NCBI GenBank assembly: GCA_964344305.1
Contig: CAYFMT010000016.1
Coordinates: 622-64,621 of the forward strand
Reading direction: 5' to 3'
DNA length: 64,000 bases
From: an uncultured bacterium
GTDB lineage: Bacteria > Fidelibacterota > Marinisomatia > Marinisomatales > JABMOV01
Notes under the pieces: generated by a model
What the model saw: the letters and a program-made list of their open reading frames with translations, nothing else
The model's database searches: none
Told to the model about the DNA's origin: nothing
Shown here: positions 1 through 64,000 of the stretch, in pieces
Layout of the letters: every line of letters starts with the position of its first letter
Numbering within the stretch: the stretch's first letter is position 1
Position numbers and translations under genes: made by a program

Positions 1-100
1 TTCGCCAGTTTAATAGTCCCGCAAGCGGGATGTTCTCCTTGACTTGCATGTGTTAAGCACGCCGCCAGCGTTCGTCCTGAGCCAGGATCAAACTCTCCAT
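1..100 (-). rRNA. rrs: 16S rRNA gene, 5' end only (continues off the left edge)
   Basis: Reverse complement of 1-96 reads AGAGTTTGATCCTGGCTCAGGACGAACGCTGGCGGCGTGCTTAACACATGCAAGTC..., the universal 5' region of bacterial SSU rRNA. The exact mature 5' end (~97-104) is not determinable. Confidence 0.95.
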
Positions 101-134
101 TGTATGTATTATACTTTTTGGTTGTTTGATTTCA

Positions 135-148
135 TTGACAAAAGAACC
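135..148 (-). promoter_or_regulatory. possible boxA-like antitermination element in the rRNA leader
   Basis: The minus strand reads GGTTCTTTTGTCAA about 40 nt upstream of the 16S 5' end. It resembles the boxA core (TGCTCTTTAACAA) in position and T-rich core only. Confidence 0.25.
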
Positions 149-195
149 ACGCATACCAAATTTTCAAATAACTATAATCGCTCCGAGTAGAGCCC

Positions 196-250
196 CGAAA
201 ATTAGTGGGCTCAATTATCACCTGTCAACATTTATTCAGAATATTTTTAT
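196..250 (-). promoter_or_regulatory. putative rRNA operon promoter region
   Basis: The minus strand has TTGACA (228->223) with only a weak -10 (CTAATT) 17 nt downstream. An alternative is TTCTGA-17 nt-GATAAT (242->214). An A/T-rich UP-like tract (AAAAAAAAGATAAAAATATT) lies upstream. The choice of hexamers is uncertain. Confidence 0.25.
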
Positions 251-257
251 CTTTTTT

Positions 258-1280
258 TTAGAATAGGGATAATTCAGGTTCTGTATTAAGGAAAATCTCT
301 TCAAGCCACTCGAGAGTAATATTCGAATTTATGTATTCAAGTACAGATAACTTGTTTGTCTCATTAACATTGTTATAAGAAGCCAGAATACTTCCTGTAT
401 ATACGGCCACACCTAATCCTAACAACTCAAAATGTATGTGCGATATCCCTGCTGTTTTTACAGTCGATTGCAAATCCGATGTTTCCTTATACGACCCAAT
501 ACCCGGTACAACAGATCCATAGGAAAACTCATAGGATACATTTTCCGAGGATATATCTTCCGCCTTAAAAGCAAGCATAACCGGGATTGCCACACCCATC
601 ATAGTCCCCATAGCAGACGTATAATCGCCCAGGTATACCCATCCTCCACCTGGAGCGATTGAGGATAATATTGTAATCCACTTTTTCTTTCCTGATAATG
701 ACACTGCCATATCAATGTGATCCATCATCCTGCGAAGAAGAACAGAATAATATGTATCATTGAACCGGGCTTCAGCCGCCTGAAATGAAAGACGGGCCTC
801 CTCCCAGTTCATTGCCCGAAACTCAACGAGCCCTCTTAGCGTCATGAGGTATGGATCTGTGGACTCTCTCACCATCTCACGTACTTCATTGTCCCTGTTT
901 AGAATAATCAATGAAATACCGGTTCGGTATGTGGCAATGTTAATAAGGGATGAATCCACAGAAGAGGATTCCAGAATTTTTCTATAATACTCAATGGCAA
1001 GTTCTGGCTGAGATGACTCTTCATAACAGCGTCCTACAAAATAGTATATGAGAGGCTCAATACTGTCTCCTGGATAGCGATACAAGAATTGAAACAGGGA
1101 CAGAATCGCCTGATCGTATTGCTCTTGATCATACAGGTGCGCTGACAACCCCACAAGTTCATTCTTCTGGGTCTGGGTAAAGTCTCGCCATCCCTTTTCA
1201 GTTTCAATGGATGACTGAGCAGTCTGACCCAGTACCAGAGCTGATATCAGTATGAGTATGATTCCTGGTCTTTTATGCAT
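258..1280 (-). CDS. exported TPR-like repeat protein with hydrophobic C-terminal segments
   Basis: 340-aa ORF with signal peptide MHKRPGIILILISALVLGQTAQS. TPR-like helical repeats are present (YDQAILSLFQFLYRYPG, ELAIEYYRKILE). The last third has 2-3 hydrophobic stretches. Confidence 0.6.
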   Translation of the reverse strand: MHKRPGIILILISALVLGQTAQSSIETEKGWRDFTQTQKNELVGLSAHLYDQEQYDQAILSLFQFLYRYPGDSIEPLIYYFVGRCYEESSQPELAIEYYRKILESSSVDSSLINIATYRTGISLIILNRDNEVREMVRESTDPYLMTLRGLVEFRAMNWEEARLSFQAAEARFNDTYYSVLLRRMMDHIDMAVSLSGKKKWITILSSIAPGGGWVYLGDYTSAMGTMMGVAIPVMLAFKAEDISSENVSYEFSYGSVVPGIGSYKETSDLQSTVKTAGISHIHFELLGLGVAVYTGSILASYNNVNETNKLSVLEYINSNITLEWLEEIFLNTEPELSLF

Positions 1281-1319
1281 AAAAAAATTCCCCCATCCAC
1301 ATGATGGATGGGGGAATTT
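1281..1319 (-). terminator. rho-independent terminator abutting the start codon of the next gene
   Basis: A 15-bp stem (1285-1299 / 1305-1319, core CCCCCATCCA/TGGATGGGGG) with a 5-nt loop. On the minus strand it is followed by a T7 run that ends at the ATG at 1280. Confidence 0.7.
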
Positions 1320-1343
1320 AAAAGAATATATTCTCTAATTCAC

Positions 1344-2294
1344 CTATCGCAATAGAATCATTTTCTTTCGAGCAGTGAAGTCATCTGAACGTAATTCATA
1401 AAAGTATACGCCAGAAGCCACTGGATTCCTATACGTATCCTGAGCATTCCATTCTACTTCATATTTCCCAGCAGGAACAAAATCATTTACCAGCGATACT
1501 ACCTGCTGTCCAATGATATTATAAATAGTGATGGTCACATCGCTTGCCTGCGGGATATCAAATGCAATGCTTGTTGTAGGGTTGAATGGGTTTGGATAAT
1601 TCTGTGATAGATTATACTCTGTTGGTATACCAGGTTTCTCCACAACATCCAATTGCACATTCACTGCCTGTGGATTTGTAGTATCCGGGAAAGCACAAAC
1701 AACATTCAATAGATCTGGTGCCAGGGATGTACCGGGGAGATTACAAGTTCCAATGCCAAAATTAATGACAGCCGGAAGGCTGCTCACACCATTAGGTACA
1801 TGATAAGTTACGTATACCAGATCACCTTCTTCTCCGTTGCCTTCAGTTTGAGCTTGGGCAGTGCTGTATGCCATTACCTTTACATGATCGTCAATGGCGT
1901 TTGCAAGGAGGGTCATGGTGCGTGGAGTTCCATTTGGATCCGTAACATTTTCCAGTTTAGACCCTTTTGTAACAGAACCTGCTCCCTCATAAACCAGTTC
2001 ATCTGTATCGGCATAAATATCAATCTCAATTCCACGAATTGGCTCATTATCTACGATGTTGACAGCCAGTGTCACGGTGGTATCATTTATAACCGCTAAT
2101 TCACCTGCAAATTCAAGGCACGCACAGAGACCTGTGGCAATTTCCTGACCATAATTGGGGTTTGGTGACCCGTCCGGAAGCATGGTCCTTAAATCAACAT
2201 GATAGGCTGTGTCAGCCGGGCAATCCATGGCTGATCCAAAAGCAAAGACCATCGAAAGAATGATTAGTGTTCTCATAATTTTATTGTATTGCAT
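1344..2294 (-). CDS. T9SS-sorted surface protein with a cohesin-like beta-sandwich region
   Basis: Signal peptide MRTLIILSMVFAFGSA; the start is at 2294 or 2276, and the longer ORF to 2336 is unlikely. The C-terminus QNYPNPFNPTTSIAFDI...GVYFYELR...KKMILLR is a T9SS C-terminal sorting domain. The middle region (VTLAVNIVDNEPIRGIEIDIYAD) is cohesin-like by eye. Confidence 0.7.
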   Translation of the reverse strand: MQYNKIMRTLIILSMVFAFGSAMDCPADTAYHVDLRTMLPDGSPNPNYGQEIATGLCACLEFAGELAVINDTTVTLAVNIVDNEPIRGIEIDIYADTDELVYEGAGSVTKGSKLENVTDPNGTPRTMTLLANAIDDHVKVMAYSTAQAQTEGNGEEGDLVYVTYHVPNGVSSLPAVINFGIGTCNLPGTSLAPDLLNVVCAFPDTTNPQAVNVQLDVVEKPGIPTEYNLSQNYPNPFNPTTSIAFDIPQASDVTITIYNIIGQQVVSLVNDFVPAGKYEVEWNAQDTYRNPVASGVYFYELRSDDFTARKKMILLR

Positions 2295-2363
2295 TAATGA
2301 CTCCCCACTAAGAAAAGTGATTTGGAAATTAATCATGAACCCCTGTAATTCAAATCCGTATTT

Positions 2364-5300
2364 TTATTTCACAAGTAGCACTTTTTGTGTGCTGAAGTGC
2401 GTTTGTGTCTTGAATGTCACAAAGTAGATTCCTGACCCAACTGCATTACCGGAGTTTGATAATCCATCCCAGGTAACGCGGTAGACACCTTCATTGTATG
2501 GGTCATTTGTAAGAAGACGAATTTGCCTGCCTAAAATATCATAGATACTAATTCTAAGGTGGTCGCTCACCGGCAGGGTTATGGTAAATGACGTGCTGGG
2601 ATTAAATGGGTTTGGTGTTGCATCACTGATGGAAAACTCCATGGGAACACCCACATCTTCTCCTGAATCAATGGATAAGTTGATATCGCGATATGATCCG
2701 GTTCTATAGGCATTTCCTCGGAACAGGTTCCAGTATGGTGCGGTTGCCCCAGCAGTGGTTTTTAGATCTACAACCTGCAGCCCTACCGAAGAACCGATAA
2801 TGATCTCCAGGTCGTTATCCCCATCAATATCATCAATAATTGGTGTACTTTCCACGTTTCCACTGAACTGGATGGGCATATTCCCTTTGAGTGTCCCATC
2901 AAGTGCAAATGCCGTAATACCAGCATAGGTACCCATAACAATATCAGGTTCACCATCCCCATCAATATCACTCACTACAGGTGAAGAATATGTTAGCTGG
3001 TTAATATCCGTGGGAAAACCGGATACATAGGCATCTGATTCGACATCATAAGCATGAAGATTCTGGTCCAGACTGCCAAAGAGTATCTCAGGGTAGCCAT
3101 CCTCATTAAAATCGTAAAATGAGGGACTGGATTTCACCATTCCACCAGACGAAATTTGTTTCAACATGGTACCATCGGCTCCAAGGATATATACACTCTG
3201 ATCATCGCTTGCAGCAATGATCTCCAATGCTGCATCTCCCGTAACATTTGCTAGTGATGGAGGTGTGTTAATTCTGTTTCCTGTCGCGAAAGGAAAACCT
3301 GATTTTGCCTGACCGTCTGCTGTGTATACATGGATATTGTTGCCCCATGTACCCACGACGATCTCAACCTGTCCATCATTATCTATATCATCGACAGCGG
3401 GGGCTGTAAGAATGGCTTCACTTAAAACTACTGGAAATCCATCCAGATCGGTACCATCATGATTAATGACATGTATCTTCCCGCTTTGTCCATTCTCAAA
3501 TGTACCAAAGGCTATTTCTAATTCAGGATCTCCATCCATATTTGCAACTGCAGGTGCATCCATGATATATCCAGTAGCAACATATACCAGGTCATGGGAT
3601 CCATCGTGGTTGGTGACATACAGGTTACGATCCTTGGACCCGTAAATCAGTTCCAGATCGCCATCTCCCTGAACATCTGCCACCGCTGGTGAGGATCGGA
3701 GCTGGTTTCCAGTAGAATCAGGAAACCCTGCCAATAAATCTCCATCGGTATTCAATCCGTATAGTTTGTTGTCGTCGGCACCAAAATAGATTTCCTTTTC
3801 TCCATCACCATTCAAGTCATGGACAATAGGAGATGTCTTGACACTGTTTGCTGTAAAAGGAAATCCAGCCTGGTTCAGGCTTAACTCGATAAGAATCGTT
3901 TCCTCATTTACGTAAGATCCTGATCCCGCTCCTGCATACATGGTCACAAGAAATTCAACATTTCCTGTCACGGCTTCAGAAGTAGAAGAAAACTGAAATG
4001 AATCAAAGAGAGTGAATGAGGAAGACCCGCCGGGAATGGTGGACGTGAATTCGATCATATTATCAAGGATAGTGATTCTGGGATCATCTGTGGACAGGAC
4101 TGCAACCACGTCCGTGGCATCGGCCCATCCCTCTTCATTTCCAATGATAATTTTCGCATTTACCGTTTCACCAGGATTGAAGTTTCCGTCGCCATCTGTA
4201 TCATTCTGCAGGTTAACACCATCCACATATAAACTTGGGAAAATACCACCAGCCAGTGCCTTGAATACATTCAGTCTACCTGAACCCAGCATACCTGTCA
4301 TGCTTTCTGTATGGCTTTGTGAATCGCTATAATTTCGAACTGTACAATCCCTGTCCATGTCATCGTAGTAGTCAGTATTATCAATGATTTTTTGAATGAC
4401 CCAATCCTGTGACTCATCCGGAAACATGGACCAAACAAGCGCTACAGCACCTGCAGTGATGGGAGAAGAAAATGAGGTACCATACAAGTTACTATCGTAT
4501 CCATTTGCACCATCAACAGAATACACAGATTCACCAGGGGCACCTAAATCAACAGTGGGGCCTGCTGTAGCCCAGCAATTGAAATGATCGCCCTGACCGG
4601 TAGCCGTTACGGAAATGACATTATCATATCCACTGGGATAATGATCATCCAGATTCGTAACACCAAAATCCTGATTTCCATTGCCTGCGGATGCTACCAC
4701 AATCGATCCATATGTATTGTAGCAGGTATTGATCAGGTTTTGAGCAAAAGAGCTGAATTGGGTACTTCCCCAACTGCAATTGATGACATCGGCTCCCTGT
4801 TGCCCTGCAGCCAGAAGTCCATCATATCCAAAATCGATGTACCCATTGCTGGTATGAGATGCCTTTATGGGCATGATTTTCACAGAAAAACCGACTGAAG
4901 CTATTCCAGTACCATTGTCAGTTACACCGGATACACATCCAGAAACACTGGTACCATGTCCGTCACCGGGAACACAATAGGGATCATTGTCTTCAGCACC
5001 CCCGGAAGTAGCAGCAACATCCCAACCAATAAAATTATCTATAAATCCATCTCCATCGTCATCTACCCCATTCATGTCATCCGAGTCGAACTCCCATGAA
5101 CCGCCATTATCTATGACTGTGACACCATCGCCATCTGCATCTTCACCCAGGTTATTCCATATATTGTTGATCAAATCAGAATGGGTCCAGTGCACACCAT
5201 CATCTACAACAGCCACGACAATTTCTCTCGATGGATTGGTTCCTGGAATTTCACCGTTCTCAATATCCCACAGGTCCCAGGCATCATCTGCTTTAATATT

Positions 5301-5708
5301 TGGCAGTGCCCACTGTTGACCGAATTGTGGATCATTTGGAGTATACTCAGATCTTAGAATGGGCTTACGTTCTGCATTCAACAATCCCGTGGTTGAGTTG
5401 ATAACTTGAATGATATTCTGAAGATCAACTCTGTCAGAGGAAAGGGTAATTTCATAAATCCTATTCAAATAGACGTCGCCATCCCTGTCACTCGGTTTTG
5501 CAGATGAAAGCCACGGATGAAAATCTCTGGCACCAATATTGATTAATGCCTGATTAATATCCGGGTTGTTGGTCCATGCACCAGATTCACCAATAAATTG
5601 AAAATCTGTTAGCTGGTTATCGATATACACCAGGACGCGATCAGGATGGTATTCTGATGCTGACAGTATGGATAGAAATAGGATGAATGATCCAAATAGA
5701 TGCTTCAT
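2364..5708 (-). CDS. S8 (subtilisin-family) serine protease fused to ~8 FG-GAP/VCBS-type repeats and a T9SS C-terminal sorting domain
   Basis: Catalytic motifs are VVAVVDDGV (Asp), GDGHGTSVSG (His) and YGTSFSSPITAGA (Ser). Repeated D.[ND]GDG..E[IL]..G blades follow. The CTD is TPNPFNPSTSFTI...GIYFVTF...KVLLVK. Signal peptide MKHLFGSFILFLSILSA sets the start at 5708. Confidence 0.9.
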   Translation of the reverse strand: MKHLFGSFILFLSILSASEYHPDRVLVYIDNQLTDFQFIGESGAWTNNPDINQALINIGARDFHPWLSSAKPSDRDGDVYLNRIYEITLSSDRVDLQNIIQVINSTTGLLNAERKPILRSEYTPNDPQFGQQWALPNIKADDAWDLWDIENGEIPGTNPSREIVVAVVDDGVHWTHSDLINNIWNNLGEDADGDGVTVIDNGGSWEFDSDDMNGVDDDGDGFIDNFIGWDVAATSGGAEDNDPYCVPGDGHGTSVSGCVSGVTDNGTGIASVGFSVKIMPIKASHTSNGYIDFGYDGLLAAGQQGADVINCSWGSTQFSSFAQNLINTCYNTYGSIVVASAGNGNQDFGVTNLDDHYPSGYDNVISVTATGQGDHFNCWATAGPTVDLGAPGESVYSVDGANGYDSNLYGTSFSSPITAGAVALVWSMFPDESQDWVIQKIIDNTDYYDDMDRDCTVRNYSDSQSHTESMTGMLGSGRLNVFKALAGGIFPSLYVDGVNLQNDTDGDGNFNPGETVNAKIIIGNEEGWADATDVVAVLSTDDPRITILDNMIEFTSTIPGGSSSFTLFDSFQFSSTSEAVTGNVEFLVTMYAGAGSGSYVNEETILIELSLNQAGFPFTANSVKTSPIVHDLNGDGEKEIYFGADDNKLYGLNTDGDLLAGFPDSTGNQLRSSPAVADVQGDGDLELIYGSKDRNLYVTNHDGSHDLVYVATGYIMDAPAVANMDGDPELEIAFGTFENGQSGKIHVINHDGTDLDGFPVVLSEAILTAPAVDDIDNDGQVEIVVGTWGNNIHVYTADGQAKSGFPFATGNRINTPPSLANVTGDAALEIIAASDDQSVYILGADGTMLKQISSGGMVKSSPSFYDFNEDGYPEILFGSLDQNLHAYDVESDAYVSGFPTDINQLTYSSPVVSDIDGDGEPDIVMGTYAGITAFALDGTLKGNMPIQFSGNVESTPIIDDIDGDNDLEIIIGSSVGLQVVDLKTTAGATAPYWNLFRGNAYRTGSYRDINLSIDSGEDVGVPMEFSISDATPNPFNPSTSFTITLPVSDHLRISIYDILGRQIRLLTNDPYNEGVYRVTWDGLSNSGNAVGSGIYFVTFKTQTHFSTQKVLLVK

Positions 5709-5730
5709 AGTCCCCACTCGAAAGGTTAAG

Positions 5731-5755
5731 TGCCCCGGGAGCAACCCCGGGGCAT
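5731..5755 (-). terminator. GC-rich stem-loop downstream of the 937-aa gene (no clear U-tract)
   Basis: TGCCCCGGG-agcaa-CCCCGGGGCA forms a 9-bp GC stem. The minus-strand 3' flank is not T-rich, so terminator function is uncertain. Confidence 0.35.
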
Positions 5756-5760
5756 TCGGA

Positions 5761-8574
5761 TTATTTCATTAAGACCAGTTTCTTCGTATCGGTAAAGCTC
5801 TTACCTGTCGATACTGATCTGGATTCAATTGTATAGAAATACATGCCTGAGGATAACTCAGATGCATTCAATTGGAAACGATATTGACCAGGTGCCAAAT
5901 CCCTGTTTATGAGGGTTTTCACCTCACGTCCTGTAATATCATACAATGAGAGCCTTGTGGCTGATAGTTCAGCAATATCAAACTCAATAGTCGTGACAGG
6001 ATTAAATGGATTTGGATAGTTCTGCTTAAGGGCAAACGTCTCTGGTACATCCGGTGTCAGTTCATCATCAATTCCAACGGTGGCAGAATCCATATCTACC
6101 CTGATCATGATAGCGCCAGAGAAGTAGTTACTGAAGGGCTCCCATCCGGATCCCTGACCGATGTCCACATAACTGCGGGAACCATCAGAATCCGTGTCCA
6201 CACCAATAGGCGGTGTTTGGGCTGTTTCCATCCAGCCTACATAGAAATCTCCATCAGAGACTGTCACATTGTAATCTGAAACATTTTTTTCATTCCATCC
6301 CTGTGCGAATTGAACGACCACGCCTGTAAGTAAAACAGTCCCGGGCATGCCATTGGCACCATCGTCGTCCCACACCTGTGCCAGAGCAATACCATTGCCT
6401 TCAACATAATATTTCACACGTACAAGTGAAGATGGATATGTGACAGGTGTGAACTTCACAGCAAGGACATTTCCGTCCGCAACGTTGAAACTGGTATTGG
6501 GATTATCATCATCATAAACGATTTCATATACAGTCTGTGCTTCGGGAATTGCACATTCAGCTGATGATGGTGCTCCCTCTGTCTCACCATACACCATGGT
6601 AATCTGGTAGCAATACTCAGTACCATTTTGCACAAAAACATCATGGTATGATGTTGAAGTTAAACCCTGTCCGTTAAACATTGGGTTGAATGCACCACCG
6701 TCTACGCTGCGGTATACATTGTATTCCACATCTGCACCACCTGTTGATGTCACTTCGCCACGAATGCCCCATTCTCCATCGGGTAAACCGTTGGCAGCAG
6801 CCACATTGGCCCAGGTATCCCAGCCGCCTAGATTGGCCCATGATTGGGTACTTGGCGCAGAACTTTCATCCAGTGTTACACCAACGGTAGTTGATGCCTC
6901 TATGGCAAGAACGAAATCTCCTGCAAAAGTCCAATCCACTTCAACCTCGAGCCATTGGCCCGTTATGGTCGTGATGGCAGTTGAATAAAGTGCTGTTTCA
7001 CTTGGTCCCTGTAACCCAACTTCGTAAGCATACAGTGTGGTGGCACCAGCATTATTACCACCAAAGATATAAGCACTGTTTAGCGTAACGGAATCCACAC
7101 CAAATGGTGCATCAAAATGGGTACCCATAATAGCTGTCCCTGAGGTCATATTTATTTCATTTTCGAAATCACCGTCATCATACTGAACAAGACCATTGAA
7201 ATCTGCGCTTGGGTTTTCCCAGGTAACATCAATGACTGCATCTCCAGCTACTACATTCACATTTTGAACAGTTGGAACAGATTCTTCCAATAACACTGAC
7301 CATACATGGAAATCATCTATGAATAGACCTCCACCATTGCCACCATCATCATTACCGTCTGCATCTCCACCAATTCTGAATTTCACATTGGCTCCGGCAT
7401 AATCTGTAATATCCAACTGGGCATTTCCATTAAATGGATCCCCAGGCATATAAGTTGCCCATCCAAGACCACCTGGACGGGTTATATCACCATAATCGTA
7501 AAATACCTGCTCCCATAGAAAATCCACACCACTTGCAGGGGTCATGGAAACCTGATCGTCTGCGTTGTCAAGGAATAATTGAGTACCGTCTCCATCTTCA
7601 ACGGTTACATCATCAATTCTGAATCCGGTAATAGTGGCGTCATCACCTGTGCTGTAAGAAGGATCTGAACCGAAACCAAATCGGATAATAACATCCTGGC
7701 TTGCATAAGCTGCAAGATCAAATGTTACCAGATGCCAGTCCTGGTTTCCACCCCAACCGGCGGCCAGTTCCTGACAATCATAATAATCAGGATCATTGTA
7801 AATCCATCCATAGCCATCTGTAAAATCATATGCATCATCACCAGTGAGCAAACTCCAAGTTGCACCACCATCCGTTGAAATACGTACATTGGCCGCATCC
7901 CAGCCATTGGTACAGGTGCCACCCACAGATGCGCCTGCAGGATCTTCAATATCCCATTTCATCTGCGCTGTGAGCGTGCCCCCTGATGCAGGGATGGATA
8001 TGGAAGGCGTATCCAGGAACTGTAGCCATGCATCATTGTATCCACCAATATCTGTATCTGCACACCACCATGAGTTGCCTGCGTAGGCATTGTCTGATGA
8101 GGCATGGAAAAAGAGTGGAAGATCGTCCAGGTTGGTGATGAATACAGCATAATAATCTTCTAGAAGGTTATCCCCGTCACCATCAAAATCCGGCATGTCA
8201 CACCAGAGGTCAAAGTTGAATTTGAGAATTTCATTGTCTGATGACAACTCGGGAAGCGTAATGGATGGAGAATACAGATATGTGGTCATACTGTAATTGT
8301 CATCATCATAATTAAAACTATGGGTCGGACTCGATGAAGAAACATCTGTAAGTACCCATCCTGTATCGGCTAACCACCCGGAAACATCGCCTTCAAAATC
8401 ATCAAAGAAAATGGTTGTTGTATCAATTCGACTGTTAAAAACTCTTTCTACAGCTGGTGATTGATTATAAGCATTCAAGGATTGGAAAGCATCATCCGTA
8501 GCCGTTGTAGGTATCGGTTGTGCTGACCAGAGTAAACCAAGAAATACCAATAAAATAATCTGTTTTCGTTGCAT
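5761..8574 (-). CDS. large exported multidomain protein of unknown function with a T9SS C-terminal sorting domain
   Basis: 937-aa ORF with signal peptide MQRKQIILLVFLGLLWSAQP. It has one Asp-box (STDGGATWS) and an FN3-like segment (YNVYRSVDGGAFNP...YCYQITMVY). The CTD is QNYPNPFNPVTTIEFDI...GMYFYTI...KKLVLMK. I saw no catalytic motif. Confidence 0.75.
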   Translation of the reverse strand: MQRKQIILLVFLGLLWSAQPIPTTATDDAFQSLNAYNQSPAVERVFNSRIDTTTIFFDDFEGDVSGWLADTGWVLTDVSSSSPTHSFNYDDDNYSMTTYLYSPSITLPELSSDNEILKFNFDLWCDMPDFDGDGDNLLEDYYAVFITNLDDLPLFFHASSDNAYAGNSWWCADTDIGGYNDAWLQFLDTPSISIPASGGTLTAQMKWDIEDPAGASVGGTCTNGWDAANVRISTDGGATWSLLTGDDAYDFTDGYGWIYNDPDYYDCQELAAGWGGNQDWHLVTFDLAAYASQDVIIRFGFGSDPSYSTGDDATITGFRIDDVTVEDGDGTQLFLDNADDQVSMTPASGVDFLWEQVFYDYGDITRPGGLGWATYMPGDPFNGNAQLDITDYAGANVKFRIGGDADGNDDGGNGGGLFIDDFHVWSVLLEESVPTVQNVNVVAGDAVIDVTWENPSADFNGLVQYDDGDFENEINMTSGTAIMGTHFDAPFGVDSVTLNSAYIFGGNNAGATTLYAYEVGLQGPSETALYSTAITTITGQWLEVEVDWTFAGDFVLAIEASTTVGVTLDESSAPSTQSWANLGGWDTWANVAAANGLPDGEWGIRGEVTSTGGADVEYNVYRSVDGGAFNPMFNGQGLTSTSYHDVFVQNGTEYCYQITMVYGETEGAPSSAECAIPEAQTVYEIVYDDDNPNTSFNVADGNVLAVKFTPVTYPSSLVRVKYYVEGNGIALAQVWDDDGANGMPGTVLLTGVVVQFAQGWNEKNVSDYNVTVSDGDFYVGWMETAQTPPIGVDTDSDGSRSYVDIGQGSGWEPFSNYFSGAIMIRVDMDSATVGIDDELTPDVPETFALKQNYPNPFNPVTTIEFDIAELSATRLSLYDITGREVKTLINRDLAPGQYRFQLNASELSSGMYFYTIESRSVSTGKSFTDTKKLVLMK

Positions 8575-8600
8575 GGGTTATTCCCCTTACTTATGTTATT

Positions 8601-8641
8601 AAAATGGATACGGCACCAATCTCAGTTGGTACCGTATCCAT
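8601..8641 (-). terminator. rho-independent terminator after the BNR-protein gene
   Basis: ATGGATACGGCACC-loop-GGTACCGTATCCAT forms a 13/14-bp stem. It is followed on the minus strand by TTTTAATAAC. Confidence 0.6.
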
Positions 8642-8669
8642 GTGAAACCTTTGAATGTCTGCCCCGGTC

Positions 8670-10670
8670 TTACTTCATTAACACCAGTTTTTTGGTTTTC
8701 GTTTGACCTGCATAGTTCATGGTATAGAAATACACACCGCTTGCAAGGGATGAACCATCCACAGTCAATGCATGATTTCCTGTGGTCTGATGTTCATTCA
8801 CAAGAGTCTGTACTTTTGTTCCCCTGAGATCAAAAAGATCTATACTAACAACGCCATCACTCTCGATTGAATACTCAATAGAAGTGGTGGGGTTGAATGG
8901 GTTTGGATAATTTTGTGACAATGTGAAGTTTGATGGTACTTGCGTTTCATTGTCTGTAGACGCAACAGGATCCATTAAATGCCCAACATACACGCGTTGT
9001 TTGAAGTCTTCAAAGTTGGTTCCACCTACAGTGTTCACACTGAAGTCTGCCATCTGGAACATGAAGTAGGCATCTTCTTCAGTTGCGTATGGCGCGAAAT
9101 GAGGACTCATTTCAAAATTATCTTCTGTAATGGTTGATGGAGTATTGGTCACATTTCCATAGTCCGTCCAGGTCATACCGTAGTCAGTCGATTTTGATAC
9201 GTAAATATCAATATCACCGTATGTACCATTTGACGTATCATCCGCTACGGATGATGCAGCCCAGATGACACTGCCATCAGGAGACATGGCCATATCCGGA
9301 TACATATATTGCCATCCGCTGAATTCACCATAAACATAGGTGCCGTTCCATGATACGCTCATGTCCCGAACCTGTGAGGCTACCCACGTATTTTCATTTT
9401 CGGGTGTGGGATTGTAAAGATGGTACTGACCTGTTGCACCTTCGATGGATACCCAGATTGTGCTGTCTGATGCGGTAATCACCATATTTGATAAAATATG
9501 AAGTCCTCCATCATTGTCTACTTTTACATCGTAATCGTACCCTGCAAAGGCTTCATCCAATACAATCCAGGTTGTATCATCATTTTCATCAATACTGTAA
9601 AGTGAATCACCAAGAAGACCAGCATCTGTCATAATCTCATTAAGGATATCATCAGGAATGTAAGAATACCCTGATCCATCGATACCACCAGATGAAGTCC
9701 ATGTTGCGCCATAATCTTCTGTTTTCTTGTAGAAAAATGTATGAAGTGCTACTGGTCCACCGGTATCTGAATCATGGCGATAGCTTGACATTGCAACATA
9801 GCCTACACCGTTGTCATTCACATGAAATTCAGGTCCACCGGTATACCCGGAAGTGAATCCGTCATTGGGAATATCCACCAGCAAGTATGGTGCAGACATT
9901 CCAAGAAAACCAAAGAGGTAATAGTTGTTTCTAAGCAGATAATATCTGTCTGGACCCAGGCTTTCCCCAAAGAGAGCAAGCATCACTTCATAGGATCCGT
10001 TGTTGATCATCTGTGCTTGGCTGACCCAGAGATCCGGTGGATCACAGGGTAATGTCTGACAGCCAGTGTTCAGATCATAGACAGGAGATGCATAACTGCC
10101 ACCAAGCCATCCGAATTCATCGTAGGTGTACATGGCGCGACCACCATTTTCACCGCCACCGGAGCCATCTGAAGTATATTCATTCCAGACTGGGGTAGGT
10201 TGACTTGTTGCAGTACCGGCTGCACTTGGGTACCTAGCCATTGGGGCATCGGGAGTTACACCATTAGGATAGGAATAATTCAGACCGACAGCCACCTGCC
10301 AGGAACCCGCAGAACCATCCATTGATTGTGCTGCGCCCAGCTGTCCGGAAGGTCCGTCCAAACCTGCCCATTGACGGTACACAGCCAGAAGTCCTGATCC
10401 TGGTACCCATACAAGTGGGCTTGTTGTATTGGAGTACATTCCATACCCATTTTTCGATGAATCAACCAGGACGGATTCAAATGAAAAATCCCTGCTGGTA
10501 TGACGAGCAATGGGAGATGCGGGACCATAAACAGTCACCTGTTCATTGGCCGGATCTTCTGCTCGAAAATCTGATTGAAATTTGGCTGATAGTGGTTGTT
10601 GCATTTTATGCGTTTCCCCAAAGGATAACCCAACGCACAAAATTAACCCTAGTATTATCGCTTTTTTCAT
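8670..10670 (-). CDS. BNR/Asp-box repeat (sialidase-fold-like) exported protein with a T9SS C-terminal sorting domain
   Basis: Signal peptide MKKAIILGLILCVGLSFG sets the start at 10670. Asp-boxes are TEDYGATWTS and STDYGMTWTD. The CTD is QNYPNPFNPTTSIEYSI...GVYFYTM...KKLVLMK. Confidence 0.8.
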   Translation of the reverse strand: MKKAIILGLILCVGLSFGETHKMQQPLSAKFQSDFRAEDPANEQVTVYGPASPIARHTSRDFSFESVLVDSSKNGYGMYSNTTSPLVWVPGSGLLAVYRQWAGLDGPSGQLGAAQSMDGSAGSWQVAVGLNYSYPNGVTPDAPMARYPSAAGTATSQPTPVWNEYTSDGSGGGENGGRAMYTYDEFGWLGGSYASPVYDLNTGCQTLPCDPPDLWVSQAQMINNGSYEVMLALFGESLGPDRYYLLRNNYYLFGFLGMSAPYLLVDIPNDGFTSGYTGGPEFHVNDNGVGYVAMSSYRHDSDTGGPVALHTFFYKKTEDYGATWTSSGGIDGSGYSYIPDDILNEIMTDAGLLGDSLYSIDENDDTTWIVLDEAFAGYDYDVKVDNDGGLHILSNMVITASDSTIWVSIEGATGQYHLYNPTPENENTWVASQVRDMSVSWNGTYVYGEFSGWQYMYPDMAMSPDGSVIWAASSVADDTSNGTYGDIDIYVSKSTDYGMTWTDYGNVTNTPSTITEDNFEMSPHFAPYATEEDAYFMFQMADFSVNTVGGTNFEDFKQRVYVGHLMDPVASTDNETQVPSNFTLSQNYPNPFNPTTSIEYSIESDGVVSIDLFDLRGTKVQTLVNEHQTTGNHALTVDGSSLASGVYFYTMNYAGQTKTKKLVLMK

Positions 10671-10786
10671 AGTTGCTAACTCCAGTCTATTTAAAAATAT
10701 GCCTTTATAAATTGTCGATGAAAGTAATCTTAAGTCGGGCACATGTCAAGTGCCAGAACTGTAATTAGTGTTTCATGTGACCTGAA

Positions 10787-11918
10787 CCTTAAAATTCGAA
10801 ATTGAGACCGAACTGGTGAGTGGGTTCAATGGTGGAATTACCTACAAATGCATAATCTACCGATAAGGCAGATCCACCAAGCTGGACATTCACTCCACCT
10901 CCTACGGCCATCCCCATGGTATCATGATTCAAATGACTCCCACAACGGATAAATGCAAACTCGCCATATCCATATTCTAATCCAACACTGCCATGCATCA
11001 CATAATCATTGGACTTGATCCCATCCACCGCCACTGTCAGGCGATGAACATCACTCTTGATGAAATGGCTCTCCTTACCCATGATATCATTGGAGACTCC
11101 AATACGGAACGTCAATGGCAATGGGAATGATTCTGTGACCTTATGCAACTGTCCATCAGGATCAATACTGTCAGGTACTGTCTCTACAAGTCCTTCTCCA
11201 TGATACTGTACTTCTGGTCCAAAATTCGTCACACTCATCCCAAGGTTAAATCCATACAAACCTGTGTCAAAGTTTGAACCAATATCAAAAGCCACTCCCT
11301 GCATGTATACCGTATAGATATCATCACGGATATAATCCAAGCTCATGCCGATCTTCAACCTGTCTGTCATTTGACGGGCATACACTATCTTCAGGGATTT
11401 ACTCGATACATTGAACTTCTCCCCTGTCCCATCTGGATACACTTCATTCGTCACATCCATGGGACCACTGTCCAACCAGAACAGGTGAATACCAAAATAA
11501 TCTGAACCGGATAACCGTACACCATAGGCCAGTACATTATGACTGATGCCTACCATATACTCTGTGCGGGAAAAATACGTCTCCATGTTCTTTACATGGC
11601 CCACAGATGCAGGGTTATAGGGAATACCCTGGACACCCCTGCCATTGGACGTGAATGTCCCTGCCATACCGATGGCGCGGGCTCCTGTCTCCAGTTTTAA
11701 GTAGTTCCCTGCTGACTGGGCGACCTTACTCACCACATCTGGAATATCAGGATACTGCCCTAATACCAGTGAAAGAAAAACTGCTGCTGTTATGGATCGT
11801 CGTATACTCATTACCGCACCACCGCAAATTTGCCTACATGTTTCTTGTCATCACTCTCCACCACATAGATATATAATCCCGGCGCTATCTCCTGGTTGTT
11901 CTCACTGCGAAGATTCCA
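10787..11918. repeat. 1132-bp direct repeat, copy A (PorV-like gene plus the 3' 108 nt of the upstream cargo gene)
   Basis: It matches 14015-15146 at an offset of 3228 nt with no difference found. The 340-aa sense ORFs are identical. The 73-aa antisense ORFs are also identical. Spot-checked nucleotide lines match. Boundaries are fixed by the first mismatches at 10786/14014 and 11919/15147. Confidence 0.9.
10789..11811 (-). CDS. PorV/PorQ-family-like outer-membrane beta-barrel, copy 1
   Basis: 340 aa with a signal peptide. The N-terminal motif NYLKLETGARAIGMAGTFTS...IPYNPASVG is typical of PorV/PorQ-type T9SS barrels. The sequence has an alternating beta-strand pattern and ends ...FGLNFEF. 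Its ATG overlaps the upstream stop (TAATG). Confidence 0.7.
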   Translation of the reverse strand: MSIRRSITAAVFLSLVLGQYPDIPDVVSKVAQSAGNYLKLETGARAIGMAGTFTSNGRGVQGIPYNPASVGHVKNMETYFSRTEYMVGISHNVLAYGVRLSGSDYFGIHLFWLDSGPMDVTNEVYPDGTGEKFNVSSKSLKIVYARQMTDRLKIGMSLDYIRDDIYTVYMQGVAFDIGSNFDTGLYGFNLGMSVTNFGPEVQYHGEGLVETVPDSIDPDGQLHKVTESFPLPLTFRIGVSNDIMGKESHFIKSDVHRLTVAVDGIKSNDYVMHGSVGLEYGYGEFAFIRCGSHLNHDTMGMAVGGGVNVQLGGSALSVDYAFVGNSTIEPTHQFGLNFEF

Positions 11919-14003
11919 CCAGAGATTTCCATCAAAATCATTATCATGCTCCAGCGCTACGACTCTTTCACCATAGGCAGTAAATATCTGAATTCTACAT
12001 TTTTGCGGCAGGTGCGTAAACCGAAGCCTTCTTGTATCTGCTGATTCATTAAATGCAGACCGTACAATATATGGATTTGGAACAACAGAAATGGTTTCTA
12101 GCTCATCCTGTGTCACTTCATGAGGTCTTCCAAGAGCAGACATATCAGCAAGCCAACTGTCCCCATCATTAAAGAATTTCTTGGTTTTGATGATGACAAA
12201 ATCGCCATTTCTCCAGGGATAATGAGGTTTCCAAGGGTTCTCATTGATACCATCGCTGTCGTTATCTATAAACTCCTGTGGGGTGATGCTACTTGTAATA
12301 ATTTCGGAAGCACGCCAGATCATTCCTTCATAAGTCACCCTGTCGCCGGGGTTGTACGTAATCCCCGCTGACCAGGCTGTGTCCAGTACAGGGAATGCCA
12401 CGTCATAATTGTACTCTATATACAAATTGTAAGTGGTTTGTGACCTGAGTGTACCACCTACATTAAGTGTGTCTGCCCTGAAGGTCAGTTTTTCATTGGA
12501 TGTCCAATAGCAATCCTGATAGCCAGGATCTGGGTTACTGGGATCCGGGGTTCCGAACAATCCAAGATCAGAATGGAAAATTCCAATTGGTTTTCCAGTA
12601 GTCATATTGGTGATCTTAAACGGCAACTCTGCCTTTAACAATGGAAATTCACCAATACATCCATTAGGTGGAATTGTGGCCAGCACAGTATCAACAGTAG
12701 AAGAAGAAAATTCAATTTTGTAATCAAAACCCGGCTTCAACTGATAGGCATTTGAATTAAAGTACTCCAATTCAAAATTCAGGGCACCAATGACTGAACT
12801 GTCTGCATTCCATTCCAATTCATGAATGGGTGAAAAATCTTCCTCTAAATCGATAATAGATTGAGGAGGATTTTCAAACTTTACTCGAATGCCATCGAAT
12901 ACGGTACTCCAGAAATTCTGTGGACCATTTGTGGGTTGAACAATGGCTTTATAATTAGGAACATACACCGTTCCACCGTTTAATTCCGCGCCCGGGAGAT
13001 TCATCAATGTATCAATGGCACCAGCTGAATAGGCAGTTGTGTCATACCCAATCACGTCCACAGCGCGCTGGGAAACAGAATCATCCACTGCATACACATA
13101 CACATATGGATCTCTATTTGCCATTTCCTCCACAGGGTTGGATGGCAGCCATGCATTCACTTCAAATTTGATAAGATCAGAAACCAGGTCATCCTTATCC
13201 GCAACAAAATAATCTATGGGTCCGTTGCCTGAATTGTTGTCATCAGGAACGATAAAGCTGGAAATATCATCGGGATCGGGAAAAGTAATATTACTTGAAT
13301 TATACCCGGGGATAACGGTAGCAAAGTTTCGGTCGAGATTGCTGGTGCCCAGAGGAGATTCGAGGCTTTTATACCCGTTACCTTCTGCATCTGTAACATA
13401 TCGATCGGGATTGGTTTTCACCCACATGGTATCGGCATCAAAAAATCCATCACCATCTGGATCTGAATATTCAATGGTAAACGTACGCAGGCCCAGATCA
13501 AAGGCTGTAACACAATAGGTGTATTCAATGCCATCAAATACATCTTCATCAATAAACCCATTGGCCAAGCCTGTATTTTCTCCTATTGAATATCGTATAT
13601 TGTACGGATCAGGTCCTGTGTAACTTGTGTCTCGAGTCAATCCATTCCCACAGTCAGTGTAGGAATAAATACAATGATCTTCATCCTCTTCCTGACTGAG
13701 GTCAAATTGTGCATAGGGTCGCCAACCAACAGTGTCCCCGTTGAAATCGTACATAACGTCCGAAGAAGAGCCCCATGTTTTTCCGCCATCGATGCTTCTG
13801 TAAACACGGTACCCCTCAAAATCTGCATAGCCGGTAGCACTATCGATGGATGTCTGTGCAATATTATCCCAGGATACAAATATTTTTCCATGCTCTACAG
13901 TGGCATACAGGGTTGGTGTTTCAGGAGGTGTCATATCGGCAGGATCAATCAGTGTCTGGGACCAACCAAATGATAGCAGTAATAAACCAAGTATTCTTTT
14001 CAT
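11811..14003 (-). CDS. exported 730-aa protein with an FN3-like module and a variant T9SS-like CTD (paralogue of the C-terminal part of the 1029-aa protein)
   Basis: Signal peptide MKRILGLLLLSFGWSQ sets the start at 14003. The module GYADFEGYRVYRSIDGGKTWG is shared with the 15039-18128 product. The CTD is VVPNPYIVRSAFNE...RLRFTHLP...IAPGLYIYVVESDDKKHVGKFAVVR. Confidence 0.8.
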   Translation of the reverse strand: MKRILGLLLLSFGWSQTLIDPADMTPPETPTLYATVEHGKIFVSWDNIAQTSIDSATGYADFEGYRVYRSIDGGKTWGSSSDVMYDFNGDTVGWRPYAQFDLSQEEDEDHCIYSYTDCGNGLTRDTSYTGPDPYNIRYSIGENTGLANGFIDEDVFDGIEYTYCVTAFDLGLRTFTIEYSDPDGDGFFDADTMWVKTNPDRYVTDAEGNGYKSLESPLGTSNLDRNFATVIPGYNSSNITFPDPDDISSFIVPDDNNSGNGPIDYFVADKDDLVSDLIKFEVNAWLPSNPVEEMANRDPYVYVYAVDDSVSQRAVDVIGYDTTAYSAGAIDTLMNLPGAELNGGTVYVPNYKAIVQPTNGPQNFWSTVFDGIRVKFENPPQSIIDLEEDFSPIHELEWNADSSVIGALNFELEYFNSNAYQLKPGFDYKIEFSSSTVDTVLATIPPNGCIGEFPLLKAELPFKITNMTTGKPIGIFHSDLGLFGTPDPSNPDPGYQDCYWTSNEKLTFRADTLNVGGTLRSQTTYNLYIEYNYDVAFPVLDTAWSAGITYNPGDRVTYEGMIWRASEIITSSITPQEFIDNDSDGINENPWKPHYPWRNGDFVIIKTKKFFNDGDSWLADMSALGRPHEVTQDELETISVVPNPYIVRSAFNESADTRRLRFTHLPQKCRIQIFTAYGERVVALEHDNDFDGNLWWNLRSENNQEIAPGLYIYVVESDDKKHVGKFAVVR

Positions 14004-14014
14004 ATTCAATCGTG

Positions 14015-15146
14015 CCTTAAAATTCGAAATTGAGACCGAACTGGTGAGTGGGTTCAATGGTGGAATTACCTACAAATGCATAATCTACCGATAAGGCAGA
14101 TCCACCAAGCTGGACATTCACTCCACCTCCTACGGCCATCCCCATGGTATCATGATTCAAATGACTCCCACAACGGATAAATGCAAACTCGCCATATCCA
14201 TATTCTAATCCAACACTGCCATGCATCACATAATCATTGGACTTGATCCCATCCACCGCCACTGTCAGGCGATGAACATCACTCTTGATGAAATGGCTCT
14301 CCTTACCCATGATATCATTGGAGACTCCAATACGGAACGTCAATGGCAATGGGAATGATTCTGTGACCTTATGCAACTGTCCATCAGGATCAATACTGTC
14401 AGGTACTGTCTCTACAAGTCCTTCTCCATGATACTGTACTTCTGGTCCAAAATTCGTCACACTCATCCCAAGGTTAAATCCATACAAACCTGTGTCAAAG
14501 TTTGAACCAATATCAAAAGCCACTCCCTGCATGTATACCGTATAGATATCATCACGGATATAATCCAAGCTCATGCCGATCTTCAACCTGTCTGTCATTT
14601 GACGGGCATACACTATCTTCAGGGATTTACTCGATACATTGAACTTCTCCCCTGTCCCATCTGGATACACTTCATTCGTCACATCCATGGGACCACTGTC
14701 CAACCAGAACAGGTGAATACCAAAATAATCTGAACCGGATAACCGTACACCATAGGCCAGTACATTATGACTGATGCCTACCATATACTCTGTGCGGGAA
14801 AAATACGTCTCCATGTTCTTTACATGGCCCACAGATGCAGGGTTATAGGGAATACCCTGGACACCCCTGCCATTGGACGTGAATGTCCCTGCCATACCGA
14901 TGGCGCGGGCTCCTGTCTCCAGTTTTAAGTAGTTCCCTGCTGACTGGGCGACCTTACTCACCACATCTGGAATATCAGGATACTGCCCTAATACCAGTGA
15001 AAGAAAAACTGCTGCTGTTATGGATCGTCGTATACTCATTACCGCACCACCGCAAATTTGCCTACATGTTTCTTGTCATCACTCTCCACCACATAGATAT
15101 ATAATCCCGGCGCTATCTCCTGGTTGTTCTCACTGCGAAGATTCCA
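14015..15146. repeat. 1132-bp direct repeat, copy B
   Basis: See copy A (10787-11918). Confidence 0.9.
14017..15039 (-). CDS. PorV/PorQ-family-like outer-membrane beta-barrel, copy 2 (identical to copy 1)
   Basis: The 340-aa product is identical to that of 10789-11811, with the same TAATG overlap with the upstream cargo stop. Confidence 0.7.
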   Translation of the reverse strand: MSIRRSITAAVFLSLVLGQYPDIPDVVSKVAQSAGNYLKLETGARAIGMAGTFTSNGRGVQGIPYNPASVGHVKNMETYFSRTEYMVGISHNVLAYGVRLSGSDYFGIHLFWLDSGPMDVTNEVYPDGTGEKFNVSSKSLKIVYARQMTDRLKIGMSLDYIRDDIYTVYMQGVAFDIGSNFDTGLYGFNLGMSVTNFGPEVQYHGEGLVETVPDSIDPDGQLHKVTESFPLPLTFRIGVSNDIMGKESHFIKSDVHRLTVAVDGIKSNDYVMHGSVGLEYGYGEFAFIRCGSHLNHDTMGMAVGGGVNVQLGGSALSVDYAFVGNSTIEPTHQFGLNFEF

Positions 15147-18128
15147 GAAAACCGCACCCACATTGGGATCATCGTGCTCAATGGTATTCACATATTCTCC
15201 ATTAACGGTGTACACATGAATGGTGGCCTGTTCCGGTAGATTGGTAAACCGGATAGATCGTCTTACTTCTGATTCATTCATTCTGGAATGAACGATATAC
15301 GGATTGGGGACCACATTAACATTGCTCAAATCAACCTGAGGACTGGATCCGGGATACACCGTTACAAAATTGGGATCCAGAATGGTGGTCCCCCGGGAGT
15401 TTTCAATGGATGAATAGCCATGTGGTGTTGACCAGTGATCAGGATTTGCCTGAGACCAGATTGTATCAGGGTCAAATCCGCCCTGATTGCTGTCATAATT
15501 CCAGTCGATGACATAATCCGAATCCACGCCCATATCATAGGCTGTCACTGAGTAGGTATAAGCCAGGCCATCTACAACCTGTGTATCCACCCAATAATAA
15601 TTGTATTCCTTGCCATTGATGACCGTATCCTTGCGAATGGATTCAAATCCGGTGTTCGACCCCAAACTGAACCAGGGTGCATGGGGATCAGGACCTGCCA
15701 CATCACGACCACGTATGTCACCGGAATCACAGGAATCAGGAGCATAGATACAATGGGTAGAATCTTCCTCTACGCTCAAATCATATTGTGCAACAGGTTG
15801 CCAGCCAACATGAATATTTCTATTGTCGAGAATCTTCTTATCCGGTGTTCCCCAGGTGGAACCTTCATCGGTGCTTTTGTAAATCTTGTACCCTTCAAAA
15901 TCCGCATAGCCTGTTACCACATCCTTGGATGCTTCTGCGATATCGTCCCAGTAAAGGGTGACCCTGCCCGTTTCAATGCGCGCAAGTACATTAGGTCTGG
16001 TCGGTGGAGTATATCCCTGGTAATGAGAATTGTACATGATCTGGGCAAACTTTGCATTGGCTTTCAGGTCTTGCTCATTCTGTCCAAATATGATACAAAA
16101 AGAAAATGGTACTTCTTCACCCACCGGGAAATCAAACGGACCACAGCTCATGATCAACACACAGTCCAGTCCATCCGGTGCAAATTCTTCCAATCCCTCT
16201 AGGGAATCAAAATGTGGATTGAGGTTGATATCCAGATCTGTTTCCTCGTTGGGGGTATGGAAATGCCAGGATTTTTCATCGTCTGTTAAATTGGTTGTGT
16301 CTCCGGAAATCACTTTCAATAGAATTTCTTCTTTATTAAGTGCCTGAGGTCTTCCAGGAGCACCAGCGCAGCAGTTTCCATTGCTTTCACCGGTGACTAC
16401 ACCGGGACGATTGTACCAGTCAAACCAGTGCCAGTCCGTCATTTTTAGTTTTTCCCCGGGATAAATATCAACAATCCCATCAAGATTTAAATCCACTTCC
16501 GTGGTGGCCAAAGGTGAATCCAGAAGCTGGGTTGCCACCATCCCCATATCCGTTACACCGTTGCTGTTTCCATCCTTGTCCTCAATGATGGCCATACTGA
16601 CACGTAACAGCTGTCCATTGACCTCGACACAGGGTTCTGTTGTATCTGTCAGACAGTCGTAATATCTCATAAAATCATCTGCATTGGTGTGTGGCCAAAA
16701 GCTACCATTTATATCCGTGGATAATACATCAGCATCCATGTAAAACCCGAGATACACACCTTTATAATCGAATCCCTTGCCCCGGTTCAGCTTGGTACCA
16801 TCAGGCATAATCATTCCTTCATGGGAAACACCATTTTCATCGACCCAGTCGCCGCTTTCATTGCGAACCTGGACTGTGACGAACATGATATCCTCAGCAT
16901 AGGCAACACCGTATGAATGGGCTGCAGACATAACACGAAGCCCCAGTGGATAACCAGTCTGGAGGTACTCATTATTGGTATTCACAAGATTTCCACGGTG
17001 AGCCCATCTGTCATCAAATTCCATATACACATCTGTGTCGGAGATAAAACGTCCTTCAACAGGTTCCCAGCAATCGGGATCTGCACGATTCCCGGTACAA
17101 CCATCAGGCCACTCAGAAGGATCGAGTGCACCCAGATAATCCTCTGCCCACCATCCGGGCCAAAACGCTTCCGTTGCCCCCGTTTCCTCATTCATGCGCG
17201 TGGGCCATGTCTGGGAATAATTGCTGTGAGCAAGCAAAGGATAAGGGTCGTCACTATCGGTGAAAGGTGTATCACCAAATATATCTCCTGCAGAGATAAT
17301 GGTATTGTGTGTATTCTCCCGTGCTTTCGTGGAGGCATGCCAGTCAGTATTATTGCTCGGATTGTAGCGGGTAAACCAGGACTCCAGTGACGTGGCTCCA
17401 TAGAACACATAACGGTCATCTTCTGTCCATTCTTCCTTGTCTTCACCATAATCATAAATGTCAAATTCACTGGTTCGTTCTTTCAAAGCTGGTCGCAAAC
17501 CCCAGGGATATATTAACCCGATACGCGATGTAGACTTGTTTGGGTCTTTTGTGCGTTCTTCAAGTGCCTCAACTCCCAGAAAAATCCGTTCTCCGCCCGG
17601 GTCAATCCCCCACTGGTAAATATTGTCAATAGAAGTCATGGATGTTTTTTCTTCGCCAACAACACCGCGGTCATCTTCATAATCAAACACTATGCCTACA
17701 AACGTTGTATCCCCATCGTCAAACCAGGCATCGTAAGCATCCTCTGAAGCAAACACCTTAATGGTATTGTTATTGGACCCGGGGTTTTCCTGGACTTCGT
17801 CCCAGGTAAACCGGCTGGTATACAGTTGACCTGCTACACCTGCCACAAATCCAACGTGAGGCAGATAGGTGAAATCACCCCAAAGGCCAGCAGGATGTAC
17901 ATCCCAGTCAATATAGTTCCCATAGTTTCCTATGGCGTTTTTAACCTTGCCCTGTAGGAGATACCCGCGAGCACGATCATTCATTGGATTTGTTGGAAAT
18001 GGATGATCCCCAATCCTCTCGGTAGATGATGGGATTCTATGTTGTTCAACATAGTTTTCAGGTTCCCTTGGCTCAGACCCAGAGAGAATCATTGATAAAA
18101 GCGTGAAGGGTATTAAAATTCGTTTCAT
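15039..18128 (-). CDS. exported 1029-aa protein of unknown function with an FN3-like module and a variant T9SS-like CTD
   Basis: Signal peptide MKRILIPFTLLSMILSG. I recognised no catalytic motif. The C-terminal third is homologous to the 730-aa protein (GYADFEGYKIYKSTDEGSTWG). The CTD is VVPNPYIVHSRMNE...IRFTNLP...GKFAVVR. Confidence 0.8.
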   Translation of the reverse strand: MKRILIPFTLLSMILSGSEPREPENYVEQHRIPSSTERIGDHPFPTNPMNDRARGYLLQGKVKNAIGNYGNYIDWDVHPAGLWGDFTYLPHVGFVAGVAGQLYTSRFTWDEVQENPGSNNNTIKVFASEDAYDAWFDDGDTTFVGIVFDYEDDRGVVGEEKTSMTSIDNIYQWGIDPGGERIFLGVEALEERTKDPNKSTSRIGLIYPWGLRPALKERTSEFDIYDYGEDKEEWTEDDRYVFYGATSLESWFTRYNPSNNTDWHASTKARENTHNTIISAGDIFGDTPFTDSDDPYPLLAHSNYSQTWPTRMNEETGATEAFWPGWWAEDYLGALDPSEWPDGCTGNRADPDCWEPVEGRFISDTDVYMEFDDRWAHRGNLVNTNNEYLQTGYPLGLRVMSAAHSYGVAYAEDIMFVTVQVRNESGDWVDENGVSHEGMIMPDGTKLNRGKGFDYKGVYLGFYMDADVLSTDINGSFWPHTNADDFMRYYDCLTDTTEPCVEVNGQLLRVSMAIIEDKDGNSNGVTDMGMVATQLLDSPLATTEVDLNLDGIVDIYPGEKLKMTDWHWFDWYNRPGVVTGESNGNCCAGAPGRPQALNKEEILLKVISGDTTNLTDDEKSWHFHTPNEETDLDINLNPHFDSLEGLEEFAPDGLDCVLIMSCGPFDFPVGEEVPFSFCIIFGQNEQDLKANAKFAQIMYNSHYQGYTPPTRPNVLARIETGRVTLYWDDIAEASKDVVTGYADFEGYKIYKSTDEGSTWGTPDKKILDNRNIHVGWQPVAQYDLSVEEDSTHCIYAPDSCDSGDIRGRDVAGPDPHAPWFSLGSNTGFESIRKDTVINGKEYNYYWVDTQVVDGLAYTYSVTAYDMGVDSDYVIDWNYDSNQGGFDPDTIWSQANPDHWSTPHGYSSIENSRGTTILDPNFVTVYPGSSPQVDLSNVNVVPNPYIVHSRMNESEVRRSIRFTNLPEQATIHVYTVNGEYVNTIEHDDPNVGAVFWNLRSENNQEIAPGLYIYVVESDDKKHVGKFAVVR

Positions 18129-18136
18129 AATTATGC

Positions 18137-21100
18137 CTATTTGAAGTCCACCCTGATAAAGAAGTTGAATTCACGTGGATTACTATACATCCAAGGATTG
18201 TCATAAAATGAACCTGATTTATCAACTTTCTCTGCAGGTAATCCTACTGCATCAGTATAATATTCTCCAGGATCATCTGCCGTACCAGTAAGTGCATAAA
18301 CATCCAATTCATTTCTAATATCAAATGCATTGAAGATGTTCAGACCCATGGACACCTTGAAATCATTCACTATAATGCCTTTCTGGAACATTATATTCGC
18401 CTGTTTAAATGCAGGGGATCTTTTGGTATTTATGTTCTTTTTATCCTCTTCTGGTTTATTACCATTCCAGATAATGGGAGTATAAGGATATCCTGATTGG
18501 TAAAATAGATTCATCCCTGCCGAAACACCAAAAGGAAGAAAAGTATAAAATGAAGCAGCGAAGTCATGTGTTCTATCATATGGCATAAGAAATTCATAGC
18601 TGGGTGCTCCCTTATATTCTTCTCCTAAACTCTTGAAATCATATGCGCTATTTCCTTTTGCAGTGGAATAGGTGTATTGAATCATGGCATGAACAAGCTG
18701 ACCACGGTTTTGAAGTGTAAAGTCGATTCCTTTCGCGCTTCCATAATCCTGGTTGTCAGCCACCTGATAATCATACACGCCGGATCGGCTGTATTTATAC
18801 GTTACCATCTGATCCATGTTTTTTACCCATCCCATGAGTGAAAAGGCCCAGTGACGGGTAAATTGAACATTAAATCCAAATTCATAGGATTGGTTTCTGG
18901 ATGCATTCATGGTTGGATTTCCAAGAGCTCCACCGCTTTCTTCAAACAACGCTTCTGGATCCTGGAGCCTGTTTGTATTTAAAAAGACATTCTGATATAC
19001 TGGAGTCTGATAATAGAGACCATAACTGAATACGAATGTAGATTTATCTGTGATAACATGACTGATACCCAGTCGAGGACTGATCTTATAAAACCACTGG
19101 GATTCATGCATGAACACACGTTCATGGGCAAATCCTGGATTATCGTTCACCGGCTCACCAGAATCCCATTTTCCATTCTGATTTACATCCGAATAGTACC
19201 AAGGCTTATCTGGGGAAAGTCCACCGGTGGAATCAGACCAGATATTGGTGTTATAGTTCACAGCATCCAGTCGAATACCTGCATTCACCACCATCCAGGG
19301 CACTTCGTAGGTGTTCTGAAGATAAATACTAACTTCTTCCGGCTCACGGAAATCATCCCACTTATCATTGCCATTGGCATCCTCAAAATCTTCACCCTTG
19401 TCCCATTGACCATTACTTTCACCAAAATCCGGTCCCTCATATTCTTCATCTGTAGGCAGCAATCCGTCAGGACCTGTGTCTTCCCAATATTCCGCAAAGG
19501 ATTGGACAATGGCTCCATCTGTTCCAAGCCAGGGATTGGTTACTTCGTAGAAATTCAGCTTATGCGATTTGTAATCAAATCCGGTACGCAACCGCCATTC
19601 ATCCGTCATCTGACTTGTTACATCGATTCGGATCTCATTTGTAACGGCACGCGATGTACCATAAAACCTGTCATGACCACCAAAGGCACGACCTTCATCC
19701 CATGATTCACCAAAGCTGGGCATATAGTAGTATGGATTATTCGCCCTGCCGTCGTATCGAGGTCCAAATTGGGCTCCCAGTCCCCAGCCCCACCACGGGT
19801 CTTGTTCATATTGAAGATCAATATGGTGATAATCAAAAAATTTATTCTCGTCATATTCATACATGGAAGGGAACAGCCAGTAGCTTCCATCCCTGTAATA
19901 GGCTTCCTCAACAAACTCTGGACCATCCCATTTGCCATTGCCATTTTGATCATGGTTTGAGTTGAAGCCATCTACACCTACATCAAAAACACCGTTACCA
20001 TCTCTATCATCGAAATCTTCTGCAACTTCCCAGTTATAAATACCTGGAGTGGCACCATAATACCAGCCGGAATTGTCATCCCTGCGCGTGTAGTAAAGTG
20101 TATCACCATTTTGAGAGGTTGTATACGGCACCACGTATGGATTGTATGGATCAGAAATACTTTTGTTCGGACCGGCAGGATATCGCCATTCGTACCAATC
20201 AGGATACCCATCCGAATCGCTGTCTTCCCAGCGAACGCCCTGGAACTGGTCCTGTGTAAACTGGGATAATCTTAGTGTATAAAATAATCGCTTTGTGAGG
20301 GATTGGTTCATCTCAAATGTGTATCGGCGTGTATCACGGAACAGCTCATTTTGTCCATTGTCCCAATAGAGGAACTGGGTCTTAAAGCCTTTCCTGTGGG
20401 CATTCACATCCCAGAAGGATACATTGAATCGTAAGGTGTTTGAATGGCGATAGGCTAATTTTGCAAACACATCGTAAGTTTTGTCAAAACCAAATCCACG
20501 GAATCCCTTTACATTATCCCATGGCTGTACCAGGTTTTCCCTGTTAATGGTATTTGCCGGGTCTTCAGGATTATTTTCGTATGCAATGTCATCAAATTCC
20601 AGTACACGATAGTTTTCACGGTCTGTCCATTGGCCAGAGAACCAGTACGTCAGTTTGTCGAAAAACGGTATTGGTCCACCCAACCCAAGGGTATAGTCGT
20701 TGTATCCACGAAGCTCATCATACTTGTTGCCCAGACCTGCACCCACCATGCTTGTTTCGTACTTGAACTTGTACCGGAAATCTTTTGACCCGGTGGCCGT
20801 GTGCATATTAGAAACAGCGGACATGGCATCACCATACTCAGCGTTGAATCCTCCAGGTTGCCAGTCAAATTCTGCCACGGCAAATAGATTTAAGCGTGTC
20901 CCATTGCCAATACCTCCAAAAATGGGATTTCGTATATACAATCCATCGATCATGTACGCAATCTCACCGGCACGACCTCCGCGGACATGGACTTCTTCCA
21001 GGCCACGTTCTTCATGGTCCGGGATACCGGTTGTCATACTCTCAACACGGACTACACCGGATTGAAGGGAGTACAATTCTGTCAAATCCCTGATTGGAAG

Positions 21101-21520
21101 CGCCTCGATGGCTTCCTGGTCCACAGTGATCTTTTTTGCCGTGTTCCCTTTTTCAACCAGTTCTTTTTGTCCTTCAACAATGATTTCATCACCTTCAATG
21201 GCTGCTATGGGAAGTTTGAAATTCAACCAGACTGTCTTGTCCATGATCACATCAACATCTGTCCGGGTCTGGGACTGGTATCCAATCATCATGACCCTTA
21301 CATCATAATTACCCACAGGAATATTGATAATTATGTAATTGCCATCCAGATCTGCAACAGCTCCCATTCCAAGCGCAGGCAGGTACACCTGAGCACCGGG
21401 GAGCGGATCGCCTTCAATGTCTGTTATTCGACCTCTGATGGTACCATCTGTCCCGGCAAGCGCTATTCCAGTCAAAGTCAGTAAAAGTAGTGGAAGTATA
21501 AATCGTTTCATGTTCTGCAT
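18137..21520 (-). CDS. oversized TonB-dependent-receptor-type outer-membrane protein (CarboxypepD_reg-like domain + plug + barrel) with acidic repeat insertions
   Basis: Signal peptide, then GTIRGRITDIEGDPLPGAQVY...GNYDVRVMMIGYQ (carboxypeptidase-regulatory-like fold). DEIIVEG and a plug-like region follow, then a long beta-rich C-terminal region. Inserted D/N/G/W-rich repeats include DQNGNGKWDGPE, ESNGQWDKGEDFEDANGNDKWDD and DVNQNGKWDSGEP. Confidence 0.8.
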   Translation of the reverse strand: MQNMKRFILPLLLLTLTGIALAGTDGTIRGRITDIEGDPLPGAQVYLPALGMGAVADLDGNYIIINIPVGNYDVRVMMIGYQSQTRTDVDVIMDKTVWLNFKLPIAAIEGDEIIVEGQKELVEKGNTAKKITVDQEAIEALPIRDLTELYSLQSGVVRVESMTTGIPDHEERGLEEVHVRGGRAGEIAYMIDGLYIRNPIFGGIGNGTRLNLFAVAEFDWQPGGFNAEYGDAMSAVSNMHTATGSKDFRYKFKYETSMVGAGLGNKYDELRGYNDYTLGLGGPIPFFDKLTYWFSGQWTDRENYRVLEFDDIAYENNPEDPANTINRENLVQPWDNVKGFRGFGFDKTYDVFAKLAYRHSNTLRFNVSFWDVNAHRKGFKTQFLYWDNGQNELFRDTRRYTFEMNQSLTKRLFYTLRLSQFTQDQFQGVRWEDSDSDGYPDWYEWRYPAGPNKSISDPYNPYVVPYTTSQNGDTLYYTRRDDNSGWYYGATPGIYNWEVAEDFDDRDGNGVFDVGVDGFNSNHDQNGNGKWDGPEFVEEAYYRDGSYWLFPSMYEYDENKFFDYHHIDLQYEQDPWWGWGLGAQFGPRYDGRANNPYYYMPSFGESWDEGRAFGGHDRFYGTSRAVTNEIRIDVTSQMTDEWRLRTGFDYKSHKLNFYEVTNPWLGTDGAIVQSFAEYWEDTGPDGLLPTDEEYEGPDFGESNGQWDKGEDFEDANGNDKWDDFREPEEVSIYLQNTYEVPWMVVNAGIRLDAVNYNTNIWSDSTGGLSPDKPWYYSDVNQNGKWDSGEPVNDNPGFAHERVFMHESQWFYKISPRLGISHVITDKSTFVFSYGLYYQTPVYQNVFLNTNRLQDPEALFEESGGALGNPTMNASRNQSYEFGFNVQFTRHWAFSLMGWVKNMDQMVTYKYSRSGVYDYQVADNQDYGSAKGIDFTLQNRGQLVHAMIQYTYSTAKGNSAYDFKSLGEEYKGAPSYEFLMPYDRTHDFAASFYTFLPFGVSAGMNLFYQSGYPYTPIIWNGNKPEEDKKNINTKRSPAFKQANIMFQKGIIVNDFKVSMGLNIFNAFDIRNELDVYALTGTADDPGEYYTDAVGLPAEKVDKSGSFYDNPWMYSNPREFNFFIRVDFK

Positions 21521-21525
21521 AGACC

Positions 21526-23625
21526 TTATTCCTCAGGTATCATCACACGTTGAAAACCAAATACATGGTTTATCTTATAAGGATCATTTTCAAATTCAGG
21601 CAGGGATTGAAAATCCTGCAATTTCTTTACATGCCTGTCAGTCAGGAAGCGTCCCAGCCTTCCGCTGTTACCTGTTCTCGTAAACTTGCCCAACTCCCAT
21701 TTAGAGATACCGTACCATACTTCATCCTCCCGTTCAAATGGATCGATCCAGTTTTCTAGAGGAAGAGGCTCGGTCCATCGGATGAGTAACTCATCGCGCA
21801 CGATTCCCATATCCCTGGCAAGCCATGTTATATCCCTTGAACCAAATTCAACACCGGTTCCAACCAGAGTCATGGTTAACGTTCGTGTCACCTTGAAGCA
21901 GTCAAAGAATGTTGTATCTGCAGCAGGACATTCAGACGGGTCAGTCACTGCAAGATCTTCGTCTCCATAGCATACCGTGGTACCATTATCATCATAATAA
22001 CGCTTTAACTTTGCCGGACTGGCGACGGTGTCTGCTTCCACCATGAAAGATTTTTCAATCTTGTAGATGGCCACAGAGGTGGTATCAAAATATTCCTCCT
22101 CGATAATCTCCCCATCTCGAAGCTGTCCATTCACTGTAAAGTAAATCACTTCATCCACAATATCATTTGATGCCCAGAAATCAAGTATAAACCCATCTGG
22201 GACAAAATAGGTTGGATGCGTCAACTGATAGATATGTTCGTTTTCCTTAAACAAGAGGTAATCGTAATACCGCTCACCTGTAAAAGTAGTCCAGTCCGTT
22301 TTGGTAATAAAATAGTCACCGCCACTGTTGGAGGGAACATGTTCAATTACTTGGTTAGTGTAGAGTGTCACGAGGGAATCCATGTCATCCACGGTACGAT
22401 CCTGCACATCATCCACCGTTACTGTCTCAATGATTTCTGCATGAGAATTGCCCCATCTGTCAATGATTGAATCTCCCGGTTCAACATGAGCCATAACATT
22501 GGGATTATTCAGGTCTTCCCATGAAACGAGTAGATTGTCCGGTTTCTGAGTCAGGATATATAATTCATTGGATTGTGCTACACCGTCCTCATTCTCATCT
22601 GTAAACTGCTCGGCCGATGAAGATAACCCGTATCCTGTATCGTTAAATGGCTCACCCAGATCATAGACACCATTTCCTTCAAGAGTATCAGCCGTATTGG
22701 GCAATCCATCGAGACCATAATCAAAAAAGTATTCAGCCGTATCCCGTACCCCGTTGCAGTTTCTATCCTGGAAAGGTTCATCGATCTGGTATCCGGGAGT
22801 TCCATTATAATCCAGGAATGCTTCCGCCGGATCCCAGACACCGTTGCCATTATCCATATAGCCTGCATCATCCCATTGACCGTTGTCGTTACAGTCCGTG
22901 CTCAACCTGTGCATGAGCAATTCGCTATTCAATTGTGTTCTTACGGTCTGGAATGTATGGGTGAACGGAATGGTGGAGCTTGTATAGGAATAAGTAGTAT
23001 CCACCCACTCAGACTGATCCACAAACATGATTCCGGATGAAATCAGAGGAGTATCCACAACGGCCTGGTAGGACCGTGAAAGAAGTGTATCAGAATAATG
23101 TACCACAACGGATTGCACACCACCATTGGCTGTTTGCACTTCGTAGCGCATATCTTCCACTTCTATTCCCGGTTCATTATGATTCCAATTGAGAGCTGTG
23201 ATATTGGTATACTGCTGGGACATGATCTCAATGGAATCCTGTAGAATCATTTGCACATCGGGGAGTGTATCAATGCTGCTCCTCTGGGTATAAGCAACAT
23301 CGGATGGTTCAATTTCTGCGAGATATTCAGGGAAATTCTTCAATGTAAGGATAGGGGGTTCCTGTCCAAAGAGTGAAAGATATTCAGGATAGGGTAAATT
23401 ATAGTTTGTGTTATCGAAAATATAAAATTCGGCATTGATGTTGTCAGCAAAGTTGTAGAAATAGGAAGAAATGTTCCCTTCCTTTCCATTCCCAACGGAT
23501 GATTCATTCAATGTATTGGTTAATTCTTCTGTTTCGTCGGTGTTTTCAACCGATTCTTCACAGGCAAAAGAGGTGAATAAAATCACCATTGCAATTGATA
23601 GTGTCTGTAATAATTTCCGAGGCAT
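21526..23625 (-). CDS. lipoprotein of unknown function with acidic NG.WD-type putative Ca-binding repeats
   Basis: The lipobox-type signal MPRKLLQTLSIAMVILFTSFAC sets the start at 23625. Repeats are DCNDNGQWDDAGYMDNGNGVWDPAEAF, DRNCNGVRDTAEYF and EGNGVYDLGEPF. It lies 5 nt upstream of the TonB-type barrel gene. Confidence 0.7.
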   Translation of the reverse strand: MPRKLLQTLSIAMVILFTSFACEESVENTDETEELTNTLNESSVGNGKEGNISSYFYNFADNINAEFYIFDNTNYNLPYPEYLSLFGQEPPILTLKNFPEYLAEIEPSDVAYTQRSSIDTLPDVQMILQDSIEIMSQQYTNITALNWNHNEPGIEVEDMRYEVQTANGGVQSVVVHYSDTLLSRSYQAVVDTPLISSGIMFVDQSEWVDTTYSYTSSTIPFTHTFQTVRTQLNSELLMHRLSTDCNDNGQWDDAGYMDNGNGVWDPAEAFLDYNGTPGYQIDEPFQDRNCNGVRDTAEYFFDYGLDGLPNTADTLEGNGVYDLGEPFNDTGYGLSSSAEQFTDENEDGVAQSNELYILTQKPDNLLVSWEDLNNPNVMAHVEPGDSIIDRWGNSHAEIIETVTVDDVQDRTVDDMDSLVTLYTNQVIEHVPSNSGGDYFITKTDWTTFTGERYYDYLLFKENEHIYQLTHPTYFVPDGFILDFWASNDIVDEVIYFTVNGQLRDGEIIEEEYFDTTSVAIYKIEKSFMVEADTVASPAKLKRYYDDNGTTVCYGDEDLAVTDPSECPAADTTFFDCFKVTRTLTMTLVGTGVEFGSRDITWLARDMGIVRDELLIRWTEPLPLENWIDPFEREDEVWYGISKWELGKFTRTGNSGRLGRFLTDRHVKKLQDFQSLPEFENDPYKINHVFGFQRVMIPEE

Positions 23626-23700
23626 GATTTTTCGCAGATTTTTGAAAAAGAATGGCGAAAATATACACCTTAAGACGCCCTTAATGAACAGATTAATTTC

Positions 23701-26409
23701 ATGAACAACCATCTATCAACTCGAACTGTTGTCTTTGTGACACTTATTTTTTTTCACCTGCTATTTGCAGTGGATGCATCCCCTGAGCGAATTCAATTCG
23801 ATCAACCGGACGGTTCCACATTTTTTGGACATGTCCGTGGAGACGAATGGGCCGGCTGGCATGAATCAGATTTAGGCTTCCCAATCGTCAAGAATCAGGA
23901 TGGCTGGTGGGTCTACGCTTCTGGTGTAGATGGGAATCGATTGATCGGTTCTGGCAGTATTGTTCATGCAACAGATAATGCTGACAACCTGGCTGCAAGC
24001 GGATTTTCACCGTCCCTTCGTCCACAGCGCATTCATCCAATTGTGGATACACCGGTACCCAATCTCAATGCGGTGCGAAGTGACACATTTCTCGTTCCCC
24101 TGCTTTTGGTGAATTTCCCTGATTATCCAAATCAATACGGGGATGATACTTTTGATGATATCATGAATTCAGTTGATACCTATGGCCACCCTAATCATCC
24201 CGGTAGTGGAAGTTTTCGCGATTTTTATCATGAAATTTCTTATGACCAGTTTGATCCCATTTCTACGATTGATGGGTGGTATACCACTCAGCATAATCAT
24301 GATTATTACGGGTATTCAAATGGCTACGATCGTTTACTGCCCATGATTCGTGCACTGGTGGATTCTGCTGAAGCAAATGGTATGGACTGGTCCCAGTTTG
24401 ATAATGATGGTGATGGCACCGTGGATGCTCTGAATATAATTCATGCCGGTCCCGGGGCAGAACAGGGCGATCACAGCAACATCTGGTCCCATAAGTGGTC
24501 CCTTTCTGCTGCAGGGCTTCAGGTTCAATACGATGGTGTATGGATCAACAGTTATACCATGAACCCAGAAATCCAGAGCAATAACATTGTGGCCATCGGG
24601 GTTATTTGTCATGAATTTGGTCATGCATTAGGCCTGCCGGATCTTTATGACACGGATTATTCCTCTACCGGGTCAGGAAAACTGGCGCTTATGGCCAGTG
24701 GATCCTGGGGAACCGCAGGGAATACACCCTGGTATCCTTCTGCCATGAATGCCTGGTGTAAGGCAGAACTGGACTGGGTAGATGTCATGACACTTAACGT
24801 TGACCAGGCTGGTGTAGAGGTGGAACAATCTTATACATCCAATACAGTTTTTCAAGTTGACCATGTCACAGATGATTCAGAATACTGGCTTATCGAAAAT
24901 CGACAAAAAGTTGGTACAGATGTCAATATGCATCGTGCGGGTCTCCTTTTCTGGCATATTGATACAGAAAAAACATCCTCTGGATGGAGACCAAACAATG
25001 ATGAGCCTCATTACGGTGTGGGTCTTGAACAGGCCGACGGAATGTATCATTTAGAAAACAATGGTGGTAGTGATTCCGGTGATCCTTTCCCCGGGGCCAC
25101 AGACAATCGTTCATTCAGCTATAATACTGTTCCTGGAACAGAAAGCTATTATTTTAATCCCTCCATGATATCCATGGACAATATTTCCGACCCGGATTCT
25201 ATCATGACATTTGATCTGACATTTAACGAGTACCTGCTCGCTACCATAGGTGTTGAAAATGGCAGCGGTCCGGCAAATGGAATTGGTTCTTTTGAGCTTT
25301 CTCTGGAAAACGATATGGTCCTCAACATGATGGATTTCGAACTCAATTTTAATCCGGATATTTTCGATATTACGGACGTGGAAGCCATTGGTCGAGCTAC
25401 AGTGGACTCCATAACAGTTTCAGAAAATGTTTTTGAATTGCATAACCCACAAATTGCCATAGGAGACGGTGGGATTATCCGTGTTTTCGTCCAGACTAAT
25501 TCCGGTACAAGCGGATCTTCTGAAGTGTCCTTTGACTGGGTACATGCGGAAGATGATTCCGGGAATGGTATTGGATTCTATCTCGGAACAGGTACCTATA
25601 CTTACACGGCATTACCACAGGTTATCACTGTATCAAGTGATTCAGGAACAGCAGGCAGTTATGGTAAATACTCTGTTTCCCTTTCGAATCAGATACCGAT
25701 AAAGATGTTCCTCATGAACATTGATGATTCACCTGATTACCTCATTCCTTTTGCTGAAGTTTATGACGATAATAATGGGAATGGACAATGGGATGAAGGC
25801 GAATCCTTTCTTGATACCAATCAGGACAGTATGTGGACCCCATTACTGGAACCGACTGACCGAATGGCAGGATGGAATACGAATGTTTCCTATACAGCAA
25901 CGGGAATCCAGGTAGCCGCCAGCACCACTGGAGCTATGGATGTTGGAGACGGTCCCATCTTCTTCATCAACAATGTGATAGATGATAATGCCATTCCCGG
26001 TGATGTAACCATTATTGTTACTCCAACCGTCATGATTGATGAGTTTGGTAACTCGGAATTATCCATTGATGTTTCTCCTGGAGTGTTTACCGTTCTTCCA
26101 GCACTTGGGAATGATCACAGCATGACGTTGCCAGAAAAGGTCTCAGTGTCGTCGAATTATCCCAACCCGTTTAATCCCAGTACGTCCCTCGATTTTACGC
26201 TGCCTGAAGATTCACGTATCTCTGTAAAGATTTATGATATAACCGGCAAAATGATTTTTGACCATGAGGAATCCCATTCACCAGGTCGGTATCAATTTAC
26301 CTGGTATGGGAAAGATCGTGCAGGTAATGCGGTGTCCAGTGGCATATACTACTTGACATTTACCGCTGACGGTTTTCAGAAGACACAGAAAATCATGCTC
26401 TTGAAATAG
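23701..26409 (+). CDS. M6-family (immune inhibitor A-like) zinc metalloprotease with cohesin-like modules and a T9SS C-terminal sorting domain
   Basis: The HEXXH site is VICHEFGHALGLPDLYD, in the M6/InhA-like context (NIWSHKW...). The CTD is SNYPNPFNPSTSLDFTL...GIYYLTF...QKIMLLK. Confidence 0.85.
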   Translation: MNNHLSTRTVVFVTLIFFHLLFAVDASPERIQFDQPDGSTFFGHVRGDEWAGWHESDLGFPIVKNQDGWWVYASGVDGNRLIGSGSIVHATDNADNLAASGFSPSLRPQRIHPIVDTPVPNLNAVRSDTFLVPLLLVNFPDYPNQYGDDTFDDIMNSVDTYGHPNHPGSGSFRDFYHEISYDQFDPISTIDGWYTTQHNHDYYGYSNGYDRLLPMIRALVDSAEANGMDWSQFDNDGDGTVDALNIIHAGPGAEQGDHSNIWSHKWSLSAAGLQVQYDGVWINSYTMNPEIQSNNIVAIGVICHEFGHALGLPDLYDTDYSSTGSGKLALMASGSWGTAGNTPWYPSAMNAWCKAELDWVDVMTLNVDQAGVEVEQSYTSNTVFQVDHVTDDSEYWLIENRQKVGTDVNMHRAGLLFWHIDTEKTSSGWRPNNDEPHYGVGLEQADGMYHLENNGGSDSGDPFPGATDNRSFSYNTVPGTESYYFNPSMISMDNISDPDSIMTFDLTFNEYLLATIGVENGSGPANGIGSFELSLENDMVLNMMDFELNFNPDIFDITDVEAIGRATVDSITVSENVFELHNPQIAIGDGGIIRVFVQTNSGTSGSSEVSFDWVHAEDDSGNGIGFYLGTGTYTYTALPQVITVSSDSGTAGSYGKYSVSLSNQIPIKMFLMNIDDSPDYLIPFAEVYDDNNGNGQWDEGESFLDTNQDSMWTPLLEPTDRMAGWNTNVSYTATGIQVAASTTGAMDVGDGPIFFINNVIDDNAIPGDVTIIVTPTVMIDEFGNSELSIDVSPGVFTVLPALGNDHSMTLPEKVSVSSNYPNPFNPSTSLDFTLPEDSRISVKIYDITGKMIFDHEESHSPGRYQFTWYGKDRAGNAVSSGIYYLTFTADGFQKTQKIMLLK

Positions 26410-26413
26410 TCGA

Positions 26414-27649
26414 TTGGATATCCTCAAATCTATTTTGACGGAGACCTGGCTTGTATTATGCCAGATGTCTCCCTACCTTCTTTTTGGGTTTCTTGTTGCT
26501 GGCATTTTATCGGTATATATTAAACCGGAGTGGGTTGAGAGGCATTTAAGCGGTTCGGGTATGATACCTGCCTTTAAGGCCGCCATCTTCGGTGTGCCAC
26601 TTCCGTTATGCTCCTGTGGGGTTATCCCTGTATCTACCGGAATTTATCGCCATGGAGCAAGCAAGTCAGCCACCACCTCATTTCTACTTTCTACACCACA
26701 AACTGGAGTGGACTCCATACTGGTTACCTATGGAATGCTTGGTCCCTTTATTGCGATCATTCGACCCATCATAGCACTCATCACAGGTGTAATCGGGGGA
26801 ATATTGGTTCAGCTATTTGAAAAGGAAAGCAATGAACCTAAGCAAAAGGTGTTATCCACCGTGCCAAAATCCTCCAATGGAAAATTGAAGCAGTTGATTC
26901 AATACGGGTTTGTGACACTACCCGGGGATATTGGCAATGCGCTTATTGTGGGGATTATAATTGCAGGAGCGATTGGAGCTCTTGTTCCACCGGATTATCT
27001 GGGAGGGATCATTGGCGGGGGTATTTTATCAATTATCATTCTCATGGCAGCCGGTGTTCCTGTCTATGTATGTGCTACTGCATCCGTTCCCATTGCTGCG
27101 GGGTTCATTCACATGGGAGCCTCTCCCGGTGCGGCCCTGGCTTTTCTCATAGCAGGACCTGCCACCAATGCAGCAACGTTTATGACCATTTATAAAGTTC
27201 TTGGAAAAACCACAGCAGCCATTTACATCGCTGTGGTGGCCATCAGTGCAGTTGTAAGCGGAATGTTCCTCAACTGGATTGGTCCACACATTTCACATGT
27301 TATGCCAGCAAGCCACCATTTGCATGGAATTGAGCATCTATCACCCATCGCCAAACTCAGTGGAATACTCGTTGTGTTAATAGTTATCTATGCCACATAT
27401 TTGAGTGGAAAGAAGGAAGAACCAAATATGGAAAAAACATCATCTACCACAACTCTTCGTGTGACAGGGATGACCTGTAGTCATTGTGAATCCAACGTCG
27501 AAAAAATTATCCTGGAAGATTCTGGTGTTGAAAATGTCATCGTTTCGAAAGACTCAAACCAGGCGATCATTACCGGACAGCCAGCGAACCTGGATGTCAT
27601 CATTGAGGGGATTAATTCTTCAGGTTATGAAGCAGAACTGACGACATAG
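26414..27649 (+). CDS. SO_0444-type putative Cu/Zn efflux permease fused to a C-terminal heavy-metal-associated (HMA) domain
   Basis: A multi-TM permease with the PLPLCSCGVIP motif. The C-terminal LRVTGMTCSHCESNVEKI is an HMA fold. The apparent start is TTG at 26414; an alternative ATG is at 26464. Confidence 0.75.
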   Translation: MDILKSILTETWLVLCQMSPYLLFGFLVAGILSVYIKPEWVERHLSGSGMIPAFKAAIFGVPLPLCSCGVIPVSTGIYRHGASKSATTSFLLSTPQTGVDSILVTYGMLGPFIAIIRPIIALITGVIGGILVQLFEKESNEPKQKVLSTVPKSSNGKLKQLIQYGFVTLPGDIGNALIVGIIIAGAIGALVPPDYLGGIIGGGILSIIILMAAGVPVYVCATASVPIAAGFIHMGASPGAALAFLIAGPATNAATFMTIYKVLGKTTAAIYIAVVAISAVVSGMFLNWIGPHISHVMPASHHLHGIEHLSPIAKLSGILVVLIVIYATYLSGKKEEPNMEKTSSTTTLRVTGMTCSHCESNVEKIILEDSGVENVIVSKDSNQAIITGQPANLDVIIEGINSSGYEAELTT

Positions 27650-27667
27650 CCAGCGATTTTCTTCAGA

Positions 27668-28783
27668 CTATTTTTTTGATTTATATGGTAATCGTTTCCC
27701 TGTCACCACATCTTTCGTAATGGTGATTTTTTTTACATGGTCCATGTCTGGAATGGCAAATTGAATGTCCAGCATGATTTTTTCCATAATGGATCGCAAG
27801 GATCGTGCACCGGAGTGTCGTTGCATGGTTTGATGGATGATCTCATGGAGTCCATCTTCACGAAAATGTAAATCCACACCATCCATTTCAAACAGTTTCT
27901 TGTACTGCTTCGTGAGGGCATTTTTTGGTTCGGTCAATATGTTAAAATAAGTATCAAAATCGAGGTGATCCAACGTGGTCACAACAGGTAACCGTCCAAC
28001 CAGTTCAGGAATCAAACCGTATTGAACCATATCATCGGGCTCAACATACTGGAGTATCTTATCCTGATCGGTATCACTGGTGATGCTTTTCTGTCCAAAT
28101 CCCATGGGTTTGGTGTTTCGACGTTTTTGAATGATTTCAGCAATACCATCAAAAAGTCCACCACAAATAAACAGAATATTTTTGGTATTTATTGGTATGA
28201 GAGGTTGTTCCGGGTGTTTTCTACCGCCCTGGGGTGGAATATTGGCAATGGTCCCTTCCAGAATCTTAAGGAGGGCCTGCTGGACACCTTCACCTGATAC
28301 ATCTCGGGTAATGGAGGCACTTTCACCTTTTCGCCCTATTTTATCAATCTCATCAATATAAATAATCCCATGTTGAGCTGCTGTAACATTGTAATCCGAA
28401 ACCTGCAGAAGCCGAACCAGTACATTTTCCACATCGTCTCCCACATACCCGGCTTCTGTCAGAGTTGTGGCATCTGCAATGGCAAACGGCACGGACAAAA
28501 ACCGTGCAAGGGTCTGTGCAATAAGTGTTTTTCCTGTTCCCGTTGGACCAATCATAAGAATATTGCTTTTTTCAAGCTCTACATCATCATGATCAGATAT
28601 TGAGTGGTGGTGAAACGTCCGCTTGAAATGGTTGTACACCGCTACGGATATGGTACGCTTGGCACGATCCTGACCGATAATGTACTGGTCCAGGAAGGTT
28701 TTTATCTCCGATGGTTTATGTAGATCGAATTCCGTTGGAAAACCCGATTGAGGTTGAGGTGATAGTCTCGGTAACTCAGCCAT
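27668..28783 (-). CDS. clpX: ClpX AAA+ unfoldase lacking the N-terminal zinc-binding domain
   Basis: Motifs are [21 protein letters not shown], Walker A GPTGTGKT, the pore loop AGYVGDDVE, and [10 protein letters not shown]. There is no C4 zinc-finger sequence upstream. The ATG at 28783 overlaps the clpP stop by 8 nt. Confidence 0.9.
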
Positions 28784-29381
28784 GTCGCTTGGTGAGGATA
28801 TTGTCGATGAGGCCATAGTCCAGTGCCTCATCAGAGCTCATGAAATAATTTCTATCCGTATCCCGTTCGATGCGTTTCACAGTCTGTCCGGTACTTTTTG
28901 CCAGTATTTTATTCAGCTTGACACGAAGTTTTAAAATTTCATCTGCCTGTATCTTGATATCACTTGCCTGTCCTTCTGCACCTCCCAGCGGCTGGTGAAT
29001 CATCATTCTGGAGTTCGGTAAAGCAGATCGCTTTCCTTTCGTCCCTCCAGCCAGCAGAAGGGCAGCCATGCTGGATGCCTGTCCAATGCAGATGGTTGAC
29101 ACATCTGGTCGAATATAATTCATGGTGTCAAATATGGCCATCCCTGCTGTGACATATCCCCCGGGGGAATTGATGTAGAGGTGAATATCCCGTTCAGCGT
29201 TGTCTGATTCAAGAAACAGCATTTGGGCTACGACAAGAGACGCCACATTGTCATCGATGGGGGTGCCGAGAAAAATAATCCTTTCACGAAGCAGTCTTGA
29301 ATAAATATCAAATGCCCGCTCTGAGCGACCACTCTGTTCAACGACCATGGGGATGAGCTGAGAAATTTCACGATCCGTCAT
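28776..29381 (-). CDS. clpP: ATP-dependent Clp protease proteolytic subunit
   Basis: Motifs are [35 protein letters not shown] (catalytic Ser) and MIHQPLGG (His). The start at 29381 lies just after the tig stop. Confidence 0.92.
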
Positions 29382-29382
29382 A

Positions 29383-30672
29383 TTAGACTCCTTGCATATC
29401 CTGTTCACGGAGATCTTTTGTATTGACCTTCACCGTTTTTATTTTTGCATACTCTTTCAGGTAATTTAGAATTTTCTTTTCTACAAGATCATCTTCAATT
29501 TTATCCCGATTGCTCGGTTTCTTGTAATACTGTTCAATATCTTTTGCATATTGTGGGGAACGTTCTATAAGACGGTTTACCTCATCTTGAATCTCGTCTT
29601 TTGATACTGAAATGGACTGATCCCGGATGATCGCTTTTCTCAGAAGATACCATTTCATGTTACGCTCTGCCACAGGCTGATAAGTTTCCCTTACCTTCTC
29701 ATCATCCAGTTCAGAGCCAGGATTGGATTTTTTTACGTCCTCCATGAGGTGCAGGAGATAGGATTCTACCATGGAAGGTGGGTACTCGATATTTGCCAGT
29801 TCAATGAGAGCATCGGACAGTTGCCTGTCAAATGATTCTTCAGATCGTCTATCGTATTCCAACTCAATAGATTCACGGATTTTATCACGCCATGCATCGA
29901 CGGTATCCAGGGCTGGATCCACCATTTTTACGAAGTCTTCATTGACCTCAGGCAATTCATGGTCTTCTACCCTCGTGACCGTTAGTTCATATTTCAGTGT
30001 CCCTTCGTCCCCGGCTGGAACATCTATCTGAGCCTTATCCTCCGCCTTCAATCCTGTTAGCTTTGCAGCCAGGTCACCGGTGAATGCTCCTTCACCAATT
30101 TTAATGTATCGTCCCTCCATTTTCTTACCAATAAGGGGCGTACCTGATTCGTCAAGTTCCTGGAGATCACACACAATGAAATGTCCCTCTTTTGCACCAT
30201 CTTCAATGGTGTGGATATTCATGTATCGCGCGCGGATATCATCTATGGTGATTTCCATATCCTTCTCATCTGAAATGTAGGTCGTTTTCTGGACCTTCAG
30301 GCTGTTCTTCTTCAGGGTTGGAAGGGAAATCTCCGGTTCAATTTCAAATGAAACCTTGAAGGTAAAATCGTTCTCATAATGAAAATCCAGATCAGAGACT
30401 TCGCCCTGGTTGACAGGTACCAGTTCCTTTTCCTGTAGAGCCATGCTGTAAAATTTGTTGAATGAATCCTCGATGTATTCCATTTCAATATTGGGGAGGT
30501 AGTTTTGCAGTAAAACCCTGCGAGGGACTTTCCCCGGTCTGAAACCAGGTAATTTTACCCGTTTTGCGAATTTTTTCATGGATGCTTCGAAATCTTCTTC
30601 TATGTCTCCCCATGGGACTGTGATGTCAAGTTGACGTGTATAACTGTTTACTTCTTGTACCTGAATATCCAC
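29383..30672 (-). CDS. tig: trigger factor
   Basis: 429 aa. The N-terminus has [15 protein letters not shown] (the ribosome-binding GFRxGxxP motif). It occupies the usual tig-clpP-clpX position. Confidence 0.9.
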
Positions 30673-30805
30673 AATACTTCCTGATCTAGTTAAAAATTGG
30701 TGTGGAATTTACTATAGGTCGTCTTTGTTGGAAGACATGTCATGGCTATATAAAGAATATTAATAACATACGACTTTTGGGCTTCCATATAAATTATTGG
30801 ACACA

Positions 30806-30838
30806 GGGCGATTCCCATCTAAATTCGCCCCGGTTTTT
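30806..30838 (+). promoter_or_regulatory. terminator-like hairpin in the 5' leader of the RRM-protein gene (possible attenuator)
   Basis: GGGCGA-13 nt-TCGCCC is followed by CGGTTTTT, 50 nt before the ATG. The loop segment CCATCT (30815-30820) can alternatively pair with AGATGG (30847-30852). Confidence 0.25.
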
Positions 30839-30887
30839 CATCGTTGAGATGGAAAACAGTTACTGACAATTAATTAGAGAGACCATT

Positions 30888-31157
30888 ATGAACTTGTATG
30901 TAGGAAACTTATCCTATGATCTATCAGAAGACGATTTAAGAAATGCCTTTGCAGAGCATGGTGAAGTATCAAGCGCAAAAATTATTTCCGATCGTATGAC
31001 AGGCCGTTCCAAAGGATTCGGATTTGTTGAAATGCCTAACGATGATGAAGGTCGTTCCGCTTTGGAAGCGCTGAACGATCAGGAATTGATGGGCAGAAAC
31101 CTAAGAGTAAGCGAAGCAAGACCTCGACAGGAGAGGCCTCAACGACGTTCGTTCTAA
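30888..31157 (+). CDS. RRM-type (RNP-1/RNP-2) RNA-binding protein
   Basis: 89 aa with RNP-2 LYVGNL and RNP-1 KGFGFVEM. Confidence 0.9.
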   Translation: MNLYVGNLSYDLSEDDLRNAFAEHGEVSSAKIISDRMTGRSKGFGFVEMPNDDEGRSALEALNDQELMGRNLRVSEARPRQERPQRRSF

Positions 31158-31161
31158 TCTT

Positions 31162-31192
31162 AAACGGCCTGTGAAAACAGGCCGTTTTTTTT
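31162..31192 (+). terminator. rho-independent terminator
   Basis: AAACGGCCTG-tgaaaa-CAGGCCGTTT forms a 10-bp stem and is followed by T8. The T-run overlaps the stop of the convergent gene at 31191. Confidence 0.85.
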
Positions 31193-31802
31193 ATCTAATC
31201 TGTAACACTCCCGTATACATAAACCACATTCCCCCCAATTGTATGATATGGTATAAATCATTGTGATTAAAATATCTGTGGGTTGGCCAACCTGATAACT
31301 GGACCACACCGGCCAACAGACTTACAAGGATTCCCACAGCAATGGTCCCTGCACCTGGAACATCATTATTCCATGCTAAAGTCGTGAGAACCAGGATGAG
31401 CAACAGGGCAGGGAAATAATACATCATCACTACCCGGAATGTCATCATCTTGAAGGCAACTCTAATATAATACAAAAAGGACAATATAATTAGCGAGGAG
31501 AACACCATTGGATTACTTCCCTGCCAGGTCACCACTCCCAAAAGCAACGTAGCTGTGGTCATTCCAATTCCCACATAGGTTATTCGATTGAGATCGTCAG
31601 AAATTTTTTGTGAATAGTGTGGTCCCCAGCCATGACGAATGGATCCCGACACAGCTGAAATAGCTATGCTGATAAACGACATCCCCCAGAAACTCTGGAT
31701 TGTCCATAATGGGTTTGATAACAGTTGAATACCAATGTAACACCCCAATAGTGCAATGAAACCATCCGTGATGACCGTCGTCGGTTCATGCACCTTTTTC
31801 AT
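31191..31802 (-). CDS. multi-pass (about 7 TM) membrane protein of unknown function
   Basis: 203 aa, hydrophobic throughout, with a C-terminal HRYFNHNDLYH histidine motif. It lies 3 nt downstream of the deiminase gene. Confidence 0.6.
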   Translation of the reverse strand: MKKVHEPTTVITDGFIALLGCYIGIQLLSNPLWTIQSFWGMSFISIAISAVSGSIRHGWGPHYSQKISDDLNRITYVGIGMTTATLLLGVVTWQGSNPMVFSSLIILSFLYYIRVAFKMMTFRVVMMYYFPALLLILVLTTLAWNNDVPGAGTIAVGILVSLLAGVVQLSGWPTHRYFNHNDLYHIIQLGGMWFMYTGVLQIR

Positions 31803-31805
31803 TCG

Positions 31806-33116
31806 CTACCATTCCAGGATTTGATTCAGCAGCACAACAATATCAATGGCTGTGACCTGCCCATCCCCATTCACATCGGCCATTTCTTCGGAGCATCTTC
31901 CCGGGGAATTGACATCCATAATCACGTCTGCGATGACCAGCAGATCAAACAGGTTTATTTGACCATCTCCATTTGTATCACCTGTTGCCCATTCCTCACA
32001 GGGATTCACGATCTCGATCATGGAAGGAACCTTCATGGTAATACAATGGATGGCACCATTGGCTGTTATGATTTGATTGCAATCATATCCAATAATCTCG
32101 TATCCAGGCAGGATCGATTCATATTGCGCCAATACATCGGCATCCGTGGCGAAACCATATACAGGCACATAAACTTTTTTGTTGACGAATAGGGAATTGA
32201 TATATGTATAGGTTATACCGCTGTCATACGGTGGCATCAGCATTCGGATGACATTGAAGGGACGACCCTCTCCATTGGTCTCATTTTCCAGTTGGTTCGC
32301 TACCTGATTGCAAATGTTAAAATTGTCACCGGATGCATCACCTGGTGATTCATATTCTCCAACAATGATTGTGGTGTCGTTCACCACTTTCACGAACATA
32401 TCAATATGCCCTGTGCCATCATTGTCCAGATGATCCGTAATGATCACTTTATGGACCCCAAAATAATCAGAGAAATAATCCTCTATCATTTCCACGGTGA
32501 GGTTTCCATCGGGATTGAATCCCTGGGATGGATCAAAAATCACATCGGATATAAGTACGGCACCCTTACCATCCAGGAGCATGTTACCACCAGCCTCTAC
32601 AAGTCCCAACCCGTAATAATCCATGTTCCACAAATTGGCCAGGTCTTCTGGAAATGCATCATCCAGAGGACGCGGCCGATTGTATTCCAGATCGATGACA
32701 GCACGTGATCCATCAGGCTGGTAGATCCACCAGGGTCCATAATCCCTCATCCATACTGAATTAAGTACATCATGGATGAATTCCACACGATCCATATTCA
32801 CGCCAAAAGCATTCAATTCATTTGAGACAGCATTCTGTTGTGATTGTCCATCTACTACCACCCAGGCTGTATCGGTTTCAGCCGTCTCCTTGATCATTTG
32901 TTTCACAAGGGTTGTATAACTCTCCCATGCAAAAATGATCCCTGCAACGGAGTCAAATTCTGCAGGGGCAAATACAATGGAGTCCGGTGGATCTGTGATG
33001 GTTCTATCGGACCCAATTTGGTCCAGAAGTGTTTTTTCCACTTCAGTCAATCCATGGGGTAAATTGGATTGGGCAAAGAGTGGAATGAGAAACAGTAGTG
33101 GAAGGATTCTTTTCAT
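31806..33116 (-). CDS. secreted agmatine deiminase / Porphyromonas-type peptidylarginine deiminase family enzyme with a C-terminal dockerin-like module
   Basis: Signal peptide MKRILPLLFLIPLFAQ sets the start at 33116. Family motifs are VWMRDYGPW, EAGGNMLLDG, DGTGHIDMF and ANGAIHCITM (catalytic Cys). The C-terminus has two EF-hand-like dockerin repeats, GDTNGDGQINLFDLLVIADVI and DVNGDGQVTAIDIVVLLNQIL. Confidence 0.85.
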   Translation of the reverse strand: MKRILPLLFLIPLFAQSNLPHGLTEVEKTLLDQIGSDRTITDPPDSIVFAPAEFDSVAGIIFAWESYTTLVKQMIKETAETDTAWVVVDGQSQQNAVSNELNAFGVNMDRVEFIHDVLNSVWMRDYGPWWIYQPDGSRAVIDLEYNRPRPLDDAFPEDLANLWNMDYYGLGLVEAGGNMLLDGKGAVLISDVIFDPSQGFNPDGNLTVEMIEDYFSDYFGVHKVIITDHLDNDGTGHIDMFVKVVNDTTIIVGEYESPGDASGDNFNICNQVANQLENETNGEGRPFNVIRMLMPPYDSGITYTYINSLFVNKKVYVPVYGFATDADVLAQYESILPGYEIIGYDCNQIITANGAIHCITMKVPSMIEIVNPCEEWATGDTNGDGQINLFDLLVIADVIMDVNSPGRCSEEMADVNGDGQVTAIDIVVLLNQILEW

Positions 33117-33192
33117 TTCACCGATTAAGATTTTTATAGGGAAAACTAAAAATATCTTCCTCAAATGCCTATAGAAATCAGGTGCCAGTCTG

Positions 33193-34128
33193 TTAGATGC
33201 CGTGTAGAACTGTCTCTTTTATACCGTCAGAATACGATGTTGGGTTTACCTTAAATCGTTTTTCAAATTTATGACTTTTGAAAACATAATCTGTGCTGTA
33301 TTGATATGACATTTCTGCAAGTTCCTTCAGGATGGGTACAAACAATCCCAGGGATTTCAGCATAAAATGACTAATGACCTGTGGTTTTAGTTCCACATCC
33401 AGTTCTTTTGCAATCATATCGATCCATCCTTGTCCTGTAGGTGGATTGTCTGCCGTTGGTAAATGCCATACCTGGTTGAATGCATCATCCGTGGTACCGA
33501 GCAATGCAGTTGCCTTTCCCGCATCCGGTACGTAGGTCATGGAATGCTTATAGTCCAGGGATCGCATCCACTGGGGACGTTTTCCTTCCACCAGTTTGCT
33601 GATGACCATTTCCGTCAGGGCACTTGTGTGTTGAATGGCTGGACCATAGTAATCTGCACAACGTGCAATTAGTGCCTGAATATGACCGGACTCCACCTCA
33701 TCCATTAGCATATTAGCAATGGTGGTCCGTACCTGACCCTTTTTGTTGCAGGGATTGATGGGAGTGGATTCATCCATATCACCTAACCTCGTTGGGTCGT
33801 ACATGTAGATATTATCAAAAAAGACAAGTCTAGAACTCGACTCTCTGCAGGCTGCGATTGTATTTTTCATGAACATGGGCCAGTGTGATTCCCATGCCTT
33901 TGTGGAATAAGGAAACCCTACGGTGATGTATACCACTGATGACCCCTGTATGGCATTGAAAAGTGCATCCTTATCCATAACATCAGCAGATATCAATTCA
34001 TCCGTAGGATTCACTTTTTTAGGGTTCCGGCTTACCAGCCTGATTTTCTCTGTATACTGTGGCAATGCTTTTGCCAGTTCTTTGCCAATGGCACCACCGG
34101 CTCCTAATATTGTTTGGGTCATAGTCAT
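33193..34128 (-). CDS. NAD(P)-binding SDR / epimerase-dehydratase-family protein
   Basis: The Rossmann motif ILGAGGAIGKELAKAL follows the start MTMTQT at 34128. Confidence 0.75.
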   Translation of the reverse strand: MTMTQTILGAGGAIGKELAKALPQYTEKIRLVSRNPKKVNPTDELISADVMDKDALFNAIQGSSVVYITVGFPYSTKAWESHWPMFMKNTIAACRESSSRLVFFDNIYMYDPTRLGDMDESTPINPCNKKGQVRTTIANMLMDEVESGHIQALIARCADYYGPAIQHTSALTEMVISKLVEGKRPQWMRSLDYKHSMTYVPDAGKATALLGTTDDAFNQVWHLPTADNPPTGQGWIDMIAKELDVELKPQVISHFMLKSLGLFVPILKELAEMSYQYSTDYVFKSHKFEKRFKVNPTSYSDGIKETVLHGI

Positions 34129-34147
34129 TCCTCCAGGGTAAATCAGG

Positions 34148-36676
34148 TTAAAATTCCAATGTGAAACCACCAACAGGAAATACCTCAAATTGCAGGATAT
34201 CTGACACGGTTCCATCTGCGTTATATTGTCGATCCCAGATGTTTTCTCGATTAAACATGTTCTGGATATCGAAATAGGATATAATATTGATGTTTTTGTA
34301 ACTGGAATGCCAAAGAATCATAAGATCGAAACGATGATAAGATTTCAACCGTTCCGTATTATAGTCCGCTGAAAAGTCATCATACCATCTTTGCTGGGTG
34401 TGATCATAATGCAATGGTGTGTATGGTTTTCCACCAATGTATCGGTATTTCATGGATATCTCAAGTTCATCGGATCCTAAACCCAGTATAGTACCCAGCA
34501 TCCTTACAAACCCATTTCTCTCTGACAATGGTACAATATTGGTGCCTTTCAATGGAATCCGGTATCCGCCTACCAGTGAGAATACGTGCTGGTAATCGTA
34601 GGTCTGGGGATAGTACTTTTCTTCAACTGACCGTGGATCCTGCGCAAAAGCCCTGTACCACGAGTAAGACACAGTCCCGAAAAGATCCTTTGCCATTTTC
34701 TTTTGAAGGAAAACCTCTAAACCATAGGATTTCGCATGCCCTTCATTCACAAGACGATAGCTCTCATCGGTCGAGTCAGGGGTTGTATCATGCCAGCGAA
34801 CCGGCACATCGGAATACTCTTTCCAATAGGCTTCGATAGTCCCCCGTGTATCCAGCGAGAAGAAATGCTCCAGACTCATCACATACTGGTCATTGTATTT
34901 GCTTCTCAGGGATTTGTTTACGTCATCCATGGCAAGGAGGGTCAGGTGAGGTTCCTGAAAATGCCTTCCATAGGCCAAATTAATACTGGATGCCGGTGAG
35001 AGCATGTAGTTCAATCCCAGACGAGGGGACAACCACGTAAAGTCCGTGTATTCAAGGTATCCGGCACGTAAACCTAGAATGGCATTCAACCGTGTCGATA
35101 TGCCAACCTTCACCTGTCCGTAACCTCCCAGTCTGGGTGTGGAAATAGACTTATTATTTGTATACGCATCGTTCCTTGGTACAAACATATTGGATTTCCT
35201 GAAACGCACCTTTTCCCAACTTCCATTTGAGAACTCTGCAACATAGGTCCAGGTACCGTTCACTTCATAAATAGAATCAGGATCCGCATTGGAGATCACG
35301 GGGTAGACATTTGTCTCCCATGTTGAACGATCAATCACCGAAAAGGAATCTCCTACAGCTGCATAGTTGTATTCCCAGAACCAAATGGTGTCTGCCTCAA
35401 CATAGGAATCCACTTCTGAGCCAAGCTGTTTCCAGTCTACCCCACCGCTAATCTCCAGACCTGGATTTAGTTTCCACAAAAAGTCGACTTTTGCCTGAGT
35501 ATCCTTCTCAATAAAAATCTGATCTGCATAATAGACTTTATCCCGTTCCCCATTCAGTCGATAGACATCGTAATCAAAATAGGCACGGGTACCCCCTATC
35601 ATGACATTCATTAATCCTGAACTACCCAGCAGTTTTTTATAATTGAAACCATACGCATATTGATTTCCTTTTACATCCACATTTTCGGCTCCCCGGCTCC
35701 ACGCCTCATTTTCTCCTTCCAGATTAATAGCATCATTCCCATACACCATATTTATGGTTAGTTTATCTGTAGGAGTCAGGTCATACGTCAGTTTAGATTG
35801 AGAACTCCAATAACGTGGGACGGCAGTAAGTCCTGTGCTGGCAATTATGAGGTCCAGATAGCTTTTTTTAAATGAATTCATATAGGAACCTCTTCCATCT
35901 CCAATGGGTCCCTCCACATTAAGACCGATTCCTGCCATGCTCATGTCAATATCCTGTGAGTGCATGGTTCGGTTTCCTTCTCGGAGGGAAATATCCATGA
36001 CACTGGATGCTTTATTACCATATTTTGCAGGGAACGCGCCTGCGAGGAAGTCAACTCGATCTATGAAAAGTGTATTGATCATGTTGATGGGTCCCCCACC
36101 GGTCCCAAGTTCTCCAAAATGGTTTGGGTTGGATATTTCAATATTGTCCATAATGAAGAGGTTTTCACCTGGTGAACCACCACGAACCACAATTTCATTC
36201 TGCTGATCAGAACCGGATACAACTGCAGGAAGAGCCTGCATCATTCGCTGAATATCCACGGCTCCAGCAGGATCTCTACGAATTTCATTTAAATCCACGG
36301 TTCTACTCGATACGAGGGCATCTTTTTCCTTTTCAAAATATTCTCGAGTAACTGTCACTCCTTCCATCTCAATGACAGATTGCTCGAGTTCAGCCTGGAT
36401 AATTGCCGGTCTGTTTTCTACCACGCGAACATTTAGTTTGGTAATCGGTTTGTATCCAATGGCACTAAACCGCACATGGTAAAAACCTACTGGAATTCCC
36501 GGGATGTGGAAATTCCCATCCATGTCAGAAGCGGCTCCCAGGGCTGTGCCATCCAGGATCACATTGACCCCTGGCAAGGGTTGATGTGTGGCATTGTCCG
36601 TTATGGTACCCAGGATCATACCTGACTGTCCAAATACTATAGATGCAAAAAGCATCATGGTCGACAAATATTTCAT
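34148..36676 (-). CDS. TonB-dependent receptor (CarboxypepD_reg-like domain + plug + barrel)
   Basis: The signal peptide is followed by GMILGTITDNATHQPLPGVNVIL...GFYHVRFSAIGY and a plug region (IVVRGGSPGENLFIMDNIEI). The terminus ...PVGGFTLEF ends in an aromatic residue. Confidence 0.88.
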   Translation of the reverse strand: MKYLSTMMLFASIVFGQSGMILGTITDNATHQPLPGVNVILDGTALGAASDMDGNFHIPGIPVGFYHVRFSAIGYKPITKLNVRVVENRPAIIQAELEQSVIEMEGVTVTREYFEKEKDALVSSRTVDLNEIRRDPAGAVDIQRMMQALPAVVSGSDQQNEIVVRGGSPGENLFIMDNIEISNPNHFGELGTGGGPINMINTLFIDRVDFLAGAFPAKYGNKASSVMDISLREGNRTMHSQDIDMSMAGIGLNVEGPIGDGRGSYMNSFKKSYLDLIIASTGLTAVPRYWSSQSKLTYDLTPTDKLTINMVYGNDAINLEGENEAWSRGAENVDVKGNQYAYGFNYKKLLGSSGLMNVMIGGTRAYFDYDVYRLNGERDKVYYADQIFIEKDTQAKVDFLWKLNPGLEISGGVDWKQLGSEVDSYVEADTIWFWEYNYAAVGDSFSVIDRSTWETNVYPVISNADPDSIYEVNGTWTYVAEFSNGSWEKVRFRKSNMFVPRNDAYTNNKSISTPRLGGYGQVKVGISTRLNAILGLRAGYLEYTDFTWLSPRLGLNYMLSPASSINLAYGRHFQEPHLTLLAMDDVNKSLRSKYNDQYVMSLEHFFSLDTRGTIEAYWKEYSDVPVRWHDTTPDSTDESYRLVNEGHAKSYGLEVFLQKKMAKDLFGTVSYSWYRAFAQDPRSVEEKYYPQTYDYQHVFSLVGGYRIPLKGTNIVPLSERNGFVRMLGTILGLGSDELEISMKYRYIGGKPYTPLHYDHTQQRWYDDFSADYNTERLKSYHRFDLMILWHSSYKNINIISYFDIQNMFNRENIWDRQYNADGTVSDILQFEVFPVGGFTLEF

Positions 36677-36677
36677 G

Positions 36678-36980
36678 TCATTCTCCAATCTTTAATAATG
36701 ATTCTATATGAGCCACATATTGCTGGAAAGCCTTTCTTCCCTTTGATGTAATGGTGTACCTGGAAATGGGCTTTCGATCACAAAATTCTTTGGTTACCTC
36801 TATAAAAGATGCTTCCTCCAGTTTGCGTAACTGTACACTGAGGTTGCCATCTGTGGCGCCAGTTTTTTCTCGTATAAAAACAAAAGGGGCATCTTCTATG
36901 GTGGACAATAATGCCAGGACGGATAAACGAATACGAGAATGAATTAGATCATCAATTTGTTGATAATCAAAATCAGCCAT
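36678..36980 (-). CDS. winged-helix transcriptional regulator (HTH_34-like)
   Basis: 100 aa with IHSRIRLSVLALLS...REKTGATDGNLSVQLRKLEEASFIEV...RYTITSKGRKAF. Confidence 0.7.
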   Translation of the reverse strand: MADFDYQQIDDLIHSRIRLSVLALLSTIEDAPFVFIREKTGATDGNLSVQLRKLEEASFIEVTKEFCDRKPISRYTITSKGRKAFQQYVAHIESLLKIGE

Positions 36981-37560
36981 TCTTCGGACCTTTCACATAG
37001 AGGATGATGCCTGGTATAAGTTGTAACAGGGTCATGAGAACTACCCATAATAGTAGATTATTGCTGCCATCAACGTAAAAGAGAAGAATGGCACCCAGCC
37101 ACCAACCGTATCCAAGATTTTTAACCCATTTAATTTTTATGGTCTCGCCTGTAACAAAATACCCGATGGCCAGAAGTCCCGCAATGAATCCCGAACCACT
37201 CTCGTGTTGAACGATCCCGGACCATGCGCCAAATACTCCAAAAATAATCATGGTAAGTAAAATGGACATCCACAATGTGCTTCCAATTCTTCCAATAGCT
37301 GATCCGGCGGGATTTTTCTTTATATACTGTTTTCCGTGGATATACTCGAACATAAATCCTGTACCGAATGCTCCAATCCAGTACCAGTACTCAGGTATCA
37401 AGTAAACCAGCTCCATACTAGTATAAGTGAGAATAAATGCTGATATAATAAGAATACCCCATACAATGAAATTCATTCCATGGTTATAGAAGTTCTGACG
37501 TGACTCTTCCATGATTCGCTTTATGACAGATAAATCTTCGCGCAGCTGTTTTTGGTCCAT
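36973..37560 (-). CDS. membrane protein of unknown function (4-5 TM) overlapping the regulator gene
   Basis: The start MDQKQLREDLSVIKRIMEESRQ is at 37560. Its stop overlaps the downstream regulator start by 8 nt. Confidence 0.6.
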   Translation of the reverse strand: MDQKQLREDLSVIKRIMEESRQNFYNHGMNFIVWGILIISAFILTYTSMELVYLIPEYWYWIGAFGTGFMFEYIHGKQYIKKNPAGSAIGRIGSTLWMSILLTMIIFGVFGAWSGIVQHESGSGFIAGLLAIGYFVTGETIKIKWVKNLGYGWWLGAILLFYVDGSNNLLLWVVLMTLLQLIPGIILYVKGPKNG

Positions 37561-37610
37561 TTTTCTCTCAATTTGAATACTTTTATTTATAAAGTACTTT
37601 ATATACAATG

Positions 37611-37642
37611 CAATAAAAATCCTGATACGAAGATCAGGATTT
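37611..37642 (-). terminator. rho-independent terminator after 37664-38095
   Basis: A 10-bp stem (37617-37626 / 37633-37642, AAATCCTGAT / ATCAGGATTT) with a 6-nt loop. On the minus strand it is followed by TTTTTATTG. Confidence 0.6.
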
Positions 37643-37663
37643 ATGTGATTTAGACGGAAAGGG

Positions 37664-38095
37664 CTATTGTTTCAGACGATACACCACACCTTCAATGGTT
37701 TTAAGAAATTTCTCTACCTGTGTGGATGTATGAAAAAGAAACTCAGCCTCTTCGAATACATCATTAGGATAGAATTCCTCATCATAATCCTTCAAGAAGT
37801 TTGCCTCCAGCTTCACTGTTAGATCACGGATCACCTGTGGTGGGAGTCCTTTGCTCCTGAGAAAATTGATAAGCAGGTTGATTTTGCCATCCGATGTAAA
37901 ATGAAATATGGGCAGCATACCGAAGTCAGAATCCGTCCGAAATGTCAATGTACCGTGTTCTGTTCCGCGTCCCCAGGTGATATCATCAGCGAATTGCTCA
38001 GAAAACGTTATGAATCGTTCACCAATCTTTGCAATCTCACGACTGCAAGTATTTCTCAAATCTTCTACGAATGAATCTTTATCCCACTTTGCCAT
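37664..38095 (-). CDS. hypothetical cytoplasmic protein (143 aa)
   Basis: The ORF is trimmed to MAKWDKDSF (ATG at 38095). The longer 211-aa reading runs over the upstream terminator-like hairpin. I recognised no motif. Confidence 0.5.
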   Translation of the reverse strand: MAKWDKDSFVEDLRNTCSREIAKIGERFITFSEQFADDITWGRGTEHGTLTFRTDSDFGMLPIFHFTSDGKINLLINFLRSKGLPPQVIRDLTVKLEANFLKDYDEEFYPNDVFEEAEFLFHTSTQVEKFLKTIEGVVYRLKQ

Positions 38096-38199
38096 GTGTC
38101 CCCCACCGAGGAAATTGTTGTTAAACCTGTTTAAATACAGTGGGAATTTAAAAAATATCGGATTCGTGTTGGTATTTAAAATTTCTGTGTGTACACTAT

Positions 38200-38235
38200 G
38201 GGATGTATTCACCGCTGGATGGATGAATACATCCC
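38200..38235 (-). terminator. perfect 12-bp stem-loop just after the M1 peptidase stop (no U-tract)
   Basis: GGGATGTATTCA-12 nt-TGAATACATCCC lies 6 nt downstream of the TAG at 38242-38244. Confidence 0.4.
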
Positions 38236-38241
38236 ACTCAG

Positions 38242-41133
38242 CTAAAATGATATAAACGTAGGTATGGATATGGAAAACCTTGCGTTTTTCAAAATCCAAT
38301 CGAACGAATCAGGTGTATTCTCATCTTCCCAACTCATGTAAAGTGGAATAAACAGTCCCATATCCTCAGACCCCAGCAATAGCCCTAAATCTGTGTATGT
38401 ATTAGACGTAAATCCAGAAACATCCGCAAATAGATTTACAGGTATATATGGGATATCCAGGACAACATTCAGTCCCCAGATGAATGACTCAACTACGGCC
38501 ATATCATTGAATCCCTTTAAACTCGGACCATCTTTTACAAATTGCTCATCATAGATATTGATGACATTTTCCGTAGCTGTCCTGTTCAAAATCAGGGACT
38601 GTTCGAATTCAGGATCTACTCCACCAGACAAAAATGTCTGATAATGAGTTGGAACTTCATCGCTGGAAATGAAACCTCCGGTCCATAATCGTAATGATGA
38701 ATACTCATTTTTCGTCCAGCGATAACGCATCGTGTTAATAAAATTCCATTTTGCGAATGAACCCCCTGATAATGCTATTTGCAACGAAGCAGATGACCCA
38801 TAAGAGAGTCGTGTACTGGGCCGATTTGTAAACTGGGTTCTTGTGGAAAATGTTGTGTATGAACCGGACTCATATCGTGTATTTACCAATCCATCACCAT
38901 ACAGTGTTCTCTCCCTGATCTTCAGATCTATTTCCCATCTAGCCCTGGAATGAATAGACGGTTCCTTCACTAAGTTTGACTCAAGTCCCCATCCGGATGC
39001 ACTTGAGTGATCAAAGTATTCTCCCTTCACTGTGATGGATTGAAATCCAAATGTTTGAAACATGGTTTTTTGTGCTGTAACGGATCCCATCAGCCTTGAA
39101 TGTTCGATATCCCACATGGGAGTGATACCGAGACCATATCGATACCCGGGGATAAAACCAGAGTAAATTTTTAACCCAGGTGTCCATCCATTGTACTGAT
39201 TCCATTCCGTTACCCAGGGAAGCCAGTAAAAGGTTCGATCCTTATAATCTGGTTGATCAAACACAAAGACAAAATCAAAAGATTTATTCGTGGTATTGTT
39301 GCTTCGGTTAACGTCGGGCATTTGGTCATCCGGGTCAATAACGATCTTTTCTACTCCATCTGGGACAGGTAGCGGCATGGCCTGATTCTTAATGGCAATC
39401 CACTGCCGCCCTATTTCTTCCCTGGTATTGTTGTAGTACGCCACTTCCACCGGCACTGACATGGAGCCATGGTTCGCCAGGTAATAGCTGTCGCCATCCT
39501 GGCGGACGCCATAATCAATTTGTTTAGTAGAGCCGATTGCATTTTCCCAGAACCAGGACAAATCCTCTTCAACAAACATTGAGAATGCATCTTCCAGGTC
39601 CTTTTGAGAAGGGTGTTTGAATTTCCATGCCTCATAATAATGCTGCATAATGTTATCCATTTTTTCTTCACCCAGGTAGTGCTGCAAGAATCGAAACGTG
39701 ACGGCGGTCTTACCGTACACGATGGACCCATAGTTTGAGCGGGTGTATTCTTCTGCCCGAAGGTTTATGGCCTGATCATTACCTGGGTTGGCCTGAATGA
39801 TATATCCCATATATCCCATGAGCCATTTCATTTGAATATTTCGGCCAATTCCTATTTTCTCCTGGACATCTTCCTGGAGCATAATGGATTCGTTCCTGTC
39901 ACCATATTTCTTTTCCCAATATTTAACATTGGCAAACTCATTGAGGCCTTCATCCAGCCAGGGCGCTTCACGTTCATTGTTCCCAAGGATGCCGTAAAAC
40001 CAGTTATGACCCACTTCATGCATAATGACAAACTCAAGCAAATCCCTTGTACCGCCACTTGAGATGACGGTGATATTCGGGTATTCCATTCCACCTCCAG
40101 CAGACATATCACCATCTACTGCCGTAATATGATTATAGGGATAGTCCCCGAAAAATTCACTATACCAGTATCCAGAATCATGCAGATACTCGATGGAATG
40201 TTCCCACAGGTCCGAATTTTTCGGGAGGTACATGGACCATAAGGTGATTGGCTTTGTTGAATCACCAAGGAATAATTCACCTTTTCGAACAATCCATTTC
40301 CAGTCCGCAAACCAGGCAAAATCATGGACATTTTCCTGATGAAAATGAAGGGTCTTCATCCCGGTTTTTGATCTCTTTGCTTTCGATAATTCTTTCAGTG
40401 CTTTTTTCCTGGACTTTTTATCCAGTTCATAGAGAGCATCCCCTTCTTTTGACAGGGAATCCAGCCATACCAGTTCCGATTCACCATTTACAAGATCACC
40501 GGTTGCCATGATTCTGTAATCATTGGGTAGTGTGATATGGACATCAAATGTCCCGAACTCACTGTAGAATTCTCCCATATCAAGATAGGGCATTGGGTGC
40601 CAACCATTTTTGTCATATACAGCCGGTTTTGGGTACCATTGAGTAATCTCATAATGTTGACCTGTGTGGCCCAATCGCGAAAAAACTTTTGGGAGTTTTA
40701 CATAAAATGGGGTTTCGATTGTAACTGTTTCTCCTGGCTGCAGTGGAGTTGGAAGATATATTTTAGCCACATCAATCCAATCCGGATGGTATTCCCATTC
40801 CATTGATTGTCCATTGGACCGAAAATCGAGACTGTCAATGTACCCTCTTTCTTCTTCCGTGGCAAAGGTCATGCGGGAATTCCTTCGAGCCCTGAACTGA
40901 TCTTCAAGTGCAGTCTGATTATTTTTATAAGCATTTGGCCACAGGTGAAACCAGATGTACTCAAGAACATCCGGAGAATTGTTTGTATACTGCAGGGATT
41001 CAAAAGCAGATAAGGTGTGAGCAGAATCATCCAGTGTGACATGGATTTCATAAGCCACATCCTGCTGAAAGTAATCAGCACCAAAAATAATGTGAAGAAG
41101 GGTAATAAGTATAACAGGTGATTTGTAATGCAT
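38242..41133 (-). CDS. M1-family (aminopeptidase N-like) zinc metallopeptidase with a ~350-aa beta-rich, Omp85-like C-terminal region
   Basis: The gluzincin site is VIMHEVGHNWFYGILGNNEREAPWLDEGLNEF (HEXXH-18-E), preceded by GGMEYPN. Signal peptide MHYKSPVILITLLHIIFG sets the start at 41133. The C-terminal region has alternating hydrophobic strands, FLSGGVDPEF / GPSLKGFND motifs and a terminal ...IPTFISF. Confidence 0.85.
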   Translation of the reverse strand: MHYKSPVILITLLHIIFGADYFQQDVAYEIHVTLDDSAHTLSAFESLQYTNNSPDVLEYIWFHLWPNAYKNNQTALEDQFRARRNSRMTFATEEERGYIDSLDFRSNGQSMEWEYHPDWIDVAKIYLPTPLQPGETVTIETPFYVKLPKVFSRLGHTGQHYEITQWYPKPAVYDKNGWHPMPYLDMGEFYSEFGTFDVHITLPNDYRIMATGDLVNGESELVWLDSLSKEGDALYELDKKSRKKALKELSKAKRSKTGMKTLHFHQENVHDFAWFADWKWIVRKGELFLGDSTKPITLWSMYLPKNSDLWEHSIEYLHDSGYWYSEFFGDYPYNHITAVDGDMSAGGGMEYPNITVISSGGTRDLLEFVIMHEVGHNWFYGILGNNEREAPWLDEGLNEFANVKYWEKKYGDRNESIMLQEDVQEKIGIGRNIQMKWLMGYMGYIIQANPGNDQAINLRAEEYTRSNYGSIVYGKTAVTFRFLQHYLGEEKMDNIMQHYYEAWKFKHPSQKDLEDAFSMFVEEDLSWFWENAIGSTKQIDYGVRQDGDSYYLANHGSMSVPVEVAYYNNTREEIGRQWIAIKNQAMPLPVPDGVEKIVIDPDDQMPDVNRSNNTTNKSFDFVFVFDQPDYKDRTFYWLPWVTEWNQYNGWTPGLKIYSGFIPGYRYGLGITPMWDIEHSRLMGSVTAQKTMFQTFGFQSITVKGEYFDHSSASGWGLESNLVKEPSIHSRARWEIDLKIRERTLYGDGLVNTRYESGSYTTFSTRTQFTNRPSTRLSYGSSASLQIALSGGSFAKWNFINTMRYRWTKNEYSSLRLWTGGFISSDEVPTHYQTFLSGGVDPEFEQSLILNRTATENVINIYDEQFVKDGPSLKGFNDMAVVESFIWGLNVVLDIPYIPVNLFADVSGFTSNTYTDLGLLLGSEDMGLFIPLYMSWEDENTPDSFDWILKNARFSISIPTFISF

Positions 41134-41203
41134 GGTCTTTCCTCTAAATATGCCGGACAAGACAATCCGGATATCTTTTCGTTGTCTATTGGTTGGTGGG
41201 AAT

Positions 41204-41239
41204 ATAAAAAAATCCCGACTTACTTTGTAAGCCGGGATT
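41204..41239 (-). terminator. rho-independent terminator after sod
   Basis: AATCCCGACTTAC / GTAAGCCGGGATT pairs at 12 of 13 positions. It is followed on the minus strand by T7. Confidence 0.8.
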
Positions 41240-41262
41240 CTGAGAGTCAATATATAGGAAAT

Positions 41263-41835
41263 CTACAGATTGCTGGCCACAAATTCCCAGTTCACCAGGT
41301 TCCAGAATGCATCAACATACGCCGGTCGTGCATTTCGGTAATCCACATAGTAAGCATGCTCCCAAACATCACAAGTAAGCAACGGTGTACCTGAACCAGT
41401 CAGGGCTGATCCTGCATTGCTTGTGTTTACGATTTCCAATCCATTCTCACCTTTTACCAGCCATGTCCAGCCTGAACCAAAATTCGTGACAGCTGATTTC
41501 GTAAATGCATCCTTGAATGCATCAAAAGATCCAAAGGCATCATTAATTGCATCTGCCAGTGCACCGCTGGGTGTTCCCCCACCATTTGGCGACAGGCAAT
41601 TCCAATAGAAAGTATGATTCCACACCTGTGCTGCGTTATTAAAAATACCGCCATCAGAAGATTTTATAATTTCCTCCAGGGGCATATTCTCGTACGGTGT
41701 CCCTGGGATCAAATTATTTAGATTGGTCACATAGGCTGCATGATGCTTTCCGTAATGATAATCCAGTGTTTCTGCTGAAATGTGAGGTTCAAGTGCATTC
41801 TTTGAATACGGTAATTCTGGTAGTTCGTGTTTCAT
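41263..41835 (-). CDS. sodB: Fe/Mn superoxide dismutase (Fe-type features)
   Basis: Motifs are [38 protein letters not shown] and DVWEHAYY. Confidence 0.9.
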
Positions 41836-41847
41836 GGGGTTTCCTTT

Positions 41848-42810
41848 CTAATTATAGTCCGCTTTGACTTTTTTTCTGCCACGGATGTATTTATCGGCAT
41901 TGAGAGCGGCAATGGCACCTTCCGATGCTGCCACTACAACCTGTTTAATCTCACGGCAGAGCATATCACCTACCGCAAAGACACCCGGAACGGATGTTTC
42001 AAAATTATTATCGACGATCAGACAGGAGTCCTCGGTTGTACCCAGGGCACCTGCCAGGTAATCAATGATGGGTTTTGTCCCTGCCAAATAGAGAAAAACG
42101 CCATCTACCTCCAGTTCTTCACCAGAACGAAACCGAATGGATTTAACACTAAAATCACCCATCACACTTTCGATCCGTTTTCCATAATGAATAACAAGAT
42201 TCTCGGCATTTTCTGCTTCGTCTAGCAGAGCTGCATCAATATCAAATGATTTTTTTGGATTCAATAAATGTACCGTTTTCGCAAACCGAGTCAACACCAG
42301 GGCCTCTTCCACCGCTTCATCACTGGACCCTGCCACAGCAGTGACTGCATCCCTGTAAAATGCGGCATCGCAGGTTGCACAATAGCTGACACCTTTTCCC
42401 AATAGCTCATCCTCTCCCGGGATAGATTTATTTTTCCCCATCCCTCCAGTGGACAATATGAGAGACTTGGATTTATAGACATCGCCCGTATTGGTAAACA
42501 CGGCTTTATGCCCTTCTTCGTCCAACCTAACACCCTGGACTTTTGTTTTGATTAATTCTGCACCAAAAGATGTGGCCTGGTCATGCATCCTCTGGAGAAG
42601 CTCAGAGCCGGATAATTCTTCAGGTACACCGGGGTAATTGGCAATTTTGTGAGTCATTCCCAGTGCACCCGCTGTCATGGATTTATCCAGGACCAGTGTT
42701 CTCAGTTTTGCCCGGGAAGCGTAAATGGCTGCAGATGCCCCGGCTGGTCCACCCCCAATTACGATTACGTCGTAAATGTTTTCTTCCATCTTTTCAAAAA
42801 TGGAGGCCAT
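41848..42810 (-). CDS. trxB: thioredoxin-disulfide reductase family flavoprotein
   Basis: The FAD motif is YDVIVIGGGPAGASAA and the redox-active site is CATCDAAFY. Confidence 0.85.
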   Translation of the reverse strand: MASIFEKMEENIYDVIVIGGGPAGASAAIYASRAKLRTLVLDKSMTAGALGMTHKIANYPGVPEELSGSELLQRMHDQATSFGAELIKTKVQGVRLDEEGHKAVFTNTGDVYKSKSLILSTGGMGKNKSIPGEDELLGKGVSYCATCDAAFYRDAVTAVAGSSDEAVEEALVLTRFAKTVHLLNPKKSFDIDAALLDEAENAENLVIHYGKRIESVMGDFSVKSIRFRSGEELEVDGVFLYLAGTKPIIDYLAGALGTTEDSCLIVDNNFETSVPGVFAVGDMLCREIKQVVVAASEGAIAALNADKYIRGRKKVKADYN

Positions 42811-42833
42811 GCGGACATGGCCCCCTTTGTTGG

Positions 42834-43478
42834 TTATAAGTTATCAGCGTTTTCTGACAGATAAGAGGCTACGCCTTCTGCGTTGTCTTTCATACCTGAC
42901 TGTCCTTCTGTCCATCCTGCAGGACATACTTCACCATGCTCCTGATGAAATGCAAGTGCATCCACCATACGAAGCATTTCATCTACATTTCTGCCCAGTG
43001 GTTCATCATTAATGACTGCGTGACGTACAATACCATCTTCATCAATGAGGAATGATCCGCGCAATGTGATGTCCCCACCAACAGTGGATTCGTATTCTTC
43101 TTCTTCTGTTTCGATAAATGCAGGTTCAGAATTCATCAGAACATCATAGTCCCGTGCAATATCCTTGGTTACATCTGCAATGATTGGGTATTGGATATCT
43201 CCAATTCCACCCTGGTTTACGGGAGTTCTTTTCCAGGCAAAGTGGGTATGCTTGGAATCCACAGAACATCCAAGAACCTGGACATTGCGTTTTTCAAATT
43301 CAGCAATACGCTTGCTGAATGCAATGATTTCGGTTGGACATACAAATGTAAAATCCAGAGGATAAAAGAATAATACAACTTTCTTCCCCCTGTAATCAGA
43401 CAAACTGATGTCCTGAAATGAATTGTCCGGCATGATAGCTGTTGCTGTAAAGTCCGGTGCTGGTTTTGTCACTAACAT
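42834..43478 (-). CDS. ahpC: typical 2-Cys peroxiredoxin (AhpC/Prx1 type)
   Basis: The peroxidatic Cys context is FYPLDFTFVCPTEI and the resolving Cys context is HGEVCPAGW. Confidence 0.88.
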   Translation of the reverse strand: MLVTKPAPDFTATAIMPDNSFQDISLSDYRGKKVVLFFYPLDFTFVCPTEIIAFSKRIAEFEKRNVQVLGCSVDSKHTHFAWKRTPVNQGGIGDIQYPIIADVTKDIARDYDVLMNSEPAFIETEEEEYESTVGGDITLRGSFLIDEDGIVRHAVINDEPLGRNVDEMLRMVDALAFHQEHGEVCPAGWTEGQSGMKDNAEGVASYLSENADNL

Positions 43479-43521
43479 GTGATTCTCCTTTATAGTATGT
43501 TGAATATGCTAATTGTTACTA

Positions 43522-43908
43522 TTAATTGACTAATTCTTTATTGCAGGTAGAACAAACCCCGGTCATACTCAATGTGTAATCGGTAACTGTATGATTGCAT
43601 GTTTGGATGATGGACTCAGGTGATTCATCCGGTTTACGTTGTATGTCATACATCTGATTGCAATTCGTACATGTAAAATGATCGTGGGGTTCGATGATAC
43701 CGTCATACCTGACTATATGTCCATCATGAATGCTGCGAATAAATCCTTTTTCAACAAGTTGATTCAAGTTTCGGTACACGGTTCCAAGGCTGATATTTGG
43801 AATTTTTTTCCGGGCTTCATCATACACATTATCTGCAGTAGGATGCAAGGTTGAAGCCTGAACAATGCTTAATATTTCTTCTCTTTGATGACTGTATCGC
43901 ATACTCAT
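43522..43908 (-). CDS. perR: Fur-family regulator, probably PerR
   Basis: 128 aa with an HTH region (SLGTVYRNLNQLVEKG), HDHFTCTNCNQ and CSTCN metal sites. It heads the prx-trxB-sod gene string. Confidence 0.75.
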   Translation of the reverse strand: MSMRYSHQREEILSIVQASTLHPTADNVYDEARKKIPNISLGTVYRNLNQLVEKGFIRSIHDGHIVRYDGIIEPHDHFTCTNCNQMYDIQRKPDESPESIIQTCNHTVTDYTLSMTGVCSTCNKELVN

Positions 43909-43960
43909 TATCTTTCTGAAAGAGGGAGAAATTATGGTATAAACGATCTAAATTCAATAG

Positions 43961-43975
43961 TAGTAATGATTATTA
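43961..43975. promoter_or_regulatory. PerR/Fur-box-like 7-1-7 inverted repeat
   Basis: TAGTAAT-G-ATTATTA matches the PerR box TTATAAT-N-ATTATAA at 11 of 14 positions. It lies 53 nt upstream of perR, in the divergent intergenic region. Confidence 0.5.
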
Positions 43976-44045
43976 TTTTTATTTATTGTTTTTGCCTGTT
44001 TTCTACTGTCATCGTAAACTTATTTATACATCCCACACATGAATC

Positions 44046-44423
44046 ATGAATTACGATATTTTCATCAATGACATAGATCAGTTTTTTGGAGCACGTGTCA
44101 ATGGCATTTGGAAGTTGGAACACAGCGAAAAACTAGCCTCCGAGCTTCTTGAAATTCACAAAGTAAATGGATTAACAGATGTGCTGATTGACCACTCAAA
44201 CGTTATGATTAATATCCCTTATTTTGTGGCATTTAGACGACCGTCCCAGTTAAAAACACTCTTCGAAGATATTCGTCCACGTATAGCATTTATTCCACCG
44301 AAAGGCCGGCACAGGCTCTATCACTTCTTTGAATCTGTGGCTCGAAACAGGGGGATCGATTTTAGGATATTCCCAAACGAAGAGACGGCAGTGGATTGGT
44401 TAAAAAATAAGGACCTCGATTGA
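44046..44423 (+). CDS. hypothetical protein (possibly STAS/SpoIIAA-like fold)
   Basis: 125-aa ORF divergent from perR. The fold guess comes only from size and pattern. Confidence 0.45.
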   Translation: MNYDIFINDIDQFFGARVNGIWKLEHSEKLASELLEIHKVNGLTDVLIDHSNVMINIPYFVAFRRPSQLKTLFEDIRPRIAFIPPKGRHRLYHFFESVARNRGIDFRIFPNEETAVDWLKNKDLD

Positions 44424-44430
44424 GGTCCTT
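44401..44430 (-). terminator. rho-independent terminator for the lipoprotein gene, overlapping the 3' end of the convergent CDS
   Basis: AAGGACCTC-gatt-GAGGTCCTT forms a 9-bp stem. It is followed on the minus strand by ATTTTTTA. Confidence 0.65.
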
Positions 44431-44457
44431 ATCAAAATAGATTATTTATAGACTAAA

Positions 44458-44928
44458 CTACTCCGTTTCACCCAGGTATGCTTTCAATGCATTGTTTAGC
44501 TCCACCATGGCTTCCTTTGGCAATGTGTCCACATTACTTTTTATCCTGTCCAGTGACAGCTTAATATCCTGATTGGAGGAACGGATCTCAGACAGATCTT
44601 TCCTCAGGCTTCCTGACACCATCATCAACGTGGCTTTTGAACTGTCCACTGCTCCTGTCAGGGCCTCAATTTTTGCTTCTTGTTCTGCAAGCATTTTTTC
44701 CAGATCTGCAATCCTTTGACGATCAGATTCCAGTGCTTTGTTCAAGACTTCATCAATATTTGCAGACAAATCCTGTACGATGGATTCATTCTGGTTGGCG
44801 TTCTGTGCTTCGACGTATTCCACAGTGGCCAGGTTAAATTTTGAAGCTGGCCCTTCTGTCGGTAAAAACGTCATGGTAGAACATGATACCAGTAGAATGC
44901 CGGATAAAATCAATACTAAGTGTTTCAT
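44458..44928 (-). CDS. coiled-coil lipoprotein of unknown function
   Basis: The lipobox is MKHLVLILSGILLVSCS. A heptad-like region follows (RIADLEKMLAEQEAKIEALTGAV). Confidence 0.6.
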   Translation of the reverse strand: MKHLVLILSGILLVSCSTMTFLPTEGPASKFNLATVEYVEAQNANQNESIVQDLSANIDEVLNKALESDRQRIADLEKMLAEQEAKIEALTGAVDSSKATLMMVSGSLRKDLSEIRSSNQDIKLSLDRIKSNVDTLPKEAMVELNNALKAYLGETE

Positions 44929-45048
44929 GATCGCTCTCTATCTCTTCCTTGTTCACATTGTTTCTTATAAAATTTTCGGGGTGGAAATTGACACATGCTC
45001 AATGGAAACGCAATAAAAACTCTGGGAATCACTGAAAACTCAATGAAT

Positions 45049-45933
45049 TTATTTTACAATCAGGATGGGAAAATTGGCATCTGTCATGACTCGGATCTGT
45101 TTACTGCCAAAGAGAAATTTCATAACGGGATTTTTTGTGGATTTCCCCATGACAACGATATGATCATCTCCTGCGAGCTCCTTAATGACCTCATGCGCCT
45201 CACCCACCTTAAAATGCTGACGGTGTTCGATCCCCGCTCGCCGCATCATGACTGCGGCTCTGTCAGAAGCCTTTTTGTATCCCGGACCAAATGTATCCTT
45301 GCGTGAAATGGTCACCAAATCCACAGGAATATCAAACGCCTGGGCCACCCGCACAGCATACTTAACGGCTTTCGGTGTGCTTCGACTGTCATTAACTGGC
45401 ACCAGCAGTCCATAAGTCATATTGTAATCAAACCGATTCACGACAAAAATTGAACTGCCGATAAATTGTACAAGATCATGTGCCATACGCCTTTTTTGAC
45501 TGCCACCAATTATGGTAACATCGTACTGATGGTCGGCGACTTCTGATCTTAATTCATCCACTATTTCACCATTTCTCAGGATCAATCGAACATCCTTGCA
45601 AACGGTACCGGGCAGCATGAGTTCATTCCTGGATGATCCTGACTGAATCAATGTATTTTTCTGAAACCCTGTTTCCACAACACTGGGCGTGAAATACTCA
45701 TGTTCTGCCAAAAAATGAAATGCCCACTCCAGCACATCCACACCGGGGCGATCCATTTCCCATCTTTCCAGGTTCTCCTGGGCAAGGTGAACAACATTGG
45801 ATGAATATGAACTCACTTTCGGTCCAACGTAACAGATGGTGACGGACGCCTTAAAGGCTTTTGCCACACGCATTCCAATCCGGAGCGTAGGTTCTGAATA
45901 TTCCTTACTGCCTACTGCAATTAAAAACTTCAT
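45049..45933 (-). CDS. tandem universal stress protein (UspA-family) domains
   Basis: 294 aa with two Usp-like halves (MKFLIAVGS... and ...LLVPVNDSRST...HIVVMGKS...PILIVK). Confidence 0.7.
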   Translation of the reverse strand: MKFLIAVGSKEYSEPTLRIGMRVAKAFKASVTICYVGPKVSSYSSNVVHLAQENLERWEMDRPGVDVLEWAFHFLAEHEYFTPSVVETGFQKNTLIQSGSSRNELMLPGTVCKDVRLILRNGEIVDELRSEVADHQYDVTIIGGSQKRRMAHDLVQFIGSSIFVVNRFDYNMTYGLLVPVNDSRSTPKAVKYAVRVAQAFDIPVDLVTISRKDTFGPGYKKASDRAAVMMRRAGIEHRQHFKVGEAHEVIKELAGDDHIVVMGKSTKNPVMKFLFGSKQIRVMTDANFPILIVK

Positions 45934-45964
45934 CCCTTCCCTCCTGTATATACACTGTGTTGAA

Positions 45965-47374
45965 TCATAGGATTGCCCAATACAAATTTGCGTACACTAA
46001 TAGTATGATCATGGAGCTTAGTCCCATTTTCCAACCTGTACGTAAAAAATCTTTCGATCGAACCAATCCACTGGAATACACAATCACACATGCCGGAGCC
46101 GCTACGGCTGTAAAATATCCAAATGCCGATGAGATGGCGGTGACAAGTCCGGTATGCAATACATCACCAGGGAGATTCAGGGTGATGGGCCCAAGTACGG
46201 CTACTGTAGCGGAACTGGACAACATGTTTGCCATGGTGGTGGTTAATAGAACGATGATGGCATCCGTTACAACTGGAATTGCAAGCAAGTCGTCACCCAC
46301 CACTCCCAATACCAGATTGGCGAGCCAGAGGGCAGCTCCGGTATTCTTTATCTGAACCCCCAGGGATATGGCGGCTCCAAAAAGGATAATAACACCCCAG
46401 TTTACATGACGGTTGATGTCATGCCATTTTACCAGTCCTGTAATAATATACATCACCACGCCGGTCAAAGCGATTATCCCAAGACCGACTGATTCAGAAA
46501 AAATCACCCACCCCAGGAATACAAGACCAAAAAGGATGGCCGCAAGAATCTGTTGACCTGTTATCCGTCCGGATTTTGCCACCTGTACCTTCAATCTTCT
46601 GATACCCGATTCCAGGTGCAGGTATTCTGGTGCAAAATTTTTCTTTAAAATGATCGCCAGGACAGGGAGCTGGAGCAGGACCATGGGATAGGTGTGAATC
46701 ATCCATGTTAAATACGTTAGGGGTTCAAGATTAAACTCTCGCCAGTAAATCATCATGATTGCATTTCGCCCACCACCAGATGGTGTTCCTATAGACCCAA
46801 TGAGGCAGCCATAGGCAATGGAAAACAGAAGAAGTGATGATAACTGGGATGTTTTTGATGTGTCATCGCTTGTGAACCGGATGATGGTCATGGCAATGGG
46901 CAACATGATGGCAGCCACCGTATGCTCACCAATAAACGATGACAATACGGCTGCAATGACAGAAAAACCAAATGCTATTCGGTGTGTTTTACTGCCTGTA
47001 AGTCGAATGATTCCAAGGGCAATTCTTGCATCCCATCCCTGTTGGATAATGGCCACTGCAAGCATGAGGGAACCCATGATGAAAAATACCGCATCATTCA
47101 TAAATGCCTTCGATACGTCATTGGCTTCTGCTACACCAAAATATACCTGGAGTATGATAATAATAAATGCAATCCCCGGTAAAGGTATGGGCTCGCTAAC
47201 GATAAGGATTAGCGCAATGATGGCAATGGTTATGGTTCGCCAACCTTCCAGGGACAGATTCTCAGGTGGTGGAATCAGGTAAAATACAATCCCTACAACA
47301 ACCGCTACCACAAGCCATAGGTTTCTGCTAACCCAGTAAATAATATTGCTAAGGACCTGATTTCGCAATTCCAT
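45965..47374 (-). CDS. DASS/SLC13-type (ArsB/NhaD superfamily) anion:cation symporter
   Basis: About 12 TM segments with inverted-repeat architecture and the typical SIGTPSGGGRN / TAVAAPAC hairpin motifs. The start is at 47374 or 47410. Confidence 0.7.
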   Translation of the reverse strand: MELRNQVLSNIIYWVSRNLWLVVAVVVGIVFYLIPPPENLSLEGWRTITIAIIALILIVSEPIPLPGIAFIIIILQVYFGVAEANDVSKAFMNDAVFFIMGSLMLAVAIIQQGWDARIALGIIRLTGSKTHRIAFGFSVIAAVLSSFIGEHTVAAIMLPIAMTIIRFTSDDTSKTSQLSSLLLFSIAYGCLIGSIGTPSGGGRNAIMMIYWREFNLEPLTYLTWMIHTYPMVLLQLPVLAIILKKNFAPEYLHLESGIRRLKVQVAKSGRITGQQILAAILFGLVFLGWVIFSESVGLGIIALTGVVMYIITGLVKWHDINRHVNWGVIILFGAAISLGVQIKNTGAALWLANLVLGVVGDDLLAIPVVTDAIIVLLTTTMANMLSSSATVAVLGPITLNLPGDVLHTGLVTAISSAFGYFTAVAAPACVIVYSSGLVRSKDFLRTGWKMGLSSMIILLVYANLYWAIL

Positions 47375-47497
47375 GGAACACAAAAATACGGATGAATATA
47401 GGTCAACCAATTACATTAAGATTTTAGTAGTCATTTCTTGTCGGTTTTCCACTATCTTATGCTTTGTCACGAGTCAAACGACCCGTAATCTTCACCC

Positions 47498-48073
47498 ATG
47501 AATCGTCGTACCATCATTTTCATAACCGTTTTTGGTACACTCTGGGGTGCAGTGGAAGCCTCACTGGGGACGGTACTACACATGTTGAGGGTACCAATGT
47601 CAGGATCTATCCTCAGCGGGATTGGATTGATTATTTTGCTTTATGTTCGTTATACATTAAATGTAAAAGGAACGGCTGTTTATATGGGTCTCATTGCCGG
47701 AACCATTAAGATGTTAACTTTCAGTACCGTGAAGCTTGGCCCTTTTGCAGGCATTGTCATGGAGGGAGTAATCGTTGAATTGATCATGACAACCATGGGA
47801 CCTACCCGTTCTGGTTTTTTTGTTTCAGGATTACTCACCGGGATCTACCCAATTATCCAAAACTTCTTTGTGAAGACAGTCCTGTTTGGAATGAATTTTA
47901 TTCCTGTACTTCTTGATCTCGTGGATGGAATGTCTGATTCATTCGGGTTTGGTTTCGGCTGGTGGATTCTATTTATATACATAGGCCTGCATTTGTTGAT
48001 AGGAGTAATCGCTTCAATACTCGCTTGGAAAATCACCCAGTACGCTCATAACCTGTTATCTGAACAATCATGA
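47498..48073 (+). CDS. small 5-6 TM membrane protein, ECF-transporter S-component-like
   Basis: 191 aa, hydrophobic. Its stop overlaps the next gene's start (ATGA). The assignment rests on size, topology and context only. Confidence 0.4.
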   Translation: MNRRTIIFITVFGTLWGAVEASLGTVLHMLRVPMSGSILSGIGLIILLYVRYTLNVKGTAVYMGLIAGTIKMLTFSTVKLGPFAGIVMEGVIVELIMTTMGPTRSGFFVSGLLTGIYPIIQNFFVKTVLFGMNFIPVLLDLVDGMSDSFGFGFGWWILFIYIGLHLLIGVIASILAWKITQYAHNLLSEQS

Positions 48074-49191
48074 TATCCACCAGGCGTTTGACCGCTTTAA
48101 TTGGGTTGACGATTCCTGCTTTTTTCTTTTGGGATTCAACTCACTATTACCTGTGCCTAGTTCTCTTCATATCAGGTATTACCTATCCCAGGACACTCAG
48201 ACCATTCATTCAATTCAAATTCTGGATACCCATCCTAATTCTTCTAATTCTTGTTCCACTGTTTACCGGCAACAGGGATTCTGCTATTCTAGGAATTCCA
48301 TTTAGCTCTGACAGGTTAATGCAATCTGTTTTTATGACCATGAGAGGCATTATTCTGTACCTGGTTTTTGCTGTACTAACAACAGATATAGATAGCGACA
48401 AAATGAAAGGATTATTTAAAAAACTTCGGCTACCTGTCCTGGTTCAAATGGTAACAATTGGTGAAGAGATCTTCCCTCGTGTGAAAAGCATTTTTTCTGC
48501 ACGCCAACATGAATTAAAAACGATTTGGAATTATTTTCATCCAATGAAGTTTGTTCCATTTGCGGCAACAATTTTGGCAGATTTTACCAGATTGACGAAC
48601 GAATTGATGGTGAAGGAATCTCCCACAATATCCCCTGCACAACTTTTACAATCGCTATCAGGGGAATCGAATACCACATTGACCATTATCAACGGAGTCG
48701 CAGGATCTGGAAAAACTCCATGGGTAGAATCCCTGAAAGCGCTTCTTCAAAATGAGGGACAACTGGTTGATGGATTCATTTCCGTAAAGGAAAACATGGA
48801 TAAGCACCATTGGCACCATAACCTTATGCGAATCAAGACAGGTGAACAAAGGAAAATGACCACCATGGATTATAATGGGAATGCCAAACGTGTAGGGAAG
48901 TTTTTTTTCCTGGAAGGTGCGTTTAACTGGGCGAATTCTCAACTAGAGGATATTTGTGATGCCACATGGGTCATTCTGGATGAAGTGGGCCCTCTTGAAC
49001 TGGAGGAAAAAGGACTATTCCCTGTGATGGAATGCATAGCAAACCATTCCCCCCGGCATATAGTGATGACCATGAGGCCTTCTGTCACAAATCAATTCAT
49101 GGATTTTATATCCAGACACTTTCCTGATCTATTGCTACGAAAAGTACATACAATAGACCAGTTTGCCTATAAGCCAAAACTTCACATTTAA
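48070..49191 (+). CDS. fusion protein: N-terminal EcfT/CbiQ-like membrane region plus a C-terminal THEP1/DUF2478-like P-loop NTPase
   Basis: The N-terminal ~190 aa has 4-5 TM segments and LRLPVLVQMVTIGEEIFPRVKSIFSARQHE, resembling the EcfT coupling-helix region. The C-terminal region has Walker A INGVAGSGKTPW and Walker B WVILDEVGPLELEEKG. Confidence 0.5.
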   Translation: MISTRRLTALIGLTIPAFFFWDSTHYYLCLVLFISGITYPRTLRPFIQFKFWIPILILLILVPLFTGNRDSAILGIPFSSDRLMQSVFMTMRGIILYLVFAVLTTDIDSDKMKGLFKKLRLPVLVQMVTIGEEIFPRVKSIFSARQHELKTIWNYFHPMKFVPFAATILADFTRLTNELMVKESPTISPAQLLQSLSGESNTTLTIINGVAGSGKTPWVESLKALLQNEGQLVDGFISVKENMDKHHWHHNLMRIKTGEQRKMTTMDYNGNAKRVGKFFFLEGAFNWANSQLEDICDATWVILDEVGPLELEEKGLFPVMECIANHSPRHIVMTMRPSVTNQFMDFISRHFPDLLLRKVHTIDQFAYKPKLHI

Positions 49192-49350
49192 TCCCCTGAT
49201 TTCCTTTTTCTACTCTCCAAAATAATACAGGTTTTCTGTAGCACAATTATCAAGATGTTATCTCGAAAATACATCATTCATAATTTTCTAATAATATTAC
49301 ATTTGTGCATATTATGAGATTCACCCGTAATTCCGCAAAACAAACTGGTT

Positions 49351-49378
49351 TTGACTAAGGAGATTTCTTGACTCAGGA
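49351..49378 (+). promoter_or_regulatory. direct repeat TTGACTAAGGA / TTGACTCAGGA upstream of actA
   Basis: Two 11-mers (10/11 identical) start 17 nt apart, about 100 nt upstream of the actA ATG. They could be -35-like hexamers or a regulator site. Confidence 0.2.
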
Positions 49379-49475
49379 CGCAACATACAGTTAAAGTTCA
49401 GTCTTGGTTTTTCATGAAAAATATGGATTTCCATTTATCAATCGTCTCTTAACACATTAAGAACTCAATTATCAC

Positions 49476-50123
49476 ATGGCACAGATTTTTCCAAAATGGA
49501 CCAACAAACTTCCGCTTTATGTGGCTGGAACCCTCCTAATTGTACTTGCCGGGATCGTTGGATTTTTCTGGTACTTTGGCAGCCCGTACTACACAGACGT
49601 TGGGTATCGACCCGAACAGCCCATCCCATACAGTCATAAACTTCACGCCGGTGATTTGGGCATGGATTGTCGTTATTGCCACACCTACGTTGAACTCACG
49701 GCATCCGCCGGTGTACCACCAACAAAGACCTGCATGAATTGTCATGCCATGGTCAAATCTGAGAGTGAGAAAATTAAACCCATCCATGATAGCTGGAATT
49801 CTGGAAATCCCATTGAGTGGATCCGTGTTCACAAAATTCCTGATTATGCCTATTTTGATCACAGTATTCACGTGAACAGGAATATTGGTTGTGAAAGTTG
49901 CCATGGTCGTGTGGATCAAATGGAAAAAGTAATGCTGGTTGAACCATTGAGCATGAAATGGTGCCTGGACTGTCACCGTGATCCTGCCAGTCATATTCGT
50001 CCGGAAGGACAGATAACAAAAATGGGATGGACAGCAAGCATGGATCATGCATCAACTGTAGATATGATTATGACAGATTTAAATATCAATCCACCCACAG
50101 ATTGTTCGGGGTGTCATCGATGA
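49476..50123 (+). CDS. actA: alternative complex III subunit ActA (pentahaem cytochrome c)
   Basis: An N-terminal TM segment and five CXXCH motifs (CRYCH, CMNCH, CESCH, CLDCH, CSGCH). Confidence 0.9.
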   Translation: MAQIFPKWTNKLPLYVAGTLLIVLAGIVGFFWYFGSPYYTDVGYRPEQPIPYSHKLHAGDLGMDCRYCHTYVELTASAGVPPTKTCMNCHAMVKSESEKIKPIHDSWNSGNPIEWIRVHKIPDYAYFDHSIHVNRNIGCESCHGRVDQMEKVMLVEPLSMKWCLDCHRDPASHIRPEGQITKMGWTASMDHASTVDMIMTDLNINPPTDCSGCHR

Positions 50124-53122
50124 GCAAAACGACTATGCAAGGAAAACAATACTGGCGCAGCCTGAATCAGCTGGCCGATACCGAAGATTATCGATCTTTT
50201 ATGGAGAACGAATTCCCGGAAGGAACAATCGAACACGCTGACGGTCTTTCTCGTCGAAAATTTCTTTCCCTGATGGGTGCCTCTGTGGCCCTGGCAGGAT
50301 TAGCCGGCTGTAGACGACCGGTAGAAAAAATCATCCCCTATGTCATCCCGCCGGAAGATGTGGTGCCGGGTGTCCCGCTTTTCTATGCTTCCGCCATGCC
50401 CTTTGGTTTAAAACCCGTTGGTGTCATTGTTGAAAACCATGAAGGTCGTCCCACAAAACTGGAAGGAAACAAGGATCATCCTGCCAGTATGGGAAAAACC
50501 AATTCTTTCGTTCAGGCTTCCATCCTGAATCTTTATGACCCTGATCGATCCCAGTATGTCCGTAATACTGAAGGTGATTCAAACCTCGAATCATGTCTGT
50601 CTGCCTGGGATGATGCTATTAATTCGTTTGGCAAGGGCGGTGAGAAACTTGCAATCCTGTCAACGGAGTTTTCATCACCAACTCTTTCCAGACTGAAAAA
50701 AGAATTCCTAACCAAATACCCAAAAGCGCAGTGGGTAGCATATGATCCTGTCAGTGATGAAAACATTCATCGCGGTATAGAAACAGCCACAGGAACTTCA
50801 GCCCAATCAATTTATTCCCTGGATAAAGCCCAGGTTATCCTGTCACTGGATTCAGATTTCCTTCAGACTGAAAGTGATATGATCCGTCACCTTTCCGATT
50901 TCTCCAAAGGTCGTCGTGTTACGGATGAACATGGTAAAATGAACCGGCTATATGTCGCAGAATCAGGGTACTCTGTTACAGGAGCTATGGCAGATCACCG
51001 TATCAAAATGCAATCCAATCATGTGGCTGCCTTTGCAGCTGCCATTGCAGTTGAGTTAAATAAACAAGGTATTCATATTTCTGGAATTGACGGAATCAAG
51101 TCGCCTGGATTCTCTTTTGATAAATCCACTCTTAAAGCCGTTGTAAAAGATTTGATCGCCAACAAAGGTGAAAGCCTGGTAATAGCAGGTCGCAGACAAC
51201 CGGCACATGTGCATGCACTGGTTACTGCCATGAATGAAGCATTGATGAACAATGGTAAAACCGTTGCATATGCACCATTTGCCCATGCTATACCATCTGA
51301 TGTTGAGGCATTGTCTTCCCTGGTGGAAGGCATGAATTCTGGCGCAATTTCCGGATTGATCATCCTGGGTGGAAACCCGGTGTACAATGCACCGGTGGAT
51401 CTTTCATTCCAACAGGCTCTGGAGCAAATTGAATTTTCCATTCACCTTAGTTCAACGTACAATGAAACATCTCAATTAACCACATGGCATATTCCGGAAA
51501 ACCATTTCCTGGAATCATGGAATGATGTGGCCACAGCACAGGGACCCTTATCCATAGTTCAACCTCAAATTGAACCTCTCTACTCCTCGATCAGTGATAT
51601 TGAATTATTGGGTTCTTTACTGAGTGGAAAAAAAGTTAAGGGCCACGAACTTGTCCGGCAGACATGGAAGACCATCCTTTCTCCAAACCAGTTTGAAAAA
51701 AATTGGAAAAAAGTGTTACACGATGGTGTGTTTAATCGGGATTCTGGAACCCTTTCTTTGCGCGTAAACAGTCGTTTACTATCCAATGCCCTTGTAAAAC
51801 AATCCTTTGCCATGCGTACAGCATCGGCCACCAATCTGGAACTAACATTTTCGTCCTCACCTTCTGTGCATGATGGACGGTATGTCAACAATGGATGGCT
51901 CCAGGAACTGCCTGATCCCATGACAAAACTAACATGGGATAATGCAGCACTAATGAGTCCAAAAACGGCTGATTCCCTTGGATTGAGCAATGAGGATCTC
52001 GCTACTATTTCTGTCCATGGAAAGACATTGAATCTGCCTGTTTGGATCGTTCCAGGCATGGCGGATTATTCAATAGGGCTTGAGCTGGGATATGGACAAA
52101 CCCAAGCTGGAAGGATCGCCAAAGGGTCAGGGAAAAATACTTATTCCCTCAGAACCAATACCAGCCCATGGATTGCACTTGGTGCCAGCATGACCGCTAC
52201 AGGAGTCAGTTATTCTCTGGCAAGCACTCAGGATCACCATGGTATGAATGGTGAAAAGATGGCAGACTCCGGTGTCCAGCAGAGATTGCCCATCCTTGTC
52301 CGTGAAGCCACCATGGATGAATATAAACATCATCCTGAATTCGCAAAAGAAGCAGTGGAACATCCTCCACTGAAATCCCTCTGGGAAGAAAAAGATTATT
52401 CAGAAGGCCCTCAATGGGGTATGGCTATTGACTTGAATGTGTGTACGGGTTGCATGGCCTGCACCACGGCCTGTCAGTCGGAAAACAATATTCCCATTGT
52501 AGGGAAAGACCAGGTAAAACTTGGTAGAGAAATGCACTGGATGCGCATGGATCGGTATTTCGCCGGTGACCTGGAACATCCAGAGTCCGTTGTTCAACCT
52601 GTTGCCTGTCAGCATTGTGAAATGGCACCCTGTGAGCAGGTATGCCCTGTGGTAGCCACAACCCACACAGATGATGGAATTAACGGCATGACATACAACC
52701 GCTGTATAGGTACCCGTTATTGTGCCAACAACTGTCCATACAAGGTGCGTCGTTTTAATTTCTACAATTTTACCAGCGATTTGCCTGATATTGTTCAGAT
52801 GGCTCAGAACCCCGATGTGACCGTTCGGTTCCGAGGTGTCATGGAGAAATGCACTTTCTGCATTCAACGTGTAAATCACGCAAAAATTGAATCGAAAAAA
52901 TCTGGTAACCCAATACAGGACGGTGACGTGATATCTGCCTGCCAGCAGACATGTCCCACAGATGCCATTGTATTTGGTGATATCCGGGATCCTGAATCAC
53001 AGGTAGCAAAAGTCAAGGATCAAAACCGCGACTATGCTCTGCTGGGTGAATTCAATACAAAACCGCGTATTACATACCAGGCCAAACTTCGAAATCCAAA
53101 TCCCGATCTGGAAAAGGGATAA
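50120..53122 (+). CDS. actB: alternative complex III subunit ActB (molybdopterin-like + FeS domains, Tat signal)
   Basis: The start MSKTTMQGKQYWRSL overlaps the actA stop (ATGA). The Tat motif is SRRKFLSLMG. Ferredoxin-type clusters are CTGCMACTTAC, CQHCEMAPCEQVCP and CIGTRYCANNCP. Confidence 0.92.
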   Translation: MSKTTMQGKQYWRSLNQLADTEDYRSFMENEFPEGTIEHADGLSRRKFLSLMGASVALAGLAGCRRPVEKIIPYVIPPEDVVPGVPLFYASAMPFGLKPVGVIVENHEGRPTKLEGNKDHPASMGKTNSFVQASILNLYDPDRSQYVRNTEGDSNLESCLSAWDDAINSFGKGGEKLAILSTEFSSPTLSRLKKEFLTKYPKAQWVAYDPVSDENIHRGIETATGTSAQSIYSLDKAQVILSLDSDFLQTESDMIRHLSDFSKGRRVTDEHGKMNRLYVAESGYSVTGAMADHRIKMQSNHVAAFAAAIAVELNKQGIHISGIDGIKSPGFSFDKSTLKAVVKDLIANKGESLVIAGRRQPAHVHALVTAMNEALMNNGKTVAYAPFAHAIPSDVEALSSLVEGMNSGAISGLIILGGNPVYNAPVDLSFQQALEQIEFSIHLSSTYNETSQLTTWHIPENHFLESWNDVATAQGPLSIVQPQIEPLYSSISDIELLGSLLSGKKVKGHELVRQTWKTILSPNQFEKNWKKVLHDGVFNRDSGTLSLRVNSRLLSNALVKQSFAMRTASATNLELTFSSSPSVHDGRYVNNGWLQELPDPMTKLTWDNAALMSPKTADSLGLSNEDLATISVHGKTLNLPVWIVPGMADYSIGLELGYGQTQAGRIAKGSGKNTYSLRTNTSPWIALGASMTATGVSYSLASTQDHHGMNGEKMADSGVQQRLPILVREATMDEYKHHPEFAKEAVEHPPLKSLWEEKDYSEGPQWGMAIDLNVCTGCMACTTACQSENNIPIVGKDQVKLGREMHWMRMDRYFAGDLEHPESVVQPVACQHCEMAPCEQVCPVVATTHTDDGINGMTYNRCIGTRYCANNCPYKVRRFNFYNFTSDLPDIVQMAQNPDVTVRFRGVMEKCTFCIQRVNHAKIESKKSGNPIQDGDVISACQQTCPTDAIVFGDIRDPESQVAKVKDQNRDYALLGEFNTKPRITYQAKLRNPNPDLEKG

Positions 53123-53140
53123 AACCATTAGGATAAGTAC

Positions 53141-54523
53141 GTGAGTGAAGCTTTAAATCCAAAACAACTTGATCCGGAGCAGACTCCGCTGATTACTGGT
53201 GGACAAACCTTCGGATCCATAACTAAAAAAATCAGTGAAATCGTTGAAAAGCGTGCCACAAAAGAATGGTGGCTCCTGTTTGCACTGGCATTATCTGGAC
53301 TGACATTGCTTCTTGGAATGATCGGATGGCTGGTGTGGGAAGGTACGGGGGTCTGGGGCTTAAACAATCCTGTTGGATGGGGTTGGGCTATTGTGAACTT
53401 TGTCTTCTGGGTTGGTATTGGTCATGCTGGAACACTGATTTCGGCCATTCTATTCCTGTTTAGACAAAAGTGGAGAACCTCCATCAACCGTTTCGCAGAA
53501 GCCATGACCATTTTTGCCGTTATTTGTGCGCTGCTATTTCCGGGAATTCATGTGGGTCGAATTTGGTTAATGTATTACTTCTTCCCCATTCCAAACCAGA
53601 TGGGGATGTGGCCCAACTTCAGAAGCCCTCTACTCTGGGACTTTTTTGCGGTAGGGACTTATTTCACAGTATCCCTGTTATTCTGGTACACCGGATTGAT
53701 CCCGGATCTTGCAACACTCCGCGATCGTGCAAAGAAAAAAATTCGTAAAATTACGTTTGGCGTCCTGTCCCTTGGGTGGAGAGGGGGCAACAGACAGTGG
53801 CAGCATTATGAACTTGCATATTTGATTCTGGCTGGATTATCCACTCCTCTGGTGCTATCGGTGCATAGTGTTGTAAGTACGGATTTTGCCACATCACTGT
53901 TGCCTGGATGGCACACAACCATTTTTCCACCCTACTTTGTTGCCGGGGCTGTGTTCAGCGGGTTTGGAATGGTTATGACCCTTGTGATCATTGCAAGGAA
54001 ATTTTATAGTCTGGATCATATCATTACTGCCCAGCATCTGGATAAAATGGCAAAAATCATGCTGGTCACGGGATCCATGGTGGGTTATGCCTATGCCATG
54101 GAAATGTTTATTGCCTGGTACAGTGGAAATATCTTTGAACAGTTTGCCTTCTTGAATCGAGGGTTTGGCAACTATGCATGGGCCTACTGGATCATGATTT
54201 CATGCAATGTCATTGTCCCTCAATTATTCTGGTCCAAGAGACTTCGATACAATGTAAGATTTCTCTTTGTTGCATCCATCCTTGTGAATGTGGGTATGTG
54301 GTTTGAACGTTTTGTCATCACCGTTACATCCCTTTCCAGGGATTTTCTCCCATCATCCTGGGCATATTATTCACCATCAATTTTTGATATTCTAACATTC
54401 GTTGGATCATTCGGTCTTTTCTTCACCTTCTTCCTGCTCTTCTTGAGATTTCTCCCCATGGTATCCATGACGGAGGTCAAAGGGGTTCTGCCGGAAGCAG
54501 ATCCACATCATGAAACGCATTAA
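53141..54523 (+). CDS. actC: alternative complex III subunit ActC (NrfD/PsrC-like quinol-interacting membrane subunit)
   Basis: 460 aa, about 10 TM segments, GTG start, in the canonical position after actB. Confidence 0.88.
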
Positions 54524-54531
54524 GGTTTGAC

Positions 54532-55065
54532 ATGATTTACGGAATTCTAGCACAGTTTAAAGATCCGGGCGATCTTCTGCATGCCGCAGAGAAAGTCCGG
54601 GATGCAGGCTATAAACAGTTCGATTGCCATTCCCCATTTCCCATTCATGGCATGGACCATGCCATGGGATTGAAACGTTCCAGACTTGGGTTTGTGGTGG
54701 CAGTGTTTGCTCTTCTGGGTGCTCTAACCGGACTCGGATTGCAAACATGGGTCCACCTTTTTGAATACCCCCTTACCATCAGTGGAAAACCCCTTTTCGC
54801 CTGGCAGGCATATATCATCGTTGTCTTTGCCCTGTTTGTATTATTTGGGGCCATATCAGCCGTTTTCGGTATGTTCCACTTCAACCGACTACCGCAGTTA
54901 AATCATCCCGTTTTTTATTCAGACAATTTCAAGAAAGTGACAGATGATGGGTTTTTTATCAGCATTGAGTCACATGATCCAAATTTTGGAGAAGACACAA
55001 CACGAAAATTCCTGGAGACAATTGGCGGTGAGAATGTTGAATTGCTGGAGGGTGAAGATGCGTAG
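54532..55065 (+). CDS. actD: alternative complex III subunit ActD
   Basis: 177 aa. It has an N-terminal soluble part (MIYGILAQFKDPGDLLHAAEKVRDAGY) followed by 2 TM segments. Confidence 0.85.
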   Translation: MIYGILAQFKDPGDLLHAAEKVRDAGYKQFDCHSPFPIHGMDHAMGLKRSRLGFVVAVFALLGALTGLGLQTWVHLFEYPLTISGKPLFAWQAYIIVVFALFVLFGAISAVFGMFHFNRLPQLNHPVFYSDNFKKVTDDGFFISIESHDPNFGEDTTRKFLETIGGENVELLEGEDA

Positions 55066-55669
55066 TATTTCCCACATTTTAATACTCATTACTCTTTCCA
55101 TATTTATCACTGGATGTTTCAGGGGATCCCCAAAAGAAAAACCGCCCATTCATCTCGTGACAAATATGGATACACAGGGGAAAATAAAGCCTTATCGAGC
55201 CAGCAATTTGTTTGAAAATGGCAGCGGCATGAGAATGCCCGTGGAAGGCACAGTAGCACAGGGATTTCTCAAAGAGGATGATGCCTTTTACCTGGGGAAA
55301 ACCCCCGGGGGTGAATATGTGAAGAAAAGCCCTGTCCCCTTTACACGATCCCTTCTGGATAGAGGTCAGGAACGATTCAATATTTATTGTTCCACATGTC
55401 ATGGTTTACTGGGAGATGGTAAAGGACCCATTATGAATTACGAGTACCCTATCCCACCCACATCATACCATGATGACCGACTGAGAAATATCCCCGATGG
55501 CGAATTATTCAATGTGATTTCAAATGGAATCCGGAATATGCCTGCACACAAGGACCAGATTCCGGTCCTGGACCGTTGGGCCATCGTTGGCTATGTAAGG
55601 GCACTACAAAAAAGTCAGCACGCTCAATTAACAGATATCCCTGCTAACCAGCAACAAAATATTAAATAG
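55058..55669 (+). CDS. actE: alternative complex III subunit ActE (monohaem cytochrome c lipoprotein)
   Basis: The start MRSISHILILITLSIFITGC (lipobox) overlaps the actD stop. There is a single CSTCHG motif. Confidence 0.85.
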   Translation: MRSISHILILITLSIFITGCFRGSPKEKPPIHLVTNMDTQGKIKPYRASNLFENGSGMRMPVEGTVAQGFLKEDDAFYLGKTPGGEYVKKSPVPFTRSLLDRGQERFNIYCSTCHGLLGDGKGPIMNYEYPIPPTSYHDDRLRNIPDGELFNVISNGIRNMPAHKDQIPVLDRWAIVGYVRALQKSQHAQLTDIPANQQQNIK

Positions 55670-55676
55670 TGATTCC

Positions 55677-56861
55677 ATGAAATTTGATTCATCAACCTAC
55701 TGCATAACCGACTCAGAAAAACTGGGGAAACAGTCACTCATCACCGGGATCATTTTCCTGGTTATTTCCGCACTGGGATGGTTTGTCAATCATGAACAGT
55801 TTTTCCACTCCTACCTTGTTTCATTTATGTTCTGGGTAACTCTTGGACTGGGAGGGCTTTTCCTCACCTTGATCCATTTTCTGACCCATTCGGTCTGGAG
55901 TGTCGTGGTTCGTCGAATTCCTGAAACCATTATGAAAACATTACCCTGGATGGCCCTGTTCTTCGTACCGCTTATATTTGGGTTACATGATCTGTTTCAC
56001 TGGACGCATGCTGATGCGGTATCACATGATGCAATCCTCCAGAAGAAGGTTGGTTACCTGAATACACCATTTTTCCTGATTCGTGCAGTCATTTATTTTG
56101 TTGTGTGGTACGGACTGGCCCGAGTCATCCACAAAATCTCACTTGAGCAGGATCAGGGAAATATCGGTAATATTTATCATCGACTGAGACGTGTGGCTGC
56201 TCCTGGAATGTTTCTCTTTGCATTTACCCTCACATTCGCAGCCTTTGACTGGCTTATGTCGCTGGATGCACACTGGTATTCCACCATTTTTGGGGTATAC
56301 ATCTTTGCTGGTGCCTATTTAACCATTGTGGCATTTATAACATTGTTCCTGATGTTTATCCAGTCCCGGGGTGTCTTAAAGGAAGAAATCTCCATCGAGC
56401 ATTATCATGATCTCGGAAAACTTATGTTTGCGTTCACAGTCTTCTGGGCCTATATCGCCGGGTCACAATACTTCCTGATCTGGTATGGCAATATTCCTGA
56501 AGAAACGGTATGGTTCCTGCATCGTTGGGAAGGATCATGGAAACCCATGAGCTTATTCCTGATTTTCGCCCATTTCGCTGTTCCGTTCCTGGTACTCATT
56601 TTCAGGGCATCCAAGCGGAATAAGACCGTACTGTTATCCATGGCAATACTGATCATCGTGATGCAGTTTATGGACCTGTACTGGATTGTCATGCCTACTC
56701 TGCATCATCATGGTGTACATTTTTCCTGGATGGATATTACCACCTGGCTGGGAATTGGTGGCGTTTTCTTCTATCTCTTCTGGAAAGAGTTTACATCCCA
56801 CCCCATCGTACCGGTAAAAGACGAAAACCTTCAGAAATCCATTACATTTATTAATCCTTAA
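55677..56861 (+). CDS. actF: alternative complex III subunit ActF (second NrfD-like membrane subunit)
   Basis: 394 aa, polytopic, following actE. Confidence 0.85.
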   Translation: MKFDSSTYCITDSEKLGKQSLITGIIFLVISALGWFVNHEQFFHSYLVSFMFWVTLGLGGLFLTLIHFLTHSVWSVVVRRIPETIMKTLPWMALFFVPLIFGLHDLFHWTHADAVSHDAILQKKVGYLNTPFFLIRAVIYFVVWYGLARVIHKISLEQDQGNIGNIYHRLRRVAAPGMFLFAFTLTFAAFDWLMSLDAHWYSTIFGVYIFAGAYLTIVAFITLFLMFIQSRGVLKEEISIEHYHDLGKLMFAFTVFWAYIAGSQYFLIWYGNIPEETVWFLHRWEGSWKPMSLFLIFAHFAVPFLVLIFRASKRNKTVLLSMAILIIVMQFMDLYWIVMPTLHHHGVHFSWMDITTWLGIGGVFFYLFWKEFTSHPIVPVKDENLQKSITFINP

Positions 56862-56872
56862 CGGGAGTCATT

Positions 56873-57175
56873 ATGACACAGGCAACTACCAAAGGATACG
56901 ACACCCACGACATTCACATCCCATCCATTTTACTCATTGTGGTGGCATGCCTCGCATTTCTTGTCATCTCATTATCACTAACATATGGGTATTATATACA
57001 TGCATCTGAGAATGCGGTTCAGTCTATTGTTTACAGTCCTGAGTCAGTACAGTTGATGGAATACAAAGAGCATGTTGCGGAGGTTCTCTCTTCTTACCGG
57101 TCTCTGGATACATCCACAGGTACATACAGTATTCCCATTGACCGTGCCATGGATATTATTGCTATAGATCGGTAA
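56873..57175 (+). CDS. small single-TM protein between actF and SCO1 (possible accessory subunit or assembly factor)
   Basis: 100 aa with the TM segment ILLIVVACLAFLVISLSLTYGYYI and a C-terminal YSIPIDRAMDII motif. It ends with TAA, in frame with the SCO1 reading frame. Confidence 0.6.
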   Translation: MTQATTKGYDTHDIHIPSILLIVVACLAFLVISLSLTYGYYIHASENAVQSIVYSPESVQLMEYKEHVAEVLSSYRSLDTSTGTYSIPIDRAMDIIAIDR

Positions 57176-57178
57176 GCC

Positions 57179-58000
57179 ATTTTCCATTTTATCATTCAAT
57201 ATTTTAGAGGCATTTTCCTCCCGGGTTTACTGCTGCTGAACCTGACAATCATTTCAGGGCAGGTCATCACAGAAACAGATCCACAGTTAAAAAAGATCGA
57301 TGTCGTTGAGCATCTTGGTGACACACTTCCATTAGATCTTGCTTTCAAGGATGAGACCGGAACGAGTCGACCACTTTCATCCTTCTTTATCCCCGGCAAA
57401 CCTACCATCCTGACATTGGCTTATTATGAATGTCCCATGTTATGTACGTTTGTCTTGAACGGTCTTGGGGATGGGTTGAATGGTATTTCTTACACATCGG
57501 GTGAGGATTTCAAGCTTCTCACTGTCAGCATAGATCCAACAGAAACACCGGACCTGGGGTTAACAAAAAAGCAAGTGTATGAAAAAGAATATAACCAGAC
57601 AAACTGGTCCTTTTTAGTCGGTGATTCTATTGATATTAAGTCCTTGGCAGATGCGCTTGGATTTCAGTATTATTACGACCTTATTTCAGAGGAATATGCG
57701 CATCCTGCAGTCGTATTCATTCTGACACCGGATGGAGCGATTTCCCGGTATCTGTATGGTCTGCATTATTGGCCACAGGATTTAAAGCTCAGCTTGCTTG
57801 AAGCATCGAAGGGCAAGATTGGTACAACCATTGATAAAATAGTTTTGTATTGTTTTCAGTATGATCCGGATGCGGGATCGTACGTAGTGTTCGCAGCAAA
57901 TGTCATGCGCCTCGGGGGGCTCGTCACTATCCTTCTCATGGGCATCTTCTTTGGGATTTTGTGGACAAAAGAACGCAGATTGTTGAAACGTAAGAGTTAG
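57179..58000 (+). CDS. SCO1/SenC copper chaperone (start codon unresolved)
   Basis: The CxxxC site is YYECPMLC and the conserved His is in EEYAHPAVVFILTPDG, with a C-terminal TM segment. Homology and an N-terminal anchor (RGIFLPGLLLLNLTIISG) extend upstream of the first ATG/GTG/TTG (TTG at 57416). The frame is open back to the TAA at 57173-57175. The 5' coordinate given is the first ATT and is a guess. Confidence 0.75.
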   Translation: MFHFIIQYFRGIFLPGLLLLNLTIISGQVITETDPQLKKIDVVEHLGDTLPLDLAFKDETGTSRPLSSFFIPGKPTILTLAYYECPMLCTFVLNGLGDGLNGISYTSGEDFKLLTVSIDPTETPDLGLTKKQVYEKEYNQTNWSFLVGDSIDIKSLADALGFQYYYDLISEEYAHPAVVFILTPDGAISRYLYGLHYWPQDLKLSLLEASKGKIGTTIDKIVLYCFQYDPDAGSYVVFAANVMRLGGLVTILLMGIFFGILWTKERRLLKRKS

Positions 58001-58018
58001 AAACAGGAATCGAATTCG

Positions 58019-58966
58019 ATGGAAAATAAAGGAAATTTTTTCCTGCCAGGTCAGGGATCCACAGTAGCACCGGAAGTGGATGCACTGTTTTTATTTATTG
58101 GTCTTGCATCGCTGGTTGTCTTTGCGATTGTGGTAGCAGGGTTGATCTATTTTGGGTTTAAATACAGGGCAAGATCAAAAGACGTTGAACTCACATCCGG
58201 GATTTCTCATAATACTACATTGGAGTTGCTGTGGACAATCATACCCACCATCCTTGTTATCATCGTTTTTGTGTGGGGATTTAAAACTTTTTTAACCCTG
58301 AATATTGTTCCCAGGGATGCCATGGAAATAAAGGTGACCGGTAAAAAATGGTTCTGGGCATTTGATTATCCACATGGAGCAACCGGTATTAATGAGATTG
58401 TGGTCCCGGAAGATACTCCTATCAAATTACTTATGTCCTCTGAGGATGTAATTCACAGTTTTTATGTTCCTGAATTCAGGGTCAAAATGGACGTGGTTCC
58501 CAATCGATACAGTGTTACATGGTTCGAGGCCGTGGAACCTGGGGAATATCATCTGTTCTGCACTGAATATTGCGGAACGGGACATTCAGAGATGATTGGA
58601 AAAGTGACAGTCCTGTCAAAGTCTGATTTTGACGCATGGGTCATGGAATCATCCACAGGTGCAGATGATGATATGCCACTGGAAGAACTTGGTCAAAAGG
58701 TCTTTCAGGAAAAAGCCTGTTTTACCTGTCACTCCCTGGATGGAACCAGGCTCGTTGGTCCCACCATGAAAGGATTGTTTAGCAGGGTTGAAAAAATGAC
58801 CGATGGGTCTACCATCACTGTGGATGAAAATTATATCCGACAATCTCTCCTGGATCCTGCTGCACTGGTTGTTGAGTCCTATGCACCGGTCATGCCAACC
58901 TATCAGGGATTGGTTTCTGATAGGGAAATGGATGGACTCATCGCTTATATCAAAACTCTTAAATAA
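58019..58966 (+). CDS. ctaC: cytochrome c oxidase subunit II with a fused C-terminal cytochrome c domain (caa3 type)
   Basis: Two TM segments. The CuA site is HSFYVPEF...CTEYCGTGHSEM and the haem c site is CFTCHSLDG. Confidence 0.92.
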   Translation: MENKGNFFLPGQGSTVAPEVDALFLFIGLASLVVFAIVVAGLIYFGFKYRARSKDVELTSGISHNTTLELLWTIIPTILVIIVFVWGFKTFLTLNIVPRDAMEIKVTGKKWFWAFDYPHGATGINEIVVPEDTPIKLLMSSEDVIHSFYVPEFRVKMDVVPNRYSVTWFEAVEPGEYHLFCTEYCGTGHSEMIGKVTVLSKSDFDAWVMESSTGADDDMPLEELGQKVFQEKACFTCHSLDGTRLVGPTMKGLFSRVEKMTDGSTITVDENYIRQSLLDPAALVVESYAPVMPTYQGLVSDREMDGLIAYIKTLK

Positions 58967-58977
58967 GTAGAAAATAA

Positions 58978-60594
58978 ATGAATACGTATCCTGAAACCCA
59001 TTATTTAAACGCACCCGAAAAAGGCCTGAAATCCTGGCTTACAACGCTGGACCATAAACGCATTGGTGTCATGTATCTCTGGGCTGTGATGTTTTTCTTC
59101 ATGTTTGGTGGAGCCCTGGCCATGCTCATGAGATCCGAGCTTTTCCTACCCGGTGCAGATTTTATGACAGCTAATTTTTACAACAAACTTTTTACCCTTC
59201 ATGGTGCGGTGATGGTGTTCCTGTTCATTATTCCAGCCATACCAGCAGGTCTAGGGAATATATTCCTTCCCATCATGATTGGAGCAAAGGATGTGGCTTT
59301 CCCACGTCTAAACCTGGCAAGTTGGTATATCTACCTTGCAGGAGCCTTCATTGCTGTCTTCTCCATCCTAGCCGGAGGATTTGATACAGGCTGGACATTC
59401 TATACACCCTACAGTACCTCCACAGATACTGCGGTCATCTCAATTGTTCTCGGTGCGTTTGTTATGGGTTTTTCCTCCATCCTCACAGGGATTAATTTTA
59501 TTGTAACCATACACAAATTGCGGGCACCGGGGATCAACTGGTTCAATCTCCCGTTATTTATCTGGGGATTATATGCAACAGCCATTATTCAGGTAGCCGC
59601 CACACCAGTGTTGGCCATAACCCTTGTTCTTCTAATCATGGAACGATTGCTTGGCATTGGCATTTTCGATCCTGCCATGGGTGGAGACCCTGTGCTTTAC
59701 CAGCATTTCTTCTGGTTCTATTCACATCCAGCTGTTTATATCATGATCCTTCCAGGGATGGGAATTATCAGTGAATTGATTTCCGCTTTCTCACGGAAAA
59801 AGATTTTTGGATACAAAGCCATTGCCTATTCCAGCCTGGGAATTGCCTTCATCAGTTTTGTGGTCTGGGGGCATCACATGTACACATCCACACAATCGGT
59901 TCTGGCATCCACCATTTTCTCAGTTCTCACGTTTCTTGTTGGTATCCCATCCGGTATCAAAGTGTTTAACTGGCTGGCAACGCTGTATAAAGGAAGCATT
60001 CGATTTGCATCACCCATGCTCTACGCATTCTCCTTCCTCATTCTTTTCTCTATTGGTGGTTTGACAGGTATTTTTCTAGGATCTGCAGGAACGGATGTTC
60101 ACCTTCATGATACTTACTTCATCGTGGCCCATTTCCATTTTACCATGATGGGCGGAACCGTAATTGCATTCCTTGGTGGTCTCCACTACTGGTGGCCAAA
60201 GATTTTTGGACGAATGCATAATGAAAAACTGGCCCAGATCCTCGCTGTCACAGTTTTTGTTGGATTCCTGCTGACATTCATTCCCCAGTTCATCAATGGA
60301 ATGCACGGAATGCCGCGACGATACTTCATGTATGTGGAACAGTATACACTGTCCAATCAGATCTCTACCATCGGGGCATTTATCCTTGGAACATCCCTGT
60401 TCATTTCTTTTGTGAATCTCTTTATTGCTTCTCGGAAGGGAAAACCAGTGGGAGACAATCCCTGGGGTGTTCTTGGACTGGAATGGAAAACGACATCACC
60501 ACCGGATCCCCACAATTTTCCTGAAACACCGGACATCACCCATGATCCCTATGATTATGATAAGGTGATCGCCAAACCAACCTTGGACCTTTAA
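58978..60594 (+). CDS. ctaD: cytochrome c oxidase subunit I
   Basis: 538 aa with [26 protein letters not shown] and [11 protein letters not shown] motifs. Confidence 0.95.
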
Positions 60595-60606
60595 GACGGA
60601 AATAGT

Positions 60607-61254
60607 ATGAGTCACACTGAATCACACCCAGAATATTTACAGCATCACTTTGCTGATTCTGAACAACAATTTGAATCTGCCAAGACAGGAATGTGGTTAT
60701 TTCTTCTCACCGAAATTCTCACCTTTGGCGGGTTGTTTGTCGCTTATGCCATTTATCGCGCCTGGCATCCTGACATGTTTGTTAACGCACATTTGGCACT
60801 GAATCGATCCCTGGGAGCCCTGAATACGGTTGTTCTAATCACATCTTCCATTACCATGGCCCTATCTATTTGGGCTATGCAGAATGATAAGCGAAAGCAA
60901 ACATTCCTATACCTCCTGGCTACGCTGGTTCTTGCCGGTACTTTCATGGTCGTTAAGTATTTTGAATACAGCCACAAATTCCATGTGGGACAACTACCTG
61001 GAAAATTTTATACGTACACAGGTATCGAAGGAACCAACCCCCACATCTTTTTTAGCATCTACTTCATGATGACAGGACTCCATGGACTGCACGTCCTTAT
61101 TGGAATGGGTTTGATTATCTGGTTGATGGTTCGAACTCAAAAAGGTCATTTTTCCGGTAAATATTATACCCCCATCGAAATAACAGGACTATTCTGGCAC
61201 CTTGTAGACATGGTCTGGATTTTCCTCTTCCCACTTCTTTATCTGATAGGTTAA
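60607..61254 (+). CDS. ctaE: cytochrome c oxidase subunit III
   Basis: 215 aa with GMWLFLLTEILTFGGLF and FWHLVDMVWIFLFPLLY. Confidence 0.9.
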   Translation: MSHTESHPEYLQHHFADSEQQFESAKTGMWLFLLTEILTFGGLFVAYAIYRAWHPDMFVNAHLALNRSLGALNTVVLITSSITMALSIWAMQNDKRKQTFLYLLATLVLAGTFMVVKYFEYSHKFHVGQLPGKFYTYTGIEGTNPHIFFSIYFMMTGLHGLHVLIGMGLIIWLMVRTQKGHFSGKYYTPIEITGLFWHLVDMVWIFLFPLLYLIG

Positions 61255-61256
61255 TC

Positions 61257-61631
61257 ATGAGTCAATCACATTCACATCATATTACTCCGTTCTGGGTTTA
61301 TCTTGCTGTCGGGTTTGCCCTTATGATACTGACCATCGTTACGGTAGCAGTATCCTATGTAGACCTAGGGGGATTCAATATTGTCGTGGCACTTGGTGTT
61401 GCATCCCTGAAGGCACTGCTGGTGGCATTTTTCTTCATGCAGCTCTGGTGGGATAAAAAAATCAACCTGGTTATTTTTTCTACAGCCATGATTTTCCTTA
61501 CCATTTTCATCGTATTGACTTTGTTTGATACAGCTGACCGTGGTCGGATTAATTATGAAATGAAAGGCAACATTGCTCCCAATGCAGCCATGTATGAATC
61601 CATGGAGGAATCCTCCTCTTCATCACATTGA
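61257..61631 (+). CDS. ctaF: cytochrome c oxidase subunit IV-family small membrane protein
   Basis: 124 aa, 3 TM segments, in the position after subunit III. It contains KALLVAFFFMQLWWDKK. Confidence 0.75.
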   Translation: MSQSHSHHITPFWVYLAVGFALMILTIVTVAVSYVDLGGFNIVVALGVASLKALLVAFFFMQLWWDKKINLVIFSTAMIFLTIFIVLTLFDTADRGRINYEMKGNIAPNAAMYESMEESSSSSH

Positions 61632-61653
61632 TCAGTTACAGGTAATATTTGGT

Positions 61654-61688
61654 GAAAGCCCTGGTTAATTTCCGGGGCTTTCTTATTT
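61654..61688 (+). terminator. rho-independent terminator (probably leaky) between ctaF and ctaB
   Basis: GAAAGCCCTGG-ttaattt-CCGGGGCTTTC forms an 11-bp stem with one G-U pair. It is followed by TTATTT, 9 nt before the ctaB ATG. Confidence 0.6.
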
Positions 61689-61696
61689 GAATCTCT

Positions 61697-62587
61697 ATGA
61701 AACATCAACCATCTGTCGCCCCCTCTCCTTTCGCTGCCATTCTGGAGCTGATGAAAGTACGCATCATGATGATGGTACTTATAACCACAACATTTTCGTA
61801 CTATCTTGCCAGCAATGGGATTCGTTCATACAAGGAACTTGGGTTGCTACTATTGGGAACCGCCCTGGTTAAAGGTGGTGCCGGGACGCTGAATCATCTG
61901 TTTGAGCGAGACACAGACAGCATGATGGAACGGACACGTTATCGACCCATCCCTGCAGGGGTTGTAACAAAACACTTTGCCCTGATTTTTGGATTAATCC
62001 TAGCTGTTATTGGCGTGTTGATATTGAAACATACCATCAATTCACTCACAGCCATGATTGCCCTTATTACTGTGGCATCGTATGTAGTCATTTATACGCC
62101 CATGAAACGCATCACCTGGTTGAATACATCCGTCGGTGCCATTCCCGGAGCTCTACCAGCCATGGGCGGATGGACAGCGGCCACAAACCAGTTGGACATG
62201 GGCGCCTGGATCATGTTTGGAATTCTCTTTTTCTGGCAGCACCCACATTTTTACGCCATTGCCATTATGTATAAAGAAGAATATGCCAGGGCTGATTTGA
62301 AAATGCTTCCTGTTATTGACGCCATTGGCCATAGCACAAAACGACAGATTTTGATCCATACGTTATTATTAATTCTTGTCTCTGTACTTCCGGTATTCTG
62401 GGGAATCTCAGGGATTGTTTACCTGGTGGGTGCCTTATTGCTGGGTTATCATTATTTTCATCATGGGAATCGAGTTTCCAAAGACATGACCATAGAAAAT
62501 GCCAGGGGATTATTGCGCAGTTCCATTTTATATCTGCCGATGATTTTCGTATTAATAATTCTAGATTCTTTTCTGTTCATCCGATGA
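61697..62587 (+). CDS. ctaB: protohaem IX farnesyltransferase (haem O synthase)
   Basis: 296 aa of the UbiA superfamily, with GAGTLNHLFERDTD and YRPIPAG motifs. Confidence 0.9.
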   Translation: MKHQPSVAPSPFAAILELMKVRIMMMVLITTTFSYYLASNGIRSYKELGLLLLGTALVKGGAGTLNHLFERDTDSMMERTRYRPIPAGVVTKHFALIFGLILAVIGVLILKHTINSLTAMIALITVASYVVIYTPMKRITWLNTSVGAIPGALPAMGGWTAATNQLDMGAWIMFGILFFWQHPHFYAIAIMYKEEYARADLKMLPVIDAIGHSTKRQILIHTLLLILVSVLPVFWGISGIVYLVGALLLGYHYFHHGNRVSKDMTIENARGLLRSSILYLPMIFVLIILDSFLFIR

Positions 62588-63099
62588 CATCCAAAACCAC
62601 ATACTGGCAATTATTCAGTGGAATCATTTCCATTACCCTCATAGCCATTGTGATTTTCCTGGTTTATGGACCTAAAACTATCGACCATGAAGTAGATGTT
62701 TCACTCCTTCCTCACCTGAATGTCATGCTAAACAGTCTGGCCTGTATTTCACTGGTGATTGGCTACATTTTAATTCAAAGTAAAAAAGAGATGGCTCATA
62801 GAATTGCCATGGTGACAGCTTCGCTGTTTTCAGCTCTTTTTCTTACATCCTACTTGCTGTACCATTACTATCAGGCAGAACCGGTAAAATACACCGGTGA
62901 CTTTCCATGGATATATTATCCTATTTTGATCGTGCATATTCTTCTGGCTGCCGCTATTGCACCCCTGGTACTCGTAACGCTCTATCGAGGCTGGATGGAC
63001 AGCAGGATGAAGCACAGATCGCTGGCAAAATGGACCTATCCTATCTGGGTCATTGTATCAGTATCGGGAATCGTAATCTATCTTATGCTCTATGGTTAA
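62584..63099 (+). CDS. DUF420-family membrane protein (CtaM-like oxidase assembly factor family)
   Basis: 171 aa, 4 TM segments. It overlaps the ctaB stop (ATGA), a typical oxidase-cluster position. Confidence 0.65.
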   Translation: MTSKTTYWQLFSGIISITLIAIVIFLVYGPKTIDHEVDVSLLPHLNVMLNSLACISLVIGYILIQSKKEMAHRIAMVTASLFSALFLTSYLLYHYYQAEPVKYTGDFPWIYYPILIVHILLAAAIAPLVLVTLYRGWMDSRMKHRSLAKWTYPIWVIVSVSGIVIYLMLYG

Positions 63100-64000
63100 A
63101 AAACTGACACTATCCATCTGCTGTTGTGTTGCCATGCTTTTGGGGCAAGACAGCACCCAAATCGGACCGGGAATGATCGGAGATGAATTATTCGATTATG
63201 TTGTGATGCATTACAAAACCACCACAACTCTGGGGTATGGGCCTGCCAGGGATGTGATGTATGGAGAAATTGATGTCTATGATGGGAATCAGTTAACGGG
63301 GGTTTACAGCGGATTTACTATTTCACTGGACATGAGTGCGGACCCAAGCCAGGATGCTTATGCTAAAGGGATCAATTGTGAACATACATGGCCACAGAGT
63401 CTTGGTGCTGCTGATGAACCACAGCGGAGTGATATACACCATCTATTTCCAACAAAGGTGGAAGTGAATTCTGCTCGTGGAAACGATCCCTTTTCAGATA
63501 TCCCTGATGAAAACACGGATGTCTGGTATCGACTGGATCAGACTACAACGTCCATTCCTTCATCCAATATTGATGAGTACAGCGAGAAAGAGAATGATGG
63601 AAGTACGGTGTTTGAGGTACGTGAGGATCATAAGGGAAATACCGCAAGAGCCATGTTTTATTTTTATACCATGTACCAATCCGATGCTGATGAGAATTTC
63701 TGGACGATTCAGAACCAGACGTTGAGAGACTGGCACTATACTGACCCAGTGGATTCTGTCGAACTTGAGCGAACCCAGGAAATTGCCGCCTACCAGGACA
63801 ATAAGGTCAATCCGTTTGTGATGGATTCATCCCTGGCAAGACGAATCTGGTGGCCAAATGAGAATGATACCATGACGGTTGCTATTGAAAATCCCAATAG
63901 TAATTCACACCCAGAATCTTTTGCCATTCTTGATGCATATCCTAATCCCTTTAATGATGGAACCATTATCAGTTTTCAGTTACCAGCTGCCCGTTTTGTG
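63092..64000 (+). CDS. extracellular endonuclease I-family nuclease with the beginning of a T9SS C-terminal sorting domain (3' partial, runs off the window)
   Basis: This ORF is not in the supplied track because it has no stop in the window. The ATG at 63092 gives MVKKLTLSICCCVAMLLGQ (signal peptide). Motifs are INCEHTWPQS, DIHHLFPT and VNSARGNDPF. The last residues, DAYPNPFNDGTIISFQLP, begin a CTD. It overlaps the DUF420 stop by 8 nt. Confidence 0.8.
   Translation, partial: MVKKLTLSICCCVAMLLGQDSTQIGPGMIGDELFDYVVMHYKTTTTLGYGPARDVMYGEIDVYDGNQLTGVYSGFTISLDMSADPSQDAYAKGINCEHTWPQSLGAADEPQRSDIHHLFPTKVEVNSARGNDPFSDIPDENTDVWYRLDQTTTSIPSSNIDEYSEKENDGSTVFEVREDHKGNTARAMFYFYTMYQSDADENFWTIQNQTLRDWHYTDPVDSVELERTQEIAAYQDNKVNPFVMDSSLARRIWWPNENDTMTVAIENPNSNSHPESFAILDAYPNPFNDGTIISFQLPAARFV

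Follow-up and report, generated by a model that had tools for sequence, protein, structure and literature searches.

A conserved Marinimicrobia operon combining a TonB-type outer-membrane protein, variant CTD proteins and predicted PorV/PorQ-family barrels

Gene content and conservation of the operon

The window, i.e., the whole stretch of DNA analyzed here, comprises 64,000 nucleotides of contig CAYFMT010000016.1 from an uncultured bacterium (assembly GCA_964344305.1). It contains six minus-strand genes, all of which were found as ORFs at the coordinates proposed by a previous reading of the letters without database searches (the sequence-only reading). The gaps between them are 5, 8, -1, 13, and -1 nt, in agreement with the range of -1 to 13 nt reported before, and the two junctions between an exported protein and a barrel both read GGTAATGAG, which confirms the TAATG overlaps.

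The first gene (21526 to 23625, minus strand) encodes LIPO, a predicted lipoprotein of 699 aa. Its signal peptide ends in FTSFA before Cys22, an acidic stretch (CEESVENTDETEE) follows the cysteine, and the protein carries NGxWDxxE-type repeats. A longer form starting from an ATG at 23712 is possible, but all of 28 homologues share Cys22 (consensus, C-E-E-P), which favors the 699-aa start. Searches with LIPO of Pfam, NCBIfam, and PDB gave no match except for a weak DUF3108-like one. The second gene (18137 to 21520, minus strand) encodes TBDR, a TonB-dependent-receptor-like outer-membrane protein of 1127 aa, in which Pfam recognized the expected CarboxypepD_reg (60.5 bits) and Plug (24.4 bits, cutoff 23.9) domains. 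Its N terminus resembles SusC/RagA in sequence, and its long C-terminal region, which contains NGxWDxGE inserts, is presumed to form the barrel. Pfam did not detect the barrel domain in the TBDR of the window, and fragments of a homologue (L087) match PF00593 and PF14905. No TonB, ExbB, or ExbD was identified among the annotated neighbors.

The third gene (15039 to 18128, minus strand) encodes C1, an exported protein of 1029 aa with a signal peptide, a conserved all-beta N-terminal region (residues ~85 to 705), an FN3-like module (707 to 927), and a variant type IX secretion system (T9SS) C-terminal domain (CTD; 937 to 1029). C1 matched 4,711 representatives at E<=1e-3; its homologues are 53 to 77% identical across Marinimicrobia, and no Pfam domain was found in them. 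The AF2 model of C1 is poor (pLDDT 61), and with it Foldseek retrieved only FN3 and CTD matches and no recognizable fold or ligand-binding family for the N-terminal 700 residues. The fifth gene (11811 to 14003, minus strand) encodes C2, an exported protein of 730 aa composed of a signal peptide, an FN3-like module (25 to 233), a beta-sandwich middle region (~235 to 625) with a weak CBM_5_12 match, and a variant CTD (638 to 730). Its AF2 model (pLDDT 81.8, pTM 0.75) is entirely beta-sandwich, and Foldseek retrieved only multi-Ig/FN3 chains (TM ~0.1) and neither a propeller nor an enzyme fold. The two proteins had been called paralogous. This applies to the FN3-like module (43% identity over 224 aa) and the CTD (63% over 104 aa), whereas the remainders are unrelated.

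The fourth (14017 to 15039) and sixth (10789 to 11811) genes, also on the minus strand, encode barrels of 340 aa that are 100% identical. This protein passed the NCBIfam model NF033709 (143 bits, cutoff 90); the PorQ, PorV, and PorV2 equivalog models remained far below their cutoffs, the best being PorQ with 62 bits (model length, 335 positions). A profile of the barrel family retrieved Flavobacterium johnsoniae PorV from the PDB (6h3i_F, E=2.1e-23) and neither FadL nor BamG chains. Of 21 family members, 17 matched Pfam PorV and 8 weakly matched Toluene_X; the window barrel itself had no match in Pfam or to the NCBIfam BamG model. These profiles place the 340-aa ORF in the PorV/PorQ family, as had been suspected. 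A generic FadL or a BamG identity was discarded on the basis of the NF033709 score and the PorV-only PDB result.

The operon is flanked by genes for canonical type-A-CTD proteins. Divergently oriented is an M6 (immune inhibitor A-like) metallopeptidase (23701 to 26409, plus strand) with such a CTD and one NGxWDxGE motif, which is syntenic in 20 loci. Downstream are four conserved cargos (1344 to 10742, minus strand), namely, a 690-aa protein, a 937-aa InhA-like MAM protein, a 1126-aa S8 peptidase with an FG-GAP propeller, and a 330-aa protein. In L002, L086, L088, and L090, too, the operon is followed by InhA-like and S8 genes.

The operon is a conserved outer-membrane layout that is found phylum-wide in Marinimicrobia (SAR406/Fidelibacterota). 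TBDR was located directly upstream of C1 in 41 of 80 Marinimicrobia species loci, separated by a few nucleotides, and LIPO was retained in 36 of these 41, with a median identity of 39%. The median identities to the window were 60% for TBDR, 61% for C1, and 55% for the barrel, as compared to 62% for ClpX, and the locus occupies a fixed chromosomal position adjoining clpP-clpX-tig. Such ClpX-like conservation is unusual for a nutrient-uptake locus and may point to a role in envelope biogenesis. The trio of TBDR, CTD protein, and barrel was found again in L051, L086, L087, L088, and L089. The sequence-only reading had named three outcomes that would speak against it, namely, a barrel of FadL type only, a lack of synteny, and a published assignment. 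The first two are at odds with the above data, and no published assignment of the operon was found in the searchable literature library.

Exact repeat and concerted evolution of the barrel genes

The identity of the barrels extends beyond their genes. Positions 14015 to 15146 and 10787 to 11918 form an exact direct repeat of 1,132 bp, each copy of which extends from the final 36 codons (108 nt) of C1 or C2, respectively, across the complete barrel gene to 2 nt past its stop codon. The two barrels had been interpreted as belonging to separate cassettes; there has indeed been a duplication, but both copies encode one and the same protein.

In a metagenome assembly, a perfect repeat of a kilobase arouses suspicion, and polishing may homogenize near-identical copies, so that a genome with a single cassette might have been misassembled. 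We consider such an artefact extremely improbable. The A-R, R-B, and B-R junctions recur, exact to the base, in two independent k127 contigs: the ENA contig L004 stops after exactly 127 nt of the repeat, and contig L085 (2,350 nt, found in 4 samples) is made up of the unique spacer of 2,096 nt with 127 nt of repeat on either side. The two-copy layout was also present in L065, which is a single-cell genome, in L007, a metagenome-assembled genome (MAG) that, to judge by its name, derives from long reads and has 1 mismatch over 1,047 nt, and in a polished contig of 870 kb (L090). Furthermore, the upstream gene that runs into the repeat is C1 at one copy and C2 at the other. Taken together, these data show that the repeat is real.

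At 10 of the 15 two-barrel loci examined, the window included, the DNA identity of the copies was 98.6% or higher, and L090 was an eleventh such locus. The barrels of these relatives were only 44 to 85% identical to the window barrel. Near-identity within genomes combined with this divergence from the window indicates concerted evolution. In some other clades, the two barrels have diverged, only one barrel is present, or the cargos are fused and followed by one barrel. The fused C1+C2 proteins (1428 to 1466 aa) precede a single barrel, and two barrels are usual where the cargos are split.

With respect to the protein, the previous proposal of a dedicated barrel for each cargo is incorrect: both genes of the window encode the same protein, two cargos are accompanied by one barrel in L006, L008, L015, and L069, and 27 C1 paralogues are orphans with no barrel gene beside them. 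Overlaps of the TAATG or ATGA type are common among relatives but not universal, and gaps of ~15 to 69 nt, as estimated from tblastn match starts, occur at some of their loci. The overlaps of the window stand, whereas strict 1:1 translational coupling is, in view of these gaps, an extrapolation from them.

The ancestral unit may have consisted of TBDR, a single long CTD protein, and a single barrel. The segment from the FN3-like module through the CTD to the barrel would then have undergone a partial tandem duplication in Marinimicrobia, by which the cargo was split into C1 and C2, and gene conversion would repeatedly homogenize the two barrel genes, with cassette 2 as the probable donor in the window.

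A variant CTD associated with PorV-family barrels

The CTDs of C1 (15042 to 15320, minus strand; VVPNPYIV...GKFAVVR) and C2 (11814 to 12092, minus strand) had been described as variant. By hhalign, they are homologous to type-A CTDs of the canonical kind from these genomes (probability 96.5%, E=7.6e-10). TIGR04183 gave 18.8 bits with the whole C1 protein and 25.2 bits with the isolated domain (cutoff 23), and the type-B model CHU_C reached 18 bits against a cutoff of 27. Judged by these comparisons, the variant CTD is a distinct subclass of the type-A tail with its own N-terminal and C-terminal motifs. Its likeness to PorU and PorZ tails is nonspecific, since the canonical cargos of the window match the same model regions.

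Among variant-CTD ORFs with downstream room, a barrel followed in 41 of 71, as compared to 0 of 70 for canonical CTDs. The variant tail also precedes a PorV-family barrel in L051, which represents a second type of Marinimicrobia operon, in L069, and in two more distant loci, L086 (an "FCB group" MAG) and L087. Conversely, the 27 orphan paralogues of C1, as well as 4 C2 genes, carry this tail and have no adjacent barrel, indicating that the pairing is not obligatory in cis.

These data also bear on the possibility that the 340-aa ORFs encode common channels of the FadL/OmpP1 type, through which hydrophobic compounds pass, and that their adjacency to CTD proteins is meaningless. PorV is itself a member of the FadL superfamily, and the weak Toluene_X matches and the missing Pfam match of the window protein are compatible with this possibility. 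We nevertheless regard it as very unlikely, given that the PorV/PorQ family model was passed, that the PDB profile search found PorV alone, and that the barrel is strongly linked to a single CTD subclass, with overlapping start and stop codons and with a single barrel after fused cargos. None of the T9SS core genes SprA, PorK/L/M/N, and PorU is located within the window, so it is from the CTD and the PorV-family barrel alone that we infer T9SS dependence.

Possible roles of the operon

The genes porU and porV are adjacent. The sequence-only reading held that only type-B cargos have private partners in characterized Bacteroidota T9SS. However, in the T9SS attachment complex of Porphyromonas gingivalis, the 14-strand barrels PorV and PorQ hold PorU and PorZ at the surface by the CTDs that these two proteins retain, i.e., PorV-family barrels are bound by type-A-like CTDs (PMC12365241, PMC10202324). 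The pairing of cargo and barrel is therefore not unprecedented.

The operon resembles this complex in that there are two pairs of a type-A-like CTD protein and a PorV/PorQ-family barrel, of PorQ size (~340 aa). It might thus be the Marinimicrobial attachment complex, with C1 as the PorU sortase on a PorV-like barrel and C2 as PorZ on a PorQ-like barrel, processing the surrounding canonical type-A cargos. The layout and sizes (a large CTD protein with a PorV-family barrel, a CTD protein of ~730 aa, and a barrel scoring best with PorQ), the housekeeping-level conservation of C1 and the barrel, the embedding in an island of type-A cargos, and the fact that PorU and PorZ are also CTD proteins held by PorV and PorQ (PMC12365241) agree with this proposal. 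Nevertheless, we consider it unlikely. C1 shows no peptidase C25 signal and no Pfam match, the PorU model matches its CTD only (20 bits, cutoff 420), and Cys662 of its SCGPF motif is not kept in distant homologues. The poor C1 model is essentially all beta and differs from PorU (6za2; rmsd 22 A, TM 0.07). C2 is a beta-sandwich chain and not the double propeller of PorZ (TM 0.13 against 5m11; PorZ model, 17.7 bits, cutoff 260). Moreover, MAGs contain 2 to 3 paralogues of C1, of which many lack a barrel, there are fusions of C1 with C2, both pairs have one barrel protein in common, and the tight linkage to TBDR and LIPO, with which the pairs are co-transcribed, has no counterpart in known attachment complexes. 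The operon also belongs to Marinimicrobia and not, like the P. gingivalis complex, to Bacteroidota.

A similarly low probability is assigned to a housekeeping envelope structure, such as a surface layer or coat, or an accessory of outer-membrane biogenesis like the extracellular BamG/BamH canopy of the Bacteroidota BAM complex, in which the TBDR-like protein would be structural. The ClpX-like conservation of TBDR, C1, and the barrel, the site next to clpP-clpX-tig, weak Foldseek matches of C2 to S-layer and multi-Ig surface proteins, and the Bacteroidota BAM, in which the FadL-family barrel BamG holds an extracellular protein (PMC12611786, PMC12578637), are in line with it. However, the C2 matches are generic (TM ~0.1), and the barrel matches PorV and neither the model nor the structure of BamG. 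BamH is a lipoprotein (PMC12611786), whereas the partners in the operon carry CTDs instead of lipid anchors, and a CarboxypepD_reg N terminus with a Plug is the signature of a SusC-type transporter.

The most probable reading, to which we assign an even chance, is that the barrel is the cognate T9SS carrier and anchor of C1 and C2, serving a TonB-dependent surface complex. Instead of the general pool of PorV, the barrel encoded directly downstream would recognize the divergent type-A CTD (VVPNPY...GKFAVVR). On the model of PorU-PorV, PorZ-PorQ, and type-B CTD/PorP-SprF, and in accordance with the carrier-protein concept (PMC10994853), this barrel would associate with the T9SS translocon, bind the cargo by its CTD, and depart with it. 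Thereafter, the barrel would stay with the cargo as its noncovalent membrane anchor, and the CTD would not be cleaved. PorP-like partners anchor type-B CTD proteins (PMC9143113), and SprB-SprF of F. johnsoniae similarly ties a distinct CTD subclass to a private carrier/anchor barrel encoded directly downstream of the cargo (PMC9143113, PMC10994853); the operon differs in that its CTD is a divergent type A and its barrel scores as PorV/PorQ and not as PorP/SprF.

At the surface, C1, C2, and LIPO with its acidic N terminus may decorate the co-transcribed TBDR as substrate-capturing partners, forming a SusD-independent counterpart of the SusCD "utilisome." The surface capture and uptake machine suggested by the sequence-only reading is a plausible, putative role. 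Like the SusC/SusD utilisomes and the peptide importer RagAB of Bacteroidota, the operon combines a TonB-dependent barrel bearing a CarboxypepD_reg extension with co-encoded, surface-exposed accessory proteins and flanking secreted hydrolases. Unlike these systems, it has no SusD/RagB homologue, its accessory proteins are of the T9SS CTD type, presumably anchored by barrels and not by lipids, and its lipoprotein has no known fold and precedes the barrel gene. The substrate may be peptides or proteins, considering the flanking T9SS-secreted M6, InhA-like, and S8 peptidases.

We found no earlier description of this layout in the literature library searched, and the function given above is a proposed one. 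The pairing of cargo and barrel in the operon is of a kind that is already known from PorU-PorV, PorZ-PorQ, and SprB-SprF, with the differences described above.

Gene layout and identity of the 340-aa barrels

The organism belongs to the Marinimicrobia, also known as SAR406 or Fidelibacterota. An ORF check recovered the six minus-strand ORFs claimed in the sequence-only reading, all at exactly the coordinates that it had given. In transcription order, they encode a 699-aa protein (LIPO, 23625-21526), a 1127-aa TonB-type barrel (TBDR, 21520-18137), a 1029-aa exported protein (C1, 18128-15039), a 340-aa barrel (15039-14017), a 730-aa exported protein (C2, 14003-11811), and a second 340-aa barrel (11811-10789). 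The gaps at the successive junctions are 5, 8, -1, 13, and -1 nt; both junctions between an exported cargo protein and its barrel read GGTAATGAG, in which the ATG shares the final A of the TAA stop. The first gene has an alternative, longer ATG at 23712. With the 699-aa start, a Cys falls at residue 22 and is invariant among 28 homologues (consensus C-E-E-P), which supports the prediction of a lipoprotein with an acidic N-terminus. A scan for promoters and terminators of the operon returned counts no higher than the shuffled expectation, and no T9SS core genes were found elsewhere in the window.

TBDR matches CarboxypepD_reg (60.5 bits) and, marginally, Plug (24.4 bits for a cutoff of 23.9), and thus has the N-terminal extension and Plug domain of a SusC-like transporter. 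Its N-terminal region matches SusC/RagA (E = 1.8e-10), and a TonB-box-like stretch, GDEIIVEG, was recognized by eye between the N-terminal domain and Plug. No barrel-domain match was obtained for this protein, whereas homologue fragments from a more distant locus (L087) match PF00593 and PF14905. The motif NG.[WYF]D..E (NGQWDKGE, NGVWDPAE, NGQWDEGE) occurs three times in TBDR, twice in the lipoprotein, and once in the M6 peptidase. Of the window ORFs that are 150 aa or longer, these three adjoining ones (together 18137-26409) are the only ones to contain it. It looks like a repeat of the Ca-binding-loop type and might mark a common interaction or folding module.

The 340-aa barrel exceeds the cutoff of NF033709, the NCBIfam model of the PorV/PorQ family (143 bits, cutoff 90, E = 1.6e-41), with residues 33-340 aligned to positions 2-326 of 326. 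As a single sequence it matched nothing in the PDB, and only a family profile was productive: built from 21 barrels of related loci, it retrieved chain 6h3i_F, the PorV of F. johnsoniae, at E = 2.1e-23 and nothing else meaningful, with no FadL or BamG chain at E ≤ 10. Pfam PF19572 (PorV) matches 17 of these 21 family members, and the window's own barrel has no Pfam match. The PorV/PorQ assignment made in the sequence-only reading is therefore upheld by the family model and the PorV structure; a generic FadL protein lacking any PorV/PorQ signal, the outcome it had named as contrary, was not what we found, and we consider it very unlikely that the barrel is a plain FadL-type channel. Within the family, the barrel is neither PorV proper (NF033710 equivalog, 43.3 bits for a cutoff of 250, with the N-terminal half alone aligned) nor PorQ proper (NF033711, 62.1 bits for a cutoff of 220, the best among the equivalog models), and it lies far under the cutoff of the PorV2 equivalog (32 bits). 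BamG was rejected, since the barrel has no NF053685 match at E ≤ 0.01 and the family profile retrieved no BamG chain; a distant paralogue (L069, 3200-4237) is alone in matching this model, with 20 bits for a cutoff of 250. An NCBIfam scan gave no PorP/SprF match. Binding of T9SS CTDs by extracellular loops and docking at the lateral gate of SprA are traits of the PorV/PorQ family, and by analogy the association of CTD and barrel genes makes them candidate traits here.

Other parts of the window contain the following. The 340-aa ORFs at 258-1280 and 33193-34215 were considered as further barrels and proved to be unrelated. The 5' end of a 16S rRNA gene, truncated by the window edge, lies at 1-103 on the minus strand (Rfam RF00177, 66.6 bits). 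In the minus-strand region 34148-43478 lie a second CarboxypepD_reg/SusC-like TBDR, of 846 aa; a 1002-aa protein that weakly matches aminopeptidase N (M1); and three oxidative-stress genes, for Fe-SOD, thioredoxin reductase, and peroxiredoxin. An aerobic respiration cluster occupies 50027-62587 on the plus strand, in the order alternative-complex-III-like genes (4Fe-4S, NrfD, ActD), cytochrome c oxidase subunits II and I, and a UbiA-family prenyltransferase.

The variant C-terminal domain and its association with a downstream barrel

Five neighbours of the operon, namely, the M6 peptidase, a 690-aa protein, an InhA-like MAM protein, an S8/FG-GAP peptidase, and a 330-aa protein, carry a canonical type-A CTD (PNPFNPxT...KxxLLK) and score 33-45 bits on TIGR04183. 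The tails of C1 and C2 read VVPNPY[IV]...LPxxCxIxI[FY]T...WxL...PGLYIY...GKFAV[VI]R, so that VVPNPY stands in place of PNPFNP and GKFAVVR in place of KxxLLK. On TIGR04183/PF18962 (cutoff 23), the variant is marginal: C1 reaches 18.8 bits as a whole protein and 25.2 bits as an isolated tail, and C2 as a whole protein has no match. When tails were isolated, 16 of 19 variant ones matched TIGR04183 at E < 0.01, and hhalign aligned variant with canonical tails of the same genomes at a probability of 96.5% (E = 7.6e-10) over 61 columns that cover the core only. As judged by these profile comparisons, the variant tail is a distinct subclass of type-A CTD. The type-B model CHU_C was matched by C2 only, at 18.3 bits for a cutoff of 27.

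Beyond their tails, both proteins offer little to recognize. C1, as a single sequence and as a family profile searched against the PDB, has no Pfam, NCBIfam, or PDB match except in the tail; in 24 distant relatives of C1, too, Pfam and NCBIfam matches were of the CTD type only. Sequences related to C1 are numerous, with ~4,700 representatives. Its AF2 model (pLDDT 61) shows Foldseek similarities to FN3 and CTD only and is uninformative for the N-terminal 700 residues. The C2 model (pLDDT 82, pTM 0.75) is a chain of beta-sandwich domains, for which Foldseek returned generic multi-Ig chains (TM ~0.1) and no enzyme or propeller fold. Common to C1 and C2 are an FN3-like module, 43% identical, and the tail, 63% identical; the remainder is not shared. 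PorU is not supported as an identity for C1, which scores 20.2 bits on NF033707 (cutoff 420) through its CTD only (model 991-1076 of 1095), has no Pfam C25 domain, and superposes on 6za2 with an rmsd of 22 Å and a TM of 0.07, the model having a pLDDT of only 61. PorZ, which has two beta-propellers and a CTD, is not supported either (NF052228, 17.7-22.9 bits for a cutoff of 260, CTD only); the beta-sandwich chain of C2 matches 5m11 at a TM of 0.13. The idea that the tails are specifically PorU/PorZ-like was dropped, as canonical cargos of the window match the same C-terminal model regions.

To count tails and barrels, all ORFs of at least 250 aa with downstream room in the fetched loci were considered. 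A PorV-family barrel directly follows 41 of 71 ORFs with a variant tail, as opposed to 0 of 70 with a canonical tail. The 30 exceptions comprise 26 orphan C1 paralogues and 4 C2 genes from loci with one barrel. A variant tail also precedes a PorV-family barrel in loci L051, L069, L086 (an 'FCB group' MAG), and L087, the last two being more distant. For annotation, a C-terminal GKFAV[VI]R hence predicts a PorV-family barrel directly downstream in more than half of cases. Co-variation between CTD and barrel gave no usable signal: the tail pair is ~42-64% identical in most loci, with barrels identical or diverged to ~42%, and tail-pair identity is lower (23-28%) in three loci with a tail insertion in C2.

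A second, paralogous type of Marinimicrobia operon was observed at L051 (329-9827, minus strand), beside an orphan C1 paralogue, and also in L034, L040, L044, L052, L059, L072, and L079. It encodes, in order, a choice-of-anchor-J CTD protein, a TBDR of 991 aa, a variant-tail protein of 1147 aa, and a PorV/PorQ-family barrel of 346 aa with 25% identity to the window barrel. The orphan C1 paralogues (within L031-L082; for example, L053 9989-13171 and L051 9989-13156) are 54-57% identical to the window C1 and keep the variant tail without a TBDR or barrel neighbour; there are 2-3 copies per MAG, a number to which MAG contamination may contribute.

Conservation of the operon and history of the barrel pair

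Among 80 species-level loci, TBDR lies directly upstream of C1 in 41, which we term canonical; another 27 carry C1 paralogues that are orphans, and the sequence of the other 12 is too short for a decision. The lipoprotein gene is kept upstream in 36 of the 41 canonical loci, followed beyond it by the M6 peptidase in 20 and clpX in 11. Median identities to the window are 62% for ClpX, 61% for C1, 60% for TBDR, 55% for the barrel, 50% for the M6 peptidase, 39% for the lipoprotein, and 37% for the middle region of C2. In the window, the gene of an ArsP-type permease that has a heavy-metal-associated (HMA) domain as fusion partner (26414-27649, plus strand) is situated between the M6 peptidase and clpX, genes that have no intervening gene in loci L001, L002, and L003.

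The two barrel proteins of the window are identical, a point missed in the sequence-only reading. Their genes lie inside an exact direct repeat of 1,132 bp (10787-11918 and 14015-15146), which in both copies takes in the final 108 nt (36 codons) of the upstream gene and extends to 2 nt past the barrel stop. Just outside the repeat, identity falls to ~50-66%, and the window holds no third copy. Two ENA MEGAHIT (k127) contigs of project PRJEB17505 match the window at 100% and provide independent evidence. The first (L004) carries the TBDR-like gene and C1 and terminates precisely 127 nt inside the repeat; the second (L085; 2,350 nt, from four samples) consists of the 2,096-nt unique spacer with the C2 gene and 127 nt of repeat on each side. 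These ends are the signature of a true A-R-B-R-C graph. The two-copy layout is also present in a single-cell genome (L065), in a MAG with a name suggestive of long-read data (L007; a single mismatch in 1,047 nt), and in an 870-kb polished contig (L090; barrels 100% identical over 1,044 nt). It is thus exceedingly improbable that the duplicated barrel is an assembly artefact. Among GTDB species representatives, a contig ends within ~450 nt of the C1 end in 21 of the 41 canonical loci, as expected of a repeat that breaks short-read assemblies, and users of such assemblies should be aware that the exact 1.1-kb repeat systematically fragments them at this locus. Because the repeats are direct and exact, loss of the C2 gene and one barrel by homologous recombination between the copies is conceivable; it would leave a C1-barrel cassette.

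Four layouts were distinguished. Two barrels with a DNA identity of 98.6% or more occur in the window, L002, L005, L007, L009, L025, L033, L065, L083, L084, and L090; these barrels are 52-72% identical to those of the window, and the copies group by genome in the tree. In one clade (L014, L016, L020, L048), the two barrels have diverged to ~42% identity and form two orthologous groups. A single barrel between C1 and C2 is found in L006, L008, L015, and L069. In the fourth layout, C1 and C2 are fused into one protein of 1428-1466 aa followed by one barrel (L088, 10001-15325; L089, 6192-11676), in the domain order N-domains, FN3, C2 middle region, and CTD. In the closest relative of the window, L026, the barrels are 77% identical in DNA. 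The window barrel matches that of L026 cassette 2 (C2 and its barrel) at 85% and that of cassette 1 (C1 and its barrel) at 80%, and the shared tail of the window is identical to the C2 tail; the last conversion in the window lineage therefore copied cassette 2 onto cassette 1. Conversion tracts always start 22-110 nt upstream, within the 3' part of the sequence that codes for the CTD, and run to the barrel stop. The simplest history that we infer is one of duplication and subsequent homogenization: an ancestral unit of TBDR, one long CTD protein, and one barrel, as in the distant loci L086 and L087, would have undergone a partial tandem duplication of [FN3...CTD-barrel], after which the barrel copies would have been homogenized again and again. 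This pair of outer-membrane protein genes offers a clean case of concerted evolution, with the lineages that escaped it as natural controls.

Proposed role of the operon

PorU and PorZ retain their CTDs, with PorV and PorQ, respectively, as their anchors (PMC12365241, PMC10202324). On leaving the translocon, T9SS substrates are bound to a cognate carrier barrel; type-B substrates use alternative carriers that afterwards anchor them (PMC10994853, PMC9143113). A cognate barrel for a retained CTD is thus a principle with precedent, and the sequence-only reading went too far in reserving private partners for type-B cargos, in view of the PorU-PorV and PorZ-PorQ pairs. By analogy, the 340-aa barrel would be the cognate carrier and permanent anchor of the variant-CTD proteins; the stop/start overlaps, together with the rough tracking of cargo number by barrel number, would keep the supply of carriers in step with cargo. 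The trio of TBDR, CTD protein, and barrel is seen repeatedly, both in two operon families that are paralogous and in loci that are more distant, which argues that the anchored proteins may work together with the TonB-type barrel. The T9SS-secreted peptidases conserved on the flanks (M6, InhA-like, and S8) suggest the acquisition of proteins or peptides, the weakest step, taken from context only. The ClpX-like conservation could equally point to a role in envelope biogenesis or in the T9SS machinery. We regard a housekeeping envelope structure as unlikely, and an analogue of the attachment complex as unlikely to the same degree. The function proposed here for the operon is unproven.

Several components are of known kinds, namely, a barrel of the PorV/PorQ family, a type-A-derived CTD, and a SusC-like N-terminus with Plug. 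SusCD-type systems have a SusD/RagB-family lipoprotein beside the barrel, whereas domain scans and a lipoprotein profile searched against the PDB returned no SusD, Pfam, NCBIfam, or PDB match for the lipoprotein of this operon. Type-B pairs consist of a CHU_C CTD and a PorP/SprF barrel, and in the operon neither was recognized at the model cutoffs. Our literature search found nothing on the Marinimicrobia T9SS or on this operon, in agreement with the earlier statement that no named system is known to have this layout. As far as the searchable literature shows, four aspects are new: that the CTD forms a subclass, statistically coupled to a PorV-family barrel downstream; that an operon spanning a phylum other than the Bacteroidota links such pairs with a TonB-type barrel and a lipoprotein; that the two barrel genes evolve in concert; and that Rosetta-stone fusions exist.

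It is possible, if on balance doubtful, that a third T9SS signal/carrier class, so far unrecognized, exists beside type A/PorV and type B/PorP-SprF. Made up of the VVPNPY...GKFAVVR tail and the PorV/PorQ-family barrel downstream of it, this class would be common in non-Bacteroidota FCB phyla and would plant large surface proteins on TonB-dependent transporters; the resulting barrel-anchored 'utilisome' of SusD-less phyla would be near-essential in SAR406, and recurrent gene conversion would maintain the carrier gene as two identical copies, in keeping with the number of cargos.

Marinimicrobia are abundant ocean heterotrophs, nearly all of them uncultured. The operon described here carries no annotation, is present in most of the sampled species-level genomes, and is conserved about as well as ClpX. 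Should tail and barrel pair in the manner proposed here, the principle of cognate carriers would extend past the Bacteroidota and also to a type-A-derived signal, and the T9SS would be tied to TonB-dependent uptake, thereby joining two hallmark systems of the FCB group.

Follow-up and report, generated by a model that had tools for sequence, protein, structure and literature searches.

A tandem pair of PorV/PorQ-family barrel genes homogenised across Marinisomatales, probably by recurrent gene conversion

Genes of the locus and the 1132-nt repeat

We analyzed a window of 64,000 nucleotides (the whole stretch of DNA studied, to which all coordinates refer) from an uncultured bacterium of the order Marinisomatales. 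The locus comprises, in the order of its genes, a TonB-type receptor, cargo A, a barrel, cargo B and a second barrel, all on the minus strand. The receptor, the first conserved gene of the locus, encodes a TonB-dependent-receptor-like protein of 1127 aa (18137..21520) with CarboxypepD_reg and Plug domains, which is syntenic in related loci; in most loci the conserved upstream protein U (21526..23712, minus strand, 728 aa), with only a weak DUF3108-like match, lies 5’ of it. Cargo A (15039..18128, 1029 aa) and cargo B (11811..14003, 730 aa) both end in a variant T9SS CTD, and cargo B consists of a signal peptide, a domain common with cargo A and this CTD. From the sequence, cargo B most likely starts with the ATG at 14003, which opens the signal peptide MKRILGLLLLSFGWS, rather than with the TTG at 14057, so that a gap of 13 nt separates the stop codon of barrel A from the start of cargo B. 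The stop codon of the cargo overlaps the start codon of the barrel by 1 nt (TAATG). The two genes of the outer-membrane barrel, copy B (10789..11811) and copy A (14017..15039), contain an identical minus-strand ORF of 340 aa, with 340/340 residues matching as predicted. Downstream of the locus lies a gene for a 690-aa protein with a T9SS type A CTD (8670..10742, minus strand; Por_Secre_tail 42–45 bits, above the cut-off).

Direct comparison of positions 10787–11918 (copy 1, cassette B) with 14015–15146 (copy 2, cassette A), at an offset of 3228, gave 0 mismatches over 1132 nt, which bears out the original prediction of a repeat without differences and with sharp edges. The own genome holds exactly two copies of this unit. 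Copy 1 comprises 2 nt past the barrel stop, the barrel gene, and the last 35 codons and the stop of cargo B. In 100-nt windows, the identity drops at once to 56–62% beyond 11918/15146, a sharp 5’ edge within a CTD coding region that is still homologous, and falls to approximately 25–34%, the random level, below 10787/14015, where the 3’ edge of copy 1 is set by the non-homologous upstream flank of the 690-aa downstream gene. The predicted extension of 108 nt into the 3’ end of the cargo and the divergence of the cargos beyond it were both found, but the extension corresponds to 35 codons (WNLRS...GKFAVVR) plus the stop and not to about 36 codons, and the boundary assigned to LWWNLRS/VFWNLRS had to be shifted, the W of WNLRS lying inside the tract. 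The 73-aa antisense ORF reported to match is indeed identical in both copies, as a trivial by-product of the identity of the underlying DNA.

Judged from its profile scores, the barrel is a member of the PorV/PorQ family, but neither a canonical PorV nor a canonical PorQ: it scored 143 bits against NF033709 (PorV/PorQ family, curated cut-off 90), and is not an equivalog of PorV proper (NF033710, 43.3 bits, cut-off 250) or of PorQ proper (NF033711, 62.1 bits, cut-off 220). A Pfam search of the barrel gave no match. Single-query sequence searches of PDB chains with cargo A, cargo B and the barrel gave no match either, and only the barrel profile reached PorV (6h3i_F, E 6e-11). The predicted structure, of moderate quality (pLDDT 62, pTM 0.63), is a multi-strand barrel whose best match in a fold search of PDB was PorV (8gl6_F, E 1.9e-12, TMq 0.62), followed by TodX, FadL and OmpG; this points to a FadL-type beta-barrel fold with PorV as the closest solved structure.

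Cargos A and B are 43% identical over 224 aa and 63% identical over the 104-aa CTD. In profile searches neither of them reached the cut-offs for type A or type B CTDs: against type A (TIGR04183/PF18962, cut-off 23), cargo A scored 18.8 bits and cargo B had no match, and against type B (CHU_C, PF13585, cut-off 27), cargo B scored 18.2 bits. Sub-threshold matches to the type A models and to CHU_C were found for nine and twelve, respectively, of 28 related CTDs. Cargo A also had sub-threshold matches to FlgD_ig and Por_Secre_tail and weak matches to the C-termini of PorZ and PorU. Its modeled CTD (pLDDT 81) has seven strands and is, in the fold search of PDB, closest to the PorZ CTD (5m11, E 3.9e-5, TMq 0.66), with further matches to PorU (6za2), the NucA CTD in the translocon (8glk_D) and the RgpB CTD (7pq4). 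At the level of the predicted fold, a C-terminal seven-strand beta-sandwich, the domain is a T9SS CTD. The own genome also encodes SprA (its best segment scores 568 bits and the whole frame sums to 721 bits, cut-off 200) and PorU (550 bits, cut-off 420) of the T9SS.

Barrels and cargos in other Marinisomatales

The locus is conserved in at least seven Marinisomatales families, and the tandem pair was also found in 33 other species-level genomes, yielding 34 two-copy genomes in total. The comparison with orthologous loci that had been proposed along with the original prediction shows that the barrels are homogenised in relatives too: their identity within a genome is 97.25–100% in 30 of the 34 genomes, whereas the identity to the nearest other genome is only 60.7–88.6%. 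Paralogs at fixed syntenic positions are more similar within genomes than orthologs are between genomes, that is, the barrels evolve in concert. The stop codon is the sole site of barrel differences in eight genomes, and the differences are confined to it in the single-cell genomes L071 and L082; the barrels are 99.5% identical (5 mismatches) in a complete chromosome (L102), and the barrel ORFs are 100% identical in a long-read MAG (L056). The distribution of pair identities is bimodal, all pairs being either ≥97.25% or ≤76% identical, and in four genomes the A and B barrels found at these same positions are old and diverged.

In the barrel trees the A and B copies group by genome, with stems of 0.012–0.58 substitutions per site, and the A barrels (support 99) and the B barrels (support 100) of three escaped genomes, L111, L117 and L119, fall into separate clades. 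In the tree of the domain common to both cargos, 26 rows form an A clade and 27 rows a B clade, the two being separated by one change with support 96. Since the barrels cluster by genome and the cargo domain by position, the duplication of the cassette is ancient, predating the sampled Marinisomatales radiation, and the barrels were homogenised repeatedly; by these trees the homogenised state is younger than the duplication, and a fresh duplication is excluded. Some lineages have a single barrel, in the order A-V-B or A-B-V, and hence barrel gain and loss occur.

The extent of the tract into the cargo gene varies. Its 5’ edge in relatives is located at −21 to −38 nt in most genomes or at −98 to −108 nt, and most genomes convert only about eight cargo codons. 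The tails were compared using nucleotide edges and a motif test, as ungapped comparison of A and B tails is misleading where indels separate them. Two tail motifs were distinguished, the A-type NNQE..PGLY and the B-type xGxx[VI]xPGLY, and only the clade whose edge lies at −98 to −108 has a cargo B with the A-type NNQE motif. In the window both tails contain the cargo-A-type motif NNQEIAPGLY, and the tail of cargo B inside the tract (11814..11918, minus strand; WNLRSENNQEIAPGLYIYVVESDDKKHVGKFAVVR) is A-type by motif. Because cargo B in the clade of the window has the tail motif of cargo A, the motifs indicate that the ancestral tract in this clade reached approximately 105 nt into the CTD and was copied from A to B, copy 2 being the probable donor type. 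This direction is settled, as far as the motifs tell, for the CTD tail only, the barrel tree being weakly rooted with a long B-type branch.

Origin of the identity

We consider, with a probability of about 85%, that the repeat arose by gene conversion between the two tandem cassettes, through homologous recombination that was non-reciprocal, recurrent and recent. Recent gene conversion had been suggested from the window itself, and the repeated homogenisation of the same gene pair in the 30 genomes, on top of an ancient duplication, strengthens this reading. The barrel gene and a short, variable 3’ piece of the cargo were homogenised repeatedly in each lineage, while the remaining cargo sequence diverged. 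The 3’ edge is at the barrel stop, probably because the homology between the cassettes ends there, and the 5’ edge would fall where the cargo CTDs become too different. The conversion may be RecA-dependent (recA was found in the own genome) and self-sustaining, as identical copies would go on recombining, while copies slipping past a divergence threshold would escape permanently; this fits the bimodal barrel identities. The barrels could serve both cargos interchangeably, as non-covalent surface anchors or shuttles, like PorQ for PorZ and PorV for PorU, so that their uniformity would be tolerated or favored, and the presence of two copies may mainly serve dosage.

It is possible, though we hold it to be doubtful, that the conversion is real but driven by selection, the barrel and the terminal CTD strand forming a co-adapted module kept identical for both cargos. 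The last 7–9 residues of both cargos, (H)(I/V)GKFA(V/I)(V/I)R, are within the identical tract in nearly all genomes and are retained even where cargo B lost other CTD features, the CTDs nearest in fold, those of PorZ and PorU, are barrel-bound, and the existence of single-barrel lineages means that one barrel can serve both cargos. However, the terminal motif is conserved in all species, and hence its identity at the protein level requires nothing beyond purifying selection, whereas 5’ of this motif the two cargos of most genomes differ despite identical barrels. As a general rule, the proposal that the CTD tail and the barrel are kept identical as co-evolving surfaces finds no support: the tract extends only about 21–38 nt into the cargo in most genomes, identical barrels serve cargos with different tails (A-type versus B-type motif), and G001 (locus L048) shows the reverse, with tails 82–100% identical and barrels only 76% identical. 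Equally tentative is a wider reading, in which the locus is one of about eight such cargo–barrel cassettes in the genome that represent an undescribed T9SS arrangement, with a PorZ/PorU-like, probably uncleaved CTD cargo anchored by its own PorV-like barrel, and in which selection beyond the mechanics of recombination keeps the twin barrels uniform, as either must accept both cargos.

An assembly artefact, that is, one cassette duplicated by the assembler, or two differing copies collapsed, traversed twice and printed as identical, is very improbable. The source genome is a MAG of 56 contigs, and in other assemblies this repeat is indeed broken or collapsed: G023 has an N gap at the position of copy B, which is on a separate contig, while L063 and L095 are without cargo B and have many ambiguous bases. 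Long-read relatives have a few real differences (five in L102 and 28 in L061), and since short-read assemblers may walk a collapsed node twice and pop bubbles, the 100% identity of the two copies here might conceal some. On the other hand, independent MEGAHIT and Logan assemblies of the population of the window branch exactly at both edges and contain a 1132-nt contig in eight samples, and an independent contig (L127) is exactly the same 1132 nt. With R denoting this unit, the junctions cargoB|R, R|cargoB and R|downstream are present in independent contigs, all 100% identical to the window (L122 joins the unit to both its cargo-B and its downstream flank, and L124 joins it to the flank at the cargo-B start), and the fourth, A|R, in the window’s own contig only. 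As R adjoins both the cargo-B start and the downstream gene, two contexts exist in the reads. Moreover, the two-copy structure is syntenic in the 34 genomes, which come from many projects and include single-cell genomes, long-read MAGs and a complete chromosome, with near-identical barrels in the long-read and complete relatives, and a collapse needs at least approximately 95% identity, itself still implying conversion. The artefact, which the original prediction had named as the alternative, is thus largely rejected.

Still less credible are independent recent duplications, in which the barrel, together with the tail, was newly copied 3’ of cargo B in each lineage and no old copy was converted. 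Tandem duplicates can originate more than once, and single-barrel lineages of both gene orders exist, but one and the same site would have had to receive approximately 30 separate insertions, each with edges at the stop codon and 21–108 nt inside a homologous CTD that was already there. Cargos A and B are, moreover, ancient paralogs each with its own CTD, the four genomes with old diverged barrels have them at the same positions and in A and B clades, and the pairs with 97–99.5% identity are of intermediate age at this very site. A mobile element was rejected, as the unit codes only for the barrel and the cargo tail, occupies only two syntenic sites in the genome and is without inverted repeats, and so was chance similarity or purifying selection alone, as synonymous sites are all identical within genomes and orthologs differ by 11–39% at the nucleotide level.

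Implications and comparison with known systems

Among prokaryotes, recurrent concerted evolution across a whole order is rare. The present locus adds a clean, well-sampled case that has a built-in control, the adjacent cargo domain evolving by position, and displays a bimodal pattern of converting or escaped pairs along with a datable A-to-B copying direction for the CTD tail. For T9SS biology, the case shows a single barrel sequence shared between two distinct surface cargos in uncultured SAR406, and in some lineages a single barrel gene for both, which is testable information on CTD recognition by PorV-like shuttles. For genome scanning, a real repeat is documented beside its assembly failures (the N gap, the lost cargo B and the stand-alone 1132-nt contig). 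If the twin barrels are indeed kept uniform by selection, this would be the first outer-membrane or T9SS case of order-wide, long-lasting concerted evolution, and a natural experiment on shuttle–CTD specificity in homogenised, escaped and single-barrel lineages.

The type B CTD cargos of Flavobacterium johnsoniae with their PorP/SprF-like shuttles resemble the locus in that a CTD cargo gene is followed by a dedicated barrel gene, with several paralogous pairs per genome, and one shuttle can serve several orphan cargos (PMC12618676, PMC9143113). The barrel described here, however, is of the PorV/PorQ and not the PorP/SprF family, and the CTD remains under the type B (CHU_C) cut-off. In the literature searched, we found no report of shuttle-gene homogenisation in such a system and no description of PorV-like paralog cassettes in Marinimicrobia. 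The PorQ–PorZ and PorV–PorU pairs of the Porphyromonas gingivalis T9SS attachment complex likewise combine a PorV/PorQ-family barrel with a partner, and the PorZ and PorU CTDs, the best fold matches of the CTD modeled here, remain uncleaved and barrel-bound (PMC5562754, PMC10202324). Unlike these proteins, the barrel is not a PorV or PorQ equivalog, the cargos show no relationship to PorZ or PorU beyond the CTD, the putative partners are encoded by adjacent, translationally overlapping genes, and the own genome has about eight cassettes of this kind.

As for the homogenisation itself, the closest counterparts are tufA/tufB and the genes described by Wang & Chen 2018 (PMC6053082), also two old paralogs at fixed syntenic positions that are near-identical within each genome while orthologs diverge, with a pattern that recurs in many species of an order and in which one copy is occasionally lost. 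The own genome has two tuf genes, which are 100% identical over 1216 nt. A survey of 69 orders yielded 26 genes with long-lasting recurrent concerted evolution, none of them encoding an outer-membrane, T9SS or secretion protein (PMC6053082). In contrast to tuf, a core cytoplasmic gene, the pair described here encodes an outer-membrane barrel of a secretion system and is arranged in tandem, 3.2 kb apart; in contrast to both tuf and the surveyed genes, its tract takes in a piece of the neighboring gene and four lineages have visibly escaped.

The repeat and the genes it spans

A position-by-position comparison of 10787-11918 with 14015-15146 at an offset of 3228 gave a match at all 1132 positions, confirming the original prediction of a direct repeat without differences and with sharp edges (0 mismatches); a repeat search seeded the same pair. 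The genome of origin, a 2.35-Mb MAG of 56 contigs, harbors exactly these two copies of the unit. On the minus strand, both contain the same 340-aa ORF, the barrel gene (barrel A, 14017..15039; barrel B, 10789..11811), whose ATG overlaps the stop codon of the upstream cargo gene by one base (TAATG). The upper edge of the tract is the TGG codon of W-N-L-R-S in the cargo gene, so that 35 cargo codons and the stop codon lie inside it, not about 36 codons as first estimated; the lower edge is located, as predicted, 2 nt beyond the barrel stop. Past 11918/15146, the identity between the copies is only 56-62% over the next 200 nt, and below 10787/14015 it is at the random level.

The 340-aa protein is a barrel of the PorV/PorQ family: it scores 143 bits against NF033709 (cut-off 90), a profile built from 11 orthologues matches Flavobacterium PorV (6h3i_F, E 6e-11), and the best PDB fold match of its moderate AlphaFold model (pLDDT 62) is PorV in the substrate-bound translocon (8gl6_F), with TodX, FadL and OmpG ranking below. 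It is not PorV or PorQ proper, scoring far under both equivalog cut-offs of the NCBIfam profiles. SprA and PorU are encoded in the same genome, and hence a type IX secretion system (T9SS) is present. The products of the two upstream genes, cargo A (15039..18128, minus strand; 1029 aa) and cargo B (11811..14003, minus strand; 730 aa from the ATG at 14003), are 43% identical over a common domain of 224 aa and 63% identical over a C-terminal domain of 104 aa. For the latter, neither the type A nor the type B profiles of C-terminal T9SS domains (CTDs) in Pfam and NCBIfam reach their cut-offs; it is predicted as a seven-strand sandwich (pLDDT 81), whose best PDB hits are the PorZ and PorU CTDs, followed by those of NucA and RgpB.

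Six further cassettes of a large protein (719-1376 aa) and a PorV/PorQ-family barrel gene were found in this genome, on contigs C18 (~17.9-19.2 kb), C3 (~55.1-56.4 and ~81.3-83.1 kb), C14 (~31.1-32.4 and ~49.4-50.8 kb) and C1 (~131.6-133.0 kb). All six barrels exceed the NF033709 cut-off and all six large proteins end in the same CTD class (...G[KR]F.VI[KR]); the barrel gene follows directly, at -4 to +12 nt, in four cassettes, and at a distance of 122 or 558 nt in the remaining two. Contig C3 also carries an exact 888-nt direct repeat (72724-73611 and 73735-74622, period 1011) within one 776-aa ORF (72358-74688, minus strand) ending in a CTD-like tail, which reflects either the assembly or a domain duplicated within the protein and kept identical. 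The region 2364-10742 (minus strand), downstream of the two cassettes, encodes three large proteins with ordinary type-A CTDs, of 690, 937 and 1126 aa; the second has an InhA-like MAM domain, and the third is an S8 subtilase with an FG-GAP propeller. Taken as a whole, the locus resembles a surface protein-degradation island.

Near-identical barrel pairs across Marinisomatales

The order of the locus (an upstream protein U, a TonB-type receptor, cargo A, barrel, cargo B, barrel, further T9SS cargos) is conserved across no fewer than seven families of Marinisomatales. We compared the barrel pairs of the 34 species-level genomes, the window's included, in which a single contig carries both copies. 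In 30 of them the barrel ORFs are 97.25-100% identical within the genome, while the nearest barrel of another genome is only 60.7-88.6% identical; the barrels are homogenised in most of the related loci as well. Seventeen pairs are 100% identical and eight more differ in the stop codon only; the pairs at L061, L084, L092 and L102 are at 97-99.5%. The remaining four pairs are diverged: 76% identity in G001, a genome of the window's genus, and about 50% at loci L111, L117 and L119. No pair in the 34 genomes lies between 76% and 97%.

The evidence against an assembly artefact as the source of the identical copies is indirect but strong. With the exact barrel protein, six contigs were retrieved from project PRJEB17505, for which independent assemblies by MEGAHIT (k127) and Logan exist, and the unit is 100% identical across all those aligned to the window. 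Runs of this project that contain the unit include ERR2281801, ERR2281804, ERR2281805 and ERR2281807. One, found in eight samples, is exactly the 1132-nt unit; such a stand-alone contig is what a de Bruijn graph yields where a repeat has two contexts per side. Three others join the unit to the cargo-B 3' flank and the downstream-gene flank, to the cargo-B start, and to the downstream flank, respectively. The reads therefore hold the unit beside two right-hand contexts and the cargo-B left-hand context; the junction with cargo A is known from the window's contig alone. Moreover, near-identical pairs occur where short-read collapse does not apply: in a complete 2.14-Mb chromosome (5 mismatches), in two long-read MAGs (100% identity in one, 98.3% over the available 527 nt in the other) and in a 10-contig genome (28 scattered mismatches). 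Bubble popping in the short-read assembly could still conceal a few differences between the copies.

Another contig (Logan ERR2281804_28429) runs from the cargo-B 3' end through the repeat to the cargo-B start (window 12238-10787 and 15146-13748), a path that is not part of the window's gene order; it may have been chosen arbitrarily by the assembler, or it may point to circular excision or a triplicated variant. Elsewhere, assemblies are broken or collapsed at this repeat: the G023 scaffold has a 100-N gap at the barrel-B site, with that barrel copy on a separate 5.3-kb contig, and L063 (TMED46) and L095 (MED586) are merged-consensus contigs without cargo B, peppered with single N.

Concerted evolution and the extent of the converted tract

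In the barrel tree, the A and B copies of each homogenised genome group together, with stem lengths of 0.012-0.58 substitutions per site; the diverged L111, L117 and L119 instead yield a clade of A copies (support 99) and a separate clade of B copies (support 100). In contrast, the domain common to the cargos, which lies a few hundred bases before the barrel in each cassette, splits by position into an A clade (26 rows) and a B clade (27 rows) by a single change (support 96), so the cassette duplication is older than all sampled lineages. The barrel pattern is concerted evolution by gene conversion, the process originally suggested, with repeated homogenisation limited to the barrel and a short stretch at the 3' end of the cargo gene. 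A recent duplication is ruled out by the by-position split of the adjacent cargo domain, and selection alone was rejected, the contrast between the trees being read as gene conversion.

The 3' edge of the tract lies 0-9 nt from the barrel stop in every genome because the homology of the cassettes stops there: barrel A is followed by the cargo-B start and barrel B by an unrelated intergenic region. The 5' edge falls into two classes. In most genomes it is at about -21 to -38 nt, and the tract includes the final 7-9 codons of the cargo gene, which encode the universally conserved (H)(I/V)GKFA(V/I)(V/I)R; in the window and in L049, L051-L053, L058 and L064 it is at -98 to -108 nt. Cargo A has the tail motif NNQE[IV][AS]PGLY in every genome with a readable tail, and cargo B has xGxx[VI]xPGLY, except in the long-tract class and G001, where its motif is of the A type. 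In an ancestor of the window's clade, a tract thus reached further into the CTD and gave cargo B the tail of cargo A; the edge was kept by later events. In a different clade (L066, L071, L072, L076, L082, L086, L092), cargo B (~1190 aa) shows no recognisable CTD sequence ahead of its last nine residues, (Y/F)HIGKFAVIR, which sit in the converted tract adjoining the barrel.

Proposed mechanism and comparison with known systems

The suggestion that the role of conversion is to maintain identity in a CTD tail and a barrel that co-evolve does not hold in general, since identical barrels stand behind differing tails in most genomes, and in G001 nearly identical cargo tails precede diverged barrels. 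Some lineages retain both cargos and a single barrel, after cargo A (L098-L101, L091) or after cargo B (L097, L105, L106, L108, L109, L113, L115), which suggests that a single barrel sequence is sufficient for both cargos.

We propose a mechanism that starts from what the comparisons show, an ancient cassette duplication followed by recurrent homogenisation of the barrel and a short cargo tail only. RecA-mediated conversion between the direct repeats (recA is present in the window's genome) would reinforce itself while the copies are near-identical and would be lost once divergence passes a threshold. Such a threshold is consistent with the bimodal distribution of the identities and with G001 having escaped shortly after its split from the window's lineage. 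Two barrel copies may mainly give dosage via translational coupling.

Concerted evolution itself is an already known process, and tuf pairs are a textbook case of gene conversion. The two tuf genes (EF-Tu, 396 aa) of the window's own genome, which lie outside the window, 15 kb apart on contig C2 (16763-17978 and 32188-33403), are likewise 100% identical, over 1216 nt, and provide an internal comparator for the barrel pair. In a survey of 69 prokaryote orders, concerted evolution that recurs across an order was found for only 26 genes, and no outer-membrane or secretion gene is among them (PMC6053082); the literature searched yielded no description of PorV-like paralogue cassettes in this phylum. 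Among the closest parallels are PorQ-PorZ and PorV-PorU, with the cargo CTD model nearest to the CTDs of PorZ and PorU and the barrel belonging to the PorV/PorQ family; the CTDs of PorZ and PorU remain uncleaved, bound to PorQ and PorV, respectively (PMC5562754; PMC10202324). By analogy with these pairs and with type-B-CTD/PorP pairs (PMC5562754, PMC9143113, PMC12618676), the barrels may act as interchangeable non-covalent anchors or shuttles for PorZ/PorU-like CTDs.
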